From positions 738,322-802,321 of the forward strand of contig OY764083.1 of assembly GCA_963668095.1 (NCBI GenBank): a stretch of 64,000 nt of DNA. The letters run 5' to 3'. Of this stretch, positions 1 through 64,000 are shown piece by piece. Source of the stretch: Acidobacteriota bacterium (GTDB lineage Bacteria > Acidobacteriota > UBA6911 > RPQK01 > JAJDTT01). How positions within the stretch are numbered: position 1 is the stretch's first letter; the number at the start of each line of letters is the position of its first letter. The notes beneath the pieces were generated by a model, which was not told the DNA's origin, made no database searches, and saw only the letters and a list, made by a program, of their open reading frames with translations. The position numbers and the translations under genes were made by a program.

Positions 1-933
1 TCCCGGAAGGGGCCCGTAATCGACTCGTCCCACCCAGGCCAGATTGCGCGCATTCTCCAAGAACGATTTCTGCCTGCCCTCCCGGAATCCCTCCTCCGCC
101 GAAAAGAGGGAGCCGTCCATGGAGCTCATGACATAGGTCTTGTAGGAAAGGCCGCCGCCCAGGTCTCCCACGAAGCCTCCGCCGCCGGCGAACCAGGTCG
201 TGGGAAGGATCACCTCATCCACGAATGGACGTTCCACTCCGTGAAATGCAGTGGGCTCATGCCTTTCGTTGATGATTCCAACCGGGGTCAGCAAGATGCC
301 GGCCCGAAAGTTGAACCGCGGGTCGATGAGGAAGTCCAGGTAGGCCTGCTCCAACTCCAACTCACCGGTGGGAGCGCCTCCCTCGATCAGACCGTGCTCC
401 AATTCCAGCTCCGACCAGAACCGGACCCGATCCCCGAACATGTGGCCCAGGTTCAGAACGAAGCGGTGAAAATCGAGAGTCGTCGGGTTCAGACCGTCGT
501 GGTTGACATGCATCTCCATGTACCCGGACATGGGCATGCTGCCGCCGAACAGTCCCGTCGACGCGTCGGGAGTGTCTGGCGCCGCGACCACCTCGGCGAC
601 CACCATCGCTTCCTCCTCCGGAAACGCCTCCGCTTCCGGGGCCGGCTCCTCGACCCGAGACACTTGCCGGCGAATCGTCTTCAATTCAGCGGCCAGAGAC
701 TGCAGCTCACCTTTCACATCCTCTCCGAGAGTGCCCCCCAGCGCGTCGGCCAAGAGTCCGATCAACCGCTCCAGGTTGGATTCCACCCGGTCAAGACGGT
801 GTTCGAGGGACTCCTCCGGGGGATTGGCGATCGCCGGTACGGTCACGCTCACGACCAGGACAGTCACCAATACCCAAATGGGGAAGTTGGATCCGGGGCG
901 CGCCGCCATGGCGGCGATGGGCAAATATTTCAT
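1..933 (-). CDS. putative outer-membrane porin-like protein (signal peptide, N-terminal coiled coil, beta-rich body); C-terminal end runs off the window start
   Basis: Absent from ORF track because there is no stop inside the window. Manual minus-strand translation from ATG at 933..931 reads MKYLPIAAMAARPGSNFPIWVLVTVLVVSVTVPAIANPPEESLEHRLDRVESNLERLIGLLADALGG...HVNHDGLNPTTLDFHRFVLNLGHMFGDRVRFWSELELEHG...GILLTPVGIINERHEPTAFHGVERPFVDEVILPTTWFAGGGGFVGDLGGGLSYKTY, open to position 1. The plus-strand ORFs 241..963 and 503..946 are shadows of this gene. Confidence 0.55.
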   Translation of the reverse strand, partial: MKYLPIAAMAARPGSNFPIWVLVTVLVVSVTVPAIANPPEESLEHRLDRVESNLERLIGLLADALGGTLGEDVKGELQSLAAELKTIRRQVSRVEEPAPEAEAFPEEEAMVVAEVVAAPDTPDASTGLFGGSMPMSGYMEMHVNHDGLNPTTLDFHRFVLNLGHMFGDRVRFWSELELEHGLIEGGAPTGELELEQAYLDFLIDPRFNFRAGILLTPVGIINERHEPTAFHGVERPFVDEVILPTTWFAGGGGFVGDLGGGLSYKTYVMSSMDGSLFSAEEGFREGRQKSFLENARNLAWVGRVDYGPLPG

Positions 934-1073
934 GGCGCTAAGTTAAAGTTTAGCCTTGCCTAAATCTAAGGTCAATGCGCAGGCTGCCAATTTCGGACCG
1001 AGTGGCGGAATAACCCTTCGATCTCAGGTATTCCCGGATTTCAAGGGGACCGTAGAAAACCCCGGCATTGTCG

Positions 1074-3488
1074 TCAGGTGCCGGGTGCGGTTTCGGAAAC
1101 GATCTGGTCGTAAACGCGGCGGGCATGATCGTAAGCCCTGCGTGCCGCGTCTTTCTCGGATTCGCGGATCCTGGCTTGCTTCATCTTCCAACATTGATCC
1201 ACGGCTTGGCGGCACCATTCGGCGCTTCTGCGTGAGGCCCGGACCGGCTTGTCTCCCACCATGACGAAGATGGGATTGGTGTGGGAACTGCCGAGGACCC
1301 GCAGTGCGACCCAACTGGACCGGATGAACTCATGATCGAACTCGATCTCGTTCCAGTCGCCGTCAGCCGTCACAACCCGGGTTGCCACGGACTGGCCATT
1401 GACCACCAGGTCCACGGGAACGTCGCGGCTGGTTCCCGTTCGGGCCCGCTCCAGATGCCAATAGGGAGGCTGAGTCAGGCCGCGGGAGGCGATCAGCGCT
1501 CCCACGTCATCCTGCTGTTCCGGAAGGTAGGCGGCGATCCGGGCTCGGACCCTCCCCCTGCCGGGAGCGGCCAGCCGGAGTTCACTCCCCTCGGTGCCCA
1601 GATCCCGGTCCTGCACCTGAAAGCCGATAATGTGGGATCTGCCGTCGGAGACGTAGCTCCTTCCGGCGCGGATCTGATCCATGTAGCGGTCGAAGTCCAA
1701 CTCCCCCTCCAGCTTCGCGTAGCTGCGGGCCATCCCGATGCGGTCGTCGTAGATGCAGGGGAAATCCGTCTCTCCACTGATTCGGGTCCGGAACCCGGAA
1801 TTCAGGGTGTGGTACCAGATGTTGAGCTCCCAGGGCAGCGGCGTGTCTCCGGCGGAGATGAAGTCGACCGCGTCGTGGGTCACAGACACGATGTATTCAT
1901 TGGCGCCGATCCCGTCGAATTTGGCCATCACGTAGTTGGGCAGCTCGGTGGTGAATTCCTTCGGCTCCAATCCCCATCCCGAGTGAGAGTAGCCGACGAC
2001 GGCACCCTGACCTTGGCCCCACTGGAGGACGGGAAGGGTCCAACTGGGCCATTGCTGGACTCGGGTCGTCCCAGGGTAGTCGTCTTCCCGCAACCGCAGA
2101 AGACAGAGATGTCCGGCGTGGGAGGAGGGGAAACCGGAGACCTCCACGTCATAGCGCATCAGGTTGTTCGGGGTGGAGAGGGAATGCACCCGACCCTCGA
2201 AGTTCTGTTTCTGGTGATACCAGCACGGTCCCCAGGTCAGGACGCAGGCGATGTTCAGATCTTCACCCAGCGCCTGACGCCACATGTGAGACGGCTGGAC
2301 GCCCTCGTCGGGACTCTCGTAGTGGCTGCATCCGGCGGCGTGGACATGGTGATCGGCGCTGTACCATCCCAGAGCCGCCAAATGCGTCCAGCGCTCCAGA
2401 CGAAATTCGATCTCCTGCTTCTCGACACCGGGACGAACCCGGACTCTCCTGTTCTGGACCAGATATTCCGGACCGCGGCTGACCTGAATTTCGTATTCGC
2501 CCGCCGGCAGGAAGACATGCTCCCCGTCGGCACGGTAGATCTGCGGATGAAAGTAGAAATCGGGATATTCTCCGCGGGAGAGCCGCCGCGACGGCAGCGG
2601 ATAGACGCCCACCAGACGGCCGACGGGGGCCGGCGTGTCGCCGATGCCCCGGGTCCGGTCCCACGGACGCCTCAGCGCCCGCGCCAACCGGTAGTCCGAG
2701 GGCAACCGATTCAACTCCGGATCCTCGATCACCCGTTCGATGCCGTCGGTGATGACGAACGACGCCATGGTGGGAGCACCGTCGTGATCCTTGACCCCGA
2801 GCCGGACGCGGACCGCCGGACGGCACTCGAAGAGGATGTCCACGCTGTTGCGAAAGCCGAGATCCTGGGTCCCCTGCCCCACGTGGAATCCGATCTTGGC
2901 TTCGCGCAACCCTTGTTCCCGGGTGTAGATCTGGATGATGGCATACTCGAGTTTCAGACCCGAAAGATGGCTCCGCAGGGGACGGCGGCCATAGACGGCC
3001 AACTCCAGGAAACGATTGGCCACATCTCCATCCGAGAGCGCGTTCTCCGGTTTGACCCGTTTCGCCCCCGTCGACCTGTGAAACAGCGGCAGCGCGTTGG
3101 GGCTTTCGGCGTGGAGCTGGGCGTTGACGGCGGCGTCATTTTCTATCTTGACCAGAAAGCTGGTCCACCCGCCCCGGACAAGAAGAGGCGCCGCCGGACC
3201 GCGCAACACTTTGACCCGAGCCTCGGGGTTGATGGACACCATGGCCAGGCAATACGGATCCAACAGGGTCTGGATCTCACGAACCACCGTGTCGGAAGGA
3301 GCCTCATCCCTCAAGGCCTGTACGCGCTCCCAGTCCCGGCTGTCCAATCGGCTGCCCAGGAACGAGAGGGCCTCCCCCAAGCGAACGACCTGCGCCACCA
3401 GGGGCTGGGGCTCGACATCCTGAACCAGCGGAAGGGCCTGTCCCGGGAGAAATGACGGAAACGATGCAGAGAGGACGATCAACGCCAT
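1074..3488 (-). CDS. secreted CehA/McbA-type (PHP-like) metallohydrolase domain protein
   Basis: 808-aa ORF (track start 3500 is GTG; first ATG at 3488 gives signal-peptide-like MALIVLSASFPSFLPGQALP). Motif WYSADHHVHAAGCSHYE resembles the His-rich first motif of PHP/CehA-McbA metallohydrolases. The rest is a large beta-rich secreted body. The family call is inferential. Confidence 0.5.
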   Translation of the reverse strand: MALIVLSASFPSFLPGQALPLVQDVEPQPLVAQVVRLGEALSFLGSRLDSRDWERVQALRDEAPSDTVVREIQTLLDPYCLAMVSINPEARVKVLRGPAAPLLVRGGWTSFLVKIENDAAVNAQLHAESPNALPLFHRSTGAKRVKPENALSDGDVANRFLELAVYGRRPLRSHLSGLKLEYAIIQIYTREQGLREAKIGFHVGQGTQDLGFRNSVDILFECRPAVRVRLGVKDHDGAPTMASFVITDGIERVIEDPELNRLPSDYRLARALRRPWDRTRGIGDTPAPVGRLVGVYPLPSRRLSRGEYPDFYFHPQIYRADGEHVFLPAGEYEIQVSRGPEYLVQNRRVRVRPGVEKQEIEFRLERWTHLAALGWYSADHHVHAAGCSHYESPDEGVQPSHMWRQALGEDLNIACVLTWGPCWYHQKQNFEGRVHSLSTPNNLMRYDVEVSGFPSSHAGHLCLLRLREDDYPGTTRVQQWPSWTLPVLQWGQGQGAVVGYSHSGWGLEPKEFTTELPNYVMAKFDGIGANEYIVSVTHDAVDFISAGDTPLPWELNIWYHTLNSGFRTRISGETDFPCIYDDRIGMARSYAKLEGELDFDRYMDQIRAGRSYVSDGRSHIIGFQVQDRDLGTEGSELRLAAPGRGRVRARIAAYLPEQQDDVGALIASRGLTQPPYWHLERARTGTSRDVPVDLVVNGQSVATRVVTADGDWNEIEFDHEFIRSSWVALRVLGSSHTNPIFVMVGDKPVRASRRSAEWCRQAVDQCWKMKQARIRESEKDAARRAYDHARRVYDQIVSETAPGT

Positions 3489-3694
3489 GGCCTGCTTCAC
3501 GGTGGGCCTCCTTTCAGGGTAAGAATCGCGGTTTCAGGCTACCACAGGGGAAAGGGATGACTCCTCCGATTCCTTGAATTGCCCCTCGGCGGCCGATATT
3601 CTTCTGGCGGAACGGCCGGCGGCGCCACGCCGCGGGACACGGCGGCAACCGCCGTCCGGGATCCGTCCAACGCCAGTGAAAGGAGCAACGAGTC

Positions 3695-4588
3695 ATGCCC
3701 GACGCAGACCGGCCAGGCGAGGCCAAGCAATTCTATACCGATATCCCCGCAACCAATAAACCCTTCTTTCTGAAGGGATCCAACTCTCTGGACTGGGGTA
3801 TGCAGAACCGCCTCTCGCGGATCTTCAATCCGGCCTCGGGACGTACCGTCATGCTGGCCGTCGACCATGGCTACTTCATGGGTCCGACCACCGGCTTGGA
3901 GCGGATCGACGTTCGCATCGTCCCCCTCCTGGACTACTGCGACGCCCTGATGCTGACCCGGGGGATCCTCCGCACCACTATCCCCTCCAGTTTCGGACGG
4001 GGAACCGTGCTCCGCGCCAGCGGCGGCCCCAGCATCCTCAAGGAGCTTTCCGACGAGCAGCTCGCCCTGGATATCGAGGACGGCCTCAGAGCCAATGCCG
4101 CGGCACTGGCGGTCCAGGTCTTCATCGGAGGCGAGTACGAGAGCCAATCGGTCCTGAACATGACCCGTCTGGTAGATCTGGGCAACCGCTACGGAATGCC
4201 GGTGCTGGCGGTGACGGCGGTGGGCAGAGAGATGGAGCGGAACGCCAAGTACTTCCGGCTCGCCTGCCGGATGTGCGCCGAGTTGGGGGCCCATATCGTC
4301 AAGAGTTACTACATTCCCGACGGATTCGAGACCGTTACCGCCTCGTGCCCCGTCCCCATGGTCATGGCCGGCGGCAAAAAGCTCCCCGAACTGGATGCAC
4401 TCACGATGGCGTACAACGCGGTCCAACAGGGAGCCTCCGGCGTGGACATGGGCCGAAACATCTTCCAGAGCGACACTCCACGAGCCATGATCCAGGCGAT
4501 CCGGCAAGTCGTCCACAACCAACTGAAACCCAGCCACGCCTACGAGCTCTACCAGGATATGAGAGCGGAGAGTCTGGCCTCGACCTGA
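3695..4588 (+). CDS. DhnA/LsrF/FbaB-type class I aldolase (DeoC/LacD superfamily)
   Basis: 297 aa. Conserved [11 protein letters not shown] and VKSYY (Schiff-base Lys context) typical of DhnA-type aldolases. ATG at 3695 is preceded by AAAGGAG at about 3679-3685. Confidence 0.75.
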
Positions 4589-4702
4589 CGTTCTGCCGGC
4601 GGCGGGACGCGGACCGGTTCACCCATCGCTCGGACTCGACGATCCGATTCCTTCCCGCGGCCGCTGGGGCCGGGACGGTCCGGAAACCACGGAACACGGA
4701 AT

Positions 4703-6811
4703 ATGAAAAGCCGTTGGTCCGACCAGGAGGCCGAACGGTTCGTTGTTCGGTACGCTCGCCGCTGGGGCCGGGATCTTGCCCTGAGAACTTACGCATCCCG
4801 TCTTCTGGGACGGGAGTCGGCTCTCGTGCTTCACGGGGGCGGCAACACATCGGTCAAGACCCGGATCAGTAACCTGCTGCAAGACCGGATCTCCGCCCTC
4901 ATGGTGAAAGCGTCCGGACACGACCTCGCCCGGATCGAGCCCGAGGGACATACGGGACTGGACCTGATCCACCTGATCCGCCTCCAGAGTCTGGAGCAAC
5001 TCGACGACCGGCAGATGGTGGACGAGTTCATGACCCGCCGGCTGGACCCCCGGTCCCATGTCCCGTCCATCGAAACCCTGGTCCACGCCTTCCTGCCTCC
5101 CAAATTCATCGATCACTGTCACGCCGACGCCATTCTGGCGTTGACCAATCAACCCAACGGAGAAGCACTGGTCCGGGAAGCCTTGGGCGACGAGGTTCTG
5201 GTTCTGGATTACTTCGAACCAGGCTTCTCCCTGGCCAAGGCATCGGCCGACGCGTTCCACCATGATCCGAACCGGGCGGGCATGGTCTGGATGAAGCACG
5301 GTCTGGTCACCTGGGGGCAAACGGCCCGGGAGTCGTACGAAGCCACCATCGATCTGGTGAATCGAGCCGAAAGCTTTCTGGCCAGGGAGGCGTCGCGATC
5401 GCTCTCATTGCGGGTCCGAACTTCACCGGAAACGGCTCTCTCGCGATGGAGCCGGGTGGCGCCAATCCTGCGAGGAGCTCTGGCCCGGGCGACGGGTCAT
5501 CCCGACCATCCTTGGGAACGCGTGATCCTGATTCCTCTCCTTTCCCGGGACACGTTGGACCTTCTGGATTCCCACCCTGGACGTTTACTGGCCGTCACAC
5601 CGCCCCTGACCGCGGACCACTTGATCCGAATCCGGAATCTTCCACTCTGGATCGAACCGCCGGAGAGCGACGATTCCCTTGCCTGGAAGAAGCAAATTCG
5701 AGAGGCCCTGAGCGGCTACTCCAAGGAGTGCGGCGCGTTCATCCAACGCCACCGGGAGCCGGGCTCGGAGGCCGGGTCCGCCGCTGACCTCTCGCCTCGC
5801 CTCATCCTGATTCCCGGAATTGGAGCCGCCTGTGCCGGACCTGACATCAAGGCGGCCGGAATCGCACGGGACATTGCCCGGCAGACCTTCATGGTCAAGG
5901 TCCGAATAGCCCGCATGGGAGGAATCTACCAGGGACTTGACGAGTCTCACCTGTACCAGATGGAGCACCGCGGCATCCAACAGGCTAAGCTTTCCGGCGG
6001 TGGGCAACCCTTGAGCAGCCACGTCGCCGTCGTGACCGGAGCGGCGGGAGCCATCGGTTCGGGCATCAGCCGCGGACTGTTGGAGGAGGGTTGCCACGTG
6101 GCCGTGACGGATCTCCCCGGCGATCGGCTGGATGGTCTGGCCGCGGAGTTGAACGGTGGTTTCCCCAACCGGGTGACGGCCGTGCCAATGGACGTTACCA
6201 GTACCCGATCCGTCGCCGAAGCCTTCGACTCCATCGTACTCAAGTGGGGAGGCGTCGATCTCGTGGTCATCAATGCCGGCATCGCCTTGACCGGTTCGCT
6301 CGCCGAGATGGACAGCGGCGAGTTTCGGAAATCGGAGAGAGTCAACGTCGAGGGGACGCTTCACCTGCTGTCAGAGGCGGCTCGGCACTTCCGGATCCAA
6401 GGCACCGGTGGAGACGTGGTCCTGGTCTCCACCAAGAACGTTTTCGCTCCCGGCGCCGGCTTCGGCGCCTACAGCGCCACCAAGGCGGCCTCCCATCAGT
6501 TGGCTCGCATCGCCAGCCTGGAGTTGGCCGCAATGGACGTCAGAGTCAACATGGTGGCTCCGGACGCCGTTTTCTCCGACGGTGACCGTAGATCAGGCCT
6601 GTGGGAGCAGGTCGGTCCCGACCGTATGCGCGCCCGGGGACTGGACCAGGAAGGCTTGGAAGAATACTACCGGAAGCGCAACCTGCTCAAAACGAGGGTC
6701 ACCGCGGATCACGTGGCCCGTGCGGTCCTCTTCTTCGCTTCCCGCCAGACGCCCACCACCGGGGCGACCCTGCCGGTGGACGGAGGATTGCCCGACGCCA
6801 CCCCGAGATGA
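4703..6811 (+). CDS. bifunctional class II aldolase/adducin-domain + short-chain dehydrogenase (RhaEW-like rhamnulose-1-phosphate aldolase / lactaldehyde dehydrogenase)
   Basis: 702 aa. N-terminal class II aldolase domain (LHGGGNTSVK). C-terminal SDR with VAVVTGAAGAIGSGIS Rossmann motif and a YSATK catalytic motif. Size and domain order match the known bifunctional RhaEW family. Confidence 0.75.
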   Translation: MKSRWSDQEAERFVVRYARRWGRDLALRTYASRLLGRESALVLHGGGNTSVKTRISNLLQDRISALMVKASGHDLARIEPEGHTGLDLIHLIRLQSLEQLDDRQMVDEFMTRRLDPRSHVPSIETLVHAFLPPKFIDHCHADAILALTNQPNGEALVREALGDEVLVLDYFEPGFSLAKASADAFHHDPNRAGMVWMKHGLVTWGQTARESYEATIDLVNRAESFLAREASRSLSLRVRTSPETALSRWSRVAPILRGALARATGHPDHPWERVILIPLLSRDTLDLLDSHPGRLLAVTPPLTADHLIRIRNLPLWIEPPESDDSLAWKKQIREALSGYSKECGAFIQRHREPGSEAGSAADLSPRLILIPGIGAACAGPDIKAAGIARDIARQTFMVKVRIARMGGIYQGLDESHLYQMEHRGIQQAKLSGGGQPLSSHVAVVTGAAGAIGSGISRGLLEEGCHVAVTDLPGDRLDGLAAELNGGFPNRVTAVPMDVTSTRSVAEAFDSIVLKWGGVDLVVINAGIALTGSLAEMDSGEFRKSERVNVEGTLHLLSEAARHFRIQGTGGDVVLVSTKNVFAPGAGFGAYSATKAASHQLARIASLELAAMDVRVNMVAPDAVFSDGDRRSGLWEQVGPDRMRARGLDQEGLEEYYRKRNLLKTRVTADHVARAVLFFASRQTPTTGATLPVDGGLPDATPR

Positions 6812-6819
6812 TCGCCGGC

Positions 6820-8649
6820 TCACGGATCGAGTTCGGAGATATCCGGAAACGTAGCGGCCTCCAAGGTCTGAGGCTCCAGAGGCAGCGGGCCGCGGGAACG
6901 GCTCAAACGGTCACGAAGTTCCCTGCTGGCTTCGAGATCCAGATCTTCACCAGCGGATTGGAGCACCACCCCATACTCGGAACGGGCCTTCTCGATGCTC
7001 ACCTTTCCTTGCCGGACATCTTCCCGGACGGCCTCGGGGTCCCGGCGAAGTGGATCGCCGTAGCCTCCGCCCCCGGCCTGGACCAGGTGGTAGACGTCCC
7101 CCTCCTTCATGCGCAGCAGGAATTTGGAAGGCAGAGCTCTGACTTCGGTTTCGGGATTGAGAGTGTTGCGGGTGGGCGTCCCCGGGCTCCCTCCCCGGTT
7201 GCCCCAGGGAAGGAAACGCGTCCGATCCGACCGGACTTGCAGGGTCGCCTCCGGAGCCAGCAGCTGAAACTCCCGGACCATCCCCAGACCGCCCCGATAC
7301 CGGCCGGCCCCGGCGGAATCGGTCACGAATCCGTAGCGCCGGATCAGAAGCGGCTGATCGGCCTCGATGGTCTCCACGGGAGTATTGGCCATGTTGGTGA
7401 TAGGAGCAGTCACCCCGTCGGCGCCGTCGGCCGCAGGACCGCCGCCCCGAGGCCCGTCATTGTTGAACTCCAGGTAGACGAAGGGCTTCCCGTCCGGGTA
7501 ATAGCCCCCGACACTGATGCCGACGTCTCCTCCACCCCAGGCCGCCGGCACCCGATGAGGCAGCGCCTTGGCGAAGGCGCCGAAAACGGCGTGGCCGACC
7601 CGGAACCCGCCCAGACCTCGAGCCGCCACCGCCCCGGGATGCCGCGGATTGACGAAACAACCCTCCGGCGCGGTCACGTGAATGGGCCGGAAGAAACCCG
7701 CGTTGGCGTTGATGCCCGGGTCCGTCAAGCACTTGAATACCGCGTAGACCGTAGACCGGGTGAAAGCGAAATTGGGGTTGATGGAGCCGCGCGCCTGCGG
7801 CGAGGTGCCGGCGAAATCCACCACCATCTCATCGCCTTCGACGGTGATCCGAACTCGTATGGCGATGGGATCGGGGTCCAGCCCGTCGGTGTCGATGTAG
7901 TCTTGAAATTCCCAGGAGCCGTCGGGCAGCTCCCGGATCTCGGCCCGGGTCAGACGCTCCGTATGGTCGACGATGCTGGCCATGTGACCCAGAAGTGGAT
8001 CAAAGCCGTACTCCCGGGATAGCCGCAGCAGTTCCTTCTCTCCCTGAGCCAGGGCGGAGACCTGGGAGCGGAGATCTCCCAAGACCTTGTCCGGCACCCG
8101 GACGTTGCGTTCCACGATGCGCCAGACGGACGTGTTCAGAGAACCGGCTTCGAAGAGCTTGAGGGGAGGAAGCCTCAGTCCTTCCTGATAGATCTCGGTG
8201 TTGTCACAGGCATTTCCTCCGGCCACCCGCCCCCCGATGTCGGTGTGGTGAGCGATCACGCAGACCCAGCTCAGGAGTCGACCCTCCTGGAAGACCGGCT
8301 TGAACAGGAAGATGTCGGGCAGGTGGCTGGCCCCGTCGTAGGGATCGTTGTTGGCGAAGATGTCTCCGGGTTGAACGTCGTTCCCGAATTGACGCCGAAC
8401 CGCATCCAGAGCCGGTTGCATGGCGCCCATATGGAAGGGGAGCGTCAATCCCTGGGCCACCTGCTGCCCGTCCGGGTCGAAGATGGCGGTGGAGAAATCC
8501 ATCCCGTCCTTGACCACGGATGACGACGCCGTACGGACCACCGTGACAGCCATGGTGTCCGCGGCGCTGTAGAGATAGTTCTTGACAATCTCCCGGGTCC
8601 ACGGATCCCGGGTCGACTTCTGCTTCGCCTTGGCGTCTCTGCTATCCAT
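6820..8649 (-). CDS. hyuB: hydantoinase B / 5-oxoprolinase family subunit (HyuB)
   Basis: 611-aa ORF, first ATG at 8649 (track start 8655 is GTG). Typical HyuB blocks such as DPYDGASHLPDIFLFKPVF and GGGYGDPLRRDPEAV. Lies 9 nt downstream of hyuA. Confidence 0.8.
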   Translation of the reverse strand: MDSRDAKAKQKSTRDPWTREIVKNYLYSAADTMAVTVVRTASSSVVKDGMDFSTAIFDPDGQQVAQGLTLPFHMGAMQPALDAVRRQFGNDVQPGDIFANNDPYDGASHLPDIFLFKPVFQEGRLLSWVCVIAHHTDIGGRVAGGNACDNTEIYQEGLRLPPLKLFEAGSLNTSVWRIVERNVRVPDKVLGDLRSQVSALAQGEKELLRLSREYGFDPLLGHMASIVDHTERLTRAEIRELPDGSWEFQDYIDTDGLDPDPIAIRVRITVEGDEMVVDFAGTSPQARGSINPNFAFTRSTVYAVFKCLTDPGINANAGFFRPIHVTAPEGCFVNPRHPGAVAARGLGGFRVGHAVFGAFAKALPHRVPAAWGGGDVGISVGGYYPDGKPFVYLEFNNDGPRGGGPAADGADGVTAPITNMANTPVETIEADQPLLIRRYGFVTDSAGAGRYRGGLGMVREFQLLAPEATLQVRSDRTRFLPWGNRGGSPGTPTRNTLNPETEVRALPSKFLLRMKEGDVYHLVQAGGGGYGDPLRRDPEAVREDVRQGKVSIEKARSEYGVVLQSAGEDLDLEASRELRDRLSRSRGPLPLEPQTLEAATFPDISELDP

Positions 8650-8658
8650 GACCACGGA

Positions 8659-10779
8659 TCAAGCCTCCCGTTCCAGGATGATGTTCAATCGCCGGTCGAG
8701 GCGGGCGCACCAGCCACTCGGGACCAGGGTCGTGGAGTCGTACTCTTCAATGAGCGCAGGACCGGGGAGAGCCTCCCCGTCCAATTCCAGCCGGCCCAGT
8801 ACCGGCGCTTCGATCCAGTCCGATCGCGAAGGACCCTGATAGATCCGCCGCGACCTCACCTGGGGTCGAAAGCCGTCGCTGCCCAGCGACAGGGTTTCGG
8901 GAACTCGAGCCACCTGGTCCAGACCGCGCGCCCGGACCCGGAGATTGACCAGTTCCAGCTCGGAATCCAGACGATAACCGTAGTTGGCCTCGTGCTCCCG
9001 GTGGAACGCAGCCTCCAGCACCTCCAGTCCGTCCCGATCCAGGTTCGAACCCTCGAATCGCACTCTCAAATGTGAGGTCTGCCCCTGGTATTTCAAGTCC
9101 GCTTCGGTCACCAATTTTCGGTAGCCGGCGGCAAACCCTTCCTGCTCCAAAAGGCCGCAGGCCTGCGCCCTCAGGCGGTCCAGCGTCCGGTTCACGGACG
9201 CGAGCCCCAATTGGGAGAGGGACTTCACCTGAGCCTGAACCAGGTGGTGCTCCACATCCGAGAAGAGGAGGCCGAAGCAACTGAACACCCCCGGAGAAGG
9301 AGGAATGATGATCCTGGTCATTTGCAACAGCCTGGCCAGACCCGCAGCGTGAAGAGGACCGCCGCCGCCGAAAGCCATGAGAGTGAAACGGCGCGGGTCG
9401 CGGCCCCGTTCGCTGGAGACGGCGGCGACGGCCCGGGCCATGTTGGAATTGGCCAGCTGATGGACACCCCAGGCCGCTTCGACGGCGGAGACACCGAGCG
9501 GGCCCGCCAGCCGGCGATCGATGACCGACCGCGCCCGGTCGGCGAAGACGGGAAAATCTCCACCCAGCAGGTATCGGCTGTTGAGAAACCCCAGAACCAG
9601 GTTGGCATCGGTGACCGTGGGGAGGTCGCCTCCCTGGCCGTAGCAGGCCGGACCCGGGACCGCGCCCGCGCTGTCGGGCCCGCAGGCGAGCGAGCCACCC
9701 TTGTCCACCCGGGCCACACTGCCGCCTCCGGCACTCACTTCCGCCAGGTCGATGGACGGAACCCTCAAGATATAGCCGGAGCCTTTCATCAGACGATGTC
9801 CCGAGCTCATTCCCCCGCCCACTTCGTACTCGCGGGCAATCAGAAGCTCCCCGTCCTCGATGATGGAGGACTTCGCGGTCGTGCCCCCCATGTCCAGCGT
9901 CAGAACGTTGGGCAGATTCAACCGTGCCGCCAGATGATGAGCCCCGACCACGCCGGCGGCGGGCCCCGACTCGACACAATGGATCGGCTCTTCGGCGGCC
10001 ACCCTGACGGATGCCCTTCCCCCGTTGGATTGCATTACCGTCAGGGGGACACCCACTCCCAGGTCTCGAAGCCCCTGATCCAGGCGTCCCAGGTAGCGAG
10101 CCACGATGGGACGGATGTAGGAGTTGATCACCGTGGTGCTGGTGCGCTCGTACTCGCCGGTCTCGGCCAGGAGACTGCTGGAGAGAGACAGGCTCAGGCC
10201 GGGAATTCTCTCCTCCAAGATTTCTCCGATCCGGGTCTCGTGCCAAGGATTGGCGTAGGAGTGAAGGAGGCAGACCGCCACCGAGCGAATCCCCTCCTCC
10301 AGCAGCACTTCGGCCGCTTTCTCCACGTCGGATTCCACCAAAGGCGCCAGCACCTGGCCCCGGTAGTCCGTACGCTCCCGGACCTCCAGCCGCAGACGGC
10401 GTTCCACCAGTGGAGGAGGCTTGCGATAGTAGAGATCGTAGAGTCGCGGCATTCGGAGACGCGAGATCTCCAGAACGTCCCGGAATCCTTCGGTCGTGAT
10501 CAGCGCCGTCCTCACTCCCCGGCCCTCCAGGATGGCGTTGGTGGCCAAGGTAAAGGCGTGGCTGACTTCCGAGAGACGGCCGGCCGTCAGTTCCAGCTCC
10601 CGAAGGCCGGCGTCAAGAGATTTGAGCACGGCTCGACTGTAGTCGTCGGGCGTGCTCACGATCTTCTTGACATGGACCCCTCCCCGGTCCGAGAGGAAAA
10701 CCACGTCGGTGAAGGTTCCCCCGATATCCACTCCCACCCGGTAACCGGGCGTGTCGGATCCGACGCTCTTCTGCTGCAT
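8659..10779 (-). CDS. hyuA: hydantoinase A / 5-oxoprolinase family subunit (HyuA)
   Basis: 706 aa. N-terminal YRVGVDIGGTFTDVV ATPase-fold motif of the hydantoinase/oxoprolinase N-terminal region. ATG verified at 10779. Confidence 0.8.
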   Translation of the reverse strand: MQQKSVGSDTPGYRVGVDIGGTFTDVVFLSDRGGVHVKKIVSTPDDYSRAVLKSLDAGLRELELTAGRLSEVSHAFTLATNAILEGRGVRTALITTEGFRDVLEISRLRMPRLYDLYYRKPPPLVERRLRLEVRERTDYRGQVLAPLVESDVEKAAEVLLEEGIRSVAVCLLHSYANPWHETRIGEILEERIPGLSLSLSSSLLAETGEYERTSTTVINSYIRPIVARYLGRLDQGLRDLGVGVPLTVMQSNGGRASVRVAAEEPIHCVESGPAAGVVGAHHLAARLNLPNVLTLDMGGTTAKSSIIEDGELLIAREYEVGGGMSSGHRLMKGSGYILRVPSIDLAEVSAGGGSVARVDKGGSLACGPDSAGAVPGPACYGQGGDLPTVTDANLVLGFLNSRYLLGGDFPVFADRARSVIDRRLAGPLGVSAVEAAWGVHQLANSNMARAVAAVSSERGRDPRRFTLMAFGGGGPLHAAGLARLLQMTRIIIPPSPGVFSCFGLLFSDVEHHLVQAQVKSLSQLGLASVNRTLDRLRAQACGLLEQEGFAAGYRKLVTEADLKYQGQTSHLRVRFEGSNLDRDGLEVLEAAFHREHEANYGYRLDSELELVNLRVRARGLDQVARVPETLSLGSDGFRPQVRSRRIYQGPSRSDWIEAPVLGRLELDGEALPGPALIEEYDSTTLVPSGWCARLDRRLNIILEREA

Positions 10780-10787
10780 CCTTGATT

Positions 10788-12314
10788 CTAGCGCCTCCAG
10801 GCGAACCAGCGGGACAGGATCTGCCGTGCCCGGGGAGTGAGCCGGGTTCGGTTGTAGGCATCGCCGACCTGTTTGATGGCCTCGGCCTGCGTCGGATACG
10901 GGTGGATCACCTGAGAGAGGGTCGTCAGGCCCAGCCCCGCGACCATGGCCAGCGTAATCTCGTTGATCATCTCTCCGGCATGCCGGGCGACCACGGTGGC
11001 GCCGAGAATCTTGTCGGTTCCCTTCGCCACCAGGACGCTGACCATACCCTCTTCCTCACCGTCGGTGATGGCCCGGTCCACTTCTGCGAATTCACGGACG
11101 AAGAGGTCGTATTCGATCCCCTGGCGGGAAGCCTCCCGGCAGTTCAGGCCCACATGGGCCACTTCCGGATCCGTGTAGGTGCACCAGGGAATGGTGAGGG
11201 TGCTGGCCTTCTTCCGTCCCATGAAGAGTGCGTTCTGAATGACGATACGAGCCAGAGCATCGGCGGCATGGGTGAACTTGTATTGGGAGCAGACGTCCCC
11301 GGCAGCGTAGATCCGCTTGTTGCTGGTCTGGAGCTGATCGTTCACCAGGACGCCGCGGCGGCGGTGGTATTCGACGCCGGCGGCCTCCAGGCCCAGCCCC
11401 TCCACGTTGGGGGCCCTCCCTGCAGCTACAAGCACCTCGTCGACGGCGACCTGCCGAGTCTGCCCGTTGCACTCGAGATGAACCCGTTTCTCACCTGCCC
11501 GGCTCTCCACTCGAAACACTCTCGAATCGAGGAAGAGCTCGATCCCTTCCCGGCGAAACGCGTCCTGGACCCTCCGGCCGGCTTCCGCGTCTTCCCTGTC
11601 CAGGATCCGCGAATGGTACTGAAAAAGGGAAACCCGGGACCCGAAACGTCCAAACGCCTGCGCCATTTCGCACCCGATGGGACCGCCGCCGATAACTCCC
11701 AACCGCGGGGGCAGCTCAGTCAAGGAGAACAAAGTCTCGTTGGTGAGATAGCCGGCCTCCTCCAGACCCTCGATGGGTGGCGCCGCCGCCCGTCCGCCGG
11801 TGGCGATGACGGCCCGCGCGAATCGCAACGTGTGTTCCCCCACCTGAACCGTATCTCGGCCCACGAAACGAGCTGCTCCCAGAAAAACGTCCACGCCGAG
11901 CTTCTGGAACCGCTCGGCCGAGTCGTGCGCGGCGATCCCGGAGCGCAGCCGGCGCATGCGCTCCATGACCGATGGGAAGTCCACTTCGGTTGCAACGGAC
12001 ACGTCGACGCCAAAAGCACCCGCCTCTCGGGCATCGGAGACAGCCCGGGAGGACCGGATCAGAGCCTTGGAGGGAACGCACCCGACGTTGAGACAGTCAC
12101 CTCCCAACAGGTGCTTCTCTATGAGGGCACAGCGGGCACCGAGGCCGGTCGCCCCCGCCGCCGACACCAGCCCCGCGGTTCCGCCTCCGATGGCCACCAG
12201 ATTGTAGCGAGGCGCCGGCTCGGGGTTGGTCCAATCCCCTGGATGGACCCGGGAGACCAGGAGCCGGTTATGGGAATCCATGGGAAGAACTTCAATGGAT
12301 TTCGATTCAGGCAT
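10788..12314 (-). CDS. FAD-dependent pyridine nucleotide-disulfide oxidoreductase (dihydrolipoyl dehydrogenase / mercuric reductase-like family)
   Basis: Track ORF extends to 12677 with a GC-rich junk N-terminus; real start taken as ATG 12314 (MPESKSIEVL...). FAD motif AIGGGTAGLVSA, redox disulfide GGDCLNVGCVPSK, NAD motif GVIGGGPIGCEMA, C-terminal HPYPTQAEA dimer-interface motif. No C-terminal Cys pair as in true MerA. Confidence 0.75.
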   Translation of the reverse strand: MPESKSIEVLPMDSHNRLLVSRVHPGDWTNPEPAPRYNLVAIGGGTAGLVSAAGATGLGARCALIEKHLLGGDCLNVGCVPSKALIRSSRAVSDAREAGAFGVDVSVATEVDFPSVMERMRRLRSGIAAHDSAERFQKLGVDVFLGAARFVGRDTVQVGEHTLRFARAVIATGGRAAAPPIEGLEEAGYLTNETLFSLTELPPRLGVIGGGPIGCEMAQAFGRFGSRVSLFQYHSRILDREDAEAGRRVQDAFRREGIELFLDSRVFRVESRAGEKRVHLECNGQTRQVAVDEVLVAAGRAPNVEGLGLEAAGVEYHRRRGVLVNDQLQTSNKRIYAAGDVCSQYKFTHAADALARIVIQNALFMGRKKASTLTIPWCTYTDPEVAHVGLNCREASRQGIEYDLFVREFAEVDRAITDGEEEGMVSVLVAKGTDKILGATVVARHAGEMINEITLAMVAGLGLTTLSQVIHPYPTQAEAIKQVGDAYNRTRLTPRARQILSRWFAWRR

Positions 12315-12367
12315 CACACGGTTCCATTTCTGGGATATGCAATGTGCTCCAGCTTCACCGCGAACGG

Positions 12368-13078
12368 CTACGATACTCTCTTGTCCAGGGCCCGGCGGGC
12401 CAATCGGGTCACTTGGATGGTCACGGCCAACGCCGCCAGAAAGCCGACAACATAGAAGATCGATTCCTCCGGCGTCCGGGTTCGTCCCGGCTCTCCCAGC
12501 GTCGCAAGATCGCCCGCCAGGGAACCGATGTATACATAAAGTATCGTCCCGGGAAGCATGCCCAGCCAAGACGCCAGCACGTAATGCCGAACCTTGACCT
12601 GAGTGATTCCAAACGCGTAGTTGAGCAGATTGAAGGGGAACACCGGCGAGAGCCGGGTCAATCCCACAATCTTCCATCCCTCCCGGGCCACGGCTTCATC
12701 CACCGCCGCGAAACGGGGATATGCCCGCATCTTCTCGGCCACCCAATCGCGGGCCAGGTGGCGTCCGATCAGGAAGGAGGCCGTCGCTCCCAATGTCGAC
12801 GAAGCGGAGACCAAAACCGTCCCCCAGCCGAGCCCGAAGACGAATCCCGCTCCAAGAGTGAGGATGAAACCGGGCAGAAAAAGGACCGTCGCCGCCACGT
12901 AGACCAGGAGAAAGGCCACCGGTCCCCAGGGACCCAACTCGGAAACGGTATGCAGAACCTGCCTGAGAAACGGTCCGATATCGTTGCGGATCACCAGAAG
13001 CCCGGCGATGACCAACGCGGCCAGCAGCAATTTCCACCACTGTTTTCGTTTCCCCGGCGACGAGTCGTGTTGAGCCAT
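12368..13078 (-). CDS. DedA / TVP38-TMEM64 family membrane protein
   Basis: Real start at ATG 13078 (MAQHDSSPGKRKQWWKLLLAALVIAG...), which overlaps the upstream gene stop by ATGA. Multiple TM helices and the characteristic LSPVFPFNLLNYAFGIT DedA motif. The track N-terminus (12369..13591) is spurious. Confidence 0.75.
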   Translation of the reverse strand: MAQHDSSPGKRKQWWKLLLAALVIAGLLVIRNDIGPFLRQVLHTVSELGPWGPVAFLLVYVAATVLFLPGFILTLGAGFVFGLGWGTVLVSASSTLGATASFLIGRHLARDWVAEKMRAYPRFAAVDEAVAREGWKIVGLTRLSPVFPFNLLNYAFGITQVKVRHYVLASWLGMLPGTILYVYIGSLAGDLATLGEPGRTRTPEESIFYVVGFLAALAVTIQVTRLARRALDKRVS

Positions 13079-14007
13079 CACTTCCTTCCCATAACTTCTT
13101 GAGCGGTTTCCCAACTGATCCGCTCGCCGTGCGCATAGACGTTGAACCGGCCGGGGCGCACGAAGCCCACCAGAGTCATCCCGAAGTCGCGGGCGAGGGC
13201 CACGGCCAGACTCGAGGGCGCACTCACCGCCACCACCATGGCGATTCCGGCCATCAAGGCCTTCTGCAGGATCTCGAAGCTGGTCCGGCCGCTGACCATC
13301 ATCAGGCGGTCTTCCAACGGCAGCCGGCCACCCAGGACCTGCCGGCCGATCAGCTTGTCGACGGCGTTGTGCCGTCCCACGTCCTCCCGTAGCGAGAGAA
13401 GGTTCCCGTCCGAATCGAACAAGCCGGCCGCGTGCAGGCCTCCGGTCTGCCGGAACACCTTCTGCCCGGCCCTCAACGCCGGACCCAGCCGTTCGATCAC
13501 CAGGCTGTCCACCCGGGGACGGTCCGCCAGGATCTTCCGGGACGGGTGGACCCGCAGAGTCTCGAGCGAAGCCTTGCCGCAGACGCCGCAACTGGAGGTG
13601 GTGTAGAAGTGCCGGTCGAGTTGCGTGTCGTCGAATTGGACTCCAGGCCGCAGGTCGACTCGGACCCCGTTGTGAAGATCGCCCTCCGAATTCCTGGAAG
13701 GCAAGACCCCCTCGATGTCCTCCGGTCTATGGACAATTCCCTCAGTGTAGAGAAACCCGGCCGCCAACTCGCGGTCGTGCCCCGGCGTGCGCATGGTGAT
13801 GGAAAGGGTCTTCTCCAAGCGCCTCCCCTGAGAGTCGTATCCCAGGAGAATCTCCAGGGGCTCCTCGACCGCCAGCAGGTCCGACTCGAGCCGGGCCGAG
13901 CCTTTTTCCACCTTCTGGACCTGTATGAATCGGACCCGGGCAGGACGAGTTGCGGAGTTCTCCGGACCCGTTAAGTCGGGAGTTCGCTTCGGGTCATCCA
14001 ACTGCAT
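13078..14007 (-). CDS. fdhD: formate dehydrogenase accessory sulfurtransferase FdhD
   Basis: SSCGVCGK and GRHNAVDKLIG signatures of the FdhD/NarQ family. Start ambiguous: track start 14100, internal M (MQLDDPKRT) at 14007. Confidence 0.7.
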   Translation of the reverse strand: MQLDDPKRTPDLTGPENSATRPARVRFIQVQKVEKGSARLESDLLAVEEPLEILLGYDSQGRRLEKTLSITMRTPGHDRELAAGFLYTEGIVHRPEDIEGVLPSRNSEGDLHNGVRVDLRPGVQFDDTQLDRHFYTTSSCGVCGKASLETLRVHPSRKILADRPRVDSLVIERLGPALRAGQKVFRQTGGLHAAGLFDSDGNLLSLREDVGRHNAVDKLIGRQVLGGRLPLEDRLMMVSGRTSFEILQKALMAGIAMVVAVSAPSSLAVALARDFGMTLVGFVRPGRFNVYAHGERISWETAQEVMGRK

Positions 14008-14155
14008 GTTTCGCACACCGTCCCGCGCTCGGCTGATCAGGCGGTCGCATTCATCATAACAATCCCCGGCTATCGAGAGTGCCCGGCCGGCAATGTCCAA
14101 CTGCCTTCGCTATCCGCATTCCAGGAGTGCCGACCCGGACTGGTAGACTCGACGG

Positions 14156-14530
14156 ATGCTGGTGCGCCTGGATAAGTGGCTTCAGGTGGCCCGAGTCTTC
14201 AAGACTCGGAGCCAAGCCACACGGGCTTGTGCTCTGGGAAGGGTCCGGGTGGGAGGTGTCGTGGCCAAGGCTCACCGGAAGGTTTCGGTGGACGATCGCA
14301 TCGAGGTCCGGCTCAAAGGCCGGACCCGGATCCTCGTGGTCAAGGAACTCCGGAGCAAGCCGGTTCCCAAGGTCCAGGCCCGCACCCTCTACGAAGATCT
14401 GAGTGTTGAGCCGCCCCGGGTTCCTCCCGGCACTTTCATGCAAATGCCGCCGGCACGAGCCGCCAAGGGTCGCCCGACAAAGAGGGATCGAAGGCGCATC
14501 GACCGCTGGCGCAGAGACTCTTCTTCGTGA
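14156..14530 (+). CDS. S4-domain RNA-binding protein (Hsp15 / ribosome-associated heat-shock protein-like)
   Basis: 124 aa, ATG at 14156. MLVRLDKWLQVARVFKTRSQATRACALGRVRVGGVVAKAHRKV is a typical S4 RNA-binding domain; basic C-terminal tail. Divergent from fdhD. Confidence 0.65.
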   Translation: MLVRLDKWLQVARVFKTRSQATRACALGRVRVGGVVAKAHRKVSVDDRIEVRLKGRTRILVVKELRSKPVPKVQARTLYEDLSVEPPRVPPGTFMQMPPARAAKGRPTKRDRRRIDRWRRDSSS

Positions 14531-14532
14531 GT

Positions 14533-15162
14533 TCAGCCAGCCTGATGGACGAGGAGGTCTTCCCGTTCCAGCTCGTCCGGCTGCGAAGTCCTGACCCGGA
14601 CGGCGTCCAGGTCCATGCTGGCGATATAGGGAAGATTGCGGTATCGGTCCCGGTAGTCCAGACCGTATCCGATCAGGAACTCCGCACTGGCCTGAAACCC
14701 GGCGTACCGGATGGGAACCTCCACCAGTCGAAGATCCCGCCGGTCCAGCAGAGTGCAAATCGTGATGGAGGCCGGGTCCCGCCGGGAGAGCAGGCCGAGT
14801 AGAGAGTGGATCGTCAGACCCGTATCGATGATGTCCTCGACCAACAGCAGGTGCCTTCCTTCGATCGCTCCCTGCAGGTCCTTGAGAATTCTGACCCGGC
14901 CTTGATCACGCCCGGGTTGGTAACGGCTCACGGAAATGAAATCGAGACCGACGGGCGAGGGGATGCTCCGGATCAGGTCGCAGGTAAAAACGAAGGCGCC
15001 CTTCAGAATTCCAACGACCAGCAGGTCCCTTCCCCGGTAGTCCGAATCGATTCGGCGCCCCAGTTCGCCCACCCGTCTGAGAATCGTAGCTTGGTCATAG
15101 ACGATCTCCCTCACGACGGACAGGAATGACTCCTCTACCGTGGGCACGAGAGTCTTGCTCAT
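14533..15162 (-). CDS. hpt: hypoxanthine(-guanine) phosphoribosyltransferase
   Basis: Real start ATG 15162 (MSKTLVPTVEESFLSVVREIVYDQATI...). PRPP-binding motif LLLVEDIIDTGLT. The track N-terminal extension to 15411 is spurious. The start overlaps the upstream gene stop by ATGA. Confidence 0.8.
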   Translation of the reverse strand: MSKTLVPTVEESFLSVVREIVYDQATILRRVGELGRRIDSDYRGRDLLVVGILKGAFVFTCDLIRSIPSPVGLDFISVSRYQPGRDQGRVRILKDLQGAIEGRHLLLVEDIIDTGLTIHSLLGLLSRRDPASITICTLLDRRDLRLVEVPIRYAGFQASAEFLIGYGLDYRDRYRNLPYIASMDLDAVRVRTSQPDELEREDLLVHQAG

Positions 15163-15503
15163 GCCAGGACTCCGAATTTGAAGAGGAGCTTCCGATAGTC
15201 GCGACCGTAGAGAATCTTCAGCTTCACGTCGGGATACAGCGCGCGCATCTGGCGTATTTTCCGGTTCTTCGGTGTGACCAGGCGCTGTTTCATGGTGGTC
15301 AGTTCCACATAGAGCTCGAACTGCGGCAGGTAGAAGTCCGGCGTAAAGCTCCGGAGAACCCTGCCCTCGGCATCGCGGTCCAAAGGGAAACAGACCGGTT
15401 CGTAGCGCCACTCGATCCGGTAGAAGTCCAGAAATCGGGCGAAGTTGGCCTCACTCTCGTGAGCGAAGTAAAGCTGTGGTACGGGGCGGCCTGCCTTGAC
15501 CAT
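15159..15503 (-). CDS. hypothetical conserved small protein (114 aa)
   Basis: ORF 15159..15512 (GTG); first ATG at 15503 gives MVKAGRPVPQLYFAHESEANFARFLDFYRIEWRYEPVCF.... Codon usage resembles neighbours. It is translationally coupled between the metzincin gene and hpt. No family recognised. Confidence 0.4.
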   Translation of the reverse strand: MVKAGRPVPQLYFAHESEANFARFLDFYRIEWRYEPVCFPLDRDAEGRVLRSFTPDFYLPQFELYVELTTMKQRLVTPKNRKIRQMRALYPDVKLKILYGRDYRKLLFKFGVLA

Positions 15504-15550
15504 GCTGGCCACTTGTTTTTACCAGAACGCTCTGACGGGTCTTGGCGCGG

Positions 15551-18500
15551 TCAGCGTCCCGAAGAGGGCGGAACCGATGAAAGGAAGGTGCGGCCGTTTC
15601 CAAACAGCTCCTGGGCGACGACTCGGCCCGGAGTCGACTCCAGCACCACGAATCCTCCCAAGAGGCCCCGGGATTGGGGCACCAAATTCTGGATCAGGTC
15701 GGAGAACCTGGATTTCGGCGCCAGATTTCGCCTGGCCGCTTCACCCTGGAGTTTTCCCGCGGAGTCGAACACTTCGATTCTCACTTCGGTGGAGACGTCG
15801 CCCGGATTGAAGACCGCGATTCCCGTAAAGATCGGCGGCAACGTATCTCCGGGCTGGCGCTCGCCATTGGCCACCTGGCTGAAGACGGCCCGTCTGAGGG
15901 GCTCGGTATCCAGAGTCAGGGCGGCCGCGTATTCCCCGCCGGCCGGGTCTCCGAAAATAACGTCCCCGATCAATCCGGATTGCGTGCTGCCGATACTGAC
16001 GGAACCGACGAGAATGGATTGCGCCGGAGCTTCGAGGCCAAAGATCCCGGCCGCGTTCCCCTGGAAGCTCTCCTGCGGTCCAAGCCGAAGCTGAAAAGAC
16101 CCGCCCAGCCTGTTCCCGTCCGAGAGAAAGGCAGCCAGTTGAACCTCCGTCTCTTCCTCCCCCGAATTGATCAGCTTGATGCTGGTGAAGTACCCACCGG
16201 CGTCTCCGGTCCCTTCCCCGCTGGCCAACTGGGCCGAGTAGAGTTGTCGAGCCTCGCCGGTTTCGGTGGCGTTGAGTCCCAGGACCGTATCTCCCAACTC
16301 GATCAACTGGAACCCGACCACACCGGAACCTTGTGTGACCTCAACTTGGACGTGTCCGTGGGTAACGCCCCCCAGGGGACCGAACAGGTCCGTAATCGAC
16401 CCCGCCAACCGGCTGTGACCGGCGACGTTGAAGCTCTCCGGTCCTCCCAGCGGCGCTCCGTCCGATCCAAACAGGGTCAGGCGCACGGTGCTTGGTCGCT
16501 CCGAGGGATTCGCCAGGGCCAAAGTCGTCCGCGCGGTCTGATCGCTGTTTTCGGATGGAAACGTCCCCCGGCCTTCGAAGATCCGGGTGAAATAGAGCAG
16601 ACGCGACCCGGAAGTGAACGCCACCGCTCCATCCATCTTGGTGGATGGACCTGTGAGGCCGTTGCCGTAGAGGAAGAACCCGGCCAGCTCCGGAGTCGAG
16701 GATCGTATCCGCATCCAGCCTTCGCGGCGTTCGTTCAACCGGGTGTCGAAAAACTCCCGGCCCAACCGCGCCAACTGTTGACCGGCCCCCACCCGACGGA
16801 CGCCTGGGCTCACGGGAAAGAGTGGATCACCCTGGTTGGAGAACACCTCCAGCGCCATCACGGCGTCGGTCTTGGAGTCATTGGTGATGGCAAATCCACT
16901 GAAGTCGTTCGGGTCCCCTCGATAGAACGGAAAGAGCAGCTCCCGGCCGGGAGCGGTGAAGAGGAGCTGCCGGCCCGACAGATCGAAGTCGTTCCCGGGG
17001 AAGACCTGGTACAGGCCCGACGACCCGAACTCGTAGGACACCGGTTCCTCGCTGAAATCGATGGGCCGTGCCGAGGCGCCCGAACCAGGAGTAATGCCCA
17101 CGATGGCCTGAATATCTTCCGGGTCCGGCATCACGTCCACCTTTGCGTAATCCATCAGGATGTCGCCGTTCGAGTACAGGGTCACCGAAAAATTGTTTGC
17201 GGGCCGGGTGCCCGCCAAGGTGAACTCGGGAACCCCGTCCCAGATGAAGCTCAGAGACCCTTCGCCGGCCTCGGCCCGGACCTCGCCGCCGGCCTCGGGG
17301 TCGAGATCGCTGAAGAAAAGGGCGATACGGGGAGGCCCGGAGAGGAAGCGCCTGCGGCTTCGGGGGACTCCAGGCTGGCCGTCCCCGGTCCCGAACGTCA
17401 GGTTCCCATCGCTGTTGACCACGACCTCGGTGTAGGTGGTGCCGAAAAACGGGAAGGAGAATCCTTCCGGGAACTCGTAGATCATCTCGCCGTCGTCCTC
17501 GAGAAGCGAGAGCTGATTGACCTCTTCGTTGGTCCGCAGATCGATTCCGGAGACTACCTCGCCCGCACTGACCTCAATGACAACCTTCTCCGTGGGATCG
17601 TCCTCCGCTGATCCGGTTTCTCCGGCGCCGTTGTAGTAATCCTTGGGGAATCCGGTGAAACGGATTTCATAGGGTCCGACCGAGCTGCCCTCCGTGAATT
17701 CCGGCTTCAGCGGTTCGATGAAGACGACGTAGCTTCCCGGCGGCAAACCCGGCACCTGGTAGGAACCGTCGTCGGTGATCAGGAAATCGGAGACCACCCC
17801 CACCTGCTCACCCGGGATTTCCATCAGGTTGCCGTCCGCGTCGCGTTCGACCGCCGCAACCACCACGTTGGCGCCGAGAACGGGAGCTCCGGTCCGCCTC
17901 AGCACCCGGCCCCTTATGGTTCCGGTCTCCGCAGCAAATGATGCCTCCGGATACAGCCAGGAGAACCAGATCGTGTCGTCCAGCAGCGGCACGTCGGATC
18001 CAAACAACGTGCTCATGGGGTACATGACCGGAACAAAAATGACATCTCCGAAATCATCGCTTTCGAACCATTCCCGGCCCGCCTGAGTATGATCCAATCC
18101 CAGGAGGTGGCCGATCTCGTGCAGAGCCACACGGTAGAATTCGTTCGGATTGGCGGCCGGCCTGCTGCCGATCACGGTGTACCCGAACGAGTATTCCAAG
18201 GCTTCTTCGTCGACAAACCGGAGGGCGGCGAACCCCAGAATGTTGTTGCCGGCCCCCTCTCCAAAAACGCTGTCGGAGATCTCGCCGTCCTGATCGAAGA
18301 TAATGAGATTCTCCCGTCGCAGAGTTCCGATATATTCGGAGAAGTTGGAACCATCGACGTTCTCGTCCAGATACCTGGGCTCAGGATTTTGGACCTGGAG
18401 CAATGAGGTATCAACGTCCTCCCACATCTGAAACGCCTCGTGGACCCGCCTCCCCAAATGGGCATATCGAGTCTCGGAGAACTCCTGATCGACCAGGTAC

Positions 18501-18661
18501 AGCACCGGCCTGTCGGCGTTCCACTTGAAAACACGGCCTCCCCGGAGAACGTCTCGAGGGCCGCCGCCGAAGAGGGATGATCCCAGTGCGAGGATCAGGC
18601 CTATGACCAGGGCGGCGTTGGAAATCGGACCCGGACGCAGGCCAAGGTCGCGGGTCTTCAT
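15551..18661 (-). CDS. secreted matrixin-like zinc metalloprotease (metzincin, M10-like) with large C-terminal beta-rich domains
   Basis: About 1037 aa from ATG 18661 (MKTRDLGLRPGPISNAALVIGLILALG...). HEIGHLLGLDH zinc-binding consensus (HExxHxxGxxH) followed by a VMYP Met-turn. Long repetitive beta-strand C-terminal region. The start overlaps the upstream gene stop (ATGA). Confidence 0.75.
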   Translation of the reverse strand: MKTRDLGLRPGPISNAALVIGLILALGSSLFGGGPRDVLRGGRVFKWNADRPVLYLVDQEFSETRYAHLGRRVHEAFQMWEDVDTSLLQVQNPEPRYLDENVDGSNFSEYIGTLRRENLIIFDQDGEISDSVFGEGAGNNILGFAALRFVDEEALEYSFGYTVIGSRPAANPNEFYRVALHEIGHLLGLDHTQAGREWFESDDFGDVIFVPVMYPMSTLFGSDVPLLDDTIWFSWLYPEASFAAETGTIRGRVLRRTGAPVLGANVVVAAVERDADGNLMEIPGEQVGVVSDFLITDDGSYQVPGLPPGSYVVFIEPLKPEFTEGSSVGPYEIRFTGFPKDYYNGAGETGSAEDDPTEKVVIEVSAGEVVSGIDLRTNEEVNQLSLLEDDGEMIYEFPEGFSFPFFGTTYTEVVVNSDGNLTFGTGDGQPGVPRSRRRFLSGPPRIALFFSDLDPEAGGEVRAEAGEGSLSFIWDGVPEFTLAGTRPANNFSVTLYSNGDILMDYAKVDVMPDPEDIQAIVGITPGSGASARPIDFSEEPVSYEFGSSGLYQVFPGNDFDLSGRQLLFTAPGRELLFPFYRGDPNDFSGFAITNDSKTDAVMALEVFSNQGDPLFPVSPGVRRVGAGQQLARLGREFFDTRLNERREGWMRIRSSTPELAGFFLYGNGLTGPSTKMDGAVAFTSGSRLLYFTRIFEGRGTFPSENSDQTARTTLALANPSERPSTVRLTLFGSDGAPLGGPESFNVAGHSRLAGSITDLFGPLGGVTHGHVQVEVTQGSGVVGFQLIELGDTVLGLNATETGEARQLYSAQLASGEGTGDAGGYFTSIKLINSGEEETEVQLAAFLSDGNRLGGSFQLRLGPQESFQGNAAGIFGLEAPAQSILVGSVSIGSTQSGLIGDVIFGDPAGGEYAAALTLDTEPLRRAVFSQVANGERQPGDTLPPIFTGIAVFNPGDVSTEVRIEVFDSAGKLQGEAARRNLAPKSRFSDLIQNLVPQSRGLLGGFVVLESTPGRVVAQELFGNGRTFLSSVPPSSGR

Positions 18662-19350
18662 CTTGAGGTGGGCTCCTGCTGTGCCCAATAGCGGTCGATT
18701 CTTCGAACCACCGACTCGAACCGATCCAGTGAGATTGACGCTCCAGGCCGCAGGGCCGCCTGTTCTTGGGAGTTGAGAGTCGAACCGCGAATCTGCAGCG
18801 GACTCGCACGATGCAGGAGATTGGCGTTTCCCACCCGGTTCAATACCGTCCGGCCCTTCCGGCTACCCTTTCCGACCCGGAACATCCCCTGGTCCAGACC
18901 CACGGGACTGGTGAGGCCCAACCGGCTGTCGGGATAAAGGAACAGCAGGATTTCCTGGCCGCGGGAAAACTCGGGCAGGCCCCGGATGGCCCCGGCCGTG
19001 CCGCCGCTCAATTGCCGAAACCGGATAGATTCCCCAACCTGCGTTCCCTTGATTCCACGAAGGACTTCGAAGGTGTAGGCCGTGACCGGTAGACCGGTGG
19101 ACGGTTCCCGGCCCGATTCCGCCTGCAGGCATCTTCCCCAGAAGATGCGGTCTGCGGCATTTACCATTTCAAAAAGATTGATGCTATCGACGCTTACGGC
19201 CCCCAGCCGGGAAAACCAAAGCAGCAGAATGGCGGCGATCCAGCAGACCGACAAAGCCAGGGTCCGAGCCCGCTTGGCGCGAGCAGACTCCCGAATCGGA
19301 CCTGCCGCCGCTATCTTGTGTCGGACCCCTTCATTTCCTATGCTGACCAT
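18658..19350 (-). CDS. hypothetical membrane-anchored protein (single N-terminal TM)
   Basis: 230 aa, ATG verified at 19350. TM segment LALSVCWIAAILLLWF. Translationally coupled to the metzincin gene. No family recognised. Confidence 0.45.
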   Translation of the reverse strand: MVSIGNEGVRHKIAAAGPIRESARAKRARTLALSVCWIAAILLLWFSRLGAVSVDSINLFEMVNAADRIFWGRCLQAESGREPSTGLPVTAYTFEVLRGIKGTQVGESIRFRQLSGGTAGAIRGLPEFSRGQEILLFLYPDSRLGLTSPVGLDQGMFRVGKGSRKGRTVLNRVGNANLLHRASPLQIRGSTLNSQEQAALRPGASISLDRFESVVRRIDRYWAQQEPTSR

Positions 19351-19442
19351 GTCGTTAGTCCTGATTCCGTTCTGCTTCGCCCAATTCCATACCCATAGGT
19401 TTTATTACTGATGCATTTGAATGGAGCCGGTTTCAAATTCCC

Positions 19443-20699
19443 ATGATCGAACCTACCCTGGAAGAGACGGCTCAGAGGATCTTTGGAACCGAAGATCCGT
19501 CCGCAGTCGCCCATTGGGTCGAGTATTGGAATCAGGGGCGCGAGCGCAACACCGAGCTGCTCACGGCCTTCGAGGAGGTGTTTCTCCTGGACCTCGGCAA
19601 GCGGCGGGTCCTGGATGCCGGCTGCGGCGTGGGCAGCATGGGGCAAGTCCTCCGGGAGCGTTGCGGCCACTACGTCGGCGTGGATCTGAATCACCACGTC
19701 CTTCGATTCTCGGCCCCGGCGGCCCGGAGATCGTACCTTCAGGCCAGCGGTCTCTCGCTCCCCTTCGCGGGCCGATCATTCGATTGCATCTTCGCTTTCG
19801 ACGTCTTGGAGCACCTTCCGGGGGGACTCCCGGACCAGGTCCGGTTCCTGACCGAGCTGCGGCGCGTCCTCAGACCCATGGGGACCATTCTCTTCACGAC
19901 TCCCAACTTCTGGTATCCCTACGACGCCCATTCCCGCAGCTACTTCGCGCATTACCTTCCGGTGCGGCTGGCCGACTGGATCCATCGGCGCCGCCATCCG
20001 GCTTTCCTGAAGGAGCACGGTTCGACCGCCGATATTCCCCTGCTCACTCCTCCCCGTCTCCGGAAGTGTATCGAGGACAGCGGTCTTACCCTCATGCACG
20101 AGTTGCCCTGCTGCCTGGATCGCGACCAGCTCTCCCAGCTATCACCGCTGAAATCCATCCCCGCGTACCTGGGCTTGGGGTGGTACACCCATGCCGAGTT
20201 CTGGGGCATCCTCTGCCGTCCCGACGCCCGCTCCGGACTGCGTCTGAAGCTCAAGACCCGGCTGGTTCAGTTGGACGGGGACTCTTCCCAGGTCGTGTGG
20301 CGGGACTTCGAATCGAGGATCGACTTCGCGCGGAAATCCTTTTCCCATCAGTTGGACCGGGGCTGGTACGCCCACGAACCGGGGCCCCCGGGTTATCGGT
20401 GGATCGCGGGGGAAGCCGTCTGCTATCTCCAGCTCGGCGGACCCGTCTCGCGCCTCCGGATTCGAGGCTTCAGTCCACAGGGGAATCGCATCCGGTTCTG
20501 GGTCGACGAGATTTGCGTCGGCGAGCATTCGATGCGCCCGAAAAGCAGCTTCGATCTCACTTTTTTTCTTCCTTTCAAACCACCTGAGGACAGGATGGTA
20601 AAGGTTCTTCTCAACTGTGATCGGACCTATCGCCTGGAACAATCAGACGACCGGAGGGACCTGGGAGCCGTCGTCTCGTCCCTGGAGCTGTTGCCATGA
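19443..20699 (+). CDS. class I SAM-dependent methyltransferase with about 230-aa C-terminal domain of unknown function
   Basis: ATG at 19443. Motif I VLDAGCGVGSMG, post-I acidic DLNHH, and FDCIFAFDVLEHL typical of Methyltransf_11/25. The C-terminal half is unassigned. Confidence 0.7.
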   Translation: MIEPTLEETAQRIFGTEDPSAVAHWVEYWNQGRERNTELLTAFEEVFLLDLGKRRVLDAGCGVGSMGQVLRERCGHYVGVDLNHHVLRFSAPAARRSYLQASGLSLPFAGRSFDCIFAFDVLEHLPGGLPDQVRFLTELRRVLRPMGTILFTTPNFWYPYDAHSRSYFAHYLPVRLADWIHRRRHPAFLKEHGSTADIPLLTPPRLRKCIEDSGLTLMHELPCCLDRDQLSQLSPLKSIPAYLGLGWYTHAEFWGILCRPDARSGLRLKLKTRLVQLDGDSSQVVWRDFESRIDFARKSFSHQLDRGWYAHEPGPPGYRWIAGEAVCYLQLGGPVSRLRIRGFSPQGNRIRFWVDEICVGEHSMRPKSSFDLTFFLPFKPPEDRMVKVLLNCDRTYRLEQSDDRRDLGAVVSSLELLP

Positions 20700-23002
20700 T
20701 CGTCAAGTTCCTCTTGTGGCTGGGCCTGTTGCCCGTGCAGTTGGGGCTGGGCCTGCTGCTGATCCTCACGGATCTGGCGCGCCATCTGGGGCTGAGATCG
20801 GCCCGGCGCCCGGGACAGACGGACTCGTCACCGGACTCCGCACTCTGCTCCATCGTCGTGCTCAACCACAACGGAAAGGCATTGTTGCAGGAGAGTCTTC
20901 CCGCTCTGGAACGAGCCGTGGCCTACACGGAGAAACCTCATGAAGTGCTCCTGGTGGACAACGGAAGTTCGGATGCCAGCGTTTCCTGGGTCAGGAATCA
21001 TCTGCCCCGAATCCGCATCCTGGAGCTGGACTCCAATCTGGGGTTCGGTGAAGGCAACAACCACGGAGTTTCGCTGGCACAACACGAAATCGTGGTTCTC
21101 CTGAACAACGACATGGTGGTCGAGGAGGATTTCCTTCAGCCTCTACTGCAACCTTTTTCCGACGAGCAGGTGTTCGCCGTATCCAGCCAGATCCACTTCC
21201 CGCCGGGAAAAAGGCGGGAAGAAACGGGAAACACCCAGGCCCGGATGCACCGGGGTTTCCTCCATCTCTCCCACGAGCCGCTGAGAAAATCCCACCTGAC
21301 GAGAAAGACGCTTCCGGTCTTCTGGGCGGGCGGAGGCTCCTCGGCGTTCCGCCGCTCCCGGTTTCTGGAACTGGGCGGATTCGCTCCCATCTTCTCTCCC
21401 GCCTATCTGGAAGACACCGATCTGAGCTATCGGGCCTGGCGGCGGGGCTGGACCGTCCTCCTGGCCGCCAAGAGCCGGGTCCTCCACCGCCACCGGAGCA
21501 CGAGTTCCCGGCTGTACTCACCCGGGTCCCTGGCGCGACTCCTGGGTGAGAGGAAACTGTGGTACCTGTGGAAGAACTTCCAGCTCAGGACCCTCCTGCC
21601 ACACCTGCTGCTCTATCCCTGGCACCTGGGGAAAGAGCTGAGCCTCGGAGATTATCTCCGGGCGTTCAGGCGGATTCCGCACGTCCTGCGGCTCCGTTGG
21701 AGCGAACCGCGCCGGCGGCAATCGGACCGCGCCCTCATCGACTTCTGCCGCAGACCCTTGACCTACGTGCATCGGAGGGTCGCCCCCCCCACCCGGTCCG
21801 ACTCGCCACCGGACTCTCTCAAGGTACTGGTGGTCAGCGCCTATCTCCCGGTTCTGGGACGCCATGGAGGAGCCGGCCGTGTCTTCCAATTCCTCAGCCG
21901 CGTCTCGGCTCGTCACCGGATTCATCTGATCTCGTTCCTGGAGAGTGACGACAAGTCCGAGGGCGTCGATCAACTGCGCCCCTACTGCACGAGGCTGGAG
22001 TTGGTTCCCCGGAAAGACTTCGAGCCGGTCTCCCCCTTTCCCTATGAGCCCTTCGAGGAATTCAACTGCCCCGATTTCCGCCGCCGATTCGAAAAGGTTC
22101 TGGAAGAAGAGGAGTTCGACCTGGTTCACTACGAATGGCCCCAGATGGCCCAGTACGATGATCTGGTTCCGATCCGGGTGCCCAGGGTCCTCACGGAGAT
22201 GGAAGTCAACTATGCCGCCCACTTCAGCCGCGTTCGCCTCGCGCCCAATTTCTTTTCCAGAGTCAAGAGGCACTACGATACGTTGCAGACCCTGTTCCGG
22301 GAGGTCGGGCTGTGCCGGCGCATGGACCAGGTGGTTTGCGTCACTGCCGTCGACCTCACCTACCTGGAAGGATTCTTGCCCGAAGCGAGACTGAAGGTCT
22401 TGCCCACAGGCGTCGATACCTCCTACTTCATTCCCGGCAAGGGAAAGGTCGAGCCCAAAAGCATTCTCTATGTCGGCGCCTTTCGGCACGAACCGAACGT
22501 GGACGCCATGCTGTTTTTCGTCAACCAGGTCCTGCCACTGCTGCTGGAGGAAATTCGGGAGACACACCTCTATATCGTGGGGTCATCTCCCACGCCGGAG
22601 GTCCTGGCCATGGACGACCACCCGAACATCACGGTTACCGGGTTTGTGCCCGACCTGAGGGAGTATTATGCTCGCGCCCAGGTCGTGGTGGTTCCGGTTC
22701 GTACAGGGGTCGGGATACGAGGCAAGGTCCTCGAAGCCTGGGCCTGCGGCAAGCCGGTCGTCGGAACTCCACTCGCCTTCCAGGGAATTCGCGCCGTCCA
22801 CGGGCAGAACGCCCTCGTTGCCGAGACTCCCGAGGAGTTCGCCACCTGGACCTCGGCTCTCATGAGAAACCCGGCGTTCACCGCTCATTTGGCGGAATCA
22901 GGCCGCCGCACCGTGACCGAACATTACGATTGGGAACCGATGGCTGAACGTCTGGCCGACCTGTACGAGGAGACTGCGCGATTCAAGAGAAGTGGGAACT
23001 GA
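20696..23002 (+). CDS. bifunctional glycosyltransferase (N-terminal GT2 domain + C-terminal GT1/GT4-type domain) with N-terminal TM segment
   Basis: 768 aa; start ATG overlaps methyltransferase stop (ATGA). GT2 features CSIVVLNHNGKALL...LLVDNGSSD...LLNNDMVVE. C-terminal GT4-like Rossmann pair ending with the E-x7-E-like region VLEAWACGKPVVGT. Confidence 0.75.
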   Translation: MIVKFLLWLGLLPVQLGLGLLLILTDLARHLGLRSARRPGQTDSSPDSALCSIVVLNHNGKALLQESLPALERAVAYTEKPHEVLLVDNGSSDASVSWVRNHLPRIRILELDSNLGFGEGNNHGVSLAQHEIVVLLNNDMVVEEDFLQPLLQPFSDEQVFAVSSQIHFPPGKRREETGNTQARMHRGFLHLSHEPLRKSHLTRKTLPVFWAGGGSSAFRRSRFLELGGFAPIFSPAYLEDTDLSYRAWRRGWTVLLAAKSRVLHRHRSTSSRLYSPGSLARLLGERKLWYLWKNFQLRTLLPHLLLYPWHLGKELSLGDYLRAFRRIPHVLRLRWSEPRRRQSDRALIDFCRRPLTYVHRRVAPPTRSDSPPDSLKVLVVSAYLPVLGRHGGAGRVFQFLSRVSARHRIHLISFLESDDKSEGVDQLRPYCTRLELVPRKDFEPVSPFPYEPFEEFNCPDFRRRFEKVLEEEEFDLVHYEWPQMAQYDDLVPIRVPRVLTEMEVNYAAHFSRVRLAPNFFSRVKRHYDTLQTLFREVGLCRRMDQVVCVTAVDLTYLEGFLPEARLKVLPTGVDTSYFIPGKGKVEPKSILYVGAFRHEPNVDAMLFFVNQVLPLLLEEIRETHLYIVGSSPTPEVLAMDDHPNITVTGFVPDLREYYARAQVVVVPVRTGVGIRGKVLEAWACGKPVVGTPLAFQGIRAVHGQNALVAETPEEFATWTSALMRNPAFTAHLAESGRRTVTEHYDWEPMAERLADLYEETARFKRSGN

Positions 23003-23049
23003 GAGGGAAGAAGCCGAAAGCAGGCGGAGACCGTGTTCGCCGCCGCCTC

Positions 23050-23442
23050 CTAATTGAAGGGGTCAGGAGAGGAGTGGAAATGAGTGAGTTTCCATTCTCC
23101 GTTATCCCGCTGATAAATCTCGGTCCAACGGCCCGTCTCCCGCTGGAGCCGCCCCTTGGCCTGATAAGCCATCAGATACTGGGAGGTGATCCATCCGACG
23201 TCACCGCTGAACTCGATCTGGATATTGTCGGTAAGCAACGTTATGTCGTGGACCTGACTGAAGTATTGATGGAGCGTATTCTCAAAGGTCTTGAAGTCGG
23301 AGAAGCGGGGTGGCGGCACCTTTTCGAATACGACCGCCTGTTCGGCATAGACGCCCCTCAACGTCAGCATGTCCTTCTGCTGCCAGCCGCTGACATGCTG
23401 CCGATGCATATTCAATAGAAGTTCTCTTGGGTTATTGCGCAT
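23050..23442 (-). CDS. SnoaL-like / NTF2-like (DUF4440-type) small protein
   Basis: 130 aa, ATG at 23442. Markedly lower GC (about 50%) than surroundings. Fold family call from general NTF2-like pattern (W/Y-rich, about 130 aa, ...EIYQRDNGEWKLTHFHSS). Inferential. Confidence 0.55.
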   Translation of the reverse strand: MRNNPRELLLNMHRQHVSGWQQKDMLTLRGVYAEQAVVFEKVPPPRFSDFKTFENTLHQYFSQVHDITLLTDNIQIEFSGDVGWITSQYLMAYQAKGRLQRETGRWTEIYQRDNGEWKLTHFHSSPDPFN

Positions 23443-23458
23443 AAATTGCTTGCAATAA
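23431..23458. promoter_or_regulatory. inverted repeat TTATTGC-N13-GCAATAA spanning the start codon of the SnoaL-like gene (candidate operator)
   Basis: Seen directly: ttattgcgcataaattgcttgcaataa in an AT-rich intergenic stretch between the SnoaL-like gene and the leuB-family gene. Confidence 0.25.
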
Positions 23459-23532
23459 TACCATATTTTTCGCCTTACACCTAATCTTCCATGGCCGGCG
23501 CGGCCACGGGTCCCGCATCAGTCGTGGATCGC

Positions 23533-24639
23533 TCACTCCGTCAAGTCCATCTCTGCCGCCAGTGCTTCCAATACTTTCTCGGCCATGGCCCGGGTTCCGA
23601 TGGAGTCTTCTCCGGCAGATGCCAGGTCGGCAGTCCGGTGGCCCTGGTACAGGCACGTTTCCACCGCCGCGTCGATCCGGCGGGCGATATCCTCCCGTCC
23701 CAGGGAATAGCGAAACATCAACGCTACGCTGGAGATGGCGGCCAGGGGGTTCGCCTCCCCCCGTCCGGCGATGTCCGGCGCCGTTCCATGGACCGGTTCA
23801 TAGAGCCCCTTCCGGACACCCTCGGCCGGAGCTCCCAGACTGGCGGACGGCAACAGGCCGATGGACCCGGCCAGCACGGCCGCCTCATCACTGAGGATGT
23901 CCCCGAACAGGTTGGTCGACAGGAGCACGTCGAAATGCCCGGGCCGCGAGATCAACTGCATGGAACAGTTGTCCACCAGCATGTGCTCCAATTCCACGTC
24001 CGGAAATTCCTGTGCGACCTCCTCCACGACCGTACGCCAGAGCAGCGAGCTCTCCATGACGTTGGACTTGTCCACGCTGGTGACGAGGCGGCTCCGTTCC
24101 CGGGCCAGTTGGAAGGCGGCTCGAGCGATCCGTTCGATCTCATAGTCATGGTAGATCTCCATGTTGTAAGCGCACCGAACGCCCGCACGCCGCTCTGTGC
24201 CCCGCGGCTCACCGAAATAGATCCCGCCCGTCAGCTCTCGAACGATCATTATGTCGACATTTTCGATGATGGATTTCTTGAATGGGGATGTCTCCAACAG
24301 GGACGGATGGGTTTTCACGGGCCGAAGATTGGTGAACAGCCCCAACTCCTTGCGCAGTCGAAGCAAGGCCTGTTCGGGACGCATCGGGGCGGGATTGGAG
24401 TCGAACCGGGAATCCCCCGCGGCCCCGACGAGTATGGCGCCCGCTTCTCTGCAGGCAGCGAGAACGAAATCGGGCAAGGGGTCGCCGTAGCGCTCCAAGG
24501 CGGTTCCTCCGGCCGGGAAGGTCCGAACTTCCAGTTGCAGTTCGTGGTTCCTTCCGCACCACTTCAGCACTTCGACGGCGGCGGCGATCACTTCCGGACC
24601 GATGCCGTCCCCCGGCAACGCAACGATCACGTGGCTCAT
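23533..24639 (-). CDS. leuB: 3-isopropylmalate dehydrogenase-family (LeuB / isocitrate-homoisocitrate-tartrate dehydrogenase superfamily) enzyme
   Basis: Real start ATG 24639 (MSHVIVALPGDGIGPEV...). Characteristic NLFGDILSDEAAVLAGSIGLLPSASLG block. Exact substrate specificity not resolvable by eye. Confidence 0.7.
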   Translation of the reverse strand: MSHVIVALPGDGIGPEVIAAAVEVLKWCGRNHELQLEVRTFPAGGTALERYGDPLPDFVLAACREAGAILVGAAGDSRFDSNPAPMRPEQALLRLRKELGLFTNLRPVKTHPSLLETSPFKKSIIENVDIMIVRELTGGIYFGEPRGTERRAGVRCAYNMEIYHDYEIERIARAAFQLARERSRLVTSVDKSNVMESSLLWRTVVEEVAQEFPDVELEHMLVDNCSMQLISRPGHFDVLLSTNLFGDILSDEAAVLAGSIGLLPSASLGAPAEGVRKGLYEPVHGTAPDIAGRGEANPLAAISSVALMFRYSLGREDIARRIDAAVETCLYQGHRTADLASAGEDSIGTRAMAEKVLEALAAEMDLTE

Positions 24640-24794
24640 GGTCCATTCTCTCCCGCCTGCTGCCTCGGAACGTAGGGAGACTACCATAGCCCGACGCCCT
24701 TCCGGCGGGTGCTATACTGTGGCGTCTCCGGCCGGATTGCCTGTTCCGGCCGACAGCGATCGGTGACTGAGGCGGGGTTGGACAAACCAGGATC

Positions 24795-25469
24795 ATGGCG
24801 GCCAAGACAACACCGGTGATCAGCCGCGCAATGGAAGATTACCTCAAGGCCATCTATCAGTTGGCCGCCGGAGACTCGCCGGTCACGACCTCCAGGGTCG
24901 CCGCGGCCATGTCTTGCAGGCCGGCCAGCGTGACCAACATGGTCCAGCGGCTTTCCGAACTCAAGCTGGTGGAATACCAGCGCTACAAGGGAGTCCGCCT
25001 GACCCCCGCCGGAATCCGGATCGCACTCGAGATCATCCGGCATCACCGGCTGCTGGAGCTGTACCTGTCCGAGGTTCTGGGCTACACCTGGGACAAGGTG
25101 CACGAGGAAGCGGAAGTCCTGGAGCACGTCATCTCCGAGGAGTTCGAGGAAAAGATCGATCAGGCTCTGGGATACCCCCGAAAGGACCCCCACGGCGATC
25201 CCATTCCCACGAAGAAGGGTGAGATCGACCCGGAACGGCTCGAGCGGCTCTGGGACATGGTCGCCGGACAGGAAACCCGGGTGCGGAGGGTCAGCGACAG
25301 AGACCCCAATGTCCTGCGCCACCTGGCCTCCATCGGCATCTTCCCCGACGTCAAGCTGGATCTGGTGAGGCGGGACCCCTTCAACGGACCCGTCTATGTC
25401 CGGGTCAATGGAGTCGAGCACGGACTCAGCGAGGAACTGGCGCGCCAGATTTTCGTCAGCCTGCCATGA
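24795..25469 (+). CDS. DtxR/IdeR/MntR-family metal-dependent transcriptional regulator with FeoA-like SH3 C-terminal domain
   Basis: 224 aa, ATG 24795. N-terminal wHTH MEDYLKAIYQL...TSRVAAAMSCRPASVTNMVQRLSE. Metal-site residues in helix 4-5 region (HEEAEVLEH). C-terminal FeoA-like domain. Confidence 0.8.
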   Translation: MAAKTTPVISRAMEDYLKAIYQLAAGDSPVTTSRVAAAMSCRPASVTNMVQRLSELKLVEYQRYKGVRLTPAGIRIALEIIRHHRLLELYLSEVLGYTWDKVHEEAEVLEHVISEEFEEKIDQALGYPRKDPHGDPIPTKKGEIDPERLERLWDMVAGQETRVRRVSDRDPNVLRHLASIGIFPDVKLDLVRRDPFNGPVYVRVNGVEHGLSEELARQIFVSLP

Positions 25470-27025
25470 GGGTGCCGCTCACTCCCTTGCGGTTTCTGTA
25501 CCGGGCCAGGGACCAATTCGGGGCCAAGGTCGGCATCGTCGACGGCGCGCATAGCTGGACCTACCGGGATTTTTCCCGGCGCTGTCATCGCCTGGCCGCC
25601 ATTCTCTCGTCCTGGCGGCTTCCGGCCGGCTCCCGGGTGGCTCTTCTCTCGTACAATCAGCACCCGCTGCTGGAGGCCTATTACGGAGTCCCCCTGGCCG
25701 GCTGTATCCTCCTTCCTCTGAATACCCGGCTCCGGGCCGGCGACTTCCGCCACATCCTGAACGACGCGGGAGCGCGGGTCCTCATATTCCATCCGGACTT
25801 TCTCCCCATCGTCGATGAGATTCGCCAAGATCTCCACAGCGTCCGGCATTTCCTGGTTCTGGAGCCCGGTCCACCCCGCGACTGGATCGAACCGATTTCC
25901 TATTCGGATCTGATGGAGACCGTCGAGGGCGCGCCGGCCCGGGACATCGCCGGGATCGACGAGGAGGACGTCGCCGAGTTGTTCTACACTTCAGGCACCA
26001 CGGCTCTTCCCAAGGGCGTCATGCTCACCCATCGCAACCTTTACCTTCACGCCCTGGAGGTATCCCTGGCGCTGGGGATCCGGGAAGAGGACACCCAACT
26101 GCACACCATCCCCCTGTTCCACGTCAACGGTTGGGGAACCCCCCAGTTCCTGACCTGTCTGGGTGGGCGCCACGTCCTCATGAAACGCTTCCACCCCGGA
26201 GAAGCGTATCGTCTGATCCAGGAACATGGCGTCACGTTCTTTTTTCTGGTTCCGACCATGGCCAATTCGCTCCTCAACCATTCCGAACGGGATCGATTCG
26301 ACACCTCTTCGGTCCGGTTGATCAATCTGGGTGGCGCAGCCGCCAATCCCAGACTCGTGGAGCAACTGGAAGATGCCTTCGATTGCCGGTGTGTCGCCGG
26401 CTACGGTCTCACCGAATGTTCCCCCGTGGTGACGCTCTCGTTTCCAAAGAGCCATCTTGCGGTCCAGGGCGAGCGCCGCCTGGCGCTCCAATCCATGACC
26501 GGCTACCCCATCCCCGGCGTGGAACTGGCGCTGCTGGACCCGCAAGGCCGTTCCCTTCCCTGGAACGGCAGCGACCTGGGGGAGATCGCGATCCGGGGCG
26601 ATGGTGTCATGAAGGGCTACTGGGGACAGGCGGAGACGGAGCCGACGGCCGGGAACTGGTTGCGGACCGGCGATCTGGCCACCATCGACCCGGACGGCTA
26701 CGTCCAGATCGTGGATCGCAAGAAGGACATCATCGTCAGCGGCGGCGAGAATATCTCCAGCCTGGAGGTGGAAAAGGTACTTCTTGCCCATCCCGGCGTC
26801 TTGGAGTGCGCCGTGATTCCGGTATCCGACGAGCATTGGGGAGAACTCCCCAAGGCGGTGGTCGTGGCCAGGACTCCCGGCTGCGTCACCCCGAAGGAAC
26901 TCGTCTCCTTCTGCCGGCGCCGCCTGGCCTCCTTCAAGGTGCCTCGGATCGTCGAACTCGTGTCCGAACTGCCCAAGGGAGGAACCGGCAAGATCCTGAA
27001 GAGGGAGCTCAGAAAGCGGGGCTGA
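25466..27025 (+). CDS. AMP-dependent acyl-CoA synthetase/ligase (FadD-like)
   Basis: 519 aa; ATG overlaps dtxR-family stop (ATGA). AMP-binding motif YTSGTTALPKGVML and the C-terminal GWLRTGDLA / VDRKKDIIVSGGENI motifs. Confidence 0.8.
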   Translation: MRVPLTPLRFLYRARDQFGAKVGIVDGAHSWTYRDFSRRCHRLAAILSSWRLPAGSRVALLSYNQHPLLEAYYGVPLAGCILLPLNTRLRAGDFRHILNDAGARVLIFHPDFLPIVDEIRQDLHSVRHFLVLEPGPPRDWIEPISYSDLMETVEGAPARDIAGIDEEDVAELFYTSGTTALPKGVMLTHRNLYLHALEVSLALGIREEDTQLHTIPLFHVNGWGTPQFLTCLGGRHVLMKRFHPGEAYRLIQEHGVTFFFLVPTMANSLLNHSERDRFDTSSVRLINLGGAAANPRLVEQLEDAFDCRCVAGYGLTECSPVVTLSFPKSHLAVQGERRLALQSMTGYPIPGVELALLDPQGRSLPWNGSDLGEIAIRGDGVMKGYWGQAETEPTAGNWLRTGDLATIDPDGYVQIVDRKKDIIVSGGENISSLEVEKVLLAHPGVLECAVIPVSDEHWGELPKAVVVARTPGCVTPKELVSFCRRRLASFKVPRIVELVSELPKGGTGKILKRELRKRG

Positions 27026-27069
27026 AATCACCTGTGCTGCGCCGCAGCACGTTCGATCGGACGGACCCC

Positions 27070-27993
27070 TCAGCCCGAATGGGCCAGATTCTCCAGATAT
27101 TTCTCGGCGTCGATGGCCGCCCGGCAACCCGCCCCGGCGGCGGTGACCGCCTGCCGGTAGACATGGTCGTGGATGTCCCCGGCGGCGAAGACCCCCTCGA
27201 CGCTGGTCCGGGAGCCGCCGTGGACGGAGATGTAGCCGCCGTGGGTCTTCACCTTGTCTCGAAAGGCCTGGGAGTTGGGAGTGTGGCCGATAGCGACGAA
27301 CACTCCTTCCATGGGGATCTGGCTTTCCTCGCCGGTCTTCACGTTTCGGAGCCGGATCGACTCCACCCGTTTCTTTTCCGGGTCCAGGATATCGGTCACG
27401 ACCGTGTCCCAGAGGAAGTTGATCTTGGGGTGGCTCAGGGCGCGGGACGCCATGATCTTTGACGCTCTCAATTCGTCCCGGCGGTGGATGATGGTGACGC
27501 TTTCGGCAAACTTGGTGAGGAAGAGTGACTCCTCCATGGCGCTGTCGCCGCCACCTACGACGGCCACGCGCTGATCCCTGAAGAAGAAGCCGTCGCAGGT
27601 CGCACAGGTCGAGACGCCATAGCCGATGAGCCGCTTCTCCGCCTCCAGCCCCATGAGCCGGGCCGACGCGCCCGAAGCGATGATCAAGGAGAGTGTCCGA
27701 TAGGAGGCCGCTTCCGTTCGAACCGTGATGGGATCGTTCAAATCCGCCTCGACGACGGTTTCCATCCGGTATTCGGCCCCGAAACGCTGGGCCTGTTCCT
27801 TCATTCTCTGCACCAAATCCGGACCGTCGATCCCATCGGGAAAGCCAGGGTAGTTCTCGACCAGCGTGGTCAGCGAGAGCTGCCCTCCCGGTTCGTGCCC
27901 TTCCAGCACCAGGGGAGACAAATTGGCTCTGGCAGCATAGATGGCGGCCGTCGAACCGGCGCAGCCCGAACCCAGAATGATCACCTTGTACAC
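27070..27993 (-). CDS. trxB: thioredoxin-disulfide reductase
   Basis: 307 aa. FAD motif IILGSGCAGSTAAIYAARA, active site CATCDG, NADPH motif VAVVGGGDSAMEE. First codon appears to be GTG (gtg tac aag = MYK). Confidence 0.85.
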   Translation of the reverse strand: MYKVIILGSGCAGSTAAIYAARANLSPLVLEGHEPGGQLSLTTLVENYPGFPDGIDGPDLVQRMKEQAQRFGAEYRMETVVEADLNDPITVRTEAASYRTLSLIIASGASARLMGLEAEKRLIGYGVSTCATCDGFFFRDQRVAVVGGGDSAMEESLFLTKFAESVTIIHRRDELRASKIMASRALSHPKINFLWDTVVTDILDPEKKRVESIRLRNVKTGEESQIPMEGVFVAIGHTPNSQAFRDKVKTHGGYISVHGGSRTSVEGVFAAGDIHDHVYRQAVTAAGAGCRAAIDAEKYLENLAHSG

Positions 27994-28203
27994 GGAATCG
28001 CCCCTCCCTCGCTCATCCGGCGAATTGGTTCATTTTTGTTCCATTCCCCGCCACCGTTTCCCGAAATGGGATACCTGTTTCAGAACGGGGTACGATAAAG
28101 TAACGGATGCTGATACGGCTTGGCAACGGAGTGGCGGCAGCCGGCGGTCGCTTCGAACGGCGTAGCGCGGTTGAGCCGTGTCCATTCAGGGAAGGCTGAA
28201 GCG

Positions 28204-29289
28204 ATGTTCGATCAAGATTGGATGGCTCCGATAGACACGCTGATTCAGAGCTTGACCGAACTGTCGGTCGAGCGAATCTCGTGGGCGCTGCTGATCGCGT
28301 CGATCGGACTCCTGTCGGGCCGTCTCGTCGACAAGGTGGTCACCAAGCTGCTCTACCGGTTGACCCAGCGCACCAAGACCGAGTTGGATGACCTCATCAT
28401 CGAGAAGCTCCACCGTCCCGTCATGCGGAGCACGGTTCTCCTCGGTTTCTACATCGCCCTTAAAGTGTCCGGCCTGCACGACCAGGTGGTGAATCTCCTG
28501 GCTCATTTGATCCAGACCATTGCCGTCCTGATCTGGCTATTCGCCGCGATGCCCCTCGCCGGACTCGTCTTCCGATGGATGAGCCAACATCAGACCCGGT
28601 TTCGAGCGATCCAACCGGCAAGCCTTCCCCTGTTTTCCATCGGAAGCCAGGTCGCGCTCGTCAGCGCCGCCGTCTACGTGGGCATGCTGGCCTGGGAGAT
28701 CGACGTTGCGGCCTGGGTGGCTTCGGCTGGAATCCTGGGCCTCGCCGTCGGTTTCGCCGCGCGCGACACCCTGGCCAACCTCTTCGCGGGCGTCTCCATT
28801 CTTGCCGACGCCCCCTACAAGATCGGCGACTACATCGTGCTCATCGACGGAAACAAACGGGGCATGGTGACGCAGATCGGACTCCGCAGCACCCGCATCC
28901 TGACGCGTGACGACATCGAGATCACGATTCCCAACGCCGCCATCGCCAATTCGACTCTCGTCAACGAGAGCGGTGGGCCAGCCATTCACCAGCGAGTTCG
29001 TCTCCGGGTCGCCGTGGCCTATGGATCGGACGTGGACCAGGTCCGCGACCTGCTCCTGGCCGTAGCGCGTGAGGAACCCATGGTCCGCCCCGAACCGGCG
29101 CCGCGGGTGAGGTTCCGTCAATTCGGAGATTCAGGATTGATCTTCGAGCTACTCTGCTGGATTGCGGAGGCCGAGCTACGAGGCAGGGCTATCGACGCCC
29201 TCCACACCCGGGCCTACAAGGCCCTGGGCGACGCCGGAATCGAGATCCCGTTTCCACAGCAGGACATCCGTATCAAGCCGACGCCCTGA
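28204..29289 (+). CDS. small-conductance mechanosensitive channel (MscS family)
   Basis: Start taken at ATG 28204 (MFDQDWMAPID...); track start 28120. Three TM helices, then the conserved MscS beta-domain region GDYIVLIDGNKRGMVTQIGLRSTRILTRDD. Confidence 0.75.
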   Translation: MFDQDWMAPIDTLIQSLTELSVERISWALLIASIGLLSGRLVDKVVTKLLYRLTQRTKTELDDLIIEKLHRPVMRSTVLLGFYIALKVSGLHDQVVNLLAHLIQTIAVLIWLFAAMPLAGLVFRWMSQHQTRFRAIQPASLPLFSIGSQVALVSAAVYVGMLAWEIDVAAWVASAGILGLAVGFAARDTLANLFAGVSILADAPYKIGDYIVLIDGNKRGMVTQIGLRSTRILTRDDIEITIPNAAIANSTLVNESGGPAIHQRVRLRVAVAYGSDVDQVRDLLLAVAREEPMVRPEPAPRVRFRQFGDSGLIFELLCWIAEAELRGRAIDALHTRAYKALGDAGIEIPFPQQDIRIKPTP

Positions 29290-29374
29290 AGTTCTCCGGG
29301 AAATCGGCATTGCCATCAGAGACCCGCTACGGTTCGGAGCGGAGAGGGCGCCCACTGCAGTCGACGCCTGCAGG

Positions 29375-30418
29375 TCAGATCGAATCGAACTCGGAGAGCT
29401 TGACCGGCCGCCCTTCCCGGGCCGAAAGGTCCGCCGCGAACACCACCTTGTGACTCTCCCACGCCTCTTGGACCCCTGTCAGCGGCATGGCCCGGCCCTC
29501 CCGAACGCTGTCCACGAAGGCCTGGAACTGGGGCTCATAGGGATGGTGGCTCACGTCTCCCGAATCGATCAATTGAGTCTCCAAAGTACTCCACACCTCC
29601 TTGCTCAAACCCTTGAGTTTCGCGCTGTAGATCCGGTTGTCCAGAAGGCTTCCTTCACTCCCCACCAGGTGGATATGGAAGTAGTAGGGCTGGAGACAAT
29701 CCACCACCGAGGCGACCTTGCCCAACCGGCCGTCCTCGAATCTGAGGAGGGTGACACTGGTGGTGTCGTATTCGTAAGGAGAAAAGATCGAGTTGGAGGA
29801 GCGAGTCCCGTGGGAAACCACCTCCTCGACCCGGCCCCCCATGAACATCAGCAGCCCGTCCAGGGCGTGGCAGCCGGCCGTCAGCAGGCTGCTTCCCGCG
29901 TAACTCTTCTTGACGTTCCACTCGAATTGGCCGTACCAGGGTCCGATCCCGTGGTAGTAGTCCACTTCCCCGTAGTGGACGCGGCCCAGGAGACCCTCCG
30001 ACAGACAGGACTGAATCATGGTGAAGTGCTCGCTGAAACGGCATTCGAAGCAGACGCAGACCCCGACGCCGGCGTCTTCGATGGCTCGCTTCATGGCGGC
30101 AAGATCCTCGACCGTCAGGCAGAGGGGTTTTTCGATGATGAGGTGCTTGCCGGCCTCGGCTGCCGCAATGGACTGTTCGGCGTGCAGATGGTGCGGAGTG
30201 CAAATATCCACGACGTCGATTTCAGGATCGGCCAACATCTCCTCGTAGCTGCCGTAGACCTTCAGCGGGACACCATAGGTGGCCTCCAATTCCGACTCAT
30301 CCAGCCGGCGCCTGGAGGAGACGCCGCTGACACGCGCGCCCGAGACGGTCTTGAAGGTTTCGATGTGGGCTCCCGCGACCCATCCCAGTCCCACGATTCC
30401 GACGTTCAATTCGCTCAT
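29375..30418 (-). CDS. Gfo/Idh/MocA-family NAD(P)-dependent oxidoreductase
   Basis: Real start [22 protein letters not shown] (Rossmann GxGxxG). The EKP catalytic motif appears as [11 protein letters not shown]. The track ORF begins upstream with a non-ATG codon. Confidence 0.75.
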
Positions 30419-30613
30419 TTTCACTCCCTCCTGGTCTGATGGGATCGAATCCGCTCCAGTGACGCCTGCTCCATTGAAGTCCCGTGCCTCAGGGTGCAAG
30501 AGATTGGACGATATCTGCTATATTTGGACCTTAAACCGAAAAATACAACCGGATAGCGTTGTAAAAGACTCCCCGATAGCGGAACTGTGGAGACGCCGAA
30601 GCCCACCCTTCAG

Positions 30614-31369
30614 ATGACGACACCGGGAATCGTTAGCCGGAACATCCCACGCTCCGAAAGCCGGTCAGCCGGGATCGGACTCCTTCCGATCTTGGGACTG
30701 CTCGCTGGGTTGACCGCCCTGACACTCGCCGGCCTCTACCTCAAAGACCGTTTCGAGACACTGGAGGAGCGGATTTCCGTGAATCGGGAGTACCTTCACG
30801 CCGAGCGGGAGGAATTGAAACGCCTCAGTTCGCGGTTGCTGGGCCTCAGCGGCGACTCCCAGCGATTGGAGGGGGAGCTGGAAAAGGAGGACCAGAAGCT
30901 TCGGAACGCCGTCAGGTCCAGTTTTCAGCAGGCTCGGAAGAGAATCGAGGAGAGCCGCGGGGACATCGAGAAGCTGAGTGCTGCCCTGGGGGATCTGGCC
31001 GACACGCTGGAACAACTGAATCAAAGCCACCAGGATGCCGTGGCGCAGTCCCAGACTCGGTACGCGGAAACCGAGAAGAAAACAGAGTCCAACCGAGCAG
31101 CGGTCAGGACCGTCAGGACCAATGTGGAGCAGATCCAGGGCCGGTTGCGAACCCACCTCGAACGGCTGAACCGGCTGGGCAAGACGCTGGAGGGTCTGAC
31201 CGCTCAACTGCAGTCCGTGGAGAAGTCCGGCAAAAACACACTGGTGTCGTTGGAATCCAATCTGCAGGCCCTGTCGGAACGGGTCAGTCTGGCCCTGAAC
31301 GACTTCCGGGTTCGCCTGGACGACCTTTCCGCCAAATTGGACCGGTTGGGCGGCCAGGAGGTCTTTTAG
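30614..31369 (+). CDS. membrane-anchored coiled-coil protein of unknown function
   Basis: First ATG at 30614 (track start 30587 is GTG). One TM helix (IGLLPILGLLAGLTALTLAGLYL) followed by about 200 aa of heptad-rich sequence (LEERISVNREYLHAEREELKRLSS...). Confidence 0.45.
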   Translation: MTTPGIVSRNIPRSESRSAGIGLLPILGLLAGLTALTLAGLYLKDRFETLEERISVNREYLHAEREELKRLSSRLLGLSGDSQRLEGELEKEDQKLRNAVRSSFQQARKRIEESRGDIEKLSAALGDLADTLEQLNQSHQDAVAQSQTRYAETEKKTESNRAAVRTVRTNVEQIQGRLRTHLERLNRLGKTLEGLTAQLQSVEKSGKNTLVSLESNLQALSERVSLALNDFRVRLDDLSAKLDRLGGQEVF

Positions 31370-31398
31370 GACGGTTCGCCCGCCGATTTCGCCGCCTC

Positions 31399-32541
31399 TC
31401 AATCAATCGACACCCACTCCAGATCCTGGGCGGAACGGAGAACCGCTTCCTGGGTTTTCTGGGTGGCCAGCGCCTCCCGGAAGCTGGGGTGAGTCCCCTC
31501 TCCCGATTCCAATCCCTTCAAGAAATCGGCCAAGGCGTTGATGAAGGTGTGCTCGTAGCCGATCACGCATCCCGGAACCCACCAGTTTTTCATGTAGGGG
31601 TGTTCGGAAGCCGTCACCAGGATGGTGCGCCAACCCTGGAGGTGGGACGGGTCGTCGTGATTGAAGTACTGGAGCTGGTGCATGTTCTCCAGGTCAAAGT
31701 AGATCGACCCATTCTCCCCGTTGATCTCGAACGAGTTCTTGTTCTTGCGTCCGCGAGCGTAACGGGTAGCTTCGAAGGTCCCGTTGGACCCGTTGGCAAA
31801 GCGGGCCATGAAGGTGCAGACATCGTCGATCTCCACGGCCTTCCGCTCCGTCCGGCTTCCCTGCACCGGGCGCTCCTTGACGAAGATCTCCGTCATTCCG
31901 GAGACCGATTCGATGGAACCGTTGAGCCAGATCGCGGTGTCGATGCTGTGGCTCGCCAGATCTCCCGAGACGCCGGCCCCGGCGACTTCCTTCTCCAGGC
32001 GCCAGAGCGTGGGACCACCCAGCGGGACGTCCGCCGAAATGGTCCAGTCCTGTAGGTAGGTGGACCGGTAGTGGAAAATCCGGCCCAAGCGGCCCTCGTC
32101 GATCATCTGCCGGGCCAAGCTGATGGCCGGAACCCGGCGATAGTTGAACCAGACCATGTTGGCGACCCCCGCCGCCTCCACGGCCTCCGCCATCTCCACG
32201 GCCTCCGCCACATCGATGGCCAGCGGTTTCTCGCACAGAACCATCTTTCCCCGGCTCGCGGCGGCCAGGGCGATCTCATGGTGGGTGTTGTTGGGACTGC
32301 AGATGTCGATGACGTCGATGTCGTCCCGATCCACCAGGCGCCGCCAGTCCGTCTCCGTCGATTCCCAGCCCCAATTGCGGGCGAACGGCTCCAACTTGTC
32401 CGAGTTCCGGGCCGCCACCGCCTTGAGAACCGGGGCATGGGCCAGATCGAAAAACTGGCTGACCTTTCGGTAAGCGTTGGAGTGGGCTCGACCCATGAAG
32501 CCGTAGCCGATCATTCCTACGTTCAAAGTCTTTCTTGCCAT
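31399..32541 (-). CDS. Gfo/Idh/MocA-family oxidoreductase (inositol 2-dehydrogenase-like)
   Basis: 380 aa, ATG verified at 32541. [24 protein letters not shown] Rossmann motif. MVLCEKPLA catalytic EKP motif. Confidence 0.8.
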
Positions 32542-32741
32542 GAAATGTCTCCGGATCTGCCGAGGCCGGCTCGCTCATCCCACCGACTTGACGAGCCGAT
32601 GTCCTCAATCTGTGATGTAGAGAGAGTACGCCCGCACCGATCCAGGCCGCAAGCCCGTGGCGGGTGGCGGCACGGCTACGACGGGTGGGATAATCGGAAC
32701 GGATAATCGGGACTGTCACCAGCATGGGAGGTGTCGCGGAC

Positions 32742-33581
32742 ATGCGTGTGGGATTGAATCTGCTCCTCTGGACCACCGAAGTCGGACCGTCCCACCGGAA
32801 CCTGCTTAGACAGATCCGCGACTGGGGATTCGATGGCGTCGAGATCCCTATTTTTTCGCCCCATCCGGGTCGAGCCCGGGACCTGGGCCTGCTTCTGGAC
32901 GATCTCGGACTGGAGCGCACCGCCGTCACCGTAGTCCCGCCAGAGGCCAATCCCATTCACCCTGATCCGTCCGTCCGGACCAAGGCCCAGGAGTACTTGA
33001 AAGCCGTGGTGGAAGCCTGCCATCTGGCCGGGATCCGCCTCCTTGCAGGCCCGATGCACTCTCCTGTCGGTCTTTTGGCGGGCCGGAGCCGGACCCGGGA
33101 GGAATGGAGTTGGGCTCTGGAAATACTGCAACAGACGGCGGACCTGGCCCGATCCGCCCGGATCACGCTGGCGCTGGAATTCCTGAACCGGTTCGAGTCC
33201 TATTTTCTGAACTGCGCCGAAGACACCGTCGAGTTCACGTCTCAGGCCGATCGTCCCAACCTGGGAATTCTCTACGACACCTACCACGCCCATCTGGAGG
33301 AAAAAAACGTCCGCGCGGCGATTCACACCTGTGCGGGCGCCCTTCGCCACGTCCACATCAGCGAGAACGACCGAGCGACCCCCGGCGAGGGTCAGGTCCG
33401 CTGGCAGGAGACCTTCGACACTCTCAAGGACGTTGGATATGCGGACTGGCTGGTCATCGAGGCCTTCGGACAGACAATGCCTGAGTTGGCCGCCGCCACC
33501 TGCATCTGGCGCCGCATGTTCCCATCAGAGGAGCACCTGGCACGGAACGGACTGGATTGGATCCGCTCCAACTGGGAGTGA
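32742..33581 (+). CDS. sugar phosphate isomerase/epimerase (xylose-isomerase-like TIM barrel)
   Basis: ATG 32742 with GGAGG about 10 nt upstream (an alternative ATG at 32724). MRVGLNLLLW...FDGVEIPIF...ALEFLNRFESYFLN...HVHISEND typical of AP-endonuclease-2/xylose-isomerase-like TIM barrels. Confidence 0.75.
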   Translation: MRVGLNLLLWTTEVGPSHRNLLRQIRDWGFDGVEIPIFSPHPGRARDLGLLLDDLGLERTAVTVVPPEANPIHPDPSVRTKAQEYLKAVVEACHLAGIRLLAGPMHSPVGLLAGRSRTREEWSWALEILQQTADLARSARITLALEFLNRFESYFLNCAEDTVEFTSQADRPNLGILYDTYHAHLEEKNVRAAIHTCAGALRHVHISENDRATPGEGQVRWQETFDTLKDVGYADWLVIEAFGQTMPELAAATCIWRRMFPSEEHLARNGLDWIRSNWE

Positions 33582-33624
33582 CTTCCGTCTGAAAAACGTT
33601 GGAATACCCCTCCGAAAAAGGCGT

Positions 33625-33745
33625 CCCCCAAAAAGGGACAGTCTGTTTTTCCGTGTGTTTTTCCGTGGGCCGCCCGGCCTACGCGTAGCGCGGGAAAAAA
33701 GGCGCGTAGCGCGGGAAAAAAGGGGACAGTCGTTTTTTCCGCAGA
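33625..33745. repeat. intergenic repeat cluster: two A/T-stem hairpins with GGGACAGTC loops flanking a 2x21-bp tandem (cgcgtagcgcgggaaaaaagg)
   Basis: Seen directly: ccaaaaaGGGACAGTCtgtttttcc (about 33630-33653), tandem cgcgtagcgcgggaaaaaagg x2 (about 33682-33723), then ggaaaaaaGGGGACAGTCgttttttcc (about 33715-33742). Confidence 0.7.
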
Positions 33746-34289
33746 CCTATTTTGCGACCTGCCCCGGATGTCCCAAGATTGTCGGGTGCCACTAAGGGAG
33801 AAGGTGGTCTGGCTCCACCTGCGCAGGAGATATTTTGAGCGACATTGGAGAAGATTCGAAAACAGGATTCCCGGAAAACTCTTCGGGATCTGGACTGAGT
33901 CTCCAATCCAGGCTTCTCATTTTGGTGCTCTGCCTGATTGTGGGAACAGTAGTCCTGCCGGGGAGACGAAACTATCTACGGAACCGCGACCATCGCAATT
34001 TCGGCTTGTAGGAGTCGCCGGCGCCTCGGGGCTTCCCGGAGGCCCAAGTTGGTATGAACCAAGCCGAAATCAGCCGCCTCGAGTTCTCGGCGGATTTCGG
34101 TCTGATCCGCGAAAATTGGATCGCCGTAGACGGTCTCTGGCGGCCTGAAACGAAGGGACGAAAGGTAAAGCATAGGCCCCTGAACGGTGGCCAGGCTCCC
34201 TGTGCGGAGGCGCACGTGTCAGGGAATTCCGTCCGGGTCACATCCTCGGCGCGAACCTCCGCCACTCTTCCTCCCGAAGAATCCGAAGA

Positions 34290-34726
34290 ATCGAGAAAAA
34301 TAGACTGTCCCCTTTTTCTGTCCCGGGTTGTCGGCAGCATTCCCACGACCGAAATATATCTGCATCCGGAGAAGCTCTGGACCGTCACGCTGGCAGATTG
34401 ACCGGGTGCAATCACGGGTGGGTCCCCGAGACCGAGGGCCACGCCAGCATCGTAAACTTCCATCATGCCCATTGCCGCCTCCATCGGCGGCGCGGGATTC
34501 CCTCCTCCGCGAGCGTAGCCAATTCCATGCTTGCGGGCTGGCCGACCGAGAATAGGGAGGTGGACGAGTCGTGGACCACAACCAATGGAGGAGTGATCAA
34601 CTGTCCCCGGGTCAGGTTGTGAATCGTAACTTCGTAGGTGGCCTGAGTCAGGCTGGAGGTGCCGGACGCCAAACCGAATAGCGCCGTAACCCAAACCAAG
34701 ACAATTGATCTTAGCATTCTTCTCAT
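34290..34726 (-). pseudogene. spondin_N-like secreted protein gene, frameshifted and interrupted (pseudogene)
   Basis: Frame A from ATG 34726 reads MRRMLRSIVLVWVTALFGLASGTSSLTQATYEVTIHNLTRGQLITPPLVVVHDSSTSLFSVGQPASMELATLAEEG, then hits a stop 11 codons later. The domain continues in a different frame from about 34498 (NPAPPMEAAMGMMEVYDAGVALGLGDPPVIAPGQSASVTVQSFSGCRYISVVGMLPTTRD) and runs into the hairpin repeat at about 34294-34319. The low-GC 5' end is conspicuous. Confidence 0.5.
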
Positions 34727-34821
34727 TCGACTCTCCTTTCCAATTATTGCGGATTACATACGAGAATTCAGGGCTGGTGCGCACTCGAACACCCAAAGCA
34801 ACGATTCAGAAAGGGACAGTC

Positions 34822-34905
34822 TCGATCCCCGGAACGCGATCCCCGGAACGGAACGGGAACGGAACGGAACGCGATCCCCGGAACGGAACGGGAACGGAAC
34901 GGAAC
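34822..34905. repeat. tandem repeat: 35-bp unit (cgatccccggaacggaacgggaacggaacggaacg) x2 plus partial copy, itself built of GGAACG hexamers; immediately preceded by a GGGACAGTC core
   Basis: Seen directly at about 34812-34912. Confidence 0.8.
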
Positions 34906-35086
34906 GCCTTATAAGACTAGAGCATCCCGCCCGGCATCAGAGCAGTGGACCTTTGGCAAATGGAAGCACGTCCGGCGGACCTTCCGCATATTGGGAGGAC
35001 AATTCAGTCTATTGGACGAGACACGTGCTCTGGGTCGTTCGGTGCCGCGGGGGCAGAATCGACGGACGGACGGAGATCAGGCGAGT

Positions 35087-36022
35087 CTACGGGACGAAGG
35101 CGTGCGAGCGTTGCTCCCGCAGGGAAAACATCACTCCGCCCAGTTGGGGGATGGGGTGTCGGCGACGTCGATATCGACCTTGCTTTCGATACGTCTCCAG
35201 CAGCTGCGCCACCTTCTCTGCCGGCCCGACGGCCAATCCGTCCGTCAGAAACCGCAGACGCCGGCGAAAGGCTCCGGCACAGGTAAATCCACGGCGCTCC
35301 TCCTGATCGAGGATCCACTGGGGGATCGCCGCCTGGTTCTCCCGGGTGGGGACAGCTCCTCGATAGTACAACCGGGACCGGTAACTGCTGTACACGTCCG
35401 TTCCGGGATCCGAGGGGAACAGCTCCTCCAGCGGAATCAGGCTTTGATTCTCGCCGGTGAGTCTCCAGCGGGCCGAGCCCCACTTCCATTGCTCGGGCCG
35501 CTTGACCAGTCCGGCCCGGACGGCGTTGAGTTCCACGTATAGAATCGCGTCTTGGACCGCTTCGGTTCCCAAGAGTTCCGGGTTCTTGAAACGTTCACTC
35601 CAAAAATGCCCTCGCCGTCGAAACTGGCGGTTGTACCACCGGGCATACTGCCCGTCCACGTTCTGCATTAGTTTCGAAACGTCAAAGAGACGCTGGTTGA
35701 ACGCCTCCCACTCGACGACGGTCCAATCGGCGGTTGTCTTCTCTGCCTTTTGCCCATAAAGCTTGTGGGCGATGTCCTCCAACTCCTCGCGGGACAAGGA
35801 GCGAGGCTTCTCAAAATGGACGACGAAGTGGAAGTGATTGCCCATGATCTGAAATGCGGCCAGACGACACCGGTAGACACTGACGTAGAACAACATCAGG
35901 TTCAGGAGTTTGCGACGGGCTTCGTGGTCTTCAAAGGGGAACCAATCGGTCCAGCCGGTGACTCGATTGGTGAGGTGATAGAAGGCGGCTTCTGAACTCT
36001 TGTGTCGCGCGGTTCGGGGCAT
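35087..36022 (-). CDS. REP-associated tyrosine transposase / IS200-like Y1 HuH transposase (TnpA_REP, long form)
   Basis: 311 aa from ATG 36022 (track start 36028 GTG). HuH motif IMGNHFHFVVHF. Conserved YARWYNRQFRRRGHFWSERFKNPEL block. Catalytic-Tyr block AILYVELNAVRAGLVKRPEQWKWGS. N-terminal AAFYHLTNRV. This matches the RAYT/PF01797 pattern. Confidence 0.7.
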   Translation of the reverse strand: MPRTARHKSSEAAFYHLTNRVTGWTDWFPFEDHEARRKLLNLMLFYVSVYRCRLAAFQIMGNHFHFVVHFEKPRSLSREELEDIAHKLYGQKAEKTTADWTVVEWEAFNQRLFDVSKLMQNVDGQYARWYNRQFRRRGHFWSERFKNPELLGTEAVQDAILYVELNAVRAGLVKRPEQWKWGSARWRLTGENQSLIPLEELFPSDPGTDVYSSYRSRLYYRGAVPTRENQAAIPQWILDQEERRGFTCAGAFRRRLRFLTDGLAVGPAEKVAQLLETYRKQGRYRRRRHPIPQLGGVMFSLREQRSHAFVP

Positions 36023-36243
36023 GAGCACGGTCTTCGGTGAATCGGACTCGCGAGGGAGTCGGTTCGCACCTCTGATGACAACAACGACTCAGAACCAAGA
36101 AAGGCGAAGGAACCTCACGAAAACCAGCACACCTCCCGTCTCTGAATGAAACCGAAGAAACGAGAAAAATAGACTGTCCCCTCTTTTCTGGGCGCGGAAT
36201 TCGACCTGGACGCCCTCCACTCCCATCTCCACCCGGATTCCGC

Positions 36244-37002
36244 TTAACCGTCCCGAAAACGATCGGCCGTGTCCTGTGGCTCGTATCCCAGGTCCCTCCG
36301 GGCGTTGTCCAGTGACCGGTAGTTCCACTTGTTGTCGGAGACCACGTAGTAGATCCCGAACTTCAGATCCTCAGGCGCATCGATACAGCGGCGGATCATC
36401 TGGGCGATGTCCGCGTGACTGCACCAGACCGAAAAATCCCGAACCTCGTTGGGCCGGTCGTTCCAATGAACCCGGCCGATACGGAGGCAGATCATGGACA
36501 GGCCCCACTGATCAGAGAAGAAGCGGCCCAATGTTTCGCCGAACGCCTTGCTGCAACCGTAGAGGCCGTTGGAGCGAATCAGAGACGTGTCCAGCAAGTC
36601 CCAGCCGGCCACTTCTTCGTAACGTCCCTCGACCAGGGCATCGTAGGGCGGATGCCGTTCCCACTCACTGACGGCGGCTCCGCTACTGGCGAAAATGACC
36701 CTCTCGACCCCCGCCGTCCGGGCCGCCTCGAACACGTTGTAGGTTCCGATGATATTGTGCGGGAGGATGTCCTCCCAGGTGGGGTCCCCCTGAGCCATGG
36801 CGGCCAGGTGGACGACGGTCTCCACTCCCTCGAATGCCGGCCGGATGGTCTCCAAATCGGCAATGTCCGCCTGCAGGCACGGAAGGCCTTCCACCGGGCG
36901 CCGGTTCAAGGCGCTCAGCTCGTACGCATCTCCCAGTTCCCGCCGGCAAATCTGCCCGATGAGTCCGCTCATGCCCGTGATCAATACTCTTTTCTTGGCC
37001 AT
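36244..37002 (-). CDS. NAD-dependent epimerase/dehydratase-family protein (extended SDR)
   Basis: 252 aa, ATG verified at 37002. MAKKRVLITGMSGLIGQ Rossmann motif. YGCSK catalytic YxxxK. Confidence 0.75.
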   Translation of the reverse strand: MAKKRVLITGMSGLIGQICRRELGDAYELSALNRRPVEGLPCLQADIADLETIRPAFEGVETVVHLAAMAQGDPTWEDILPHNIIGTYNVFEAARTAGVERVIFASSGAAVSEWERHPPYDALVEGRYEEVAGWDLLDTSLIRSNGLYGCSKAFGETLGRFFSDQWGLSMICLRIGRVHWNDRPNEVRDFSVWCSHADIAQMIRRCIDAPEDLKFGIYYVVSDNKWNYRSLDNARRDLGYEPQDTADRFRDG

Positions 37003-37140
37003 GCGGTGATTCTACCGCAGCTCCTCCCGACTCCGCCTGCCGGGTCTTACCGCCGGTTTTCTTTCCCACTTCCAGCCCCTATGATGGGCTCTCGTCTCGA
37101 CACCCAATTGAATCAGCATCCGACGAACGGGAGCGGCAAC

Positions 37141-37875
37141 ATGTTTCGGAACAAGATCCTCGAGAGAATCAAAAGAGGTGAGAAGGCTCTGGGCCTGTTC
37201 ATGTCGGACCCTTCCGAAGAACTGGTGGAAATGGCCGGGCGTATGGGGCTGGATTTCGTCGGCTTCGACGGTCAGCACTCGCCCCTCGCTCCAGAACGGG
37301 TCGGCACCCTTTGCACCATCGCGGACGGATTCGACGTCACTCCCACAATGCGGGTACCCGATGGGAACGAGAGCACGCTCCTGTCCTACCTGGACCGGGG
37401 AATTCGCAGTATCACCGTGCCCAATATCCAAACCCGGGAAGAAGCCGAAAAACTGGTCAAATACACCTATTTCGCACCTCTGGGTCTGCGCAGTTCCACC
37501 AGCTACCGCATGGTCATGAACCAGGAGGGGAAAGACCGCAACACCCTCTTCCAGGAAGTCAACGCCAACCTGATGATCGTTCCCCAATTAGAGAGCGTGA
37601 CTTCAATCCAGAACTTGGACGAGATCCTTCAGGTGGAGGGGATCGACTATTTGGGAGGCGGCCCCGAAGACATGGCCCAGTCCATGGGAATTCCGGGCCG
37701 GCACGACGATCCGAGGGTGACCCGGATCTACAAGGAGATGGAGCAGAAGGTGCATGCCGCCGGAAAGTTCATGGCGGGAGACTACATCGAGTCGGTGAAC
37801 GTCTTCTGGAACGTCAAGGGCGCATTGGAGCAACTGCTTGAAAGCCACGGCCGCCGATCTCTCATGACCTGGTAG
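37141..37875 (+). CDS. HpcH/HpaI-family 2-keto-3-deoxy-acid aldolase
   Basis: ATG 37141 (MFRNKILERIKRGEKALGLFMSDPSEELVEMAGRMGLDFVGFDGQHSP...). The track ORF 36415..37875 has a spurious N-terminus. Family-typical beta-alpha barrel blocks (MIVPQLESV..., GPEDMAQSMGIPG). Confidence 0.75.
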   Translation: MFRNKILERIKRGEKALGLFMSDPSEELVEMAGRMGLDFVGFDGQHSPLAPERVGTLCTIADGFDVTPTMRVPDGNESTLLSYLDRGIRSITVPNIQTREEAEKLVKYTYFAPLGLRSSTSYRMVMNQEGKDRNTLFQEVNANLMIVPQLESVTSIQNLDEILQVEGIDYLGGGPEDMAQSMGIPGRHDDPRVTRIYKEMEQKVHAAGKFMAGDYIESVNVFWNVKGALEQLLESHGRRSLMTW

Positions 37876-37891
37876 TAAAGACCACCATCCC

Positions 37892-38845
37892 GTGAAATAC
37901 ATCGTCAATCTGCCCATCGCCGGCCCCTTGGCGGCTCCCCGCAGCCTTTCGACTCTGGCTCGGGCCGCAGAGGCCCAGGGAGTCGACGTCATCTCCGCCA
38001 GCGAGCGCCTGGTCCTGCCCCGATCCGTCGAGACCCGCTACCCGTACGGCGCCACGGGCAAGTTTCCCGGCGGAACCGCCAGCCAGAAAAGCCTTGAGAT
38101 GCTGATGACCTTGGCCTTTCTCTGCGGCCAGACGTCCCGGGTCCGCATCCTGACCTCGGTGCTGGTTCTGCCCTACCGGGACCCGATCCTGGCGGCCAAG
38201 ATGCTGGCCACCCTGGACGTCCTCTCCCAGGGCCGGCTCATCGTGGGTTGCGGCGTCGGCTGGATGCGGGAGGAGTTCGAAGCCCTGGGCTTGCCGGTCC
38301 GATTCGAGGACCGGGGCCGAGCCTCGGACGAGTACCTGAGGGGCATGCAGGAACTCTGGTGTAGCGAGAACCCTGAGTTTAAAGGCAACCATGTTCGATT
38401 TTCCGGGATCGAATTCCATCCTCAGCCGGTGCAGCGTCCTCATCCGTCCTTCTGGTTCGGCGGAGAGAGCACTGCGGCCCTCCGGCGCGTCGCCCGCTTC
38501 GGGGACGGATGGATGCCCATTGCCGGAAATCCCCGGCATCCACTCGACCACGACCGGCAACTCGCCCGGGCGATTGAAAGACTGCACCGCATGGTGGAGG
38601 CGAAAGGCCGGGATCCGGACAAGATCCACGTTCGTTTCGGCGGAGGGTGGAACGAATCCCCGCGCCGGAGCCCGGGAGGAAAGAGACTGCCCATGAGCGG
38701 CACTGTCCAGCAGGTGGCCGGAGACATCCGCCGCTATCAGGATATGGGAGTCGACCACATGGGAGTGGGTCTGCTGACCGACGATCTGTCCGAGAGCCTG
38801 GAACGGATCGAGCGCTTCATGACGAGTGTCGCGCCCTCGGTCTAG
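37892..38845 (+). CDS. LLM-class (luciferase-like) flavin/F420-dependent oxidoreductase
   Basis: 317 aa, apparent GTG start. GRLIVGCGVGWMREEFEALG and FWFGGES blocks typical of the luciferase-like monooxygenase family. Confidence 0.7.
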   Translation: MKYIVNLPIAGPLAAPRSLSTLARAAEAQGVDVISASERLVLPRSVETRYPYGATGKFPGGTASQKSLEMLMTLAFLCGQTSRVRILTSVLVLPYRDPILAAKMLATLDVLSQGRLIVGCGVGWMREEFEALGLPVRFEDRGRASDEYLRGMQELWCSENPEFKGNHVRFSGIEFHPQPVQRPHPSFWFGGESTAALRRVARFGDGWMPIAGNPRHPLDHDRQLARAIERLHRMVEAKGRDPDKIHVRFGGGWNESPRRSPGGKRLPMSGTVQQVAGDIRRYQDMGVDHMGVGLLTDDLSESLERIERFMTSVAPSV

Positions 38846-38858
38846 AAATCTGCGCGAT

Positions 38859-40091
38859 TCACACTCTCAGGAAGATTCTCTGCCGATACATCCACCAGCA
38901 GACCAGCCAGAACGTGAGCCCCACCATCATCGACTCGAGGGCAGGCTCATTGGCGGCTCCCCAGAGCTGGAAGATGCTCTGCCCCAGGTGTGTCCGCAAG
39001 GTTGCTGCGGTCCAGTTGGGTAGAAGCATGCTCATCGCGTAGATCGCTATGGAGTTGGTTCCCACCACCACCAGAGGGAAGGTCCAGCGACGGATCCCGG
39101 CCACGTCAATTAGGACGTAGAGTCCTCCCAGGATCAGGCAGCACCAAGCCGTCGAAAAGATGGCCCAGGAGGGTGTCCAGATCCGCTTTATGAGTGGACA
39201 GACACCCGTCCAATCGAGGAACAGTCCAACGGCCAGACCAAGAACCCCCGCTGCCAGAAGTGTTCTGAGCTTGGTTTGGACCGAGCGGTGCGAACGCAGG
39301 AACCCGCCGACCATCAGGCCGAAAAGCATGGTGGCCAGGGAGGGAATGAAATTGATGGTCGCATACCCTCCACCGTTGTAGACGAACGGCTCCTGGCGTG
39401 GCAGCTGGTTCAGCAGCCAGCCGTCAATGGCATGACCGACGTTGGCGTTTTTATGCCAGGCTGGAGACACTTCCGCCAGATATTGCTGAGCCCACTCCGG
39501 TTGAACACCCACCTCAGGCGAGCCGCTCGGAAGCTCGACACCGGCTCCGGGATACAGGACGTACAACATCCAGGTCAGGATCAGGACGAATACTGCCCCA
39601 AGGGACTGACTTCGAAGTCTTCGACGCCAGAACAAAAAGAGGAAAGTGTAGCCCAGCCCGATCTGCGTCAGGACATTCATTAGTGACCAACTGGTGCTGG
39701 AGAGCGAATCGGAAATCAGGAAGATGCCCAGAAGAATGAGGATGGCGGATCTCCAGAGGGCGTGGCGCAGCATCTTGCCGTACGAGTGCCCATGTCCAGA
39801 TCGTTTCGCATAGGAGTAGGCCATCGACACTCCCACCATAAACATGAAGGAGGGTTGGATCAGATCCCAGTAGCCGAATCCGGTCCAGGGGACGTGGGAA
39901 AACTGATAATGAACCGTCTGCCAGAAGGAAGAGTCCGGGTTTGTTGCCAGATGATTCTTGGCCGTCTCCCTGAGACCGAAACCCTTGAAGGCGAGGGAGA
40001 CCATGATCAGTCCACGATAGGCGTCAAGAGACAGCAACCTCTGTTGCTGCCAATAGCTTCTTGCGACCTCGGATTCACTGTGGGATCCCAC
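38859..40091 (-). CDS. DUF1624/DUF5009 (heparan-alpha-glucosaminide N-acetyltransferase-like) integral membrane acyltransferase-family protein
   Basis: About 410 aa with about 10 TM helices. The hallmark N-terminal QRLLSLDAYRGLIMV is typical of HGSNAT-like proteins. The start codon is non-ATG in the track and the coordinate is uncertain by 1 nt. Confidence 0.6.
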   Translation of the reverse strand: MGSHSESEVARSYWQQQRLLSLDAYRGLIMVSLAFKGFGLRETAKNHLATNPDSSFWQTVHYQFSHVPWTGFGYWDLIQPSFMFMVGVSMAYSYAKRSGHGHSYGKMLRHALWRSAILILLGIFLISDSLSSTSWSLMNVLTQIGLGYTFLFLFWRRRLRSQSLGAVFVLILTWMLYVLYPGAGVELPSGSPEVGVQPEWAQQYLAEVSPAWHKNANVGHAIDGWLLNQLPRQEPFVYNGGGYATINFIPSLATMLFGLMVGGFLRSHRSVQTKLRTLLAAGVLGLAVGLFLDWTGVCPLIKRIWTPSWAIFSTAWCCLILGGLYVLIDVAGIRRWTFPLVVVGTNSIAIYAMSMLLPNWTAATLRTHLGQSIFQLWGAANEPALESMMVGLTFWLVCWWMYRQRIFLRV

Positions 40092-40230
40092 GAACGCCCC
40101 TCCGTAGAGTCGATATCAAATTTACGATGATCAGCATGCTGGCACCGTTCGCATGGTGATTCAACTGACCGTAGATGGCCTTTCTGCTGCGATAGGCTGC
40201 CGCTGAACGGCACGGCCCAGCAGAGGGCCG

Positions 40231-40391
40231 AAGGGGAAAAGGGTGACTGTCCCCTGCTCGGGAAAAAGGTGACGAAGGGGAAAAGGGTGACTGTCCCCTG
40301 CTCGGGAAAAAGGTGACGGGAAAAAGGTGACTGTCCCCTTCTCGCGACGGACGCGCGGGACCTTCTCGCGACGGACGGACGGACGCGCGGA
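40231..40391. repeat. BIME-like tandem cluster: 44-bp unit (gaaggggaaaagggtgactgtcccctgctcgggaaaaaggtgac) x2 plus a partial third copy, followed by ctcgcgacggacg repeats
   Basis: Seen directly. The unit carries the GACTGTCCCC core (reverse orientation of GGGGACAGTC) three times. Confidence 0.8.
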
Positions 40392-40427
40392 GGGAAATTA
40401 GGAGCGGTTGATGGCCGGACCGACGTT

Positions 40428-40928
40428 TTGCCCTCGAGGGGATCGGTTCACGACGAGACGAATGTTGATTTGAGTGCTCCTTTCGCGGTCGGCTGGGCGC
40501 GGGCAACCTGCTCGAGGCGGGTGAAGGCCAGCATTCTGTTTCGCCATCGCAACAGCGAAGGAGAACAGCGAAGGAGTACCCACAGGAGAAGCGGAGTCAA
40601 CGCGGCGACCGTACCGTCAACCCGGTTTGTCACCTTTGCCGAACAGGGAGAAGGTAAGTTTGGAACCGGAGTTGCCAATGCCAATCCTTCCGCCAAATCA
40701 GCTCACGTCACCTTTACTGCCAAGAACGCCGCGGGGCGATTACTGGCCAGCGTCGACAGGACACTGTTGCCTGGAGGCCATGACGCGCAGGGCATGTCGT
40801 CGCTGTTCGGTGCCACCAGCTTTACCGGATCGCTCGAAGTCACCTCTTCAGTGCCCATCGTCAGTCTTTCCATTAATATCGAAGCTGATCCCGTATTCTC
40901 CTCTTTGCCTCCTGGGGAAATTGAATAG
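40428..40928 (+). CDS. possible 5'-truncated or remnant gene for a secreted beta-rich protein
   Basis: The ORF starts right after the repeat cluster with a non-ATG codon. Only the C-terminal about 110 aa (…VTFTAKNAAGRLLASVDRTLLPGGHDAQGMSSLFGATSFTGSLEVTSSVPIVSLSINIEADPVF) look protein-like, with lower GC. May be a fragment. Confidence 0.25.
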   Translation: MPSRGSVHDETNVDLSAPFAVGWARATCSRRVKASILFRHRNSEGEQRRSTHRRSGVNAATVPSTRFVTFAEQGEGKFGTGVANANPSAKSAHVTFTAKNAAGRLLASVDRTLLPGGHDAQGMSSLFGATSFTGSLEVTSSVPIVSLSINIEADPVFSSLPPGEIE

Positions 40929-40971
40929 AAGCTGGAGTCCCATCCGGATTTTGGAGGAACTACAAAGTGAA

Positions 40972-42192
40972 TCAGACCGATGCGACCGTTTCCCGCCGGC
41001 AGATTCCGGCCAGGAGCCCCATCCCCTCCCGAATGACCGCGGGCGGATCGTAACCGAAGCAGAGCCTGGCGCAATTGTGCCCCGAGTTACCCTCGGGTGA
41101 CAGGCGCACCCCGGGGAAGATGATAATGCCCTGGCGAAGTGCCTGGTCGGCAACCGCCTGCATGTCGACTCCAGGAGCCAAAGTCAGCCAGATGAACAGG
41201 CCGCCCCGCGGACGGCTCCAAGTAGCCCCGAAGTCCGACGGCTCTCCGAACCCCGCCTCCAGTCCCTCCAGCATGGCGTCCCGCTTGCGGCGCAGAATGC
41301 CGTTGGCGGACCGGATGTGCTCTTCCAGGTGGCTCTCGGCATAGCGATGGACGGCCAACGCTCCCAACTGGCTCACTCCCCCTCCGCTCTTGATGGCCGA
41401 GATCCGGTCCAGGAGCGGTGACGGTCCGGCCAGGTAGCCGAGGCGGACTCCCGGCCCGATGATCTTGGAGAAGGATCCGACATAGACGACCACGCCCTCG
41501 TTATCTAGGGCGGCAATGGCCGGGACCGGCTCCCCCTCAAAACGAAGGTCCACGTAGCAATCGTCCTCCAGGATGGCGATCCCGTGCCGTTGGGCCGTCT
41601 CCAACAGGTGCTGCCGGCGCTCCAGGCTCATGACCCATCCCAGAGGATTCTGGAAAGTCGGAATCGTGTAGATGAGCTTGACTCGTTTCCCCTCGCCGGA
41701 CGCGCTTCGAATCGCCCCTTCCAGGGCATTGGGCAGGAATCCTTCCTGGTCGCAGGCCACCCCCCGGATATCCGCACCGAATCGTCTCAGGATTCCCAGA
41801 GTCCCCGGATAGGTGAACTCTTCGGTCAGGACCACCTCGCCCGGGTTCATCAGAGCCTCGATGACCATGTGATTGGGCTGACTGGAGCCATCCCCCAGAA
41901 TGACGTCCTCCGACGAGACGGAAATACTTCGGTCCCGCGCCAATTTCTCAGCGATGTACTCCCGCAGGGGCGGATACCCCGAGGGATGAGGGTATTTGGC
42001 CAGTCCCCGCCCTTCCTCTTTCAGACCCACCCGGAGAGCTTCAGCCAACTCCGCCAACGGCAGTGAGTCGGGATCGGGATAGGCCACGCCGAAGTCATAG
42101 GGTGCGCCCGGATGGGCCTGCCGCGGCCCCGCCTGTCGCGGTATCGAGCGGGAATAAACGTCCTCTTGGGCGAACAAGCTCCGTTTCGGCAT
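40972..42192 (-). CDS. PLP-dependent aminotransferase (class I/II fold, 2-aminoadipate/aromatic aminotransferase-like)
   Basis: 406 aa from ATG 42192 (MPKRSLFAQEDVYSRS...). PLP-lysine context YVGSFSKIIGPGVRLGYL. The track ORF (to 43929) has a long spurious N-terminus antisense to the SBP gene. Confidence 0.8.
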   Translation of the reverse strand: MPKRSLFAQEDVYSRSIPRQAGPRQAHPGAPYDFGVAYPDPDSLPLAELAEALRVGLKEEGRGLAKYPHPSGYPPLREYIAEKLARDRSISVSSEDVILGDGSSQPNHMVIEALMNPGEVVLTEEFTYPGTLGILRRFGADIRGVACDQEGFLPNALEGAIRSASGEGKRVKLIYTIPTFQNPLGWVMSLERRQHLLETAQRHGIAILEDDCYVDLRFEGEPVPAIAALDNEGVVVYVGSFSKIIGPGVRLGYLAGPSPLLDRISAIKSGGGVSQLGALAVHRYAESHLEEHIRSANGILRRKRDAMLEGLEAGFGEPSDFGATWSRPRGGLFIWLTLAPGVDMQAVADQALRQGIIIFPGVRLSPEGNSGHNCARLCFGYDPPAVIREGMGLLAGICRRETVASV

Positions 42193-42282
42193 GGTTGGAT
42201 CCTCCCGGCGCCCGATCCGAATCCGCTTGCGGCGTCCGACCGGCTCTGCCATTCTGCCAGAACATCGACGATCGCCGATGAA

Positions 42283-44301
42283 ATGTCCAGCAGAATGTCG
42301 ACATTCCTCCCAGCCCTCATGGCCTTTGCATCCCTTGGCTGCCAACCGGATCTCGCCTCTGACGCTCCTGTTTCCTCGCCCTATCTGATCTACGAAGAGA
42401 CCCCGCAAGGGGCCGAGATCGTCCTCGACCCCGAGCGCCGGCCCCGCCGGTTCCAGGAGTCCCCGATGCTGGCCCGCCTGGTGGCCCGGGGGAAGCTCCC
42501 ACCGGTGGAAGAACGGCTTCCGGAGAATCCGTTGGTCCTCCATCCCACCGAGTCCATCGGCCGGTACGGAGGGACCTTGAAATCCGGCATGATCGCCAAG
42601 GGTCTCAACGAAGAGATGAACCGGATCATGGGAATGGAGAAATTCCTCTTCTACGACGCAACCGGAACCCGGGTCGTCCCCAGCGTGGCCGAAGACTGGC
42701 GCCAGAGCGAGGATGGCCGCCGGCTCCGAATTCAACTGCGGCGAGGCATGCGCTGGTCCGACGGCCACCCCTTCACCGCGGAGGACGTGCGCTTCTATTG
42801 GGAAGATATCCACGCCCACCCGGACGTATTTCCCTACCCCGATCCGGACCTGACGGTCAACGGCAAAACGATGCAGTTCCAGGTCCTGGACCCACACACG
42901 GTGCTCTTCCGATTCGACGATCCCCATCACCGGCTCGTGGAGATCGTGGCCTCCGCCTTCAGCCGGTTCGCCGGAAGCGTCTTCGGAGAGTTCCTCTGGG
43001 GACCGTACGCACCGGCGCATTATCTCAAGCAGTTCCATCCGGGCTACGTGTCCCCGGAGGATCTCAATCTCAGAGTGGGGGAATCCCAGCAGGAAGACTG
43101 GGTCGGCCTGATGAAGCTCCGGAACAACTACGCTCTGAACCCCGAGCTGCCGGTCCTGATGCCCTGGAGGACCGTGCAGGCGCGGGACACGGCCGTATGG
43201 GTCCTGGAGCGGAACCCTTATTTCTGGGAGGTGGACACCGAGGGCAATCAACTCCCTTACATCGACCGCTGGATCCTGACCAAGGCCACGGACCGCGAAG
43301 TCGTCAACCTGCGGGCCATTGCCGGCGAATACGACTTCCAGTACCGGTATCTGGACCTCAAGAACCTGCCCGTCTTTCTGGAGCATGCCGGGGAGGAGAA
43401 CTACAACGTCTATCTCAACCCCTCCCTGTCGGGGATGCTCTTCGGCTGCTATTTCAATCTGGCATGGGAGGGAGACCCCGAGGTCTCCAGATTGATTCGC
43501 GATGCGAACTTCCGCCGCGCGCTCTCCCTGGGCCTCCGCCGGACTCAGTTCAGTGACGCCTTTTACTTCTCGTTGGCCAGACCCGGCGCGGCCGGACCGT
43601 TTCCGACACACCCGGAGCATCCAGGGGAGAGCTATCGGACCCGCTGGTCCACCTACGATCCGGACCAGGCCAATGCCCTGCTGGACGATCTCGGACTCCA
43701 CGAGCGGGACGACGAAGGATACCGGATGCGAAGCGACGGACGCGGCCGGCTTCGAATCCGGATTCCCGCTCCGTCCGACCGCATTGAGATCCCCAAGTTC
43801 CAGATGTTGGAACAACAAATCGAAGAGCTGGGAATCGCCGTCGACCTTCCCATCCTGGGACGAACCCTCTGGTGGGAGGAGATGCGGGCCAACCGCGCCC
43901 AGATCACCTGCTGGGCGAACCCGACCCAATCCGTCTGGGGCAGCCAGCCAATGTATGTCCTTCCCGTCAGCCGATTATCTCCCATCGGTCCCTTGTTCGG
44001 GCTCTGGTTTTCCAGTAACGGAAGACTGGGAAAGATGCCCACCGATCCGAAGATCCTCCGGGCCCTGGAACTCTATCGGCTCGGCCGAACCCGGACGGCT
44101 TCGGAAAGGGCCCGGATCGGCCGGGAGATCTGGTCGATCGCCATCCATGAGCAGTGGATGATGAGCACCGTGGGGCGGGCGCCCACTCTGGTGCGGATCT
44201 CCGACCGGCGGCTGGGCAACATCCCGGCAGGGCTCTGCACCCAGGACAATTGCCGCGCTCCTTCCACAGGTCGTTTGGAGACCCTGTATTGGAAGGAGTA
44301 G
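42283..44301 (+). CDS. ABC transporter substrate-binding protein, family 5 (oligopeptide/dipeptide/nickel type), lipoprotein
   Basis: Start ATG 42283 (MSSRMSTFLPALMAFASLGCQPD, lipobox LGC). About 670 aa. Family-5 SBP blocks (LVLHPTESIGRYGGTLK, WSDGHPFTAEDV). Confidence 0.8.
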   Translation: MSSRMSTFLPALMAFASLGCQPDLASDAPVSSPYLIYEETPQGAEIVLDPERRPRRFQESPMLARLVARGKLPPVEERLPENPLVLHPTESIGRYGGTLKSGMIAKGLNEEMNRIMGMEKFLFYDATGTRVVPSVAEDWRQSEDGRRLRIQLRRGMRWSDGHPFTAEDVRFYWEDIHAHPDVFPYPDPDLTVNGKTMQFQVLDPHTVLFRFDDPHHRLVEIVASAFSRFAGSVFGEFLWGPYAPAHYLKQFHPGYVSPEDLNLRVGESQQEDWVGLMKLRNNYALNPELPVLMPWRTVQARDTAVWVLERNPYFWEVDTEGNQLPYIDRWILTKATDREVVNLRAIAGEYDFQYRYLDLKNLPVFLEHAGEENYNVYLNPSLSGMLFGCYFNLAWEGDPEVSRLIRDANFRRALSLGLRRTQFSDAFYFSLARPGAAGPFPTHPEHPGESYRTRWSTYDPDQANALLDDLGLHERDDEGYRMRSDGRGRLRIRIPAPSDRIEIPKFQMLEQQIEELGIAVDLPILGRTLWWEEMRANRAQITCWANPTQSVWGSQPMYVLPVSRLSPIGPLFGLWFSSNGRLGKMPTDPKILRALELYRLGRTRTASERARIGREIWSIAIHEQWMMSTVGRAPTLVRISDRRLGNIPAGLCTQDNCRAPSTGRLETLYWKE

Positions 44302-44370
44302 ACTCTGCCGTGGGACAACACCGATCCTCTGCAGACCACCGTCCGGCGTGACGGCACGCGAAAACCGATC

Positions 44371-45363
44371 ATGGTTGCCTATCTGCGCCGCCGCCTGCTC
44401 CAAGCGACCCTGACGATCTGGGCCATCAGCATCGTTTCGTTCGTTCTCATCGAGCTGCCACCGGGGGACTTCGTCACCGCCTACGTGGACCGGCGCGCCT
44501 CCCAGGGCATTCCCCTGCCGGCGGAGGAGATCCAGATCCTGAGAGTCCGTTATGGCTTGGACCAACCCGCAGCCCAGCGCTATCTGATCTGGATGGGTCG
44601 GTTGCTCCGCGGTGACCTCGGCGTCTCCTGGATTCGCGGGCAGCCGGTTTCGGAGATCATCTCCGATCGCCTCTGGTTGACCATGGCCGTATCTCTGGCC
44701 GCCATTCTGCTCACCTGGGCGGTGGCTCTGCCGGTGGGTGTCTACTCGGCCATTCGCCAATATTCGGCGGGAGACTATCTGTTCACACTCCTCTGCTTCG
44801 CCGGTGTCGGCGTCCCCAACTTCCTGCTCGGCCTCCTCGTCATGTACCTGGGATTCGTCTGGTTCGATGCGGATGTCGGCGGGCTCCTCTCATCCCAGTA
44901 CGTGGACGCCCCCTGGAACGCCGCCAAGCTTTGGGACCTGATCAAGCATCTTCCCCTACCGGCCCTGGTGCTGGGCCTGGGCGGAACGGCCTACATGATT
45001 CGGATCCTCCGTGCCAATCTGCTGGATGAACTGTCCAAACCGTACGTTCTCACCGCCAGGGCCAAGGGGCTCTCGGAGATCCGGCTCCTTCTCAAGTACC
45101 CCCTGCGCGTGGCCCTGAACCCGTTCGTCAGCACCGCCGGCTATCTGCTTCCCTATCTGGTCTCGGGCAGCGTCATCGTCTCCATGGTCATGAGCCTTCC
45201 CACCGTGGCGCCAGTGTTATTGTCGGCCCTCATGGACCAGGATCTTTACCTGGCCGGCACCCTGGTGCTCCTGCTGGGCGTGCTTACCGTGGTGGGAACG
45301 CTGATTTCGGATCTGCTTCTGCTCTGGATCGATCCCAGGATCCGGTTCCGGGGACAGTCATGA
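44371..45363 (+). CDS. ABC transporter permease (DppB/OppB-type)
   Basis: 330 aa, 6 TM helices, binding-protein-dependent permease signature region. Its last about 8 codons lie in the tandem repeat at 45340-45363. Confidence 0.85.
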   Translation: MVAYLRRRLLQATLTIWAISIVSFVLIELPPGDFVTAYVDRRASQGIPLPAEEIQILRVRYGLDQPAAQRYLIWMGRLLRGDLGVSWIRGQPVSEIISDRLWLTMAVSLAAILLTWAVALPVGVYSAIRQYSAGDYLFTLLCFAGVGVPNFLLGLLVMYLGFVWFDADVGGLLSSQYVDAPWNAAKLWDLIKHLPLPALVLGLGGTAYMIRILRANLLDELSKPYVLTARAKGLSEIRLLLKYPLRVALNPFVSTAGYLLPYLVSGSVIVSMVMSLPTVAPVLLSALMDQDLYLAGTLVLLLGVLTVVGTLISDLLLLWIDPRIRFRGQS

Positions 45364-45455
45364 ATCCAGAGCCACGGTCTTGGGGACAGTCATGAATCCG
45401 CCGGTTTTGGGGTCAGTCACGTGAATCCGCCGGTTTTGGGGACAGTCACGAATCC
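45340..45455. repeat. four tandem about 30-bp units (gaatcc-N-ggttttGGGGACAGTCAyg) spanning the permease-1 stop and the permease-2 start
   Basis: Seen directly: ccggttccggggacagtcatga / atccagagccacggtcttggggacagtcatg / aatccgccggttttggggtcagtcacgtg / aatccgccggttttggggacagtcacg. Confidence 0.8.
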
Positions 45456-46560
45456 GGAGCCGGAGGAGATTGAATTCCAGTTCGAAACGGCGTCCTCCTG
45501 GCAACTGACCTGGAGGCGCTTCCGCCGGCACAAGCTGGCTCTCGTCTCCCTGATCCTCCTGGGATTCCTTTACCTGGTGGTTCTGCTGGCCGATTTACTT
45601 GCCACCGCCGACCCCACCCGAATCGATGCCAGCCGAGCCTACCTGCCTCCCCAACCCATCCACCTGCGGGACGACAGCGGATTCAATCCGCATGTCCACC
45701 CGGTCTCCGGGGATTGGGACCACCGCATTTTTCGACGAGTCCATCACATCGATCCGCGTCGGAGGCTCCCGGTCCGCCCGCTGGCCAGAGGCTACGAATA
45801 CGAGTTTCTGGGTCTGATTCCGACCGATCTGCACCTAATCGGGGTTGAGGGTGAGACCCAGGCCCTATCGCTGCTGGGTACGGACGGGCTGGGACGCGAC
45901 CTCTTCTCCCGCCTGATCCACGGCACCCGGACCTCGCTCACCATCGGTCTGGCGGGAGTCATCCTGAGCCTGGTTCTGGGCGTCGTGCTGGGCGGAATCT
46001 CCGGGTTCTACGGAGGCGCGGTCGACACCGTGATCCAGCGAGTCATCGAGATCCTTCTCTCCATTCCCACCATTCCCCTGTGGCTGGGCCTGGCCGCCGC
46101 CATGCCCCGGGACTGGGGAGTGCTCCGCGTCTATTTTATCCTCACGGTCATCCTGTCCCTCATCGGCTGGACCCGCCTGGGCCGGGAGGTCCGCGGCCGT
46201 TTCCTGGTGCTCAGGCAGGAGGACTACGTCCTGGCCGCCGAACTGATGGGCGCCAGCCGGGCCTCCGTCATCCGGCGCCACATGGTGCCCGCTATCACCA
46301 GTCACGTCATCGCCACCGCGACCCTCGCCCTGCCGGCGATGATCATCGCCGAAACCTCCCTCAGCTTTCTGGGACTCGGTCTGCGTCCGCCGGCCATCAG
46401 CTGGGGAATCCTGCTGCAAGGGGCCCAGCAGGTGCAGGTCCTGGCGCTGAGGCCCTGGTTGTTGGCTCCTGCAGTGCCGGTCATCGTGTCCATTCTGGCC
46501 TTCAATTTCGTGGGAGACGGCCTGCGTGACGCCGCGGACCCCTATGCCAGGAGAACTTGA
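45421..46560 (+). CDS. ABC transporter permease (DppC/OppC-type)
   Basis: 379 aa. The only in-frame start is GTG 45421, inside the 4th repeat unit. N-terminal WRRFRRHKLALVSLILLGFL typical of DppC. Permease signature ALAGEPRILIADEPTTALDV is not here; the EAA-like loop is present. Confidence 0.75.
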   Translation: MNPPVLGTVTNPEPEEIEFQFETASSWQLTWRRFRRHKLALVSLILLGFLYLVVLLADLLATADPTRIDASRAYLPPQPIHLRDDSGFNPHVHPVSGDWDHRIFRRVHHIDPRRRLPVRPLARGYEYEFLGLIPTDLHLIGVEGETQALSLLGTDGLGRDLFSRLIHGTRTSLTIGLAGVILSLVLGVVLGGISGFYGGAVDTVIQRVIEILLSIPTIPLWLGLAAAMPRDWGVLRVYFILTVILSLIGWTRLGREVRGRFLVLRQEDYVLAAELMGASRASVIRRHMVPAITSHVIATATLALPAMIIAETSLSFLGLGLRPPAISWGILLQGAQQVQVLALRPWLLAPAVPVIVSILAFNFVGDGLRDAADPYARRT

Positions 46561-46570
46561 AGCTCAACCC

Positions 46571-47692
46571 ATGGCTGAGAACTGGATCCTTTCGGTCAAC
46601 GACCTGAAGACCCATTTCTTCACTCGGGAGGGGGTCGTCCGGGCGGTGGACGGCGTCGGCTTCGACCTCGCCCCCGGACAGGTGCTGGGCATCGTCGGGG
46701 AGAGCGGCTGCGGCAAGAGCGTCACCGCCCTGTCCATCCTGGGTATCGTGGATCATCCGGGACGCATCGTCGAAGGCCGAATCCTGCTCCGCCCGGCGCA
46801 GGGGGGGCCTCCCGTGGATCTGGCTCGGCTGAACCCCAAGGGACGCCGGATCCGATCGATCCGAGGCGGGGAGATCGCCCTCATCTTCCAGGAGCCCATG
46901 ACCTCGCTGAGTCCGGTGCACACCATCGGCCAGCATGTTTCAGAAACCATTCGGCTGCATGGCGGCATGGGCCGGCGAGAGTCCCGGGAGCAGGCGGTAG
47001 AGGTTCTGCGCTCCGTGGGGGTCCCCGATCCCGAGCGAGGGGCGAAGCTCTACCCGTTTCAGCTCAGCGGCGGGCTTCGCCAGCGCGCCCTCATCGCCCA
47101 GGCCTTGGCCGGAGAACCCCGAATCCTCATCGCCGACGAACCGACGACGGCCCTGGACGTGACCACCCAGGCCCAGATTCTGGATCTGCTCCGGGATCTC
47201 CAGAAGCGGAGAGGGATGGCCATCATTCTCATTACCCACGACCTGGGCGTCATTGCGGAGATGGCCGACCAGGTCCTGGTGATGTACTTGGGTAGAGGCG
47301 TGGAGAGAGCGCCCGTCGATCGCATCTTCCACTCGCCCGAGCATCCCTACACCCGTGCCCTCCTGAACTCCATGCCCGGTCAGGGCGCCGCCGCGAAGCA
47401 GTCGCTTCCCAGTATCTCCGGCTCCGTGCCGCCCGCCTTCCGGCGGCCCTCCGGGTGCCCGTTCCATCCCCGTTGCCTGGAGTTCCTGGACGGAAGCTGC
47501 AACCGAATGGAACCGGAACCGGTCATGGTCCACCCGGACCACGAGGTGCTCTGCCTGCGCCGGGAGCCGGAAGAGCACGGTCATCCATCTTCGCTGGATG
47601 AACTGTCCGAAAACGGACAGTTTGTATCGAAACCGGACACTTTGTCCCGAAATCGGACACTTCAACCCCGAACCGAGAAGAATAGAGATTGA
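46571..47692 (+). CDS. ABC transporter ATP-binding protein (DppD/OppD-type)
   Basis: Start taken at ATG 46571 (MAENWILSVNDLKTHFFTREGVVRAV...). Earlier in-frame GTG 46526 / ATG 46544 would overlap the permease. Walker A GESGCGKS, signature LSGGLRQR, Walker B ILIADEPTTALD. The unusual about 30-aa C-terminal tail is encoded by 20-bp tandem repeats. Confidence 0.8.
   Translation: MAENWILSVNDLKTHFFTREGVVRAVDGVGFDLAPGQVLGIVGESGCGKSVTALSILGIVDHPGRIVEGRILLRPAQGGPPVDLARLNPKGRRIRSIRGGEIALIFQEPMTSLSPVHTIGQHVSETIRLHGGMGRRESREQAVEVLRSVGVPDPERGAKLYPFQLSGGLRQRALIAQALAGEPRILIADEPTTALDVTTQAQILDLLRDLQKRRGMAIILITHDLGVIAEMADQVLVMYLGRGVERAPVDRIFHSPEHPYTRALLNSMPGQGAAAKQSLPSISGSVPPAFRRPSGCPFHPRCLEFLDGSCNRMEPEPVMVHPDHEVLCLRREPEEHGHPSSLDELSENGQFVSKPDTLSRNRTLQPRTEKNRD
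47605..47670. repeat. three tandem 20-bp units (cgaaaNcggacaNtttgtNN) inside the 3' end of the first ABC ATPase gene
   Basis: Seen directly: ccgaaaacggacagtttgtat / cgaaaccggacactttgtcc / cgaaatcggacacttcaacc. They encode the low-complexity tail ELSENGQFVSKPDTLSRNRTLQ. Confidence 0.7.
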
Positions 47693-48714
47693 ATCCTGAG
47701 ATTCTTCTGGACGTCAGGAACCTGGCGAAACACTTCCCGGTCCGATCCGGCCCGTTCCAGCGGCCGGACGGCAAGGTCCAAGCCGTCACCGACGTCAGTT
47801 TTCACCTGAGCCAGGGAGAGTCCCTGTCACTCGTGGGGGAAAGCGGCTGCGGAAAGACCACGCTGGCGCGGACTCTTCTCCGGGGTTACGAGGCCACGGC
47901 CGGATCGGCTTGGTTCCGCACCGAAAAGGACGATGTCGTCGATTTGCTGAAACTCCCTCGCCGGCGGCTCAAACCATTGCGGCGGCAACTGCAGATGGTC
48001 TTCCAGGACCCCTACTCCTCCCTGAATCCCAGGATGACGGTTCAACAGATCATCGGCGAACCCTTGCGCATTCATGGCGAAGAGCTGGGCATCACCGCCC
48101 GGGAGGCACGCCGGGAACGTGTCCGTGAATTACTGTTGCAGGTGGGCCTCCGGCCCGAAGCGGCCCGGCGCTATCCCCATGCCTTCAGCGGCGGGGAGAG
48201 GCAGCGGATCGGAATAGCTCGAACTCTCGCCACCCGGCCCCGGCTGGTGATCGCGGACGAACCGGTTTCGGCACTGGACGTCTCCGTGCAGGCCCAGATC
48301 CTCAACTTGATGTTGGAACTGCAGAAGCGGTACCGGATCGGCACCCTGCTCCTGACTCACAACCTGATGGTGGTCCGCCAGGTCAGCGACCGGGTCGCCG
48401 TCATGTACCTGGGGAGGATCATGGAGACGGCCCCCACCGAGACCCTCTTCAAAAGTCCCTCACACCCGTATACGGCGGCTCTTCTCGACGCGGTCCCGCG
48501 GCCCGACCCCCGCGTCCGGAACCGTTCCAGAATCAAATTGAGCGGCGAAGTGCCCAGCCCGCGCGACCCGCCCCCTGGATGTCCCTTCCATCCCCGGTGC
48601 GCCCACGCCCAGGATCGATGCCGCAACGAGATGCCGGCCCTGGAGAAAGTCGCACCGGGTCACCGAGTCCGCTGCCATCTCTGGCGCGAACTGGACTTGA
48701 AAGGAATGGACTGA
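47689..48714 (+). CDS. ABC transporter ATP-binding protein (DppF/OppF-type)
   Basis: 341 aa. Apparent TTG start overlapping the previous stop (TTGA). Walker [10 protein letters not shown], signature FSGGERQR, Walker [14 protein letters not shown]-terminal oligopeptide-ABC C-domain with CPFHPRC. Confidence 0.8.
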
Positions 48715-48926
48715 CCTGGACTTCATTTCTCACCAAATTATTGAGCCCTTGGTGAAAATGATCTTCTTCTTTCGGAGCGGAGCCGAAACCATCCGTCCGT
48801 CAGGAATCACAGAGGACGGAAGCCTCGTCCCCCAAGACTTTGACCACCTGTGCCGGAGGGCCCCACGAAGGACGGAAATCGGCCAACGGTCTCTCCCGTT
48901 TCTTTTCGCTTTCCTCAGGCAGGAAC

Positions 48927-49003
<77 letters not shown>

Positions 49004-49081
49004 ACCGGATAGACAGCGAAGTGTAGCAGAACCGCCCCGGAAATGAGAGCGAACCTGCCAGGGAAAAAGGGGAATCGGAGA

Positions 49082-49156
49082 CGTCCCCAACGGGATTTGA
49101 ACCCGTGTTGCCGCCTTGAAAGGGCGGTGTCCTAGGCCAGGCTAGACGATGGGGAC
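49082..49156 (-). tRNA. tRNA-Glu (anticodon TTC)
   Basis: Reverse complement GTCCCCATCGTCTAGCCTGGCCTAGGACACCGCCCTTTCAAGGCGGCAACACGGGTTCAAATCCCGTTGGGGACG closely parallels canonical bacterial tRNA-Glu (GTCCCC...CCCTTTCA...GGGGACG). CCA is not encoded. Confidence 0.85.
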
Positions 49157-49258
49157 GTCAGATATGAAGCGCGCATTCTAGCAGCCGCTGCCGAGGCCTG
49201 TCCACCGGCCCTCACGCCCATTTCGGGACCATTGCGGCCGCTTGCTCATTCCCTGCGT

Positions 49259-49447
49259 CTAACGCCTGTCTGCGTGTTCTACGACCAGCGGAAAGCCGCA
49301 TTGCCGGCACCGGAGCCGGCGCCGAGCGTTGAGAATGCCGCACTCCGGGCACCGACGGTACATGACCCGGGCGAAGAGTTGGGTCAGCAGTGCACACCCG
49401 CCCAAGATCGCCACTACCAGCAGAATGCTCAGGATCGTCCCCGCCAT
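49259..49447 (-). CDS. possible small membrane protein with C-terminal zinc-ribbon (CPECG...CRQCG)
   Basis: 62 aa from ATG 49447 (MAGTILSILLVVAILGGCALLTQLFARVMYRRCPECGILNARRRLRCRQCGFPLVVEHADRR): one TM helix plus a CxxC...CxxC pair. Lies 5 nt downstream of the CbiX-like gene. The track ORF (to 49582) has a spurious N-terminal extension. Confidence 0.3.
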   Translation of the reverse strand: MAGTILSILLVVAILGGCALLTQLFARVMYRRCPECGILNARRRLRCRQCGFPLVVEHADRR

Positions 49448-49452
49448 GGGAT

Positions 49453-50451
49453 CTACCGGAAGGGAGAAAGCGTCTTTGCGACGGTGGAATCGGAACCCCG
49501 GGAGTTGGAAGAGCGAATCGAGGGAAAAGGGCTGGACCATCCCGCCCGCAAAAAGCAGTCCCGGGCCTGTTCCTGCAGCCACCGGGTCACGTTCCGATGA
49601 GGGAGCAGTCCTTTTCCTTCGGCGCGGTATTCCAATCCCTCGAGAACCTTCCCGTAGGGGCCGAATCCGAAAACTCGGAACGGCACCACCAGTACCCGTC
49701 CCTGCCGGCTCTGTTTCGAGACGAAACCCCGGATTCTCTCCTCGGCCAACCTGCGCTTGGCTTCCCAGTCTTCTCTCAAGGTCTCGACCCGAACCGCCCG
49801 GAACCGCCCCAGGACCTTCAGCCCCCGGGTCAGGCTCTCCATCCGGTCCTTCCAGTACTGGTCACGGGCGTCGGATTCGACTCCGTGTCCGATGACGAGC
49901 ACCGACTCGGCCGCCGGAGATTCGCTCAATGCCCGGACCCGGTCCAACAGCACATCCCCGGCCAGCCGTGAGTCCAGCAGACCCGCAGCGCTCAGGACGA
50001 CCTGCGACTCCAACTCGATGGGAGGGGGGATCTCCGCGCCTCTCAGCAACCGGACCGCATCGCGGGACATCGCCTGATGGTGATGTTCGGAATCGTGGTG
50101 CAGGAAGAACGGAGGAGGCTCGACCCTCACACCGAGCAGGTATTCGGTCTGGGACAGAAAGGATCTGCCGTCCACGAAGAGCCGGACCACGGCAATCTTT
50201 CGGACCCCCTGCGCCTCAAGCCGCAGAATGCCTTTGCGCAATGGCTCCCGTTGCGCCATTCCGTAGGCCACAACTACCGGACAAACATTTTCCAGCGGAG
50301 CCACGGCGTCCTTGACGGCCCGGTTCCATTGCTCGTCGCCGCCGTGAGCCATGATCAGCAGACCGACGTCGCGGGCGCCGCCGGCCGGCCCCTTGGACCA
50401 GACGGGCCCACCTCCCACCAACAAAACGCCGATCCACACCCATCGCCTCAT
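49453..50451 (-). CDS. CbiX/SirB-like (class II chelatase fold) protein with signal peptide
   Basis: Start ATG about 50451 (MRRWVWIGVLLVGGGPVWS...). Two half-domains with the CbiX-like His motifs LLIMAHGGDEQW and VLVIGHGVESDARDQ. The C-terminal 40 aa look low-complexity. Assignment inferential. Confidence 0.4.
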   Translation of the reverse strand: MRRWVWIGVLLVGGGPVWSKGPAGGARDVGLLIMAHGGDEQWNRAVKDAVAPLENVCPVVVAYGMAQREPLRKGILRLEAQGVRKIAVVRLFVDGRSFLSQTEYLLGVRVEPPPFFLHHDSEHHHQAMSRDAVRLLRGAEIPPPIELESQVVLSAAGLLDSRLAGDVLLDRVRALSESPAAESVLVIGHGVESDARDQYWKDRMESLTRGLKVLGRFRAVRVETLREDWEAKRRLAEERIRGFVSKQSRQGRVLVVPFRVFGFGPYGKVLEGLEYRAEGKGLLPHRNVTRWLQEQARDCFLRAGWSSPFPSIRSSNSRGSDSTVAKTLSPFR

Positions 50452-50736
50452 GGCACCACCCATCGTCTATTCAAGTTCACTGCCGAATGCATTGGCAGAC
50501 AGACCGCCCATTCTATCGAACCGTTTCCATTCCTAGCCGTCGCAGTAGATTGATTTCTGCGGCGCAGGCTCCAAGTCTTCGTCGGGGCGCCATAATGGAC
50601 CAGAACCCTGTCGAGATCAACATTGCCGCAATGACCCGTCTGATGCCTCTGGTGTCCATCTAGGATCCGAGTTTGGCATGCTCTTTCTTTCGGAGGGTTC
50701 CACCGGTGCGCGGCTACCATATCGGATCGAACTTCA

Positions 50737-50766
50737 TTGCTTGATATCAGGCTTCCTTGCTATAGT
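50737..50766 (+). promoter_or_regulatory. candidate sigma70-type promoter for the ferredoxin gene (-35 TTGCTT, 18-nt spacer, -10 TATAGT)
   Basis: Seen directly: cattgcttgatatcaggcttccttgctatagtggcg about 40 nt upstream of the fdx ATG (50803). RBS AAGGAG at about 50790. Confidence 0.3.
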
Positions 50767-50802
50767 GGCGGCCTCAACGGGTCCAGCACAAGGAGCACGG
50801 AA

Positions 50803-51168
50803 ATGACCTACATAGTGACCGAACGATGCGTTGACAACCGTTACACCGACTGTGTCGCCGACTGTCCAGTCGACTGCTTCTACGAGATTGAAGATCCTCA
50901 CATGCTGATCATCAATCCGGACGAGTGCATCGACTGCGACGCCTGCGTCTCGTTGTGCCCGGTCAACGCCATCTACCCCGAATCCGAGGTGCCGGAAGAG
51001 TACGAAGAGTGGATCGACATGAATGACGAGGAACTCTGCACCGACGACAATCGGATCACCGACACCGACGCGCCGCTGGACTCGGCCATCACCATCGAGG
51101 AAGTGAAAGCAAGGGAGGAAGAGGATTTCGGCGAGGCAGTGGAGGATCCATCCAGCGCCGCACACTGA
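50803..51168 (+). CDS. fdxA: 7Fe (3Fe-4S + 4Fe-4S) ferredoxin, Azotobacter FdxA-type
   Basis: ATG 50803 (MTYIVTERCVDNRYTDCVADCPVDCFYE...DECIDCDACVSLCPVNAIY): the classic CxxxxxxxCxxxCP + CxxCxxCxxxCP 7Fe-ferredoxin pattern. Acidic C-terminal tail. Confidence 0.85.
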   Translation: MTYIVTERCVDNRYTDCVADCPVDCFYEIEDPHMLIINPDECIDCDACVSLCPVNAIYPESEVPEEYEEWIDMNDEELCTDDNRITDTDAPLDSAITIEEVKAREEEDFGEAVEDPSSAAH

Positions 51169-51535
51169 ATTCTCCCCCTATCTGCTTGAGAGTCGATCCC
51201 GGATTCCCGGATCAGGACCGCCTGTTGTCTGAGGTCCCCCGGGATCGGGAGGAGGCCATTCGAGGAGTTTCCGGAGCGGGACCCCATCCGCTTGCATTTC
51301 CTGTCCCAGATCGAGTCTTTTTCAGGCGACGCGCCGACTTTCGTGGCTCCACGTGGGTGTGGAGTGCGGATGCTGCCTCCAATATCCCGCGTTGGACCTT
51401 CTTGTTTCCCCCTCGCAGATCCTCTGCCCCTTCCCTGCATTCGATCCGATCTTTCCCGGAGGTGCAAACCTGAGGTCCGGTCGTAGTAAACTGGCCAACA
51501 GGCGCGCGAACCGGCTGACAGGAGACAACTAAGCG

Positions 51536-52348
51536 ATGAAACGGAACAAGCTGAGAGAAGCGCTGAAGGCCGGGAGGCCCACCGTAGGGACCCACATCCA
51601 GAGCTCGTGGCCATCGGTGACGGAGATCATCGGGCACACGGGTGTCTTCGACTACATCGAATTCGTGGCGGAGTACGCCCCGTTTGACCTCTTCTCCCTG
51701 GAAAACGTGTGCCGGGCAGCAGAGTTGGTGGGGCTGTCCACCATGATCAAGCTGGACCAGGAGCCCAGGCGCTTCCTGGCTCAGAGGTCCATCGGAGCCG
51801 GTTTCGACAGCGTTCTGTTCGCCGACTGCCGGAATCCGGACGACGTGCGAGAGTGCGTTCGGGCGGTGAAGCCGGAAACTCCCACCGCCGGCGGCTACCA
51901 CGGAGTCGGAGTGCGCCGAAGCAGCTACGTGCATGGTTCCGGGCAACCGGACTACGCTCAGCAATTGGACGACGTGGTGATCGCGTTCATGATCGAGAAG
52001 CGTTCCGCAGTCGATGCGCTCGACGAGATCCTGGCCCTGGGAGGGGTGGACATGATCCAGTGGGGTCCCGCCGACTACGCCCTGAGCATCGGCCGCCCCG
52101 GTGAATTTCATGCTCCCGACGTTCGCGAAACGGAGCGCCGGGTCATCGCCACCTGCCTCGCCGCTGGCGTTCCGCCCCGAGCCGAGATCGAGAGCGTGGA
52201 CAGAGCCAAGTACTACCTGGATCTGGGGGTTCGCCACTTCTGCCTCGGCACCGACATCATGATTCTGTACCAGTTTCTGAGAAACCAGGGAGAGAAGCTG
52301 CAGGACGAGCTGGGAGAGACGCTCGGGGAGCGGCTGGCGGGGAGTTGA
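51536..52348 (+). CDS. HpcH/HpaI aldolase/citrate-lyase-family protein
   Basis: 270 aa, ATG 51536. MKRNKLREALKAGRPTVGTHIQSSWPSVTEIIGHTGVFDYIEFVAEYAPFD matches the HpcH/HpaI N-terminal consensus. The antisense 407-aa ORF 51212..52435 is rejected. Confidence 0.75.
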   Translation: MKRNKLREALKAGRPTVGTHIQSSWPSVTEIIGHTGVFDYIEFVAEYAPFDLFSLENVCRAAELVGLSTMIKLDQEPRRFLAQRSIGAGFDSVLFADCRNPDDVRECVRAVKPETPTAGGYHGVGVRRSSYVHGSGQPDYAQQLDDVVIAFMIEKRSAVDALDEILALGGVDMIQWGPADYALSIGRPGEFHAPDVRETERRVIATCLAAGVPPRAEIESVDRAKYYLDLGVRHFCLGTDIMILYQFLRNQGEKLQDELGETLGERLAGS

Positions 52349-52421
52349 CTCTCCCTGCGACGGTGCCGGCCCCGGAACTGAGGGTGAAAGACTGGCCGTT
52401 ACAGACCCACGGGAGGAGACA

Positions 52422-53495
52422 ATGCATCGATTCACATCCGTAACTCCAAGTCGCCGGTTCTCATGGGCCCTGACCGTCGCCCTCCTGGCCGGCCTGTGGG
52501 GATGCGCCCCAGCCCCCCCACCCGTCGAGGAACCGGCACCGCAGTGGCCTGAATTGGCAGGTTACGAGGCCATGTCGATACCCGAAGGCAACCCCATGAC
52601 GGTCGCCAAGATCGAGTTGGGGAAACAGCTCTACTACGACCCCCGGCTCAGCGGAGACGGAGTCCGCTCCTGCTACGGCTGCCACCTGAAGGAAAATGGT
52701 TTGACCGACGGAAAGCCCGTGGCCATCGGGGCTTTCGACAAGACCCTGACCCGGTCCAGCCCGACGCTGTGGAACATCGGATACCACTCCGAGCTGTACT
52801 GGGACGGACGCACCAAAGGCCTGGAAGCCCAGGTGAAGGGTGCCTGGCGCGGTGGAAACATGGGCGCCTCGGGTAAGGACGGCGCCCCCAGCATGGACGA
52901 TGTCTGTGCCAAGCTGAATGAGATCCCCGGTTACAGCGAGCAATTCCAGGCAATCTTCGGCGGCGAAGCCAATCCGGACCGCGTCGCCATGGCCGTGGCG
53001 TCCTTCATGCGGACCATCGTCGCCGTGGGCTCTCCCTGGGTCCGTTTCCGGGAAGGCGACGAGTCCGCCTTGAGCGAAGCGGCCCGCCGCGGCTATACGA
53101 TTTTCAGCGAGAAGGCCAAGTGCACCAACTGCCATGACGGCCTGCTCCTGACCGACCTCCAATACCACAACGTGGGCATCGGAATGGACGCCGAATCTCC
53201 GGACATCGGCCGGGCCAAGGTCTCTGGAGACGAAAAGGACACGGGCGCCTTCAAGACACCCACGCTCTTGGACATCGCGGAATCGGCGCCCTATTTTCAC
53301 AATGGGAGCGCCACGACCCTGGAAGACGCGGTTCAGGTGATGCTCGACGGGGGAAAGCCCAACCAGTGGCTTGACGAGGAGAACCTTCGAGAGACCAAGG
53401 AAGCCGATCTGACCGAAGAGGAAGTGGCCGACCTCCTGGCCTTCCTGCGCGAGCTTGACGTCGACTACGACGTCAGCCCGCCGGAACTTCCTTGA
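52422..53495 (+). CDS. di-haem cytochrome c peroxidase (CCP/MauG family), lipoprotein
   Basis: 357 aa, ATG 52422 with GGGAGGAG RBS. Lipobox LLAGLWGCA. Two haem c sites CYGCH and CTNCH. Conserved CCP blocks (WDGR..., FKTPTLLDIA, PYFHNGSA). Confidence 0.8.
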   Translation: MHRFTSVTPSRRFSWALTVALLAGLWGCAPAPPPVEEPAPQWPELAGYEAMSIPEGNPMTVAKIELGKQLYYDPRLSGDGVRSCYGCHLKENGLTDGKPVAIGAFDKTLTRSSPTLWNIGYHSELYWDGRTKGLEAQVKGAWRGGNMGASGKDGAPSMDDVCAKLNEIPGYSEQFQAIFGGEANPDRVAMAVASFMRTIVAVGSPWVRFREGDESALSEAARRGYTIFSEKAKCTNCHDGLLLTDLQYHNVGIGMDAESPDIGRAKVSGDEKDTGAFKTPTLLDIAESAPYFHNGSATTLEDAVQVMLDGGKPNQWLDEENLRETKEADLTEEEVADLLAFLRELDVDYDVSPPELP

Positions 53496-53645
53496 CAGCC
53501 CGAAGTGAAAGTCATCCCGGCATTCGACCGTCCCTGCGTCCTGCCGCTGCTGTCGTGCTGCTATCGGCTCACATACTCCCGGTATGCTCCCTCCGAAGCG
53601 CCTTGTCCGGCGGGCGCAGGAACGGTCTCGGGGCTCGCGGGACTT

Positions 53646-54437
53646 TCACCTCGGACTGTTGGCCGGGTTGTCGAGCAGACAGTCGTCGTTTTCCGGAACG
53701 ATGGGTGTGAAATCCCGGTGAGCGATCCACTCGGGACGTTTGAACCTGCGGATGTGATTGCTCACCTCACAGAGGCTCAGGTAGACGATGGTCCGGTTCC
53801 AGGGGCTGATGTTGGGCGGACTGGCGTGGACCAGATTTCCGTGAAACATGATCACGGACCCCGGAGGTCCCAGCGGCACCTCGATCCCCCCCTCGTTGGC
53901 CAATCGGGTGATGGTCGCCCGATCCAGCGTCCAGAGCGGATAGCTGGTGCTCTGCAGATCGTGCCCCGCTCGCAGCACACCCAGCCTGTGACTCCCGGGA
54001 ATGAACATGAGAGGGCCGTTGGCCGCGGTGACCAGGTCCAGGAAGACGGCTATGTTCATGGCGCGAGCCTCCGGCATGTGATCGTCCCGCTTCCAGGTGC
54101 CGTAGTCCTGATGCCATTGCCAGACCTCTCCGTCGAAGGCGGCCTTGGCGTTCACCTTGTATTGGTGCATGTACACCGGTCCATCCAGAATCTGCATGAC
54201 CGGCTCGATGAGCCGCGGATGGGCGCCCAGCAGGCGGAACGGTTCGCTGTAGGTGTGGGCGGCGAAGGCCGTCCGGGCGGCGCCGCTGCTCTCCCGCCAA
54301 ACCTCGGGCCGGTCCAGCCCGTAAATCCGGTGCGCTTCCGCACACAACGGCGCCACCTCCTCTTCCTGGAAACGACCAGGCAGAAAGAGGTAGCCGTCCT
54401 TTCGGAAGGCGTCCAGCTGCGCGGAAGTGAGCCTCAT
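53646..54437 (-). CDS. phytanoyl-CoA dioxygenase (PhyH)-family Fe(II)/2-oxoglutarate dioxygenase
   Basis: Start taken at ATG 54437 (MRLTSAQLDAFRKDGYLFLPGRF..., typical PhyH N-terminus). HxD...H facial triad candidates (WHQDYG ... HGNLVHAS). Confidence 0.7.
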   Translation of the reverse strand: MRLTSAQLDAFRKDGYLFLPGRFQEEEVAPLCAEAHRIYGLDRPEVWRESSGAARTAFAAHTYSEPFRLLGAHPRLIEPVMQILDGPVYMHQYKVNAKAAFDGEVWQWHQDYGTWKRDDHMPEARAMNIAVFLDLVTAANGPLMFIPGSHRLGVLRAGHDLQSTSYPLWTLDRATITRLANEGGIEVPLGPPGSVIMFHGNLVHASPPNISPWNRTIVYLSLCEVSNHIRRFKRPEWIAHRDFTPIVPENDDCLLDNPANSPR

Positions 54438-54625
54438 CCGGTTGAAATCTACCACAGATCCCCAGCAACCGGCACGGCCTGCGGCGGCCGCGTAAGGCAA
54501 GCCCCGTCAGGTGCCGGCGGCGGTCCGGACCGGACCGGCAACAGTCCGGACTAACTGCAGGAGGACCCATCCCCAAGCACCCGATCAGCGGAAATGTCCA
54601 AGGCATCCGGGCCTCGCAACGGCGG

Positions 54626-56248
54626 TTGCTGGAGCGCACCTATCGCCGCCGCGTCCCGCCGCAGCAAGCCGTGACCCCGGAACTGGCGCGGCATCTGACA
54701 TCGGCATCGCACGACCTGGGCCGGGAGGTCGGTGTCCTGATCGGGCGCGACGGCATCGTCCGAAACGTGATCGTCGGCAACGCCACCGGTCTCATGCTGC
54801 CGGACATCGGCCGTCTCCGCGGCGGGACCGGGCGATTTCGCGGACTGCGGCTGCTGCACACGCGCCTCCGGGGTTCGGCCCTCAACCACGATGACCTGAA
54901 CGACCTGGTCCTGCTTCGCCTCGATCTGGTCGCCGTCATCGAGGTCTTGGAAGGGGGCTGGCCGGGAAGGCTGGAAGCCGCCTATCTCGATCCCGGATCC
55001 CTGGCCGGCAGCGGCAACGGCGACGCAGCGGCCGAACCCTTCCTGAGAATCCGATCCCGTTCCGTTCATGACCTGGACCTGGATTTCCAGGCCACGATCC
55101 AGGCGCTGGAGCGGGAGTTCGCCCGGCTGGCCCGAAGGACCCGGGGACCGAAAGGCGCCGAGCGGGTCATGGTCGTCGGCCTCCGCCCCGAGGACGCCCA
55201 TTTTGCCGAAACTCTGGAACTGGTCCGCTCCGCCGGCGCCACCATTGCCGGACGGATGCGCCAACGCCGGCCCAGAATCCATCCGCGCACTGTTCTGGGC
55301 AAGGGCAAGCTGGAGGAGCTGGTCTTGGAGAGCATGCGCTGCAACGCCACCGCGGCCATCTTCGACATCGATCTGAAACCGGCGCAGGCACGTGCGTTCG
55401 AAGACCGGACCGGACTCAAGGCGGTGGACCGGACCCAGCTGATCCTGGACATTTTCGCCCAACGAGCCCGCAGCGCCGACGGCAAACTCCAGGTCGAACT
55501 GGCTCAACTGAAGTACTCCTTGCCTCGTCTGACCGAGAAGGACGAGGGGTTGTCCCGTCTCACCGGCGGCATCGGGGGACGGGGACCGGGCGAAACGGTC
55601 ATGGAAATCGGCCGGCGCCGGATTCGAACGCGAATCCGCCGGCTGGAGAAGCGGGTCGAACACCTCTCGCGTCAGCGCGAGCTCCGGCGCAGGCGTCGGC
55701 GGCGCCGGGGGCTTCCGGTGCTTTCCATCATCGGCTACACCAACGCCGGCAAGAGCACCCTCCTCAACGCCCTGACCAACAGCGTCATAAAGGCCGAGGA
55801 CAAGCTCTTCATGACCCTCGACCCCACCAGCCGGCGCCTTCGTTTCCCCCGGGAGGGAGAGGTTCTCATCACCGACACGGTCGGATTTATCGCCGAGCTG
55901 CCTCCGGACCTGATCTCCGCCTTCCGGGCAACACTGGAAGAGCTTTCGGACGCCAACCTCCTGCTCCACGTCATCGATGCCGCCGACCCGGAGATGGACG
56001 ACAAGATCCGGGCGGTGGAGATGTTGCTGGTCGATCTGGATCTGAACCGGATCCCGTTGGTGAAGGTGCTGAACAAGATCGATCTGTTGCCCCCGCAACA
56101 GGTGAATGCCCTCTGCGGCCGGATCGGTGGACTGGCGGTGAGCGCGACTCGACGCGAGGGGCTGGCGGAACTGGTGAAAACCGCTGAGGACCGGCTGGAA
56201 AAACCTGAGGCTCCCGGGTTGAATCCGATCTCGGGAATGTCGATTTAA
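54626..56248 (+). CDS. hflX: GTPase HflX
   Basis: 540 aa; apparent TTG start. HflX N-terminal domain, then G-domain motifs G1 GYTNAGKST, G3 DTVGF, G4 NKID. Confidence 0.8.
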   Translation: MLERTYRRRVPPQQAVTPELARHLTSASHDLGREVGVLIGRDGIVRNVIVGNATGLMLPDIGRLRGGTGRFRGLRLLHTRLRGSALNHDDLNDLVLLRLDLVAVIEVLEGGWPGRLEAAYLDPGSLAGSGNGDAAAEPFLRIRSRSVHDLDLDFQATIQALEREFARLARRTRGPKGAERVMVVGLRPEDAHFAETLELVRSAGATIAGRMRQRRPRIHPRTVLGKGKLEELVLESMRCNATAAIFDIDLKPAQARAFEDRTGLKAVDRTQLILDIFAQRARSADGKLQVELAQLKYSLPRLTEKDEGLSRLTGGIGGRGPGETVMEIGRRRIRTRIRRLEKRVEHLSRQRELRRRRRRRRGLPVLSIIGYTNAGKSTLLNALTNSVIKAEDKLFMTLDPTSRRLRFPREGEVLITDTVGFIAELPPDLISAFRATLEELSDANLLLHVIDAADPEMDDKIRAVEMLLVDLDLNRIPLVKVLNKIDLLPPQQVNALCGRIGGLAVSATRREGLAELVKTAEDRLEKPEAPGLNPISGMSI

Positions 56249-56300
56249 CAGCCGGCCGCGTTTCGTCGGCGGCTCTCGGACAAGCCCCTGGTTTCTCGAG

Positions 56301-57515
56301 TCACCGCAGCGGATTCTCGTACCAGACCACGTTCCGGCTGTGTCTGCCGGCCACGAGCAGGTCCAGATCCCCATCCCCATCCAGATCCACGGCGCGAATG
56401 TCGTAGGACTCCTGATCGCGATCCAGGACATGGACCCGGAACCGCCCCGAACCGTCGTTTTCGTACCAGGCGGCCATTCTGGAGCCAAAGGCGCAGGTCG
56501 CCGCATCCATATCGCCGTCCTGATCCAGATCGGCCACGGTCAGAGCGTGAGGTTCCCGGATCTCGGGATGGATGTCATGGACCTTCCAATGGGGCGCTTC
56601 GAACCAGATCACGCCGCGAGCATGCCCCCGGGAGGCCACGAAATCGACTTGGCCGTCTCCGTTGACGTCGGCCGGATGGATATTGGTGGCTCCGGGCTCG
56701 ACGCCTCCCAACCGGTGCCGCTTCCAGGCCGCTTCAGGATCTTTCGGAGCCTCCCACCAAGCGAACCAATTCCCCAGACCCGTCGTGTCGGAAGGACCTC
56801 CCTTGGCGGCCGAGGCCGCGTCGGGACGGCCGTCTCCGTTGACGTCTCCAAATCCCAGATAGTGACTGAGCCCCGGCGCATCCCGGTGGGCGAAGATGAA
56901 ACGATGCCAGGAATCGGCCTCCTTCGGTTTTTCCGGAACCCGGTACCAGGCCAGGGATTCGGGGAACGGCCCCAGGGGCTGGGCGCTGGTGGCCAATAGA
57001 TCCAAGCGCCCGTCCCGGTCCACGTCACCGGTCAACAGCCCATGAATGCCGTCCACCTGATCGTCGACCAGCCGCTCCTTCCAGATCTCGGTCTCGGGGT
57101 TTTCAGGATGCTCCAACCAGGTGATCAGTCCCGGCTTGTAGCGAGCTCCGATCCAGTCCAGGTCACCGTCGCCGTCCACGTCCATGACCTCGCTGTGGAT
57201 GAAGTCCCGTTCGTCCTCGGGCCCCAGAAGGATCTCCTTCCATTCGGGAGCCACCAGCAGGCGGGTTCGGCCGCCGCTGTTGGCGATGACGTCGGGCAGC
57301 CCGTCTCCCGTGAAGTCTCCGCCCACGGCGGTGAGGGCGGTGGCGCCGGAATAGACCTGGTGCTTGCGCCATGTCCCTTTTCCGGCGGCGGCCATAGCCG
57401 GATCCAGAGACAGGAAAAGAGCCATTGTCGCGGCCACCGCAGTTGGGAAACGGAAGCAACGGAGTCTCGACGTCGCCCTCGAAAAAGCATGGTCTCGTTG
57501 AATCGACTGCATCAT
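56301..57515 (-). CDS. FG-GAP / VCBS-repeat beta-propeller protein, secreted
   Basis: Start about 57515 (MMQSIQRD... with hydrophobic signal AVAATMALFLSL). Repeated DxDGDGxxD calcium-binding loops (DVDGDGDLD, DVNGDGRPD, DLDGDGDLD) characteristic of FG-GAP/ASPIC-UnbV-like repeats. Confidence 0.6.
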   Translation of the reverse strand: MMQSIQRDHAFSRATSRLRCFRFPTAVAATMALFLSLDPAMAAAGKGTWRKHQVYSGATALTAVGGDFTGDGLPDVIANSGGRTRLLVAPEWKEILLGPEDERDFIHSEVMDVDGDGDLDWIGARYKPGLITWLEHPENPETEIWKERLVDDQVDGIHGLLTGDVDRDGRLDLLATSAQPLGPFPESLAWYRVPEKPKEADSWHRFIFAHRDAPGLSHYLGFGDVNGDGRPDAASAAKGGPSDTTGLGNWFAWWEAPKDPEAAWKRHRLGGVEPGATNIHPADVNGDGQVDFVASRGHARGVIWFEAPHWKVHDIHPEIREPHALTVADLDQDGDMDAATCAFGSRMAAWYENDGSGRFRVHVLDRDQESYDIRAVDLDGDGDLDLLVAGRHSRNVVWYENPLR

Positions 57516-57677
57516 TCCTCCTGCGAAAACCGGAACCGCCGAACGCTTGGACTGAAAGGATTCTCCTGCCCCGTGAGCTAACGACATCTCCGGGCAGACG
57601 TGAGTCTATTCGGAGGCCGGAGAGGGTAGCAAGATCCTGACCCGAATCGCCGGGACCAGACGGTATACTCTCTGGCC

Positions 57678-59867
57678 ATGCGCTGGGGCATGGCCTGGGC
57701 TTTGATCCTGCTCTCACTGTGCCCCGCTCTAGGGGCCCTGGAGGGAAGACTTCTCTTCCCCGACGGAACCCCCGTGGCAGGGGCCCGGGTCACGATCCTG
57801 GAACATCCCGGTCAGAGCCGAACCGACCGGGAGGGGCGATTCATCTGGTCTCCCGATCCTTCCGTACCGTTTGAAGTTCGAGTCGAACTCCCAGGCGGAC
57901 ACGATACCTTGCACATCGTCGTGCGGGAAGCGGTCCCGGAAGGGCCCCTCGAGATGGTGGTCCGGCCGCTCTTCCGAGAGGCGCTGACGGTGACGGCCGG
58001 CAGCCCGACACGCACCGGGACCACGCCGGCCAGCGCCCTGGACCTGGTGACTCGGGAGGAGTTGGCTCAGAGCCGGCCCGCCCGGCTGATCGAAGCGGTC
58101 GAAGGAATCCCGGGCGTGGGCCGGATCTCGGCGGGTCACGCCAGCGTGCCCTCCATTCGGGGCCTGGCGCGGGGCCGGACGTTGATTCTCCTGGACGGCG
58201 CCAGGGTCATCTCGGAAAGAAGAGCCGGACCCAGCGCGTCGTACCTGGACCCCTTCTTCCTGGACCGGGTGGAAGTGGTTCGGGGGCCCGGTTCCGTCGC
58301 CTACGGGTCCGACGCCTTCGGCGGCGTCATTCACGCCCTGACCCGGAGACCGGACCCGGAATCGGGTTACGGAGCTCGATTCACGGGCAGTCTCGGTTAC
58401 GGCATGCCCGAGCAGAGCGCGGGTCTGGAGGTGAGCCGAAGTCTGGAATCGGGGTCCGTCTTCTTTCTGGGAAGCCTCAGAAACTTCGGCGACTATCGGA
58501 GCTCCGGAGTCACCGTGGACAATTCGGCCGCCCGCAATCGCTCGTTCCTGGCGGGCACCCAACTCCAACTCGCAGGAGGAGAACTCTCCTTCGGATGGCA
58601 GACGGACCGGGGCCACGATCTGGGCCGGCCCACCTTGCGCTCGCCCCACATTCGAACCTTCTACCCGGAAGAAGATTCCGACCGCATGAACGTCGCCTTC
58701 GAGTCGAAGTCCATCGGCAGGTTCGAACAGATCCGGGTTGAAGGGTCGATGGGCCGATATGCCCTGATCACGGACAGGGAGCACCTCCCTTCACCGAGCC
58801 AGGACCGCCAATTGCAACGGTCTCGAGTCTCCGCCCGCCATTTCGATTTCCGCGTGCACGCCACCTCCCCCCTGAAATGGACCCGGCTGGAGATGGGACT
58901 CGACGTCAATGGCCGCTTCGGTCTCCATTCCGAGAATACGACCCGCAGCTTCGATGCCGGGAATCGCCCCACCTCCATCCATGCCGCCGCTTCCATCGAG
59001 GACGCCAGCCGCATCAACCTGGCTCCCTTTCTTTCCGCGGAGGTGATGGTCAATTCCTTTCTGTCCCTTTGGGCAGGCGGACGCTGGGATCAGGTCTCCA
59101 GCGCCAGCCGCGGGTCTCTGGGAGAATTCAACAGGATCGGGCGGGCGCTCTCCGGCTATCTTGCGATCGTCACGCGTCCCCTGCCCCCGCTCCAACTCAC
59201 GGCTCAGCTCTCCCGGGGCTTCCGGGAACCCACCCTGTCGGACCGCTATTTCCAGGGAGTCAGCGGCCGCGGCCTGGTTCACGGAAACCCCAACCTGGCT
59301 CCCGAAACCAGCCGGCAGTGGGACGTTTCGGCCCGGTGGTCCGGAAACGACTGGCGCTGGGACCTGTTCCTGTACCGGTACGAGATCCGCCAATTGGTGG
59401 AGCGCTTTGAAGCCGAACCTCGACGTTTCTTCTTCCGCAACCGCGGATCGGCCGTCTTGAGTGGAGTGGAGTTGGAGCTGCACCGCCATATCGGAGAAGG
59501 ACTGTCCGTGGGACTGGGAGGTCACGTTGCCAGGGGCCGGACCCAAGAAGACGGGAATCCGCTGGACGACGTCTCCGCCCCCGCGCTCACGGTGATCGTC
59601 GGCAAGACTCTGGGTGCGCGGAGCCACCTCTGGCTCCATGGGCGTTCCTTTGCCCGGGACTCCAGGGCCGGTCCCACGGAGGCGCCCACTCCGGGCTTCG
59701 GCGCGTTGGATCTTTCCTGGAGTTGGCTGTTGGATTCACGGACCCAGCTCCGGTTCCTGGTCAGGAACCTCACCGACAAGGACTACCCGGCCAGTCCCGA
59801 CCGCTGGTCCGTACCGGCCCCGGGCCGAAGTCTTCTTCTCAGTCTCATGTACAATCTAAGTAATTAA
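57678..59867 (+). CDS. TonB-dependent outer-membrane receptor with N-terminal carboxypeptidase-regulatory-like domain
   Basis: 729 aa, ATG 57678. Signal peptide. LLFPDGTPVAGARVTIL (CarbopepD_reg-like). Plug domain with DRVEVVRGPGSVAYGSDAFGGVIHA. C-terminal barrel ending in an aromatic-terminal-type sequence (LMYNLSN). Confidence 0.8.
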   Translation: MRWGMAWALILLSLCPALGALEGRLLFPDGTPVAGARVTILEHPGQSRTDREGRFIWSPDPSVPFEVRVELPGGHDTLHIVVREAVPEGPLEMVVRPLFREALTVTAGSPTRTGTTPASALDLVTREELAQSRPARLIEAVEGIPGVGRISAGHASVPSIRGLARGRTLILLDGARVISERRAGPSASYLDPFFLDRVEVVRGPGSVAYGSDAFGGVIHALTRRPDPESGYGARFTGSLGYGMPEQSAGLEVSRSLESGSVFFLGSLRNFGDYRSSGVTVDNSAARNRSFLAGTQLQLAGGELSFGWQTDRGHDLGRPTLRSPHIRTFYPEEDSDRMNVAFESKSIGRFEQIRVEGSMGRYALITDREHLPSPSQDRQLQRSRVSARHFDFRVHATSPLKWTRLEMGLDVNGRFGLHSENTTRSFDAGNRPTSIHAAASIEDASRINLAPFLSAEVMVNSFLSLWAGGRWDQVSSASRGSLGEFNRIGRALSGYLAIVTRPLPPLQLTAQLSRGFREPTLSDRYFQGVSGRGLVHGNPNLAPETSRQWDVSARWSGNDWRWDLFLYRYEIRQLVERFEAEPRRFFFRNRGSAVLSGVELELHRHIGEGLSVGLGGHVARGRTQEDGNPLDDVSAPALTVIVGKTLGARSHLWLHGRSFARDSRAGPTEAPTPGFGALDLSWSWLLDSRTQLRFLVRNLTDKDYPASPDRWSVPAPGRSLLLSLMYNLSN

Positions 59868-59887
59868 TTCATAAATACATATAAATA

Positions 59888-60847
59888 TTGGAAATGGGAG
59901 GGTCCACGATGGCTGTCGACTCCATGCACTTGAGGGAAATGACGTCCCCGGACCGGTCGGAAGTGGCCGAGCTCATCTACGCCTCCATCAACGCCTGGTA
60001 CGGACTCCGAGGCCTGGGCCAGCCCTTTCAGGGATCACCCAAGGTCACGGAGATCTTCCATGAGGTCTACTCGGCGACGGGTTCCAGCCGTTGTGTCATA
60101 GCGGAGAATGCCCGCACCGGGCGTCTCATGGGCTCCTGCTTCTACCATCCCCGAAAGACCCATGTGGGACTGGGCATCATGACCGTCCATCCCAACTACT
60201 TCGGTTTCGGCGCCGGGAGCAGGCTCCTGGAGTACATCTGCCGCTTTACCGACGAGAACGGGTACCAGGCCCTGCGCCTGACCCAGAGCGCCCTCAACCT
60301 GGACTCCTTCTCGCTCTACAACCGGTACGGCTTCGTCCCCCGTCAGGCCTACCAGGACATGATCCTCCAGGTGCCCGAGGCGGGCCTGGATCACGGGGTG
60401 CCCGGACTCGACCGGGTCCGGGACGCCACTTTGGACGACGTCCCGGCCCTGGCGGCTCTGGAGATGGAGGTGAGCGGCGTGAGCCGCGAGGAGGATTATC
60501 GGCTCTGCATCAATAACGAACTGGGATTCTGGACAGTCTCGGTCTACGAGGGATCCGGCGGAAACATCGAAGGGTTTCTGGCTTCGTCGTCTCACCCCGC
60601 CTTCAACATGCTTGGTCCGGGCGTGATTCGAACGGAACCACAAGCGGCGGCCCTGATCCACACGGAACTGGACCGGCACCGCGGACGTACGCCGGTCTTC
60701 CTGGTGCCGGTGGACCGCTACGGCCTCGTCCGGCAGATGTACGACTGGGGCGCCCGCAATTGCGAACTCCACTTCTGCCAGGTCAGGGGCCGATACCAGC
60801 CCTACCAAGGCATCAACATGCCGACGTTTCTCCTGGAAACCGCCTGA
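59888..60847 (+). CDS. GNAT-family N-acetyltransferase (tandem GNAT-like halves)
   Basis: 319 aa (several possible start Ms at 59888-59909). Acetyl-CoA motif-A-like GLGIMTVHPNYFGFGAGSRLLEYI. Preceded by an unusually AT-rich spacer (taattaattcataaatacatataaatattgg). Confidence 0.6.
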   Translation: MEMGGSTMAVDSMHLREMTSPDRSEVAELIYASINAWYGLRGLGQPFQGSPKVTEIFHEVYSATGSSRCVIAENARTGRLMGSCFYHPRKTHVGLGIMTVHPNYFGFGAGSRLLEYICRFTDENGYQALRLTQSALNLDSFSLYNRYGFVPRQAYQDMILQVPEAGLDHGVPGLDRVRDATLDDVPALAALEMEVSGVSREEDYRLCINNELGFWTVSVYEGSGGNIEGFLASSSHPAFNMLGPGVIRTEPQAAALIHTELDRHRGRTPVFLVPVDRYGLVRQMYDWGARNCELHFCQVRGRYQPYQGINMPTFLLETA

Positions 60848-61042
60848 CTCCGTGATTGTCCGGGGAGAGCTTCAGCTCTGGAACGGGCCCCTTCCCGCAC
60901 CCTGTCGGGCAAACCGATTTCCGGTCCCATTGAGACGCGGAACCCTTTTGTCGGACTGTGAATCGTCATCCCTGTTAAGCTTTCGGTCTCGAGCACGCAC
61001 TGCAGGCGATGACCCTGCGCCGCCCTCACGTCGGTATGACCC

Positions 61043-61744
61043 ATGGAAGGCAAACTGACCGTCGTCATTCCCGTCTACAACGAACGCGGCATGGTGGAGG
61101 AGGTGCTGCAGCGGGTCGCCGAGGCGCCTCTGAGAAAAGAGGTCATCGTCGTGGACGACGGTTCCGATGACGGGTCCCGCGAGATCCTGGAACGCCTCTC
61201 GGAACATGCCACCCTTCCGGATGGACTCCTTATCCTCTTCCACGAACGGAATCGGGGCAAGGGAGCCGCGGTTCGGACCGGGATCGCTCAAGCCACCGGA
61301 GACTGGATCCTGATTCAAGACGCCGATCTGGAATATGATCCCCGTGACTATCCTCAGCTTCTGGCCCCGCTCCTGGACGGCCGCGCCGACGTGGTCTACG
61401 GCAGCCGCTTCCTGGGTGGCGCCGGTCAGACCCGCTATTTCCATCACTATCTGGCGAATCGATTCCTGACGTTCGTGACCAACCTGTTGACCAACTTGAA
61501 GCTGACGGACATGGAAACCGGCTACAAGGTCTTCCGCCGGCAGGTCTTGGACGGCATCCGGCTCCGGTCGAACGGCTTCGAGTTCGAACCCGAGATCACG
61601 GCCAAATTGGCTCGCAACGGTTACCGAATCTACGAGGTTCCTATCTCATACAACAGCCGCTCCTACCGGGAAGGGAAGAAAATCACCTGGGTCGATGGAC
61701 TCAAGGCGTTGTGGGCCCTGTTTCGCTACCGGTTCTTCTCGTAA
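61043..61744 (+). CDS. family 2 glycosyltransferase (polyprenyl-phosphate sugar transferase / DPM1-like)
   Basis: 233 aa. LTVVIPVYNE, VVDDGSDDGS and QDADLEYDP (DxD) motifs. Confidence 0.8.
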   Translation: MEGKLTVVIPVYNERGMVEEVLQRVAEAPLRKEVIVVDDGSDDGSREILERLSEHATLPDGLLILFHERNRGKGAAVRTGIAQATGDWILIQDADLEYDPRDYPQLLAPLLDGRADVVYGSRFLGGAGQTRYFHHYLANRFLTFVTNLLTNLKLTDMETGYKVFRRQVLDGIRLRSNGFEFEPEITAKLARNGYRIYEVPISYNSRSYREGKKITWVDGLKALWALFRYRFFS

Positions 61745-61858
61745 GAGACAGGAGGTTTTTTGTCGCCCGACTTTCCCGGGCTCATTCCGCAGTCCACCCA
61801 TTGCCTCTACGGCCGACCGGTACGCAGGAGTCCGGCGGCAAGAAAGCCGCCGCCCCCC

Positions 61859-64000
61859 CTACTTGCGGCGTGTCCAGGTTTCGAAATTCCAGAGCTCCGA
61901 GTCCCAGGCGTTCATCCAGACGCCCTCGATGTCGTTGGAGTGGGCCGAAATGTTCCCGCGGTGAATCAATGGGATGAGGGAATAGCTTTGGACGAGCAGG
62001 TCGTTCAACTCGACGGTGAGTTCGTCACGCCGGTCCTTACCGACCGTCCTTTGGAGTTCGGCATAGAGCCGATCGTATTCGTCCGATTGGAAGCGCGGGA
62101 CGTTCGAACTACGGAAGGAGTTTGACGCTCCGACGATCTGGGACGTGACCCACGACCCCAGATAGCCCTCCGGGTCGGGGGCACCCGCCCCGTTGGCGAA
62201 CATCTGGACGTCGGCATAGAACCGGCCCAAAGTATCCGGGTCGTCCGGATCGCCGCCGAAGTACACCGATGGATTGATGTCCTTCAACTCGGTTTCGACA
62301 CCGATTTCGGCCCACCAGCCCTTGATGTGTTCCTGCGTCGCCTGCCTGACCGAGTTCGTTGAGGTCTGATACAGGATCTTTAGCGGCACCCCATTGCGTT
62401 CCCGCACGCCGTCACCGTCCGAATCCACGATCCCCGCGTCGTCGAGAATCTGGTTGGCGAGATCGATGTTCTGGACCAGGCATTCGTCGTTCCTGGTCGA
62501 GGTCTGGGCCGGCGAACCGATCCAGACATTGCACGTCAACCGGCCGGCCTCGCCATAGCCGACCCTGACCAAGGTGTCGCGGTCGATGGCAAGGGAGAGG
62601 GCCCGGCCCACCACCGGATCGGTCAGGAACGGGTGGGGGTTCGTCCCGTCCGCGTACTCCGAACGAACTTCTCCAAGGCTGGGGTCCGGGTTCGTCTGGT
62701 TGAGCATGAGACGCTCGACCAACGTGGCGAAGGCCGTGACGACGGTTCCAGAGCCGCCTTCGGCCAGGGAATCGAGGACATCGGGCTCGACTTGGAGATT
62801 CCAGGCGTAGTCGGCTTCGTTCAACTCCAGAACGGATCCGGCCGCCGCGGCTGCGGTGCCTCCCCCTTGCAGCATGACCTCGCCGAAATGGGGGACGCCG
62901 TAGTCGACGCCGCGGTAGAGCGGATTGAACTCATAGCGGATGGAACCGGTGGTGCCGAAATCGGCAACAACGTAGGGGCCCGTGCCGATGGGCCGTTGGT
63001 TTGCCTCCGTACAACCGCTCGTCGCAGCGCCAAGGCAATCCGCGAACTGAGAAGCCTGAAGGATCGGACTGAATGCGGACACGAACGGTTCATATGGGAA
63101 CGACGTCGGCGCGTCGAACGTGATGGCGACGGTCCGGTCGTCGACGGCGTCCACGGAGGACACGTTGGCAAATTTTTTGGTCTGGAAGCAGCCGGCATTC
63201 GGCGCAGTGCAATATTGCCATGTGAACACAACGTCGCCCGATGTGAGTGGCGTGCCGTCGGACCAGACGGCATCGTTGCGAAGCGTCCAGGTGATCCGGC
63301 TTCGGTCAGGGGAGATGCCTCCGTTGGCGAGCGTCGGAATCCGGGTCGCCAGAACCGGGACCAATTCGCCGTCGGGGTTGTACTCGGCCAGTGGCTCGAT
63401 GACCAGCGATGCCGCCTCGGCATCCTTGTTGCCCGTCGAAAGATACGGATTGAGGATGGACGGGGCCTGCCAATACCGAAGCGTCGCCGTCCCGCCCTGG
63501 CCGGCGACATCCGCGAAATAGCCGGCGCCGATGAGGATCGGCTGTCCATGGGAGACCACCCGCTTGACGAATATCACCTTCCGACGCTTCGTCTGCGTGG
63601 CGGGATTGAGAGACTTGTAGTAGAGGAACGTCTCGCCGAAAGCCTGCGCCACGCTCAGGTCGTCCCGGTCGCTGAGCGACGTCAACTCGGAATCGGCGTA
63701 GGACCACTGTTCAAATGACGGGTCCCCGCTGAAAAGCGTCTTGCCGTGCCGGTCCACGCCGAACACGTAGATCGACTTGTGCGTCCACCGCGGGTCGGCG
63801 GACAGCGAAATGGCGGCAAAGTACCCGTTCGCTTCCAACTCCAGCGCGGCGCAGCGGACGAATGTCTGCAGCCTATCGGCGGAAGGATCGGAGCCAAGCT
63901 CCATGGCGTTGACTTCTTCCGGACTGCAGGTCACCGGGAGGTCCGCACGGTAGATCCCCGCGCCGATGGCGGATGGTGTCCCATCCCAATCGATCCCCTT
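61859..64000 (-). CDS. sCache_2-domain + family-5 solute-binding-protein (SBP_bac_5) fusion protein; N-terminus beyond window end
   Basis: The minus-strand ORF is open through position 64000 (no stop upstream of track start 63934, which is GTG). An sCache_2-like segment (NGYFAAISLSADPRWTHKSIYVFGVDRHGKTLFSGDPSF ... GETFLYYKSLNPATQTKRRKVIFVKRVVSHGQPILIGAGYF) is followed by a complete SBP family-5 body (LRYWQAPSILNPYL..., WSDGTPLTSGDVVFTW...). Confidence 0.65.
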   Translation of the reverse strand, partial: KGIDWDGTPSAIGAGIYRADLPVTCSPEEVNAMELGSDPSADRLQTFVRCAALELEANGYFAAISLSADPRWTHKSIYVFGVDRHGKTLFSGDPSFEQWSYADSELTSLSDRDDLSVAQAFGETFLYYKSLNPATQTKRRKVIFVKRVVSHGQPILIGAGYFADVAGQGGTATLRYWQAPSILNPYLSTGNKDAEAASLVIEPLAEYNPDGELVPVLATRIPTLANGGISPDRSRITWTLRNDAVWSDGTPLTSGDVVFTWQYCTAPNAGCFQTKKFANVSSVDAVDDRTVAITFDAPTSFPYEPFVSAFSPILQASQFADCLGAATSGCTEANQRPIGTGPYVVADFGTTGSIRYEFNPLYRGVDYGVPHFGEVMLQGGGTAAAAAGSVLELNEADYAWNLQVEPDVLDSLAEGGSGTVVTAFATLVERLMLNQTNPDPSLGEVRSEYADGTNPHPFLTDPVVGRALSLAIDRDTLVRVGYGEAGRLTCNVWIGSPAQTSTRNDECLVQNIDLANQILDDAGIVDSDGDGVRERNGVPLKILYQTSTNSVRQATQEHIKGWWAEIGVETELKDINPSVYFGGDPDDPDTLGRFYADVQMFANGAGAPDPEGYLGSWVTSQIVGASNSFRSSNVPRFQSDEYDRLYAELQRTVGKDRRDELTVELNDLLVQSYSLIPLIHRGNISAHSNDIEGVWMNAWDSELWNFETWTRRK

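Follow-up and report, generated by a model that had tools for sequence, protein, structure and literature searches.

A dispersed GGGGACAGTC motif family around a RAYT-like transposase gene of Acidobacteriota: probable end-repeats of a TIRYT-type element

The window analyzed here is a 64-kb stretch of the genome of an uncultured acidobacterium in which a short motif, GGGACAGTC, recurs mainly in the non-coding DNA around a RAYT-like transposase gene. The locus raises the question of what this motif is and whether the enzyme acts on it. A preliminary description of the sequence had read the copies as REP elements mobilized in trans by a RAYT, with a protein-binding motif as the alternative. TIRYT-type RAYT-like enzymes (subclasses 2.1/2.3) are common, yet the principal survey reported no repeats associated with them.

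The motif family in the window and in related genomes

An exact motif scan located GGGACAGTC 11 times in the 64-kb window, compared to a mean of 1.31 in dinucleotide shuffles, none of which (0/100) reached 11 and the richest of which had four. The exact copies were at 33635, 33723, 34813, 45351, 45383 and 45439 on the forward strand and at 34303, 36172, 40245, 40289 and 40329 on the reverse strand; all 11 are confined to 33.6-45.5 kb, with none elsewhere in the 64 kb. A fourth G is present in eight of them, and GGGGACAG is found in 8 of the 11 window copies, with AGGGACAG in the remaining three. The gene map placed all exact copies in intergenic DNA except those at 45351, which overlaps the final 13 nt of a permease gene, and 45439, which is within the first codons of OppC. 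The scattered GGGGACAGTC family is a genuine dispersed, extragenic and over-represented one, and on these points, as well as in its coordinates (accurate within 2 nt) and its placing of copies between genes or at gene extremities, the preliminary description was borne out. Of the two sequence variants it had included, GGGGTCAGTC (45409-45418) is inside an array of exact copies, but GGTGACAGTC (32711-32720, reverse strand) is not claimable as a family member because one-mismatch 10-mers as a class were not above chance in the window (16 found, 9.5 expected).

Several of the window copies are solo. The copy AAAAAGGGACAGTCTGTTTTTCCGTGTGTTTTTCCG (33629..33660, forward strand, core 33634-33643) has an imperfectly duplicated 3' module, and its orthologous site has a core in the related loci L082, L083 and L085. 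The copy GGAAAAAAGGGGACAGTCGTTTTTTCC (33715..33741, forward strand, core 33722-33731) has on its 5' side an exactly duplicated 21-nt unit ending in AAAAAAGG (33682-33723), and the duplication ends at the first core G. Other copies form direct arrays. That at 40229..40356 (reverse strand) has three cores (40245, 40289 and 40329) with a 44-nt period and includes an exact duplication in which GGGACA^GTCACCTTTTTCCC is followed directly by a second GTCACCTTTTTCCC; the orthologous junction in L082 has two cores. The array at 45342..45461 (forward strand) has three exact cores (45350, 45382 and 45438) and the variant GGGGTCAGTC (45409), and covers both the stop codon of the permease gene and the start of OppC. 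There is an array at the orthologous junction in L086 too, but its spacers and copy number differ. The tandem clusters likened to BIMEs in the preliminary description are real, but their copies are direct rather than alternating as in BIMEs.

In DNA of related genomes, distal copies occurred at 0.75/kb in predicted non-coding DNA versus 0.055/kb in coding DNA, densities that apply to DNA at most 10 kb away from a transposase gene, not to whole genomes, and depend on an ad hoc ORF-based gene finder (which puts 36244-37002 on the wrong strand). The intergenic enrichment anticipated in the preliminary description was thereby found in DNA near transposase genes. Copies downstream of convergent genes were as frequent as upstream copies. 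The sampled DNA had roughly 340 cores versus about 55 gene copies, counts that are not independent since many copies are related by descent. These cores formed 166 clusters of 1-12 copies, and the direct arrays were irregularly spaced (15-60 nt). Orientation was uniform in 71 of the 77 multi-copy clusters and mixed in the other six, and with so few mixed clusters there are no REPIN/BIME doublets. Half-core counts near cores showed GGGAC-only fragments to be enriched approximately 3-fold and suffix-only fragments not to be enriched. The idea that the cores are cassette or recombination sites was rejected, as inter-genome alignments ended within 25 nt of cores in 6.8% of cases compared to 9.8% for random non-coding positions.

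The preliminary description had also embedded copies in hairpins of A and T runs. Such runs do flank the copies at 33635, 33723, 34303 and 36172, but the hairpins predicted for single-stranded DNA in the window were weak (-2.8 to -7.6 kcal/mol, the strongest being that of the 33715..33741 copy). Folding of the flanks as single-stranded DNA, which it had proposed, spoke against a shared hairpin: the mean minimum free energy of 323 distinct 41-nt copies was -3.82 kcal/mol, compared to -3.86 kcal/mol for flank-swapped controls, and the same folds showed no preference of the core for an enclosed loop. The position matrix of the copies had no GTAG or GT[AG]G foot. A structured RNA or an intrinsic terminator co-transcribed with its neighbors would be consistent with the core of the 33629..33660 copy, the only one of the region to overlap a terminator-like hairpin (33623-33640, then a T run), and with the orientation of clusters relative to neighboring genes (36 sense, 10 antisense). 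However, we consider this explanation very improbable, as Rfam gave no match at E<=1, terminator-like sites were not above chance (10 versus 11.4 in shuffles), there was no copy-specific pairing, and the element accompanies the transposase gene in both orientations.

The transposase gene and its flanking ends

The gene at 35087..36022 (reverse strand) encodes a 311-aa RAYT-like Y1/HUH tyrosine transposase of the TIRYT type. Its HuH motif, as read from the sequence, is N62-H63-F64-H65, and the putative catalytic Tyr162 is within YVELNAVRAGLV, giving a Y motif of YVELNA, i.e., Y---NA and not Y---NP. The protein matched Pfam Y1_Tnp at 31.5 bits (gathering cutoff 23; 33.8 bits for the N-terminal 186 aa), and its sole NCBIfam match was REP_Tyr_transpos (NF047646, E=4e-13) at 49.4 bits, which is under the equivalog cutoff of 80. 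Alignment to E. coli RayT with hhalign paired W141/Y162 with W94/Y115. Many of the 644 homologues found are paralogues from one and the same genome, and the JGI name for homologues is RayT. PDB sequences searched with the family profile yielded no chain at E<=1, the C-terminal 126 aa matched nothing in Pfam at a threshold as loose as E<=10 (no HTH, no DnaA_C), and an AlphaFold2 model from a 16-sequence alignment had a pLDDT of 50.

The gene is bracketed by the inward-facing copies at 36172 (reverse) and 34813 (forward). The left, upstream end repeat (36164..36190, reverse strand) is of the LE type AGAAAAGAGGGGACAGTC TATTTTTCTCG, with the core GGGGACAGTC at 36172-36181; homology to the orthologous locus lacking the RAYT in L082/L083 stops at 36188, 7 nt from this core. 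The right, downstream end repeat (34808..34830, forward strand) is of the RE type GAAAGGGACAGTCTCGATCC, with the core AGGGACAGTC at 34812-34821, and is inverted relative to the left end. Abutting the right-end core are tandem repeats (34823..34907) comprising a 14-nt unit present twice, a 35-nt unit present 2.2 times and CGGAA runs. The preliminary description had one family member flanking the gene; the flanking stands, but there are two such copies and they are inverted.

This arrangement recurred in a survey of 55 close paralogous or orthologous loci from at least nine genomes, all related Acidobacteriota MAGs. Inverted cores flanked the gene on both sides in 44 of the 55 loci. An upstream core in the gene sense was found in 51 (at -113 to -350 relative to the ATG, median 205 nt), and a downstream inverted core in 44 (median 235 nt past the stop); in distant homologues the cores were at -77 to -260 and +200 to +240. 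In the related loci the exact inverted repeat had a median length of 10 nt (maximum 26) within a conserved element of approximately 22 nt, ARAAR-GGGACA-GTC-TnkWTTyC. The DNA homology between paralogues spans both UTRs and fades near the flanking cores, and the solo copy at 34303 is 92% identical over 39 nt to the left end in the window; both observations point to common descent.

Motif and transposase lineage vary together. Distant homologues (44-56% identity) were flanked by variants in which RGGGACA was kept and the next bases were changed (GACTG, GAGT or CTG): homologues at 52-53% identity had GGGACA-GACTG flanks, and those at 45-47% identity had GGGACA-GAGT or GGGACA-CTG. Among genomes with sufficient distal counts, the flanking variant was in most cases also the commonest distal variant. 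The exceptions were CAVRSV, in which the flanking variant ties with GAC among the distal forms, and two close MAGs, CATOST and OZ253580, in which GTC was not among the top distal forms.

In our assessment the GGGGACAGTC copies are probably the cognate repeats at the ends of a TIRYT-type element (TIRtron), accompanied by solo and arrayed non-coding derivatives. The acidobacterial clade is an unusually clear case in this respect, with dozens of intact genes each bracketed by one short motif. A quite different origin would be a host regulatory or nucleoid-protein site, or a promoter element, beside which the transposase inserts or which it carries as an operator. The strongly intergenic location of the copies, the tendency of their orientation to follow genes, and the operon-internal array before OppC, whose position is conserved in a relative, would all suit such a site. 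It is nonetheless decidedly unlikely, given that the motif varies in its 3' half with the transposase lineage, that copies lie equally often downstream of convergent genes and upstream, that array spacing is irregular, that a promoter scan found no sigma-70-like match at cores, and that a target duplication would yield direct, not inverted, flanks. The protein-binding motif offered as an alternative in the preliminary description survives only if the binder is the transposase itself.

Comparisons of orthologous loci showed gain, loss and inversion between close genomes. The transposase gene is absent in L082 and L083, is beside MR_MLE in L084, replaces MR_MLE in the window and is inverted in L085, and orthologous sites were polymorphic for the presence of cores and arrays. 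The gene is multi-copy: OZ246889.1 has at least 11 such loci and CBDCJH01 at least nine. The 311-codon ORF was intact in 45 of 46 gene copies, and within-genome paralogues had a median dS of 0.25 and a dN/dS of 0.26, with the youngest pairs at dS 0.01-0.03. The intact transposase paralogues are under purifying selection.

A conventional, autonomous IS200/IS605-type insertion sequence, with the cores as solo ends or MITE-like remnants of its decay, could account for the multi-copy gene with some young pairs and for presence, absence and orientation all varying at one orthologous locus. The solo LE-type copy at 34279..34321 (reverse strand, core 34303-34312) also favors this explanation, being 92% identical over 39 nt to the resident left end (36148-36186); its matches to the left ends of other TIRtrons were limited to 22-50 nt, and no homologue of the sequence inside the TIR-bounded segment 33740-34295 turned up in any of the related loci retrieved. 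Against such an insertion sequence are the divergence, constraint and intactness of the paralogues, the absence of subterminal hairpins, the lack of tnpB among the genes neighboring the transposase, ends that are inverted and not asymmetric, and the several-fold excess of cores over genes, with direct arrays at 15-60-nt spacing. Decay to solo ends does not account for arrays of this sort, and we regard this origin as unlikely.

Comparison with known systems

The description of TIRYT genes by Di Nocera, De Gregorio & Rocco (2013, BMC Genomics 14:522, PMC3733652) bears most closely on the proposed TIRtron. In the text of that paper and in PMC6006769, TIRYT genes are flanked by TIRs that share GGGGWSAS and are at similar distances from the gene, and the former text also describes some of these TIRs as forming dispersed families of singles, dimers and groups, including in the acidobacterium Koribacter versatilis. 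As far as that text describes them, the likenesses to our element are a RAYT-like Y1 gene with inverted repeats, not REP hairpins, on its two sides, the consensus GGGGWSAS, which GGGGACAG matches exactly (PMC3733652), a roughly constant distance between repeat and gene, and dispersed singles, pairs and groups. The exact inverted repeat here is about 10-14 nt, perhaps shorter than the "long TIRs" described for TIRtrons, which would count against the TIRtron reading. Relative to the text of PMC3733652, the features found only here are at least 11 diverged gene copies per genome, arrays of up to 12 direct copies with hypervariable spacers, and the precise duplication boundary GGGACA^GTC presented below. 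With the comparison drawn from that text, TIRYT/TIRtron matches as a better label than REP/RAYT. The element is a further case of a known but uncharacterized class, to which the duplication hot spot adds a new detail.

Quentin, Siguier, Chandler & Fichant (2018, PMC6006769) equated TnpA-Y1 subclass 2.1 with TIRYT, and reported no associated REP-like repeats for subclasses 2.1 and 2.3, the latter being mainly from Chromatiales and Alteromonadales (PMC6006769). Our comparison with these subclasses consists of resemblances in motif, length, spacing and copy number to Table 1 of that paper. Both have a HuH motif of NH[YF]H (NHFH here) and a Y motif, YIELNP/YVDLNP, that resembles YVELNA. Subclass 2.3 proteins are long, with a C-terminal extension (median 325; 311 aa here), have an enlarged HuH-Y spacing (median 110; about 97 aa here), and occur in several copies that are only about 75% identical to one another, the gene here being multi-copy too. 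The differences are the evident cognate dispersed repeat family in our genomes and a C-terminal domain without a Pfam HTH or DnaA_C match.

The canonical REP/REPIN-RAYT system, in which palindromic hairpin REPs or BIMEs are mobilized in trans by a single-copy domesticated RAYT, has in its favor an extragenic, over-represented and clustered family, inverted copies flanking a transposase gene, a motif that co-varies with the enzyme, and the REP_Tyr_transpos and RayT names. Those same links to a RAYT-like gene (44/55 flanked) and to its lineage are what remain of the REP reading in the preliminary description. However, the GT[AG]G foot is missing, the copies fold no better than their controls, mixed orientation is rare, gene copies number at least 11 per genome instead of one, and the NCBIfam score is below the equivalog cutoff in a protein with Y---NA instead of Y---NP. 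Canonical REP membership is largely refuted by these data, and we hold this reading to be improbable. Similarly, the REPtrons of Proteobacteria (E. coli RayT/TnpA-REP, Pseudomonas REPINs) resemble our element in having a Y1/HUH enzyme, inverted flanks of its own dispersed extragenic repeat, a repeat variant for each enzyme lineage and clustered copies, but the GTAG foot, stable palindrome and inverted doublets are absent here, the enzyme is single-copy there and multi-copy here, and the conserved core here is only 10-22 nt. The general picture of REP-like elements is unchanged.

IS200/IS605 elements (IS608, ISDra2) belong to the same catalytic family. Their asymmetric ends, subterminal hairpins, Y---Q motif, enzyme of approximately 150 aa, near-identical copies, frequent tnpB and lagging-strand bias were not found here, and the IS200 copies of a single genome share about 99% identity (Table 1, PMC6006769). 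In IS608 a short conserved stretch, TTAC^, lies directly 5' of the cleavage and defines the end of the element as well as the site of insertion, to which GGGACA^GTC may be a parallel. Replication-strand bias, as judged by GC-skew sign, was not significant for clusters (27:19) or for genes (16:20); its absence among the clusters counts against the mechanism proposed below and differs from lagging-strand targeting of the IS608 type.

Duplications at the core and a possible mechanism

Exact short tandem duplications were concentrated around the cores, with 6.6/kb within 30 nt of cores versus 0.41/kb in other non-coding DNA, a 16-fold difference. Those on the 3' side begin sharply at G6, i.e., at GGGACA^GTC (15 runs, 14 distinct examples, with different units), and in the distant lineages a single duplication started directly after GGGACA, a number that leaves the junction test there underpowered. 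Based on these duplication footprints, we infer that the GGGACA^GTC boundary may be a nick site. Slippage during replication, at a site bound by protein, is another possible source of such duplications.

The duplications on the 5' side (n=32) had ragged ends, from G0 to G6 (all but two from G1 to A5) and none past G6; this raggedness counts against a nick-site model.

In the mechanism that we propose for the TIRtron, the transposase would recognize the family-wide half RAARGGGACA and nick single-stranded DNA directly 3' of it, at GGGACA^GTC, with Tyr162 becoming covalently joined to the 5' end that begins GTC. Rejoining, re-insertion or template switching at the nick would then lead to local copying of the adjacent 13-19-nt module, which would build direct arrays with fast-changing spacers. 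Less often, the nick would seed new intergenic copies, or would move or duplicate the gene itself. Catalysis, the exact nick position, the covalent end and mobilization in trans are proposed here from sequence comparisons, and our literature search found no biochemical study of any TIRYT. With the variable half of the motif following the enzyme lineage and the duplication footprints pointing to one phosphodiester bond, GGGACA^GTC, the substrate and the cleavage site are now open to a concrete and cheap in vitro test, for which the predicted candidate single-stranded substrates are RAARGGGACAGTC, AGAAGGGGACAGTCTGTTTTTCC and CGGAAAGGGACAGTCTCGATTCC. The system should also help to clarify whether RAYT-like genes present in many copies are selfish, domesticated or in between.

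Based on the many intact, selected paralogues and on the cores being precise duplication hot spots, we speculate that the system might be kept as a site-specific single-stranded DNA nick-and-copy device that remodels intergenic regions and the 5' ends of genes, although we think it doubtful that this is so. If this speculation is correct, the device would be a programmed source of regulatory and N-terminal variation, and not a selfish or merely domesticated transposon. The array at the junction of the permease and OppC genes is not the same in close relatives and is an example of the remodeling that such a device would produce.

Distribution and anatomy of the core repeat

Counting both strands, the 64-kb window held 11 exact matches to the 9-mer GGGACAGTC (the core), at 33635, 33723, 34813, 45351, 45383 and 45439 (+) and at 34303, 36172, 40245, 40289 and 40329 (-), all within 33.6-45.5 kb. 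Dinucleotide-preserving shuffles gave a mean of 1.31 copies and a maximum of 4, confirming the over-representation reported in a preliminary description. A fourth G was present in 8 of the 11 copies, and no canonical 10-mer in the window outnumbered GACTGTCCCC, which tied for first place. A variant core was present at 45409 (GGGGTCAGTC); that at 32711 is not claimable because one-mismatch 10-mers as a class were not above chance in the window (16 versus 9.5 expected).

A gene map built from Pfam scans and a codon-usage ORF caller comprised a GFO/IDH oxidoreductase (31399-32541, -), a xylose-isomerase-like TIM-barrel protein (32724-33581, +), a Y1_Tnp protein (35087-36022, -), an epimerase (36244-37002, -), a luciferase-like oxidoreductase (37892-38845, +), an acyltransferase-like protein (38859-40091, -), an aminotransferase (40972-42087, -) and a peptide ABC-transporter operon (42112-47692, +), with no supported gene in 33582-35086. 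As previously described, the cores were intergenic or at a gene edge, the two at gene edges being 45351, overlapping the last 13 nt of a permease gene, and 45439, within the first codons of OppC. The array containing these cores (45342-45461) lies between two permease genes and runs into the predicted 5' end of OppC. Its repeated units, like those of an array at 3090-3260 in the related locus L086, carry ATG or GTG and then AATCC, so that strains may differ in where OppC translation starts or in its N-terminus.

Enrichment between genes extended to related loci: in DNA within 10 kb of transposase genes and more than 700 nt from them, core density was 0.75/kb in predicted non-coding and 0.055/kb in coding sequence, the gene calls there being from an ad hoc caller and many of the counted copies related by descent. 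The overall density (~0.13/kb more than 700 nt from transposase genes) would extrapolate roughly to several hundred cores per genome, all sampled DNA lying no further than 10 kb from a transposase gene. Distal clusters in the related loci were co-directional with neighbouring genes in 36 cases versus 10 against, and clean unidirectional intergenic clusters in 12 versus 4; most of the former signal came from clusters inside called ORFs, which may be artefacts of the caller.

Alignment of 340 copies from the window and related loci revealed a conserved stretch of ~22 nt, spanning positions -5 to +16 relative to the 9-mer (A-R-A-A-R-GGGACAGTC-T-n-k-W-T-T-y-C), outside which flanks were unrelated from site to site. 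The family had been described as a hairpin repeat, which folding did not bear out: the mean single-stranded DNA minimum free energy of 323 distinct 41-nt copies was -3.82 kcal/mol, versus -3.86 for control chimeras whose 5' and 3' flanks came from different copies. The A-run/T-run "hairpins" at four window copies arise from weak GAAA...TTTC complementarity, which is not a structural signature. The repeat had no GT[AG]G foot and no Rfam match at E<=1, and terminator-like sites were at shuffle level. The tandem clustering noted earlier was borne out, with core-to-core distances mostly of 15-60 nt (mode 25-30) and arrays of up to 12 copies; the layout was not BIME-like, however, as 71 of 77 multi-copy clusters had a single orientation and thus formed direct arrays. 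Segmental duplications of ~500-640 nt with core arrays in their repeated ends were seen in two related loci (L018 8450-9320 and L033 13150-13850).

The transposase and its flanking cores

The 311-aa protein encoded at 35087-36022(-) passed Pfam Y1_Tnp, matched NCBIfam REP_Tyr_transpos under the model cutoff and contained the motifs NHFH and YVELNAVRAGLV; its W141/Y162 aligned to W94/Y115 of E. coli RayT. Searches identified 644 homologues at E<=1e-5, 183 clusters at E<=1e-30 among 1.84 billion representatives (profile search), and 79 loci in a GTDB representative genome scan. A clade of uncultured Acidobacteriota MAGs carries multiple copies of it, OZ246889.1 having at least 11 loci and CBDCJH01 at least 9, with paralogue identity of 72-94%. 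Of 46 full-length gene copies, 45 were intact, and within-genome pairs had a median dS of 0.25 and dN/dS of 0.26, with a few young pairs at dS 0.01-0.03; these values indicate copies that persist under purifying selection while continuing to duplicate.

The proposed link between repeat and gene held. Both flanking cores were present in 44 of 55 close loci, the upstream core running in gene sense at a median of 205 nt from the ATG and the downstream core inverted at a median of 235 nt past the stop; seven further loci had the upstream core alone. In the window, 36172(-) and 34813(+) are the corresponding upstream and downstream cores, in this same arrangement. Left and right ends fell into distinct subtypes, AGAAGGGGACAGTCTGTTTTTCC and, reading inward, CGGAAAGGGACAGTCTCGATTCC, with RAARGGGACAGTCT common to both, and paralogue DNA homology spanned both UTRs and faded near the cores. 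The solo copy at 34303 was 92% identical over 39 nt to the window's own left end, indicating that dispersed copies descend from element ends. A 600-nt segment (33717-34317) is bounded by two cores in a 23-nt inverted repeat, 91% complementary (33717-33739 and 34295-34317). Its 126-aa ORF (33768-34148) matched nothing in Pfam and had no homologue among the fetched loci, and the segment may be a TIR-bounded element that has cargo but no transposase.

Homologues at 44-56% identity also had inward-facing RGGGACA flanks, with differing next bases: GGGACA was followed by GTC in the close clade (window included), GACTG in CBDCUP and CBDCLS, GAGT in CAWGNQ and CAVRSV, and CTG[CT] in CAVQPK and JAADFK. 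In most genomes with enough distal counts, the gene-flanking variant was also the commonest more than 700 nt away; in CAVRSV it tied with GAC, in the close MAGs CATOST and OZ253580 GTC was absent from the top distal forms, and JAADFK had too few distal copies for judging. The link between REPs and RAYTs is supported by evidence of the same type as this co-variation of motif with enzyme, which argues against the core being an unrelated host binding site.

Tandem duplications and a predicted nick site

Exact short tandem duplications with a period of 7-45 nt and two or more copies occurred at 6.6/kb within 30 nt of cores, at 0.41/kb in other non-coding DNA and at 0.10/kb in coding DNA; four of the seven tandem-repeat loci in the window touched a core. 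Duplicated blocks on the 3' side began at the G of GTC in 15 runs, with other offsets at most 9, and 14 independent examples with differing 13-19-nt units, window copy 40329 among them, had the form GGGACA^[GTC...][GTC...]. Those on the 5' side (n=32) had ragged ends from G0 to G6, all but two at G1-A5 and none past G6.

On our reading, a putative nick that recurs at GGGACA^GTC would have left these boundaries; alternatively, the duplications may stem from slippage at a protein-bound site. By the established chemistry of HUH tyrosine enzymes, the protein becomes covalently joined to the DNA on the 5' side of the nick, with a 3'-OH left free. With a nick at GGGACA^GTC, covalent attachment would protect the GTC end and the exposed GGGACA end could be trimmed or re-extended. 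The predicted position is also the border between the family-wide conserved and lineage-specific halves of the motif. Catalysis in this system is in all respects inferred. At the junction of two ABC ATPase genes (47607-47672), a 20-nt tandem repeat (CCGAAAACGGACACTTTGTA, x2.8) includes GGACAC, which recalls the GGGACAC(TG) form of the core in other lineages.

Class assignment and variation among related loci

The repeat family is real and transposase-associated. RAYT-like genes flanked by terminal inverted repeats (TIRs) rather than REPs have been named TIRYT or TIRtron (Di Nocera et al. 2013, PMC3733652); many TIRs share GGGGWSAS and lie at similar distances from the gene, and some are moderately abundant dispersed families of singles, dimers or groups, with one case from an acidobacterium, Koribacter versatilis (PMC3733652). 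GGGGACAG matches this consensus exactly. TIRYT is equated with subclass 2.1 by Quentin et al. 2018 (PMC6006769); the related subclass 2.3 is long (325 aa) and multi-copy, with ~75% identity between copies and an insertion between beta3 and alphaC, and the authors report finding REP-like sequences for neither (PMC6006769). By description, the window transposase resembles these subclasses in NHFH, YVELNA, its 311 aa, an HuH-Y spacing of ~97 aa and its multi-copy state. Of the earlier REP/RAYT reading, the transposase association stood; a hairpin REP/BIME identity did not, given the lack of a GT[AG]G foot or folding excess and the direct arrays, and the family should better be filed as a TIRYT/TIRtron-type system. 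In the literature we found no experimental work on TIRYT and no mention of the motif in this context. The system is of a known but barely characterised kind, new here being the extreme gene copy number, clear enzyme-motif co-variation, direct hypervariable arrays and predicted cleavage site.

Four related assemblies had flanking genes 89-95% identical to those of the window and differed in the epimerase/TIM-barrel slot. In the orthologous loci L082 (10786-12049) and L083, this held a mandelate-racemase/muconate-lactonising-enzyme (MR_MLE) gene and one core without a transposase, and in L084 both MR_MLE and a transposase. In the window (33590-36187) the transposase unit occupied the slot without MR_MLE, homology stopping 7 nt from core 36172. 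In L085 the transposase segment was inverted, and on its far side 83 nt of the epimerase 3' end were present in duplicate (12512-12594). The 40.2-kb array site had two cores in L082, the L086 permease/OppC junction had an array differing from the window's in spacers and copy number, and gapped alignments revealed more orthologous sites at which cores and arrays were polymorphic for presence or absence.

The aminotransferase and acyltransferase genes, neighbours in the window, lie in L082 on either side of ~6 kb of additional small genes (680-6770), a HigB/HTH toxin-antitoxin pair among them, and same-orientation cores (4214, 5680, 6693 and 6737) separate gene modules there. When tested generally, cores were not associated with synteny breakpoints. 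Elsewhere in the window, an ARAGORN tRNA-Val(gac) call (55641-55735) was 95 nt, ~20 nt above the usual length, which could reflect an insertion, an intron or a false call. GC skew was negative in almost every 2-kb bin of 1-64000 (cumulative -1.1), so that the whole window is probably on one replichore, with + the C-rich strand.

Follow-up and report, generated by a model that had tools for sequence, protein, structure and literature searches.

A probable TIRtron in an Acidobacteriota genome: a RAYT-like Y1 transposase gene between short inverted units that are also dispersed as solo copies and arrays

Introduction

A stretch of 64,000 nucleotides from the genome of an uncultured Acidobacteriota bacterium (contig OY764083.1, positions 738,322 to 802,321; hereafter the window) contains a gene for a 311-aa protein resembling Y1 transposases, with a similar short sequence on either side of it. 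An initial annotation read these two sequences as hairpin-bearing direct repeats bracketing a 1.9-kb element at 34271-36190, in the manner of IS200/IS605 elements. Are these repeats the ends of the element, and to which class of element does the gene belong?

The locus is most likely a TIRtron, that is, a cassette of ~1.37 kb (34813-36180, core to core) encoding a TIRYT, predicted to be a RAYT-like HUH/Y1 single-strand-DNA endonuclease-ligase. Its ends are short inverted copies of a unit that is also dispersed in the genome as solo copies and tandem arrays. TIRtrons and their TIR-associated tyrosine transposases (TIRYTs) were described by Di Nocera, De Gregorio & Rocco (2013, BMC Genomics 14:522, PMC3733652). 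In these elements a RAYT-like Y1 gene is flanked by TIRs with the motif GGGGWSAS, and in some members the repeats also occur elsewhere as single, dimeric or clustered copies; the class is known in Acidobacteria (PMC3733652). The kind is already named and little studied, and the present locus in Acidobacteriota adds another member to it.

Layout of the cassette

The cassette is encoded on the minus strand of the window. Its parts and the related sequences around it are:

36148..36190, minus strand: upstream (left) end unit, with a minus-strand core GGGACAGTC at 36172-36180, flanked by a purine run on the outside and TATTTTTCTCGTTTCTTCGG on the inside; the right repeat of the initial annotation
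36023..36147, minus strand: 5' untranslated leader, alignable among cassettes
35087..36022, minus strand: Y1/HUH transposase gene, intact, 311 codons plus stop, ATG at 36022 (coding sequence without the stop, 35090..36022)
34900..35086, minus strand: 3' untranslated part, which aligns with other cassettes sharing this type of 3' module
34830..34899, no strand assigned: 35-bp tandem repeat, two copies, made of GTTCC(C)G tracts and inner sequence of the downstream end (CCGGGGATCG)
34805..34832, plus strand: downstream (right) end unit, with a plus-strand core GGGACAGTC at 34813-34821 in inverted orientation with respect to the upstream end, and TCGATCCCCGG inside
34320..34726, minus strand: spondin-domain pseudogene, comprising a signal peptide and half of the domain (the N-terminal one); a single frameshift lies near 34457-34511, and the gene is truncated at the solo unit
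34279..34317, minus strand: solo partial upstream-end unit, with its core at 34303-34311 and ~25 nt of leader sequence; the left repeat of the initial annotation
33630-33653 and 33718-33741, plus strand: two units of the upstream-end type, in opposite orientation, with a 21-bp tandem repeat (two copies) between them
40245..40337, minus strand: intergenic array of three units, away from the cassette
45351..45447, plus strand: array of three units and one variant, GGGTCAGTC, between two co-oriented ORFs
36188..36244, plus strand: last 19 codons of a mandelate-racemase/MLE-family gene, abutting the upstream end unit on its outer side

Each unit consists of a purine run followed by GGGACAGTCT, and in the window the downstream end unit lies 1201 nt from the transposase ATG. 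The 35-bp tandem repeat had been noted in the initial annotation and is real, its two copies being exact. The inner downstream end is partly reduplicated in other loci as well (for example L001, L006 and L026).

The leader diverges as fast as 4-fold degenerate sites and so shows no sign of extra constraint. The 3' untranslated part likewise evolves at a neutral-like rate, and the leader yielded neither an Rfam family nor a promoter consensus. A constrained non-coding RNA in the leader or trailer was rejected on the basis of zero Rfam hits and of divergence that matches 4-fold sites. A second, decayed cassette at 33630-34317 was also considered and rejected, since tblastn finds no Y1 remnant there and the two units starting at 33630 and 33718 belong to the upstream-end and not the downstream-end type.

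The transposase

The initial annotation identified the 311-aa protein as a Y1/HUH transposase of the RAYT type, and both parts of this identification hold. The protein scores 31.5 bits against Pfam Y1_Tnp (cutoff 23) and contains HFH (H63, H65) and YVELNAVRAGLV (Y162), residues that are invariant in 16 homologues. The tyrosine motif is Y162-V-E-L-N166, which is Y-x-x-x-N as in RAYTs and not Y-x-x-x-Q as in IS200. A fold search was needed because the PDB search by sequence alone was weak, reaching 4er8 only at E 0.29 with the single sequence and returning nothing relevant with a narrow 16-sequence profile. The best PDB match to the AF2 model is TnpA-REP (4er8_A; E 9.1e-7, TM 0.71 on the target); the next matches are the TnpA structures of IS200, IS608 and ISDra2.

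The protein also aligns with the published RAYT-like TIRYTs. Using hhalign, the long TIRYTs are matched with a probability of 99.8 and an E of 1.4e-29 over residues 1-207, compared with an E of only 1e-6 to 1e-9 for the short 'Acidobacteria' TIRYT group (aba1552, aba3477, aca645). Compared with the published TIRYTs, the protein carries an insertion of ~38 aa that separates the HUH strand from the following helix, and its C-terminal ~100 aa do not align with them. The score against the curated RAYT model NCBIfam NF047646 (REP_Tyr_transpos) is 49.4 bits, below the cutoff of 80. No tnpB is present.

Inverted ends across related loci

We compared the locus with 46 related cassettes, paralogous or orthologous, from Acidobacteriota genomes. 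The nearest upstream core is in forward orientation in 45 of the 46 loci, and the nearest downstream core is in reverse orientation in 38 of the 46, ~170-320 nt past the stop codon and mostly at +1100 to +1250 from the ATG. In four of the remaining loci the downstream unit is direct instead of inverted; the other four lack one within range, two of them lying at contig ends. Homology between paralogues begins at the upstream core and ends at the downstream core. The inverted ends of the window itself have only ~13 of 15 nt in common, and they are therefore convincing only through the 46-locus comparison.

The architecture is retained in homologues at only ~55% identity. In two of these, L050 and L052, the inverted arms are clear, with the cores AAGGGACAGAC and AAGGGGACAG; a third, L051, has a weaker pair. 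The core of the upstream end in the window, GGGGACAG, fits the TIRtron motif GGGGWSAS, whereas the downstream end has only GGGACAG. GGGGWSAS is also found in L051 and L052, and L050 carries AAGGGACAGAC as a near-variant. The sequence GTAG is mostly absent from the units, with AAGTAG occurring in a few.

The direct repeats

The direct repeats seen in the initial annotation are real. The copies at 34279-34317 and 36148-36186 (39 nt) are identical at 36 of 39 positions (92%), and the 20-mer GAGAAAAATAGACTGTCCCC occurs exactly twice in the window and never in 100 shuffles. The hairpins assigned to them are not supported by ssDNA folding. Only the left copy forms the AGAAAAA/TTTTTCT stem (-4.2 kcal/mol, z = -0.96); in the right copy the stem is interrupted (-3.0 kcal/mol, z = -0.02). 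When both repeats were folded on both strands together with three other units, only an unrelated unit at 33700-33750 reached z = -2.3. A position-by-position complementarity matrix of 269 distinct unit copies shows no helix diagonal, and hence no covariation, around the core. We rejected the hairpin model, given fold energies no better than those of shuffled sequence and the lack of covariation.

The proposed bracketing of a 1.9-kb element also fails. The core occurs 11 times in the window where 1.3 would be expected, and the usual partner of the upstream end is an inverted copy, found here at 34813-34821. The conserved ends are short inverted repeats and not same-strand hairpins of the IS200/IS605 kind. 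Of the two direct repeats, one is the true upstream end of the cassette. The other is a stray, partial solo copy of it, situated 0.5 kb past the real downstream end. In other loci this solo unit is matched by the upstream ends of L004 and L026, as well as by unit copies of the upstream-end type in L013, of which at least two (4527 and 7534) have no Y1 gene after them. Its similarity to the leader stops after ~25-30 nt. The 0.5-kb segment between the downstream end and the left repeat (34325-34808) is in no other copy of the element and is missing from the same slot in the related locus L026.

Dispersed units and arrays

The unit is abundant away from transposase genes. In 668 kb of flanking sequence, the density of cores more than 2 kb from any Y1 gene is ~105 per Mb, compared with ~12 per Mb expected. 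One intergenic array is orthologous between genomes and differs in length, with three units here (40245..40337), eight in L026 and five in L031.

Paralogues, duplication and relocation

The cassette is multi-copy, with at least 11 copies in OZ246889.1 and at least nine in CBDCJH010000002.1. All 40 of the full-length copies tested keep 311 codons, with a dN/dS of ~0.25 (0.15-0.40 against paralogues). Most paralogues are 6-24% apart at the protein level, with a median amino-acid identity of 86%. For copies that occupy the same slot, the closest relatives are paralogues within their own genome. The cassette is found in the same TIM-barrel / epimerase neighbourhood in seven genomes, and this conserved position shows most copies to be old and vertically inherited.

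One pair of copies, L037 and L038, lies within a single genome and is 99.7% identical over 1378 bp. The identity extends from -200 to +1177, exactly core to core, and the flanks are unrelated. Two other highly similar pairs, L001/L002 and L026/L044, have only the coding region in common and not the ends. Outside the ends, neither the window's cassette nor L037/L038 shows a direct target duplication.

The cassette also occurs, in different genomes, on either side of the MR_MLE gene and in opposite orientation. Simple in-place inversion between the inverted ends was rejected as an explanation, since the orientation of the MR_MLE gene is constant while the cassette changes both side and strand. 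In the window, tblastn with the intact 386-aa gene of L012, which contains Pfam MR_MLE_N and MR_MLE_C, finds residues 368-386 at 84% identity (36188..36244). The rest of this gene is deleted here, and the deletion ends exactly at the upstream unit. The orientation of the cassette is not biased with respect to local GC skew, a crude proxy for replication strand (19 vs 24, p 0.54).

Relation to known systems

The locus shows all four of the traits by which TIRtrons are recognized: a RAYT-like Y1 gene, TIRs at similar distances in place of REP hairpins, a core that fits GGGGWSAS, and repeats found singly and in arrays. It differs from the described members in the length of the protein (311 aa vs 216-238 aa for TIRYTs) and in copy number (2-11 per genome vs 1-3). 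Additionally, the protein is not close to the short TIRYTs described from Acidobacteria.

TIRYTs have been equated with subclass 2.1 of TnpAY1, which has the motifs NH[YF]H and YIELNP (Quentin, Siguier, Chandler & Fichant 2018, PMC6006769). Subclass 2.3 of the same classification has a median length of 325 aa, a 55-aa beta3:alphaC insertion, the motifs NHYH and YVDLNP, and a distal C-terminal domain specific to the subclass (PMC6006769). It was reported from Chromatiales and Alteromonadales, with more than five copies in some genomes at ~75% identity to one another, and was reported without flanking repeats (PMC6006769). Judged by this published description alone, the present family resembles subclass 2.3 in its motifs (NHFH or NHYH, and YVELNA), its length of 311 aa, the position of its insertion, its multiple copies per genome and the 76-99% identity between copies. 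However, it has clear flanking inverted units and dispersed arrays.

REPtrons (RAYT/TnpA-REP, E. coli YafM, PDB 4ER8) provide the best structural match, and the Y-x-x-x-N motif and the inverted flanking copies of a short repeat abundant in extragenic DNA are common to both. In contrast to REPs, the present units lack the GT[AG]G tag and any convincing 20-40 nt palindrome or hairpin, and the protein does not reach the REP_Tyr_transpos cutoff. The present gene is also multi-copy, with up to 11 per genome, while REPtrons have about one gene per repeat family. RAYT groups have 1.3-1.8 copies per replicon, and RAYTs generally behave like vertically inherited genes (PMC5581495).

With IS200/IS605 elements (IS608, ISDra2) the family shares the Y1/HUH fold, the catalytic residues and the lack of a visible target duplication. 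However, its ends are inverted copies of an asymmetric core and not same-strand sub-terminal hairpins. The 311-aa protein, with no Q in its Y motif and no accompanying tnpB, also contrasts with the ~150-aa Y-x-x-x-Q TnpA. In copy similarity the picture is mixed: IS200/IS605 elements have many near-identical copies per genome, and the present family reaches 11 copies, mostly diverged but with one pair at 99.7% over the whole unit.

Proposed mechanism and alternative explanations

We propose that the enzyme cuts and rejoins DNA at the units by means of its H63/H65 metal site and Tyr162. Such cutting and rejoining would multiply and shuffle the units, giving rise to changes in array copy number, partial reduplications of the ends and adjacent deletions, and the whole cassette may occasionally be copied or relocated. 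Within a genome, the resemblance between copies would be maintained by gene conversion, given the many paralogues. We found no experimental work on any TIRYT in the literature, where the term itself is rarely used, and for this reason the action of the enzyme on the units is inferred from their association.

Two readings that treat the locus as a conventional insertion sequence can be weighed against this. An IS200/IS605-type peel-and-paste element at 34271-36190, with the two direct repeats as its same-strand sub-terminal hairpins, is highly improbable. The repeats are non-random, the left copy can form a 7-bp A/T stem, four of the 46 loci have a direct downstream unit, and Y1 enzymes are indeed the transposases of IS200/IS605. 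However, the downstream partner is inverted in the great majority of loci, at the very position where the window has an inverted core of its own, and the segment 34325-34808 that such an element would include is absent from every other copy. The near-random fold energies, the lack of covariation and a long, Y-x-x-x-N protein with a RAYT/TIRYT-type profile and no tnpB argue in the same direction. Scarcely credible is a classical double-strand cut-and-paste element, in which a DDE-like activity would bind the inverted repeats and the resemblance to Y1 would be incidental. Short terminal inverted repeats do bound a single-gene unit of ~1.4 kb, but its only ORF encodes a Y1/HUH protein with invariant catalytic residues and a matching fold. 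No direct target duplication is visible beyond the ends of the window's cassette or of L037/L038, and tandem arrays and solo units are REP-like and atypical of DDE elements.

A different reading holds that the family is domesticated: the Y1 genes would be host genes that are no longer mobile, the GGGACAGTC units would be REP-like intergenic elements of the host (for example protein-binding or RNA-end elements), and the similarity of paralogues would come from gene conversion only. The conserved neighbourhood in seven genomes, the intact copies under purifying selection, the divergence of most paralogues and the vertical behaviour of RAYTs in general all fit this reading, as do the two pairs that are alike in the coding region only, as expected for conversion. 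We nevertheless consider it unlikely, given the core-to-core duplicate with unrelated flanks, a cassette that sits to one side of MR_MLE in some genomes and, in opposite orientation, to the other side in others, the neighbour-gene deletion that ends at the upstream unit, and a copy number far above that of RAYT groups.

While a TIRtron remains our preferred interpretation of the locus, the movement of the whole cassette is not explained by the one-strand action of a Y1 enzyme, which cannot treat two inverted ends alike. The loci with a direct or missing downstream unit, the unbiased orientation of cassettes and the inherited position of most copies also weigh against our interpretation. Because the ends present the putative recognition core on opposite strands, single-strand peel-and-paste of the IS608 type could not account for transposition of the whole cassette. 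The 99.7% duplicate, the change of side at the neighbour gene and the end-adjacent deletion raise the rather unlikely possibility that the 311-aa family is an undescribed Y1 subclass whose TIR-bounded cassette still transposes as a unit. If so, Y1-mediated transposition would have a further, as yet undescribed mode, such as coordinated cuts on both strands or copying via a fold-back of the whole cassette.

The family is unusually good material for testing TIRtrons. A genome can contain as many as 11 intact copies under selection, the putative recognition core is very short and nearly invariant, array copy numbers vary between related genomes, and one clean recent duplicate maps the edges of the unit. 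It makes testable whether RAYT-like enzymes act on inverted repeats that are not hairpins, and how a single-strand enzyme might handle inverted ends. For annotation, the locus illustrates that two similar repeats around a Y1 gene are not necessarily its ends.

The spondin-like pseudogene

The broken 'spondin-like' gene recorded in the initial annotation is genuine. After repair of the frameshift it scores 69.6 bits against NCBIfam NF038123 (cutoff 40), covering only profile positions 1-103 of 206, and its two frames are both detected by tblastn. The fragment has no match in 49 loci, and one metagenome scan for its origin yielded only a 43% relative. The caveat that the bracketed interval may be composite or decayed was apt, as it comprises an intact cassette, this unrelated pseudogene and a solo copy of one cassette end.

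The Y1 transposase gene

The initial annotation placed a RAYT-type Y1 transposase between two hairpin-bearing direct repeats. In what follows, a unit is a purine run plus a nine-nucleotide core, a solo unit is a copy that is not a cassette end, and a cassette is the Y1/HUH transposase gene with its untranslated parts between inverted cores.

34813-34821, strand opposite to the repeats: core copy, only 268 nt beyond the stop codon
34813-36180: cassette, about 1.37 kb from core to core
35087-36022, minus strand: intact Y1/HUH transposase ORF, 311 codons, ATG at 36022
36188-36244, plus strand: last 19 codons of a mandelate-racemase/MLE-family (MR_MLE) gene, directly abutting the outer edge of the upstream unit

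The 311-aa protein carries the catalytic blocks NHFH (H63, H65) and Y162-VELNAVRAG, whose residues are invariant among homologues down to 52% identity. It passes the Pfam Y1_Tnp profile (31.5 bits, cutoff 23) but falls below the NCBI curated RAYT model (49 bits, cutoff 80). The AlphaFold model is confident for residues 10-245, and the PDB structure it matches best is that of E. coli TnpA-REP in complex with a REP hairpin (4er8_A, E 9e-7, TM 0.71 on target), followed by the IS200, IS608 and ISDra2 transposases. The Y1_Tnp match, the invariant residues and the TnpA-REP fold bear out the description as a RAYT-type Y1 enzyme. Each of the 40 full-length copies tested has exactly 311 codons, and dN/dS values are 0.15-0.40. 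The 311-aa architecture recurs widely across metagenomes (92 clusters at 50% identity with E below 1e-30); named members, annotated 'transposase' or 'RayT', come from Acidobacteriota, Aminicenantes and one Desulfonatronum.

The C-terminal third (residues 208-311, window 35090-35401) is conserved in all full-length homologues, and model confidence is low past residue 245. By eye, a motif there like G-x-A-V-G-P-A-E-K-V-x-x-L-L-E resembles G-R-P-L-G-x-x-x-F-V-x-x-L-E in the C-terminal HTH-like domain of the published TIRYTs.

Repeats and cassette ends

The near-identical, same-orientation repeats (34279-34317 and 36148-36186) are real. They agree at 36 of 39 positions and are not due to chance, since a 20-mer common to both occurs twice, compared with zero occurrences in shuffles. 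The hairpins ascribed to them are weak: a 7-bp A/T stem is present in the left repeat only, both repeats fold no more stably than shuffled sequence (z -0.96 and -0.02), and a stem around the core shows no covariation over 269 distinct units. Nor do the repeats stand alone. Eleven copies of their core, GGGACAGTC, lie in the window (1.3 expected), grouped in five intergenic clusters. Across 668 kb of flanks, at distances above 2 kb from Y1 genes, the density of the core is approximately 105 per Mb compared with 12 per Mb expected from composition.

Scanning one genome per species yielded 45 related loci, all from uncultured Acidobacteriota, with proteins 76-94% identical; at least 11 copies lie in one 5.2-Mb chromosome and at least nine in another. 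Together with the window, 46 copies were compared. In 45 of the 46, the first core met upstream of the ATG is forward-oriented, mostly at -120 to -310, and in 38 the first one downstream is reverse-oriented, mostly at +1100 to +1250. Paralogue homology starts at '...ARAAG-GGGACAGTC-TRTTTTTCC' and stops at 'CCGGGAATCGA-GACTGTCCC-TTTC'. Because homology begins and stops at these sequences, the cassette ends are short inverted repeats, each a purine run plus GGGACAGTCT, and the inner sequences differ between the ends. As a pair, the two direct repeats do not delimit the element, whose true downstream end is the inverted core at 34813-34821. Homologues of about 55% identity, fetched separately, share this layout, with clear inverted arms in two (L050 and L052, cores AAGGGACAGAC and AAGGGGACAG) and a weaker inverted pair in L051.

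Two Y1 cassettes stand in tandem in related locus L013 (8908-9841 and about 11230-12169), approximately 1.3 kb apart. The nearest downstream unit of both is direct-oriented, not inverted, and several further upstream-end-type units lie nearby on the same strand.

The 1.9-kb interval

The left repeat is a solo copy of the upstream-end unit with approximately 25 nt of adjoining leader. Further upstream-end-type units are present in L013, where at least two have no Y1 gene following, and the family often shows partial reduplication of one or other end together with some of the internal sequence next to it. Between the solo unit and the true downstream end lies a pseudogene. The broken spondin-like gene reported here is genuine: once its frameshift is repaired it scores 69.6 bits against the spondin-domain model NF038123, over the first half of the profile only. 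Neither this pseudogene nor the 0.5 kb left of the solo unit occurs in the related loci, and the syntenic slot in OZ246889.1 (L026) holds 167 bp between alignment blocks, compared with approximately 1.3 kb in the window. In the 35-bp tandem repeat, GTTCC(C)G tracts are reduplicated together with the inner portion of the downstream end. The 1.9-kb interval thus comprises one intact cassette, debris of unrelated origin and a stray copy of an end. This bears out the earlier caveat that the element may be composite or decayed.

An exact 21-bp tandem duplicate (CGCGTAGCGCGGGAAAAAAGG, 33682-33723) directly precedes the unit at 33718-33741. The adjacent 33742-34278 (approximately 0.5 kb), between oppositely oriented upstream-end-type units, has no homologue in the fetched loci and no domain match. 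Related locus L009 contains a partial internal reduplication (first 47 codons, leader, then the full gene), and the gene-region match in L027 is similarly over-long. Downstream in L037 and L038, the last 220-265 bp and the downstream end are repeated in additional tandem copies.

Duplication, relocation and probable gene conversion

The association of the enzyme gene with the units, and the dynamics of units and cassettes, are shown by the loci compared. Six other genomes preserve the order of the whole neighbourhood (oxidoreductase, TIM-barrel isomerase, epimerase, aldolase), and all of them have the cassette. In L012 and L015 it lies between the MR_MLE gene and the epimerase, with two to three solo units kept at the alternative site; in L031 and L040 it occupies the opposite flank of the MR_MLE gene and the opposite strand. 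This gene is intact (386 aa) in all four, and its deletion in the window stops at the upstream unit's outer edge. The array at 40245-40337 comprises three units in the window, eight in L026 and five in L031. That array and another at 45351-45447, also of three units, are far from the cassette, and alignments to related genomes are interrupted at or near both; in all genomes compared, a break falls at 40190-40966.

A single pair qualifies as a clean recent duplicate: L037 and L038, from one genome, with 99.7% identity over -200 to +1177. The identical stretch begins 2 nt beyond one core and stops 8 nt beyond the other, between unrelated flanks, which maps the duplicated unit to the inverted cores. 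Each same-slot copy is closest to its own-genome paralogues (up to 99.0%) rather than to its positional counterparts (83-92%), and in several such pairs the likeness is confined to the coding region, which points to gene conversion in addition to duplication.

The main alternative is that the Y1 genes have been domesticated and do not move, their similarity being due to conversion alone. The conserved cassette position and the purifying selection on these genes favour it; however, the core-to-core duplicate and the relocation across the MR_MLE gene argue against it. That the enzyme would cut and join DNA at the units is an inference from the conserved HUH/Tyr chemistry, from a core that stays nearly invariant as the untranslated parts of the cassette drift at the neutral rate, and from the TnpA-REP analogy. 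To a Y1 enzyme that reads a single strand, the two ends would present the core on opposite strands, and therefore whole-cassette movement cannot follow the IS608 scheme. The initial interpretation is supported in part, as was its observation. Proof that the cassette moves as a unit would raise its interest, otherwise modest.

Relationship to TIRtrons

The cassette belongs to a kind already described and poorly studied. Di Nocera et al. (2013; PMC3733652) described RAYT-like genes with terminal inverted repeats in place of REPs, named TIRtrons (proteins, TIRYTs), including acidobacterial examples; GGGGWSAS is common to many of the repeats, which are found singly, as dimers or in clusters. GGGGACAG of the present family fits this motif. 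Against TIRYT sequences rebuilt from the supplement of that paper, our profile aligns with the long TIRYT group over residues 1-207 (probability 99.8%, E 1.4e-29). However, the present family has an insertion of approximately 38 residues after the HUH strand, and its C-terminal 100 or so residues do not align. In the literature searched, the term TIRYT is confined to this paper and that of Quentin et al. (2018; PMC6006769), and no biochemical work on any TIRYT was found.

Quentin et al. equate TIRYTs with subclass 2.1 and report a derived subclass 2.3 from gammaproteobacteria (about 325 aa, a 55-aa insertion, NHYH and YVDLNP, several diverged copies per genome, no flanking repeats). Compared by description only, the present family is similar to subclass 2.3 in length, place of insertion, motifs and diverged multi-copy state. 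Its 2-11 copies per genome are high, given published values of 1.3-1.8 copies per replicon for RAYT groups.

Follow-up and report, generated by a model that had tools for sequence, protein, structure and literature searches.

A tandemly amplified stop/start junction between two permease genes of an uncultured Acidobacteriota lineage and a possible translational relay through two mini-ORFs

Introduction

How is a gene translated whose start codon lies in a tandem repeat, when the same repeat also supplies the stop codon of the gene upstream? This question is raised by the junction of two ABC transporter permease genes in a stretch of 64,000 nucleotides from an Acidobacteriota bacterium (contig OY764083.1, positions 738,322 to 802,321), in the following called the window. 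In other bacteria and in archaea, overlaps of four nucleotides between a stop and a start codon support termination-reinitiation (PMC6728339, PMC10666635). According to reporter work, this process needs no more of the upstream gene than its last 15 nt, and almost nothing of it is left when the genes are about 20-38 nt apart (PMC10666635). An initial annotation of the locus offered two explanations. Either a repeat was inserted between translationally linked genes and was then co-opted, or the N-terminus of the second permease is derived from the repeat and the true start is to be found elsewhere.

Results

The permease genes

Permease 1 (44371..45363 in the ORF list) is a DppB/OppB-like protein of 330 aa with the Pfam domains BPD_transp_1 and BPD_transp_1_N. 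Permease 2 (45421..46560) is DppC/OppC-like, has 379 aa and a GTG start, and carries OppC_N and BPD_transp_1. These genes and all features of the junction described below are on the forward strand. With BPD_transp_1_N in the first permease, OppC_N in the second, a family-5 binding protein and two ATPases, the operon belongs to the Dpp/Opp type. All five operon genes of the window are intact, have lengths like those of their orthologues and show a high GC3 of 0.78-0.81. The nearest relatives are about 94% identical at the protein level.

The final 22 nt of permease 1 lie within the first repeat unit. The protein ends with ...DPRIRFRGQS* and its stop is the TGA at 45361-45363, so that translation bears out the initial annotation, in which the first unit encodes the ...RFRGQS-stop of the DppB-like permease. 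A length of 330 aa is also found for permease 1 in the related loci L002-L006, and 333 aa in L001. The stop of permease 1, located in unit 1, is the native one.

The start of permease 2 is less straightforward. The first canonical start in its frame is GTG 45421, and the public gene call P0121 (379 aa) is identical. Residues 1-9 (MNPPVLGTV) are derived from the repeat and residue 10 is a threonine (ACG) in place of the ancestral methionine. The close homologues have 86-92% identity and 370 or 374 aa, and begin with MNPEPEE or with one-residue variants thereof (MNREPEE, MNSEPEE), which align with TNPEPEE in the window. GTG 45421 had been described as the only in-frame start, provided by the fourth unit. 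It is situated in the third unit (45401-45429), and TTG 45436 is in frame as well. The TTG has neither an upstream G-rich tract nor a stop/start overlap and is less likely. As there is no better start downstream, GTG 45421 remains the best call and is the only plausible start of permease 2. The suspicion that the N-terminus is repeat-derived was correct for nine residues; the idea of a different true start finds no support, as the ancestral start codon is now ACG and no better one lies downstream. Between the end of gene 1 at 45363 and the start of gene 2 at 45421 there is a gap of 57 nt, and the two genes of the window have no direct -4 overlap.

The repeat array

Positions 45342-45461 of the window are made up of four head-to-tail units of 32, 27, 29 and 32 nt. 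Each unit contains GGGG(A/T)CAGTCA, then TG, CGTG or CG, and then AATCC, in line with the four units of about 30 bp reported before. An 18-mer, GGGGACAGTCAYGAATCC, matches exactly at 45350, 45382 and 45438, and a variant fourth copy, GGGGTCAGTCACGTGAATCC, is found at 45409-45428. When up to three mismatches are allowed for the 18-mer, shuffled sequences contain 0.23 matches on average and 0 of 100 shuffles reached three. Tandem Repeats Finder (TRF) reports the 3' part of the array (45375-45450) with a period of 29, 2.7 copies and a score of 124, and repeat finding places four copies in register from 45334, with units that are 62-97% identical.

Unit 1 (45342..45373, 32 nt, CCGGTTCCGGGGACAGTCATGAATCCAGAGCC) is the native 5' copy, in which the stop of permease 1 overlaps with ATG 45360 (ATGA). 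Unit 2 (45374..45400, 27 nt, ACGGTCTTGGGGACAGTCATGAATCCG) contains a second ATGA with ATG 45392 and TGA 45393-45395. Unit 3 (45401..45429, 29 nt, CCGGTTTTGGGGTCAGTCACGTGAATCCG) differs from unit 4 by two added bases (CACGAATCC versus CACGTGAATCC), which yield at once the GTG at 45421 and the overlapping TGA at 45422-45424, that is, a GTGA overlap. Unit 4 (45430..45461, 32 nt, CCGGTTTTGGGGACAGTCACGAATCCGGAGCC) is the native 3' copy. At 45448-45450 its ancestral ATG has become ACG, and reading through the unit gives LGTVTNPEP.

We also considered whether the array acts as a structured RNA. At the gathering threshold, Rfam returned only two tRNAs for the whole window, with no match to the array or to the dispersed motif described below, and a permissive Rfam scan of 33400-45600 matched neither of them. 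The predicted RNA fold of the whole array is mildly more stable than shuffles (z = -2.3). The folds of single units, of the ancestral junction and of the dispersed copies show no significant structure (z about -1.8 to +1.4), and the reading as a structured RNA was dropped on account of the folding.

Junctions of related genomes

Thirteen related junctions were compared with the window. They come from the ENA metagenome contigs L001-L006, from L007-L013 (six Acidobacteriota metagenome-assembled genomes, one labelled Aminicenantes) and from L207. Eleven of the 13 are single-copy and have a 4-nt overlap of the permease-1 stop with the permease-2 start, which is ATGA in L001-L005, L007, L010-L013 and L207 and GTGA in L006. 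The commonest single-copy junction reads ...ATCCGGTTCCGGGG(G/A)NNGTCATGAATCCGGAGCCGGAGGAG..., and both L207 and L007 have the exact core GGGGACAGTCATGA in one copy. Unit 1 of the window differs from the single-copy junction of these two at only 1-2 positions. Judging by this comparison, the L207 sequence ATCCGGTTCCGGGGACAGTCATGAATCCGGAGCC likely shows us the ancestor, which would have read ...ATCCGGTTCCGGGGACAGTCATGAATCCGGAGCCGGAGGAG... with the TGA of gene 1 and the ATG of gene 2 sharing ATGA.

Alignment with the orthologous dppB-dppC junctions, the check suggested in the initial annotation, places the difference in one 88-nt block which is present in the window and lacking in the single-copy relatives (alignment A1). 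Units 2 and 3 have no counterpart there. The native flanks CCGGTT... and ...GAATCCG are kept in every unit; therefore the array is an amplification of the native junction rather than an inserted element. The 88-nt addition consists of three further copies of the native junction, with nothing foreign in it. The genes were indeed linked by 4-nt overlaps in relatives, as had been supposed, but what came between them was not an inserted repeat. The addition brings both permease genes into one frame, and upon translation only one TGA and 19 sense codons separate them.

The single-copy junction of L207 and L007 contains CCGG twice, 30 nt apart. The founding event was probably an in-frame duplication of 30 nt between these two microhomologies. 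Such a duplication predicts the first unit boundary of L008 and, with two additional bases, that of the window. Later duplications and small indels would then have led to four units. The features of slipped-strand duplication are all found here: head-to-tail copies, microhomology at the founder boundary and a structure which varies among relatives. The exact four-unit arrangement occurs in one genome only. The duplicated junction is a real but lineage-specific oddity of an uncultured Acidobacteriota lineage and no new kind of system.

Expanded alleles

Two of the relatives carry expansions of their own. L009 (OZ253580.1) has a different in-frame expansion of 39 nt, GGGGACAGTCATGAATTCGGAGGTCACGGGGACGGTCACGGGGACAGTCACGAATCC, in which ATGA is kept. 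Its permease 2 begins with MNSEVTGTVTGTVTNPEPDE and has 383 aa, so that the -4 overlap is present together with an extended N-terminus. L008 is a third variant and is out of frame. This locus has lost 2.3 kb equivalent to positions 43122-45438 of the window, so that permease 1 is gone and the binding-protein gene is halved, and one end of the deletion falls in the array. As the expansions of L009 and L008 differ, the locus is unstable. Among about 48 members of five protein clusters (two shorter entries of 148 and 318 aa left aside), three proteins, of 379, 383 and 327 aa, are the only ones whose length differs at this end from the usual 370/374 aa.

The three expanded alleles probably have a common history. 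In the window, in L008 and in L009, the last unit has ACG in place of ATG. In the 3.2 kb that follow downstream, the divergence of L009 from L002 and L004 is just 0.2-0.4%. The private differences of L009 are clustered in about 105 nt at the junction, and several of them match the alleles of the window and of L008. The pattern of substitutions indicates that this tract is a short recombination import. Most likely the expansions arose once, were spread by recombination and then diversified. We had considered that the window, L008 and L009 expanded independently, which would have supported a motif-driven mechanism, and rejected it in view of the shared ACG and the recombination tract of L009. 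L007 and L207, single-copy despite the exact core, further weaken this idea.

A possible relay

Translation of the sequence between the permease genes gives two mini-ORFs, both putatively expressed. The first (45360..45395, MNPEPRSWGQS*, 11 codons) overlaps the stop of permease 1 with its start and the start of the second with its stop. The second (45392..45424, MNPPVLGSVT*, 10 codons) ends with the TGA at 45422-45424, which overlaps GTG 45421. In this way three -4 overlaps (ATGA 45360-45363, ATGA 45392-45395 and GTGA 45421-24, checked by translation) are chained over the 57-nt gap. A GGGG stands 6-8 nt before each of the three starts; such tracts can pair, if weakly, with the anti-Shine-Dalgarno sequence. 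Several genes of the window use sites of the GGAGG type, and gene overlaps of 4 nt are common within it. In the predicted fold GTG 45421 is part of a 5-bp stem with unit 4 (CGUGA/UCACG), and this stem would favour dependence on an upstream ribosome.

We suggest that permease 2 could be reached as follows. Each unit holds the final ~15 nt of gene 1, an overlapping stop/start and, ahead of its start codon, a weak tract of G that resembles a Shine-Dalgarno sequence. Ribosomes ending gene 1 would reinitiate at mini-ORF 1, then at mini-ORF 2 and then at gene 2, and the ribosome terminating at mini-ORF 2 would open the stem at GTG 45421. The mini-ORFs would thereby carry the coupling over a distance which otherwise would abolish it. 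Some ribosomes might in addition initiate directly, if weakly, at GTG 45421. Such a relay is the most economical reading because each unit copies the last nucleotides of gene 1 plus the overlap, and judged by the arrangement of the codons it could link the translation of permease 2 to that of permease 1. Each of the three reinitiation steps could cost efficiency. Two of the unit spacings, 32 and 29 nt, equal 2 mod 3, and 27 nt in frame follow them. Since two of the three phases per unit keep the path, phases that permit a relay have a chance of about (2/3)^3 = 0.3 and are not statistically remarkable.

The main rival to the relay holds that the amplification broke the coupling. The mini-ORFs would then be unused by-products, and translation of permease 2 would start independently at GTG 45421, probably with low efficiency, or the operon would be drifting to loss. 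The gap of 57 nt is indeed larger than the distances which abolish reinitiation, the phases of the units are compatible with chance and the possible Shine-Dalgarno sequence is a tract of four G only. Furthermore, such arrays can be mere damage, as is shown by the related L008 allele, which is frameshifted beside the 2.3-kb deletion that took permease 1. In the window, however, the whole operon has kept intact genes, orthologue-like lengths and its GC3, the L009 allele is in frame too, and three exact 4-nt overlaps in a chain are an arrangement known for reinitiation. We regard a loss of coupling as possible but doubtful. It is instead probable, in our view, that the array arose when the native overlapping stop/start was amplified in tandem, an event specific to this lineage, with the mini-ORF relay as the proposed mechanism.

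The dispersed repeat

The units share their core, GGGGACAGTC(A), with an intergenic repeat of the window. A motif search located dispersed copies at 33635, 33723, 34311, 34813, 36180 and 40253-40337, which are always oriented like the upstream gene. With at most one mismatch, 10 matches to GGGGACAGTCA were counted in the window, where 2.0 would be expected. Close relatives (L007-L011) have 3-8 copies of the exact core GGGGACAGTC per 14-21 kb, as against a single one in 1.27 Mb of distant loci. In the close relatives the consensus of the dispersed repeat is GAGAAGGGGACAGTCACCTTTTCTC; a further written form of the motif is GGGGACAGTCACC. Exact matches to the 17-mer AAGGGGACAGTCACCTT were obtained in at least 120 metagenome stretches. 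Among the stretches listed, the 17-mer typically forms inverted pairs which are separated by 6-45 nt and bordered by runs of A and T, and some of the copies are placed at the apex of other hairpins or are tandem or partial. The dispersed element is a near-palindrome, AAGGnGACnGTCnCCTT, and has what defines REP/REPIN elements, that is, a short imperfect palindrome, many extragenic copies and inverted dimers. There is no consistent GTAG/CGTC tag among the dispersed instances listed; GTAG precedes the L011 variant only. A literature search for the motif returned unrelated primers only. The junction array is not an insertion of the dispersed element, and what the two have in common is the core of 11-12 nt.

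The dispersed copies of the window might be intrinsic terminators. This proposal is unsupported by a terminator scan of the window, which showed no enrichment over shuffles and flagged as its sole dispersed copy 33623-33640.

Might the core have driven the expansion of the junction? In this explanation the core GGGGACAGTCA(C) of the dispersed REP-like family causes instability, and the same process which reiterates its elements in tandem acts on the junction because this matches the core. Candidates for such a process are slippage induced by hairpins, a nicking transposase and conversion by dispersed copies of the element. The core is abundant in the window and in close relatives, and tandem arrays are concentrated near the 9-mer GGGACAGTC. 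In 240 kb (window and relatives) there are 51 tandem arrays, 16 of them no more than 30 nt from this 9-mer, whereas such neighbourhoods make up 0.9% of the sequence (binomial p about 9e-21, before any correction for the bias of both motif and tandem repeats to intergenic DNA). Nine of these 16 arrays are without the core themselves. By the T-to-C change which killed the ancestral ATG, the unit came to agree with the dispersed consensus GGGGACAGTCAC over 12 nt. L009 and L008 reiterate units of 11-12 nt consisting of just the core, and the deletion endpoint of L008 is within the array. In L002 the motif sits where two transposase remnants join. REP clusters are also known to reiterate in tandem together with flanking DNA (PMC3733652). 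Against this, L007 and L207 have the exact 11-mer and yet only one copy. The three expanded alleles probably have one origin, so that the link of core and expansion lacks independent replication. The exact core is the GGGGGCAGTCA of the relatives with one synonymous change, the 30-nt founding duplication between CCGG microhomologies requires no special mechanism, and a transposase was not identified. We therefore consider a core-driven expansion unlikely.

A more far-reaching version is less likely still. Here GGGGACAGTCAC would be the active core of a widespread undescribed REP-like family which generates local duplications. The dppB/dppC junction would thereby have become a self-buffering hypervariable array that tunes or switches permease-2 expression via the mini-ORF relay. 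Since no unit depends on another for its stop, its start or its ribosome-binding tract, the array would be tolerated.

Further explanations

Permease 2 could also be produced by a non-standard route, namely a start at ACG 45448 or TTG 45436, a -1 frameshift, or readthrough of TGA 45361 which would yield a fused permease 1-2. The frameshift might take place out of mini-ORF 2 at U UUG GGG (45406-45412). Translation confirms the frame relations, and the ACG retains the ancestral distance to the G tract. In permeases of this transporter family both termini are on the cytoplasmic side, so that a fusion of permease 1 and 2 is topologically feasible. But ACG is a very poor start codon in bacteria, the TTG stands without a G-rich tract, no stimulatory frameshift structure was identified and a same-frame arrangement arises by accident in 1 of 3 cases. 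Such routes seem improbable to us.

Even weaker is the case for a foreign repeat element which was inserted between the permease genes and then co-opted. The core is shared with the dispersed intergenic repeat, but the units carry the junction flanks (CCGGTT.., GAATCCG) and not the A-tract/T-tract flanks of the dispersed element. Moreover, the core is already present in the single-copy junction of the relatives, and the 88 extra bases are fully explained as junction copies. An assembly or sequencing artefact can practically be dismissed, since all three expanded alleles do come from metagenome-assembled genomes but the units are diverged (62-97% identity) rather than identical, related but differing arrays occur in three separate assemblies, the L009 array lies in a tract of linked substitutions and the reading frame of permease 2 is intact.

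Discussion

The junction is best compared with gene pairs which overlap by -4 (Huber et al. 2019, PMC6728339; 2023 follow-up, PMC10666635). The dppB-like and dppC-like genes of the single-copy relatives overlap in exactly this manner and encode two subunits of one complex, a class enriched in such overlaps. In the window all three junctions, from gene 1 to mini-ORF 1, mini-ORF 2 and gene 2, are such overlaps. The window differs in that the two genes themselves no longer overlap. Instead the overlap is triplicated, and the putative link runs via two mini-cistrons.

In synthetic biology similar arrangements are reportedly in use as the bicistronic-design translational couplers of Mutalik et al. 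2013. Synthetic translational coupling elements have been described further (PMC11602170). Like the mini-ORFs of the window, the bicistronic design has a short leader cistron of ~10-16 codons with an internal ribosome-binding tract and a stop overlapping the next start. Unlike in the design, the putative couplers of the window are natural duplicates, stand two in series and are fed by an upstream gene and not by a 5' UTR.

Short tandem duplications and repeats of variable number are formed by slipped-strand mispairing; contingency loci in 5' coding regions are among them. The array resembles these in its head-to-tail order, its CCGG founder microhomology and its structural polymorphism in close relatives. 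It is unlike them in its long units of 27-32 nt, which have diverged. With a stop and a start in every unit, changes of frame are buffered, and there is no sign of rapid on/off switching.

Translational coupling and short tandem duplication are already known phenomena; what is new is their variant at this junction. If the relay works, it would be a case of natural translational coupling passed through serial mini-cistrons. Overlapping stop/start modules would then be duplicable units which buffer frameshifts, with two of three phases per unit keeping the route.

For annotation the junction is a warning, as a repeat has recently supplied permease 2 with its start and its first nine residues, and a gene finder would never call the two tiny ORFs. 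The chaining mini-ORFs, the common frame of the permeases, the polymorphism of the array and the identity of its core with that of the dispersed repeat all go beyond the initial annotation.

The 17-mer repeat, present in many metagenomes and tightly associated with tandem duplications, is perhaps the more useful finding and a separate lead. Its closest counterparts are the REP/REPIN elements (Di Nocera et al. 2013, PMC3733652; Bertels and Rainey 2011, PMC3116915). Like them the AAGGGGACAGTCACCTT element is near-palindromic and intergenic, in this clade oriented with the upstream gene, and it occurs as singletons, as inverted pairs 6-45 nt apart and as tandem clusters which include flanking DNA. 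It differs from them in that the instances listed have no consistent GTAG/CGTC tag, and in the loci covered no associated tyrosine transposase was found. Many of the inverted pairs in the metagenome contigs look like terminators.

The permease 1/permease 2 junction and its altered relatives

The genes of permease 1 (DppB/OppB-like) and permease 2 (DppC/OppC-like) share one reading frame, and only one TGA and 19 sense codons lie between them (window 45361-45423). It would take no more than one mutation of that stop codon, or one event of readthrough, to produce a permease 1-permease 2 fusion.

Two relatives with differently expanded junction arrays are altered here. In the metagenome-assembled genome L008, positions 3275-3331 are the equivalent of window 43122-45438, which amounts to a 2.3-kb deletion. 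Permease 1 is lost with it: the sequence runs from midway in the binding-protein gene directly into the junction array, and the permease-2 start that remains is out of frame. The other relative, L009 (OZ253580.1), is 99.6-99.8% identical in its flanking DNA to the metagenome contigs L002 and L004 and carries around the junction (9932-10037) both a tract of about 105 nt with clustered substitutions and the 39-nt expansion. The pattern resembles a short segment brought in by recombination.

A second junction repeat in the same operon

Another of the operon's gene junctions also holds a tandem repeat (window 47607-47672; 2.8 copies of the 20-nt unit CCGAAAACGGACACTTTGTA). It contains the small hairpin GTCCGAAAACGGAC and codes for the C-terminal tail of ATPase 1, immediately upstream of the TTGA where the genes of ATPase 1 and ATPase 2 overlap. 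All ten related loci scanned (among them L001, L002 and L007-L012) have this repeat, with small differences in sequence and copy number. Its period is not divisible by three, and ATPase 1 ranges from 362 to 388 aa in length.

Both intra-operon junctions carry the sequence TGAATCCnGAG (window 45361-45372 and 47690-47700), and the proteins downstream of both start with MNPE. This shared pattern is conserved in L002 and not in L001, and it may be a coincidence or a favoured reinitiation context.

The dispersed repeat

The intergenic element whose core, GGG(G)ACAGTC, is shared with the junction array has A and T runs on its flanks. In the window, copies are found on the plus strand at 33635, 33723 and 34813 and on the minus strand at 34311, 36180, 40253, 40297 and 40337, each of them in the orientation of the upstream gene; short tandem duplications usually adjoin the copies. 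Close relatives have 3-8 copies per 14-21 kb with the consensus GAGAAGGGGACAGTCACCTTTTCTC, and from distant genomes the repeat is essentially absent. A core variant with one mismatch, GGGACTGTCACC, is located at window 32704-32723, 6 nt before the start codon (ATG) of the 32724-33581 gene.

In two metagenome contigs with related loci, a minus-strand copy, GAGAAGGGGACAGTCACCTTCTCTC (L002 4433-4453 and L003 1927-1936), is placed exactly on the ATGA junction joining two transposase remnants, namely an N-terminal DUF772 part and no more than the final ~40 positions of a DDE domain. The repeat thus marks a place where an insertion sequence was internally deleted or rearranged. Between the gene for a 410-aa protein and the aminotransferase gene, the intergenic region (window 40191-40965, L008 612-1016) does not align between the two genomes, and each is filled with its own, different dispersed-repeat arrays; this region is thus hypervariable. 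Within a 1.5-kb stretch lacking convincing genes, a perfect 35-nt tandem repeat, CGGAACGCGATCCCCGGAACGGAACGGGAACGGAA (window 34823-34907, 2.2 copies), is built from CGGAA-type sub-repeats and begins 2 nt past a copy of the dispersed core.

In its exact form, the 17-mer AAGGGGACAGTCACCTT occurs widely across metagenomes of many habitats (at least 120 stretches; L087-L206 are among the matches listed). No Rfam family matched it, and a literature search yielded no matching paper. Among the matches listed it mostly forms inverted pairs giving long hairpins followed by T runs, an arrangement that is REPIN-like or terminator-like; other matches there sit at the tip of CCACCAC.../...GTGGTGG hairpins or are partial copies in tandem.

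A tRNA call in the window

ARAGORN called a 95-nt tRNA-Val on the minus strand at window 55641-55735. At this site the Rfam tRNA model scores below its threshold, and the call lies inside a long opposite-strand open reading frame with good coding statistics; it is probably a false positive.

Follow-up and report, generated by a model that had tools for sequence, protein, structure and literature searches.

The gene that runs across one edge of the window, i.e., the whole 64,000-nucleotide stretch of DNA analysed in this study, codes for a Sec-exported, soluble, periplasmic protein of Acidobacteriota, which is composed, in this order, of a signal peptide, two tandem sCache_2-type modules with a conserved cysteine pair each, a flexible linker, and the full body of a family-5 solute-binding protein (SBP), and which is no receptor. 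A single fusion event underlies the family, and strong constraint has preserved the fusion since; its gene is always an orphan, far from permease and ATPase genes. The Cache pair itself is a promiscuous, portable cassette that occurs alone or ahead of unrelated periplasmic domains.

The fusion gene and its full-length product

The last 713 codons and the stop codon of an 869-codon gene occupy positions 61859..64000 on the minus strand of the window, with the stop codon at 61859-61861. Translation of the minus strand from 64000 gave a single open frame of 713 codons that is still open at the window edge, and the remaining two frames of the same segment contain stops throughout. Upstream of the SBP body, the frame carries the motifs ...ANGYF...IYVFGVDRHGKTLF...KRRKVIFVKRVVSHGQPILIGAGYF..., so those quoted in the earlier note are indeed present in the minus-strand translation. 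The 691-aa ORF with a GTG start that appears in the ORF list reflects that listing's choice of the first start codon inside the window. A database search retrieved the full-length protein, P0001, from a 5.5-Mb contig; it consists of 869 aa, is 100% identical to the window protein, and extends it by 156 N-terminal residues, namely the signal peptide and the first Cache module, whose codons lie beyond 64000. The ORF therefore continues past the window edge, as had been supposed, and the stop codon or frameshift just beyond 64000 that might have divided it into two genes does not exist.

All of the parts inside the window are encoded by the minus strand. The last 22 residues of Cache module 1 (KGIDWDGTPSAIGAGIYRADLP; residues 157-178 of the full-length protein), which were delimited by the alignment of modules 1 and 2 together with the sequence of P0001, correspond to 63935..64000, and module 2, of the sCache_2 type (residues 181-318, from Cys181 to GAGYF), corresponds to 63515..63928. 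The conserved cysteine pair of module 2 is encoded at 63926-63928 (C181) and 63851-63853 (C206). A short Gly-rich linker, ADVAGQGGTAT, placed by alignment, follows at 63482..63514, and 61862..63481 encodes the 540-aa family-5 SBP body, which is complete, of the Dpp/Opp/Nik type (cluster C), and furnished with three conserved close cysteine pairs.

The same architecture was found in at least 95 of the best 120 matches to the window protein, which fall into size classes of ~835-935 aa with two Cache modules and ~1150-1215 aa with four. Some cassette-only proteins of ~300 aa, e.g., P0235, resemble truncated or frameshifted fusions, which might raise the suspicion that two genes have been united by an artefact of assembly or gene calling, but the ORF is continuous in the window and the fusion ORF recurs uninterrupted in 95 or more protein clusters, which stem from many independent MAGs, complete chromosomes included, and both the Cache and the SBP parts are strongly conserved among the relatives. 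Such recurrence refutes an artefact, for which we see practically no room. In a neighbour-joining tree, the 37 fused SBP5 bodies were monophyletic, with an unfused Acidobacteriota sequence as their sister, which points to a single fusion event. The MAGs in which the related loci lie are Acidobacteriota with the labels Versatilivoraceae, Bryobacterales, or Terriglobia, and at least two of the related MAGs are sponge-derived; the names APA_bin and SB0661_bin belong to sets of symbionts from the sponges Aplysina aerophoba and Ircinia ramosa (PMC11706023; PMC7883664). In the few annotations where source names are present, the proteins are called "ABC transporter substrate-binding protein," "cache domain-containing protein," or "hypothetical."

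Export and membrane topology

As read from their sequences, the N-termini of P0001 and its family members open with a short charged stretch, which is followed by a hydrophobic core and then by a site of small residues (VAA/EN in P0001, where the signal peptide reads MMSRTIPPLFLYFILLITGPGFVAA/EN; family consensus AAPA), and a lipobox is absent from all of them. A hydropathy scan of P0001 detected one hydrophobic segment only, at residues 6-24, and nothing of transmembrane character beyond it. Among the further N-terminal domains that the earlier note had thought possible, another Cache module is thus found in P0001, but transmembrane helices are not, the only hydrophobic stretch being that of the signal peptide. 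The 10 cysteines of P0001 form five close pairs (30/52, 181/206, 420/427, 478/486, and 646/663), and all ten positions are invariant or nearly so in 58 relatives, which fits an oxidising extracytoplasmic location.

These features bear directly on the proposal that the ORF belongs to a transmembrane signalling protein and supplies its extracytoplasmic part, with the Cache and SBP folds as sensors. The proposal is an understandable one, given that the ORF runs off the window and that sCache_2 domains are otherwise known almost only from chemoreceptors, histidine kinases, and cyclases (PMC4822843). From the signal peptide to the stop codon at 61859, however, the chain of 869 aa contains neither a second hydrophobic segment nor an output domain: a Pfam scan of full-length P0001 detected no HAMP, kinase, MCP, or GGDEF domain, and none of these outputs was found by Pfam scans in any of 48 other cassette proteins, taken from the longer matches described below. 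In addition, the window genes downstream of the fusion gene, which encode GT2, GNAT, and TonB-dependent receptor proteins as judged by orthology with the related locus L002, are convergent with it, and any continuation of the protein would require read-through of the stop codon into a convergent gene. The 114-bp convergent intergenic region holds neither a terminator-like nor a promoter-like site. The signalling proposal is, therefore, refuted unless the gene model of P0001 is wrong, and we regard it as extremely improbable.

Two complete sCache_2 modules in tandem

When the window fragment was scanned alone, Pfam gave only a sub-threshold match to dCache_2 (13.2 bits, E=0.049). Full-length P0001 passed the cut-offs of both sCache_2 (PF17200; 33.7 bits vs a cut-off of 25, from module 1) and dCache_2 (PF08269; 28.9 bits vs 26.5), and its four-module relative P0030 scored 77 bits against sCache_2 over 4 matched stretches. 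The assignment to dCache_2 was rejected because only half of the 298-position profile was matched, and each module covered only about one-third of it; such partial matches per module indicate that the arrangement is two complete sCache_2 units in tandem and not a dCache domain. A joint profile was then built from 26 single modules, i.e., modules 1 and 2 of each of 13 relatives with the window module first, and the solved structures that it matched were sCache_2 chemoreceptor domains only (4K08, E=1.7e-7; 5G4Y, 1.8e-5; 2QHK; 4EXO; and 3UB6). The modules show the sCache_2 fold, in which long helices at the N-terminus precede a PAS-like alpha/beta core. In the 13 relatives, modules 1 and 2 align over their full length with 25-33% identity, and Cys1, Cys26, Trp48, Tyr54, Pro109, Lys117, Lys122, Gly128, and Gly136 are invariant across both module types.

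In the full-length AF2 model, the SBP5 body has a pLDDT below 50, too low for contacts between the domains to be read from it, and a Foldseek search with this model accordingly returned Cache and PAS matches only. Residues 321-358 also have a pLDDT below 50. The predicted Cache pair reached a pTM of 0.55, with an uncertain orientation of one module to the other. In other family members, the linker can be as long as ~45 residues, with many Gly, Pro, Asp, and Ser. The central claim of the earlier note, a Cache-type segment ahead of a complete family-5 SBP in one ORF, is borne out by the 713-codon frame, the Pfam scans, and the 26-module profile, and none of the profile searches placed the N-terminal segment within the SBP fold itself.

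The SBP body belongs to a transporter family

The Pfam SBP_bac_5 match (62138-63364, minus strand) scores 180 bits vs a cut-off of 32.4 (E=8e-53) and extends over profile positions 2-364 of 368, and the NCBIfam profile Opp4A aligns over positions 32-546 of 556; such near-full coverage of both profiles indicates that the SBP is complete. The cut-offs of the NCBIfam equivalogs Opp4A, NikA, GsiB, DppA, OppA, and CntA were all missed, the best score being that of Opp4A with 100 bits vs 650, and NikA reaching 67 vs 393, and with scores so far below the cut-offs a named ligand class is not transferable to the SBP5 body. Identities of 50-62% link it to unfused or otherwise-fused SBP5 proteins of dpp-like operons; the unfused orthologs from Chloroflexota and Alphaproteobacteria are 50-56% identical, and relatives from Acidimicrobiia, which carry an N-terminal OpuAC, SBP_bac_3, or second SBP5 domain in place of the Cache pair, are 61-63% identical. 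The two Acidimicrobiia relatives examined are encoded directly upstream of DppB/C genes in canonical operons. The SBP5 body is, accordingly, a member of a true transporter family. The suggestion of a dual-ligand binding protein, with two kinds of binding site, also stands as a viable reading.

An orphan gene without a nearby transport partner

Genomic context was drawn from 79 loci related to P0001. None of the 38 fusion loci has a DppB/C-type permease gene within 10 kb; ABC-ATPase matches occur at only four of them, and these are weak and distant (28-38% identity). At the loci of unfused orthologs, by contrast, DppB- and DppC-type permeases come directly after the SBP gene in ~36 of 41 cases, often with ATPases upstream. 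A search with the permease of locus L038 as the query gave no cognate permease on the contigs of fusion genomes among the best 120 matches. All-against-all clustering of the ORFs from the 38 loci and the window revealed no neighbour gene common to the fusion loci, only local synteny shared by at most nine of them, and no signalling gene is conserved near the 38 loci. Adjacent transporter or signalling genes, which had been named as something to look for, are thus not a feature of the fusion loci. Co-encoded permeases are usual for the SBP5 family but not obligatory, as the orphans MppA and HbpA exemplify; a published table assigns no transporter genes to mppA and hbpA (PMC8050422).

Within the window there is a single Dpp-type operon, a complete one, 13 kb away at 42112-48714. 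It has its own unrelated lipoprotein SBP, which is only 33% identical over 86 residues, and its permeases share no more than 32-34% identity with the permeases of the orthologous systems. These comparisons lend no support to a partnership between the fusion protein and this operon.

A portable Cache cassette

With the window module as the query, an exhaustive search of 1.84 billion representative proteins yielded 174 proteins at E<=1e-3, which range from short fragments up to 1158 aa. The search with the module profile retrieved mainly proteins of ~300 aa that consist of a signal peptide and the Cache pair, and some of these stand-alone cassette proteins share genomes with the fusions. Pfam scans of 48 of the longer proteins disclosed a wide variety of cargo behind the cassette: cytochrome P460, Cu/Zn superoxide dismutase (SOD), FGE-sulfatase in one or three copies, fn3, LRR, cupin, DUF192, SBP_bac_5, and regions without a Pfam match. 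The non-SBP fusions recur on many independent contigs, and several loci contain arrays of cassette paralogs. At one locus, L080, a Reprolysin gene abutting a stand-alone cassette was considered as a broken fusion and rejected, because the Reprolysin has its own signal peptide. The presence of the cassette on SOD, P460, FGE-sulfatase, LRR, cupin, and DUF192 proteins, as well as alone, means that its pairing with SBP5 is not special. The fusion is real, but the Cache pair is not specific to SBPs, which weakens special explanations of the Cache-SBP combination.

One such explanation starts from the fact that family-5 SBPs are known to dock on the Cache sensor domains of receptors. The fusion might then be an in-cis version of that in-trans partnership, in the manner of a Rosetta stone, in which the Cache pair would sense or stabilise one conformation, open or closed, of the SBP attached to it, or the whole protein might serve as a soluble co-receptor or decoy for a separately encoded membrane receptor. 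This seems quite improbable to us in view of the identical cassette that precedes the six unrelated domains just listed or stands alone, the flexible linker of variable length, and the lack of both a conserved signalling gene near the 38 loci and an output domain in the family.

A putative ligand pocket, retained but reshaped

The carboxylate ligand of PscD lies sandwiched between Trp92 and Trp145 and is held by hydrogen bonds to Tyr90, His103, Tyr143, and Lys156 (PMC5062169). We transferred these pocket residues to the cassette modules through the 26-module profile alignments. Tyr90, Tyr143, and Lys156 correspond to Y234 (63767-63769, minus strand), Y284 (63617-63619), and K297 (63578-63580) in module 2, all of which are conserved, and to Y81, Y139, and K152 in module 1. 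His103 is replaced by Phe in module 2 and by Phe or Leu in module 1, Trp92 by Phe in module 2 and by Val or Phe in module 1, and the position of Trp145 is variable in both. In 47 diverse cassettes with identities down to 33%, the six Tyr/Tyr/Lys positions of the two modules are invariant or at least 90% conserved, a class that about one-quarter of the positions in this alignment reach. The carboxylate-pocket residues mark a ligand subclass and not membership of the sCache_2 family. The retention of Tyr, Tyr, and Lys together with the replacement of the His and the two Trp suggests a pocket that has been retained but reshaped, and each Cache module is predicted to bind a small ligand, probably one with a carboxylate, because the Tyr/Tyr/Lys part of a known carboxylate site is kept.

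An alternative is that the Cache pair has lost its ligand binding and serves as a structural carrier at the N-terminus, e.g., as a scaffold for oligomerisation, folding, stability, or periplasmic retention, while the SBP5 part sequesters or buffers its solute without any role in transport. The conservation of the pocket Tyr, Tyr, and Lys in both modules down to 33% identity would be hard to explain for such a scaffold, and the 61-63% identity of the SBP5 body to operon-encoded transporter SBPs also argues against it. The promiscuous cargo and flexible linkers, the loss of the canonical pocket His and both Trp, the conserved cysteine pair in each module, which fits a stability role, and the absence of a permease gene near all 38 fusion loci nevertheless speak for it, and we consider the scaffold rather unlikely without dismissing it.

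Discussion

The explanation that we tentatively prefer, although it could easily prove wrong, is that of an exported orphan Cache-SBP5 protein in which the SBP is linked to transport and the ligand-binding Cache pair has a generic role. By analogy with the orphans MppA and HbpA, for which the use of a shared Dpp/Opp translocator has been demonstrated, the SBP5 body would still capture its solute and might deliver it to a Dpp/Opp-type importer encoded elsewhere in the genome. The Cache modules, judging from their conserved pocket residues, would each bind a small, probably carboxylate-bearing ligand. The role of the cassette is most likely a generic one, such as tethering, concentrating, or ligand-dependent tuning of the periplasmic domain attached to it, because the cargo domains are very different and the linkers are floppy; a joint specific binding site composed of the Cache pair and the SBP is less likely.

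Comparison with known systems helps to place this protein. The sCache_2 domains of the receptors Adeh_3718 (4K08), PscD (5G4Y/5G4Z), the Vibrio parahaemolyticus MCP (2QHK/4EXO), and TlpB (3UB6) are homologous to the cassette modules. Unlike in those receptors, two complete modules stand here in tandem in a soluble protein, each with a conserved N-terminal cysteine pair, and neither flanking transmembrane helices nor a signalling output is present; with respect to the C2/C3-carboxylate pocket of the receptors, His103 and Trp92/Trp145 are replaced. Like Escherichia coli MppA and Haemophilus HbpA, the fusion protein has a complete exported SBP_bac_5 body and no permease or ATPase genes nearby, but it has extra N-terminal domains that those two lack, and the sharing of a translocator is, in its case, suggested by analogy. 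The same two domain families, both extracytoplasmic, also meet in the pairs AibA (SBP_bac_5)-TlpB (sCache_2) and CBP (SBP_bac_5)-ChiS (dCache-like). The partners in those pairs are, however, separate proteins with the Cache domain on a membrane receptor, whereas in the fusion they are covalently joined, soluble, and devoid of an output, and the cassette pairs with unrelated domains as well. The SBP5-SBP5, SBP_bac_3-SBP5, and OpuAC-SBP5 proteins of Acidimicrobiia resemble the fusion in combining the same SBP5 subfamily with an extra N-terminal ligand-binding domain on one chain, but their extra domains are SBP folds and their genes lie in DppB/C operons, in contrast to the Cache modules and the orphan gene described here. 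Tandem substrate-binding domains are also found in GlnPQ-type importers. As for Cache domains outside receptors, the alpha2-delta subunits of voltage-gated calcium channels and the SMP_2 family belong to another, dCache_1-like subfamily and are eukaryotic and membrane-associated, while the present cassette is bacterial and portable and is mounted on enzymes and SBPs.

Cache domains are regarded as the chief sensor modules that prokaryotic signal transduction exposes outside the cell, and when their architectures were surveyed, SMP_2 was the only family in which no signalling outputs were found (PMC4822843). A compact sCache_2-type clade that is used only outside signalling stands apart from this picture. 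In the literature searched, we found no Cache-SBP fusion, no cassette of this kind, and nothing on non-signalling Cache proteins or on Cache domains in sponges or Acidobacteria; this use of a Cache domain is, therefore, one without a description in that literature. It is possible, though doubtful at present, that the two sCache_2 modules together form a portable periplasmic unit that does not signal and constitutes a new functional class of Cache. Its binding of small ligands would serve to tether, gather, or tune diverse exported proteins of Acidobacteriota, sponge symbionts among them, instead of driving a signal across the membrane; these proteins include an SBP, Cu/Zn SOD, cytochrome P460, FGE-type enzymes, and LRR and fn3 proteins. 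The orphan status of the fusion genes also calls for caution when a transport system is inferred from the name "ABC transporter substrate-binding protein." If the pair is such a portable module, the Cache-SBP5 protein would be more than a plain component of a transporter, namely a binding protein conditioned by a ligand. Moreover, if the cassette does bind a metabolite, it would show bacteria putting sensor modules to a second use, the direct conditioning of periplasmic proteins, and it would point to a molecule that is important to these Acidobacteria.

Genomic context of the fusion gene

Three genes near the Cache-SBP5 fusion gene are convergent with it: those for a GT2 glycosyltransferase (61043-61744), a GNAT protein (59888-60847), and a TonB-dependent receptor (57678-59867). 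They are syntenic between the window and L002, the ortholog locus of the window fusion (88% identical). Farther from the fusion gene lie the genes for an FG-GAP/dockerin-repeat protein (56301-57587, minus strand), an HflX-type GTPase (54626-56248), and a di-haem cytochrome c peroxidase (52422-53495). At L002 (6739-9834), two DDE transposase genes are inserted immediately upstream of the fusion gene.

The window also contains a complete Dpp/Opp-type ABC importer operon on the plus strand (42112-48714), which is composed of an SBP5 ORF (42112-44301), two permease genes (44371-45363 and 45421-46560), and two ATPase genes (46526-47692 and 47689-48714). The true start of this SBP5 is probably the Met preceding the lipoprotein signal "STFLPALMAFASLGC", rather than the ORF start at 42112, and the relationship of this protein to the SBP5 joined to the Cache pair is no more than remote. 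No permease genes were found within 10 kb at three loci of unfused orthologs (L042, L067, and L069), and therefore orphan status is not confined to the Cache-fused form.

Arrangements of the cassette and domain architectures of the SBP5 subfamily

Tandem arrays or additional copies of the Cache-pair cassette adjoin the Cache-SBP5 gene at L031 (8641-12176), L032 (7481-13543), and L037 (1055-2515), a pattern suggesting that the cassette has been duplicated and recombined locally. Stand-alone cassette genes at L081 and L082 are surrounded by IS and integrase genes. At another locus, L080 (8001-13588), a gene for a Reprolysin-type metalloprotease with its own signal peptide starts 2 nt past the end of the stand-alone Cache-pair gene and is followed by that of an NHL/fn3/TIG repeat protein of 1179 aa. 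The order of domains is reversed in one family member (P0287, 595 aa), where a signal peptide and two fn3 domains precede a C-terminal Cache pair; thus, N-terminal placement of the cassette is not obligatory.

In Acidimicrobiia (L083, 7001-9403; L084, 7001-10321; proteins P0113 and P0120), members of the same SBP5 subfamily carry different N-terminal binding domains in a single chain, with the architectures OpuAC-SBP5, SBP_bac_3-SBP5, and tandem SBP5-SBP5 (1106 aa). Both Acidimicrobiia loci checked, L083 and L084, have the canonical operon structure, including DppB/C; L084 additionally has genes for ATPases and for an M20 peptidase upstream. The SBP5 subfamily of the fusion seems prone to the acquisition of extra binding domains.
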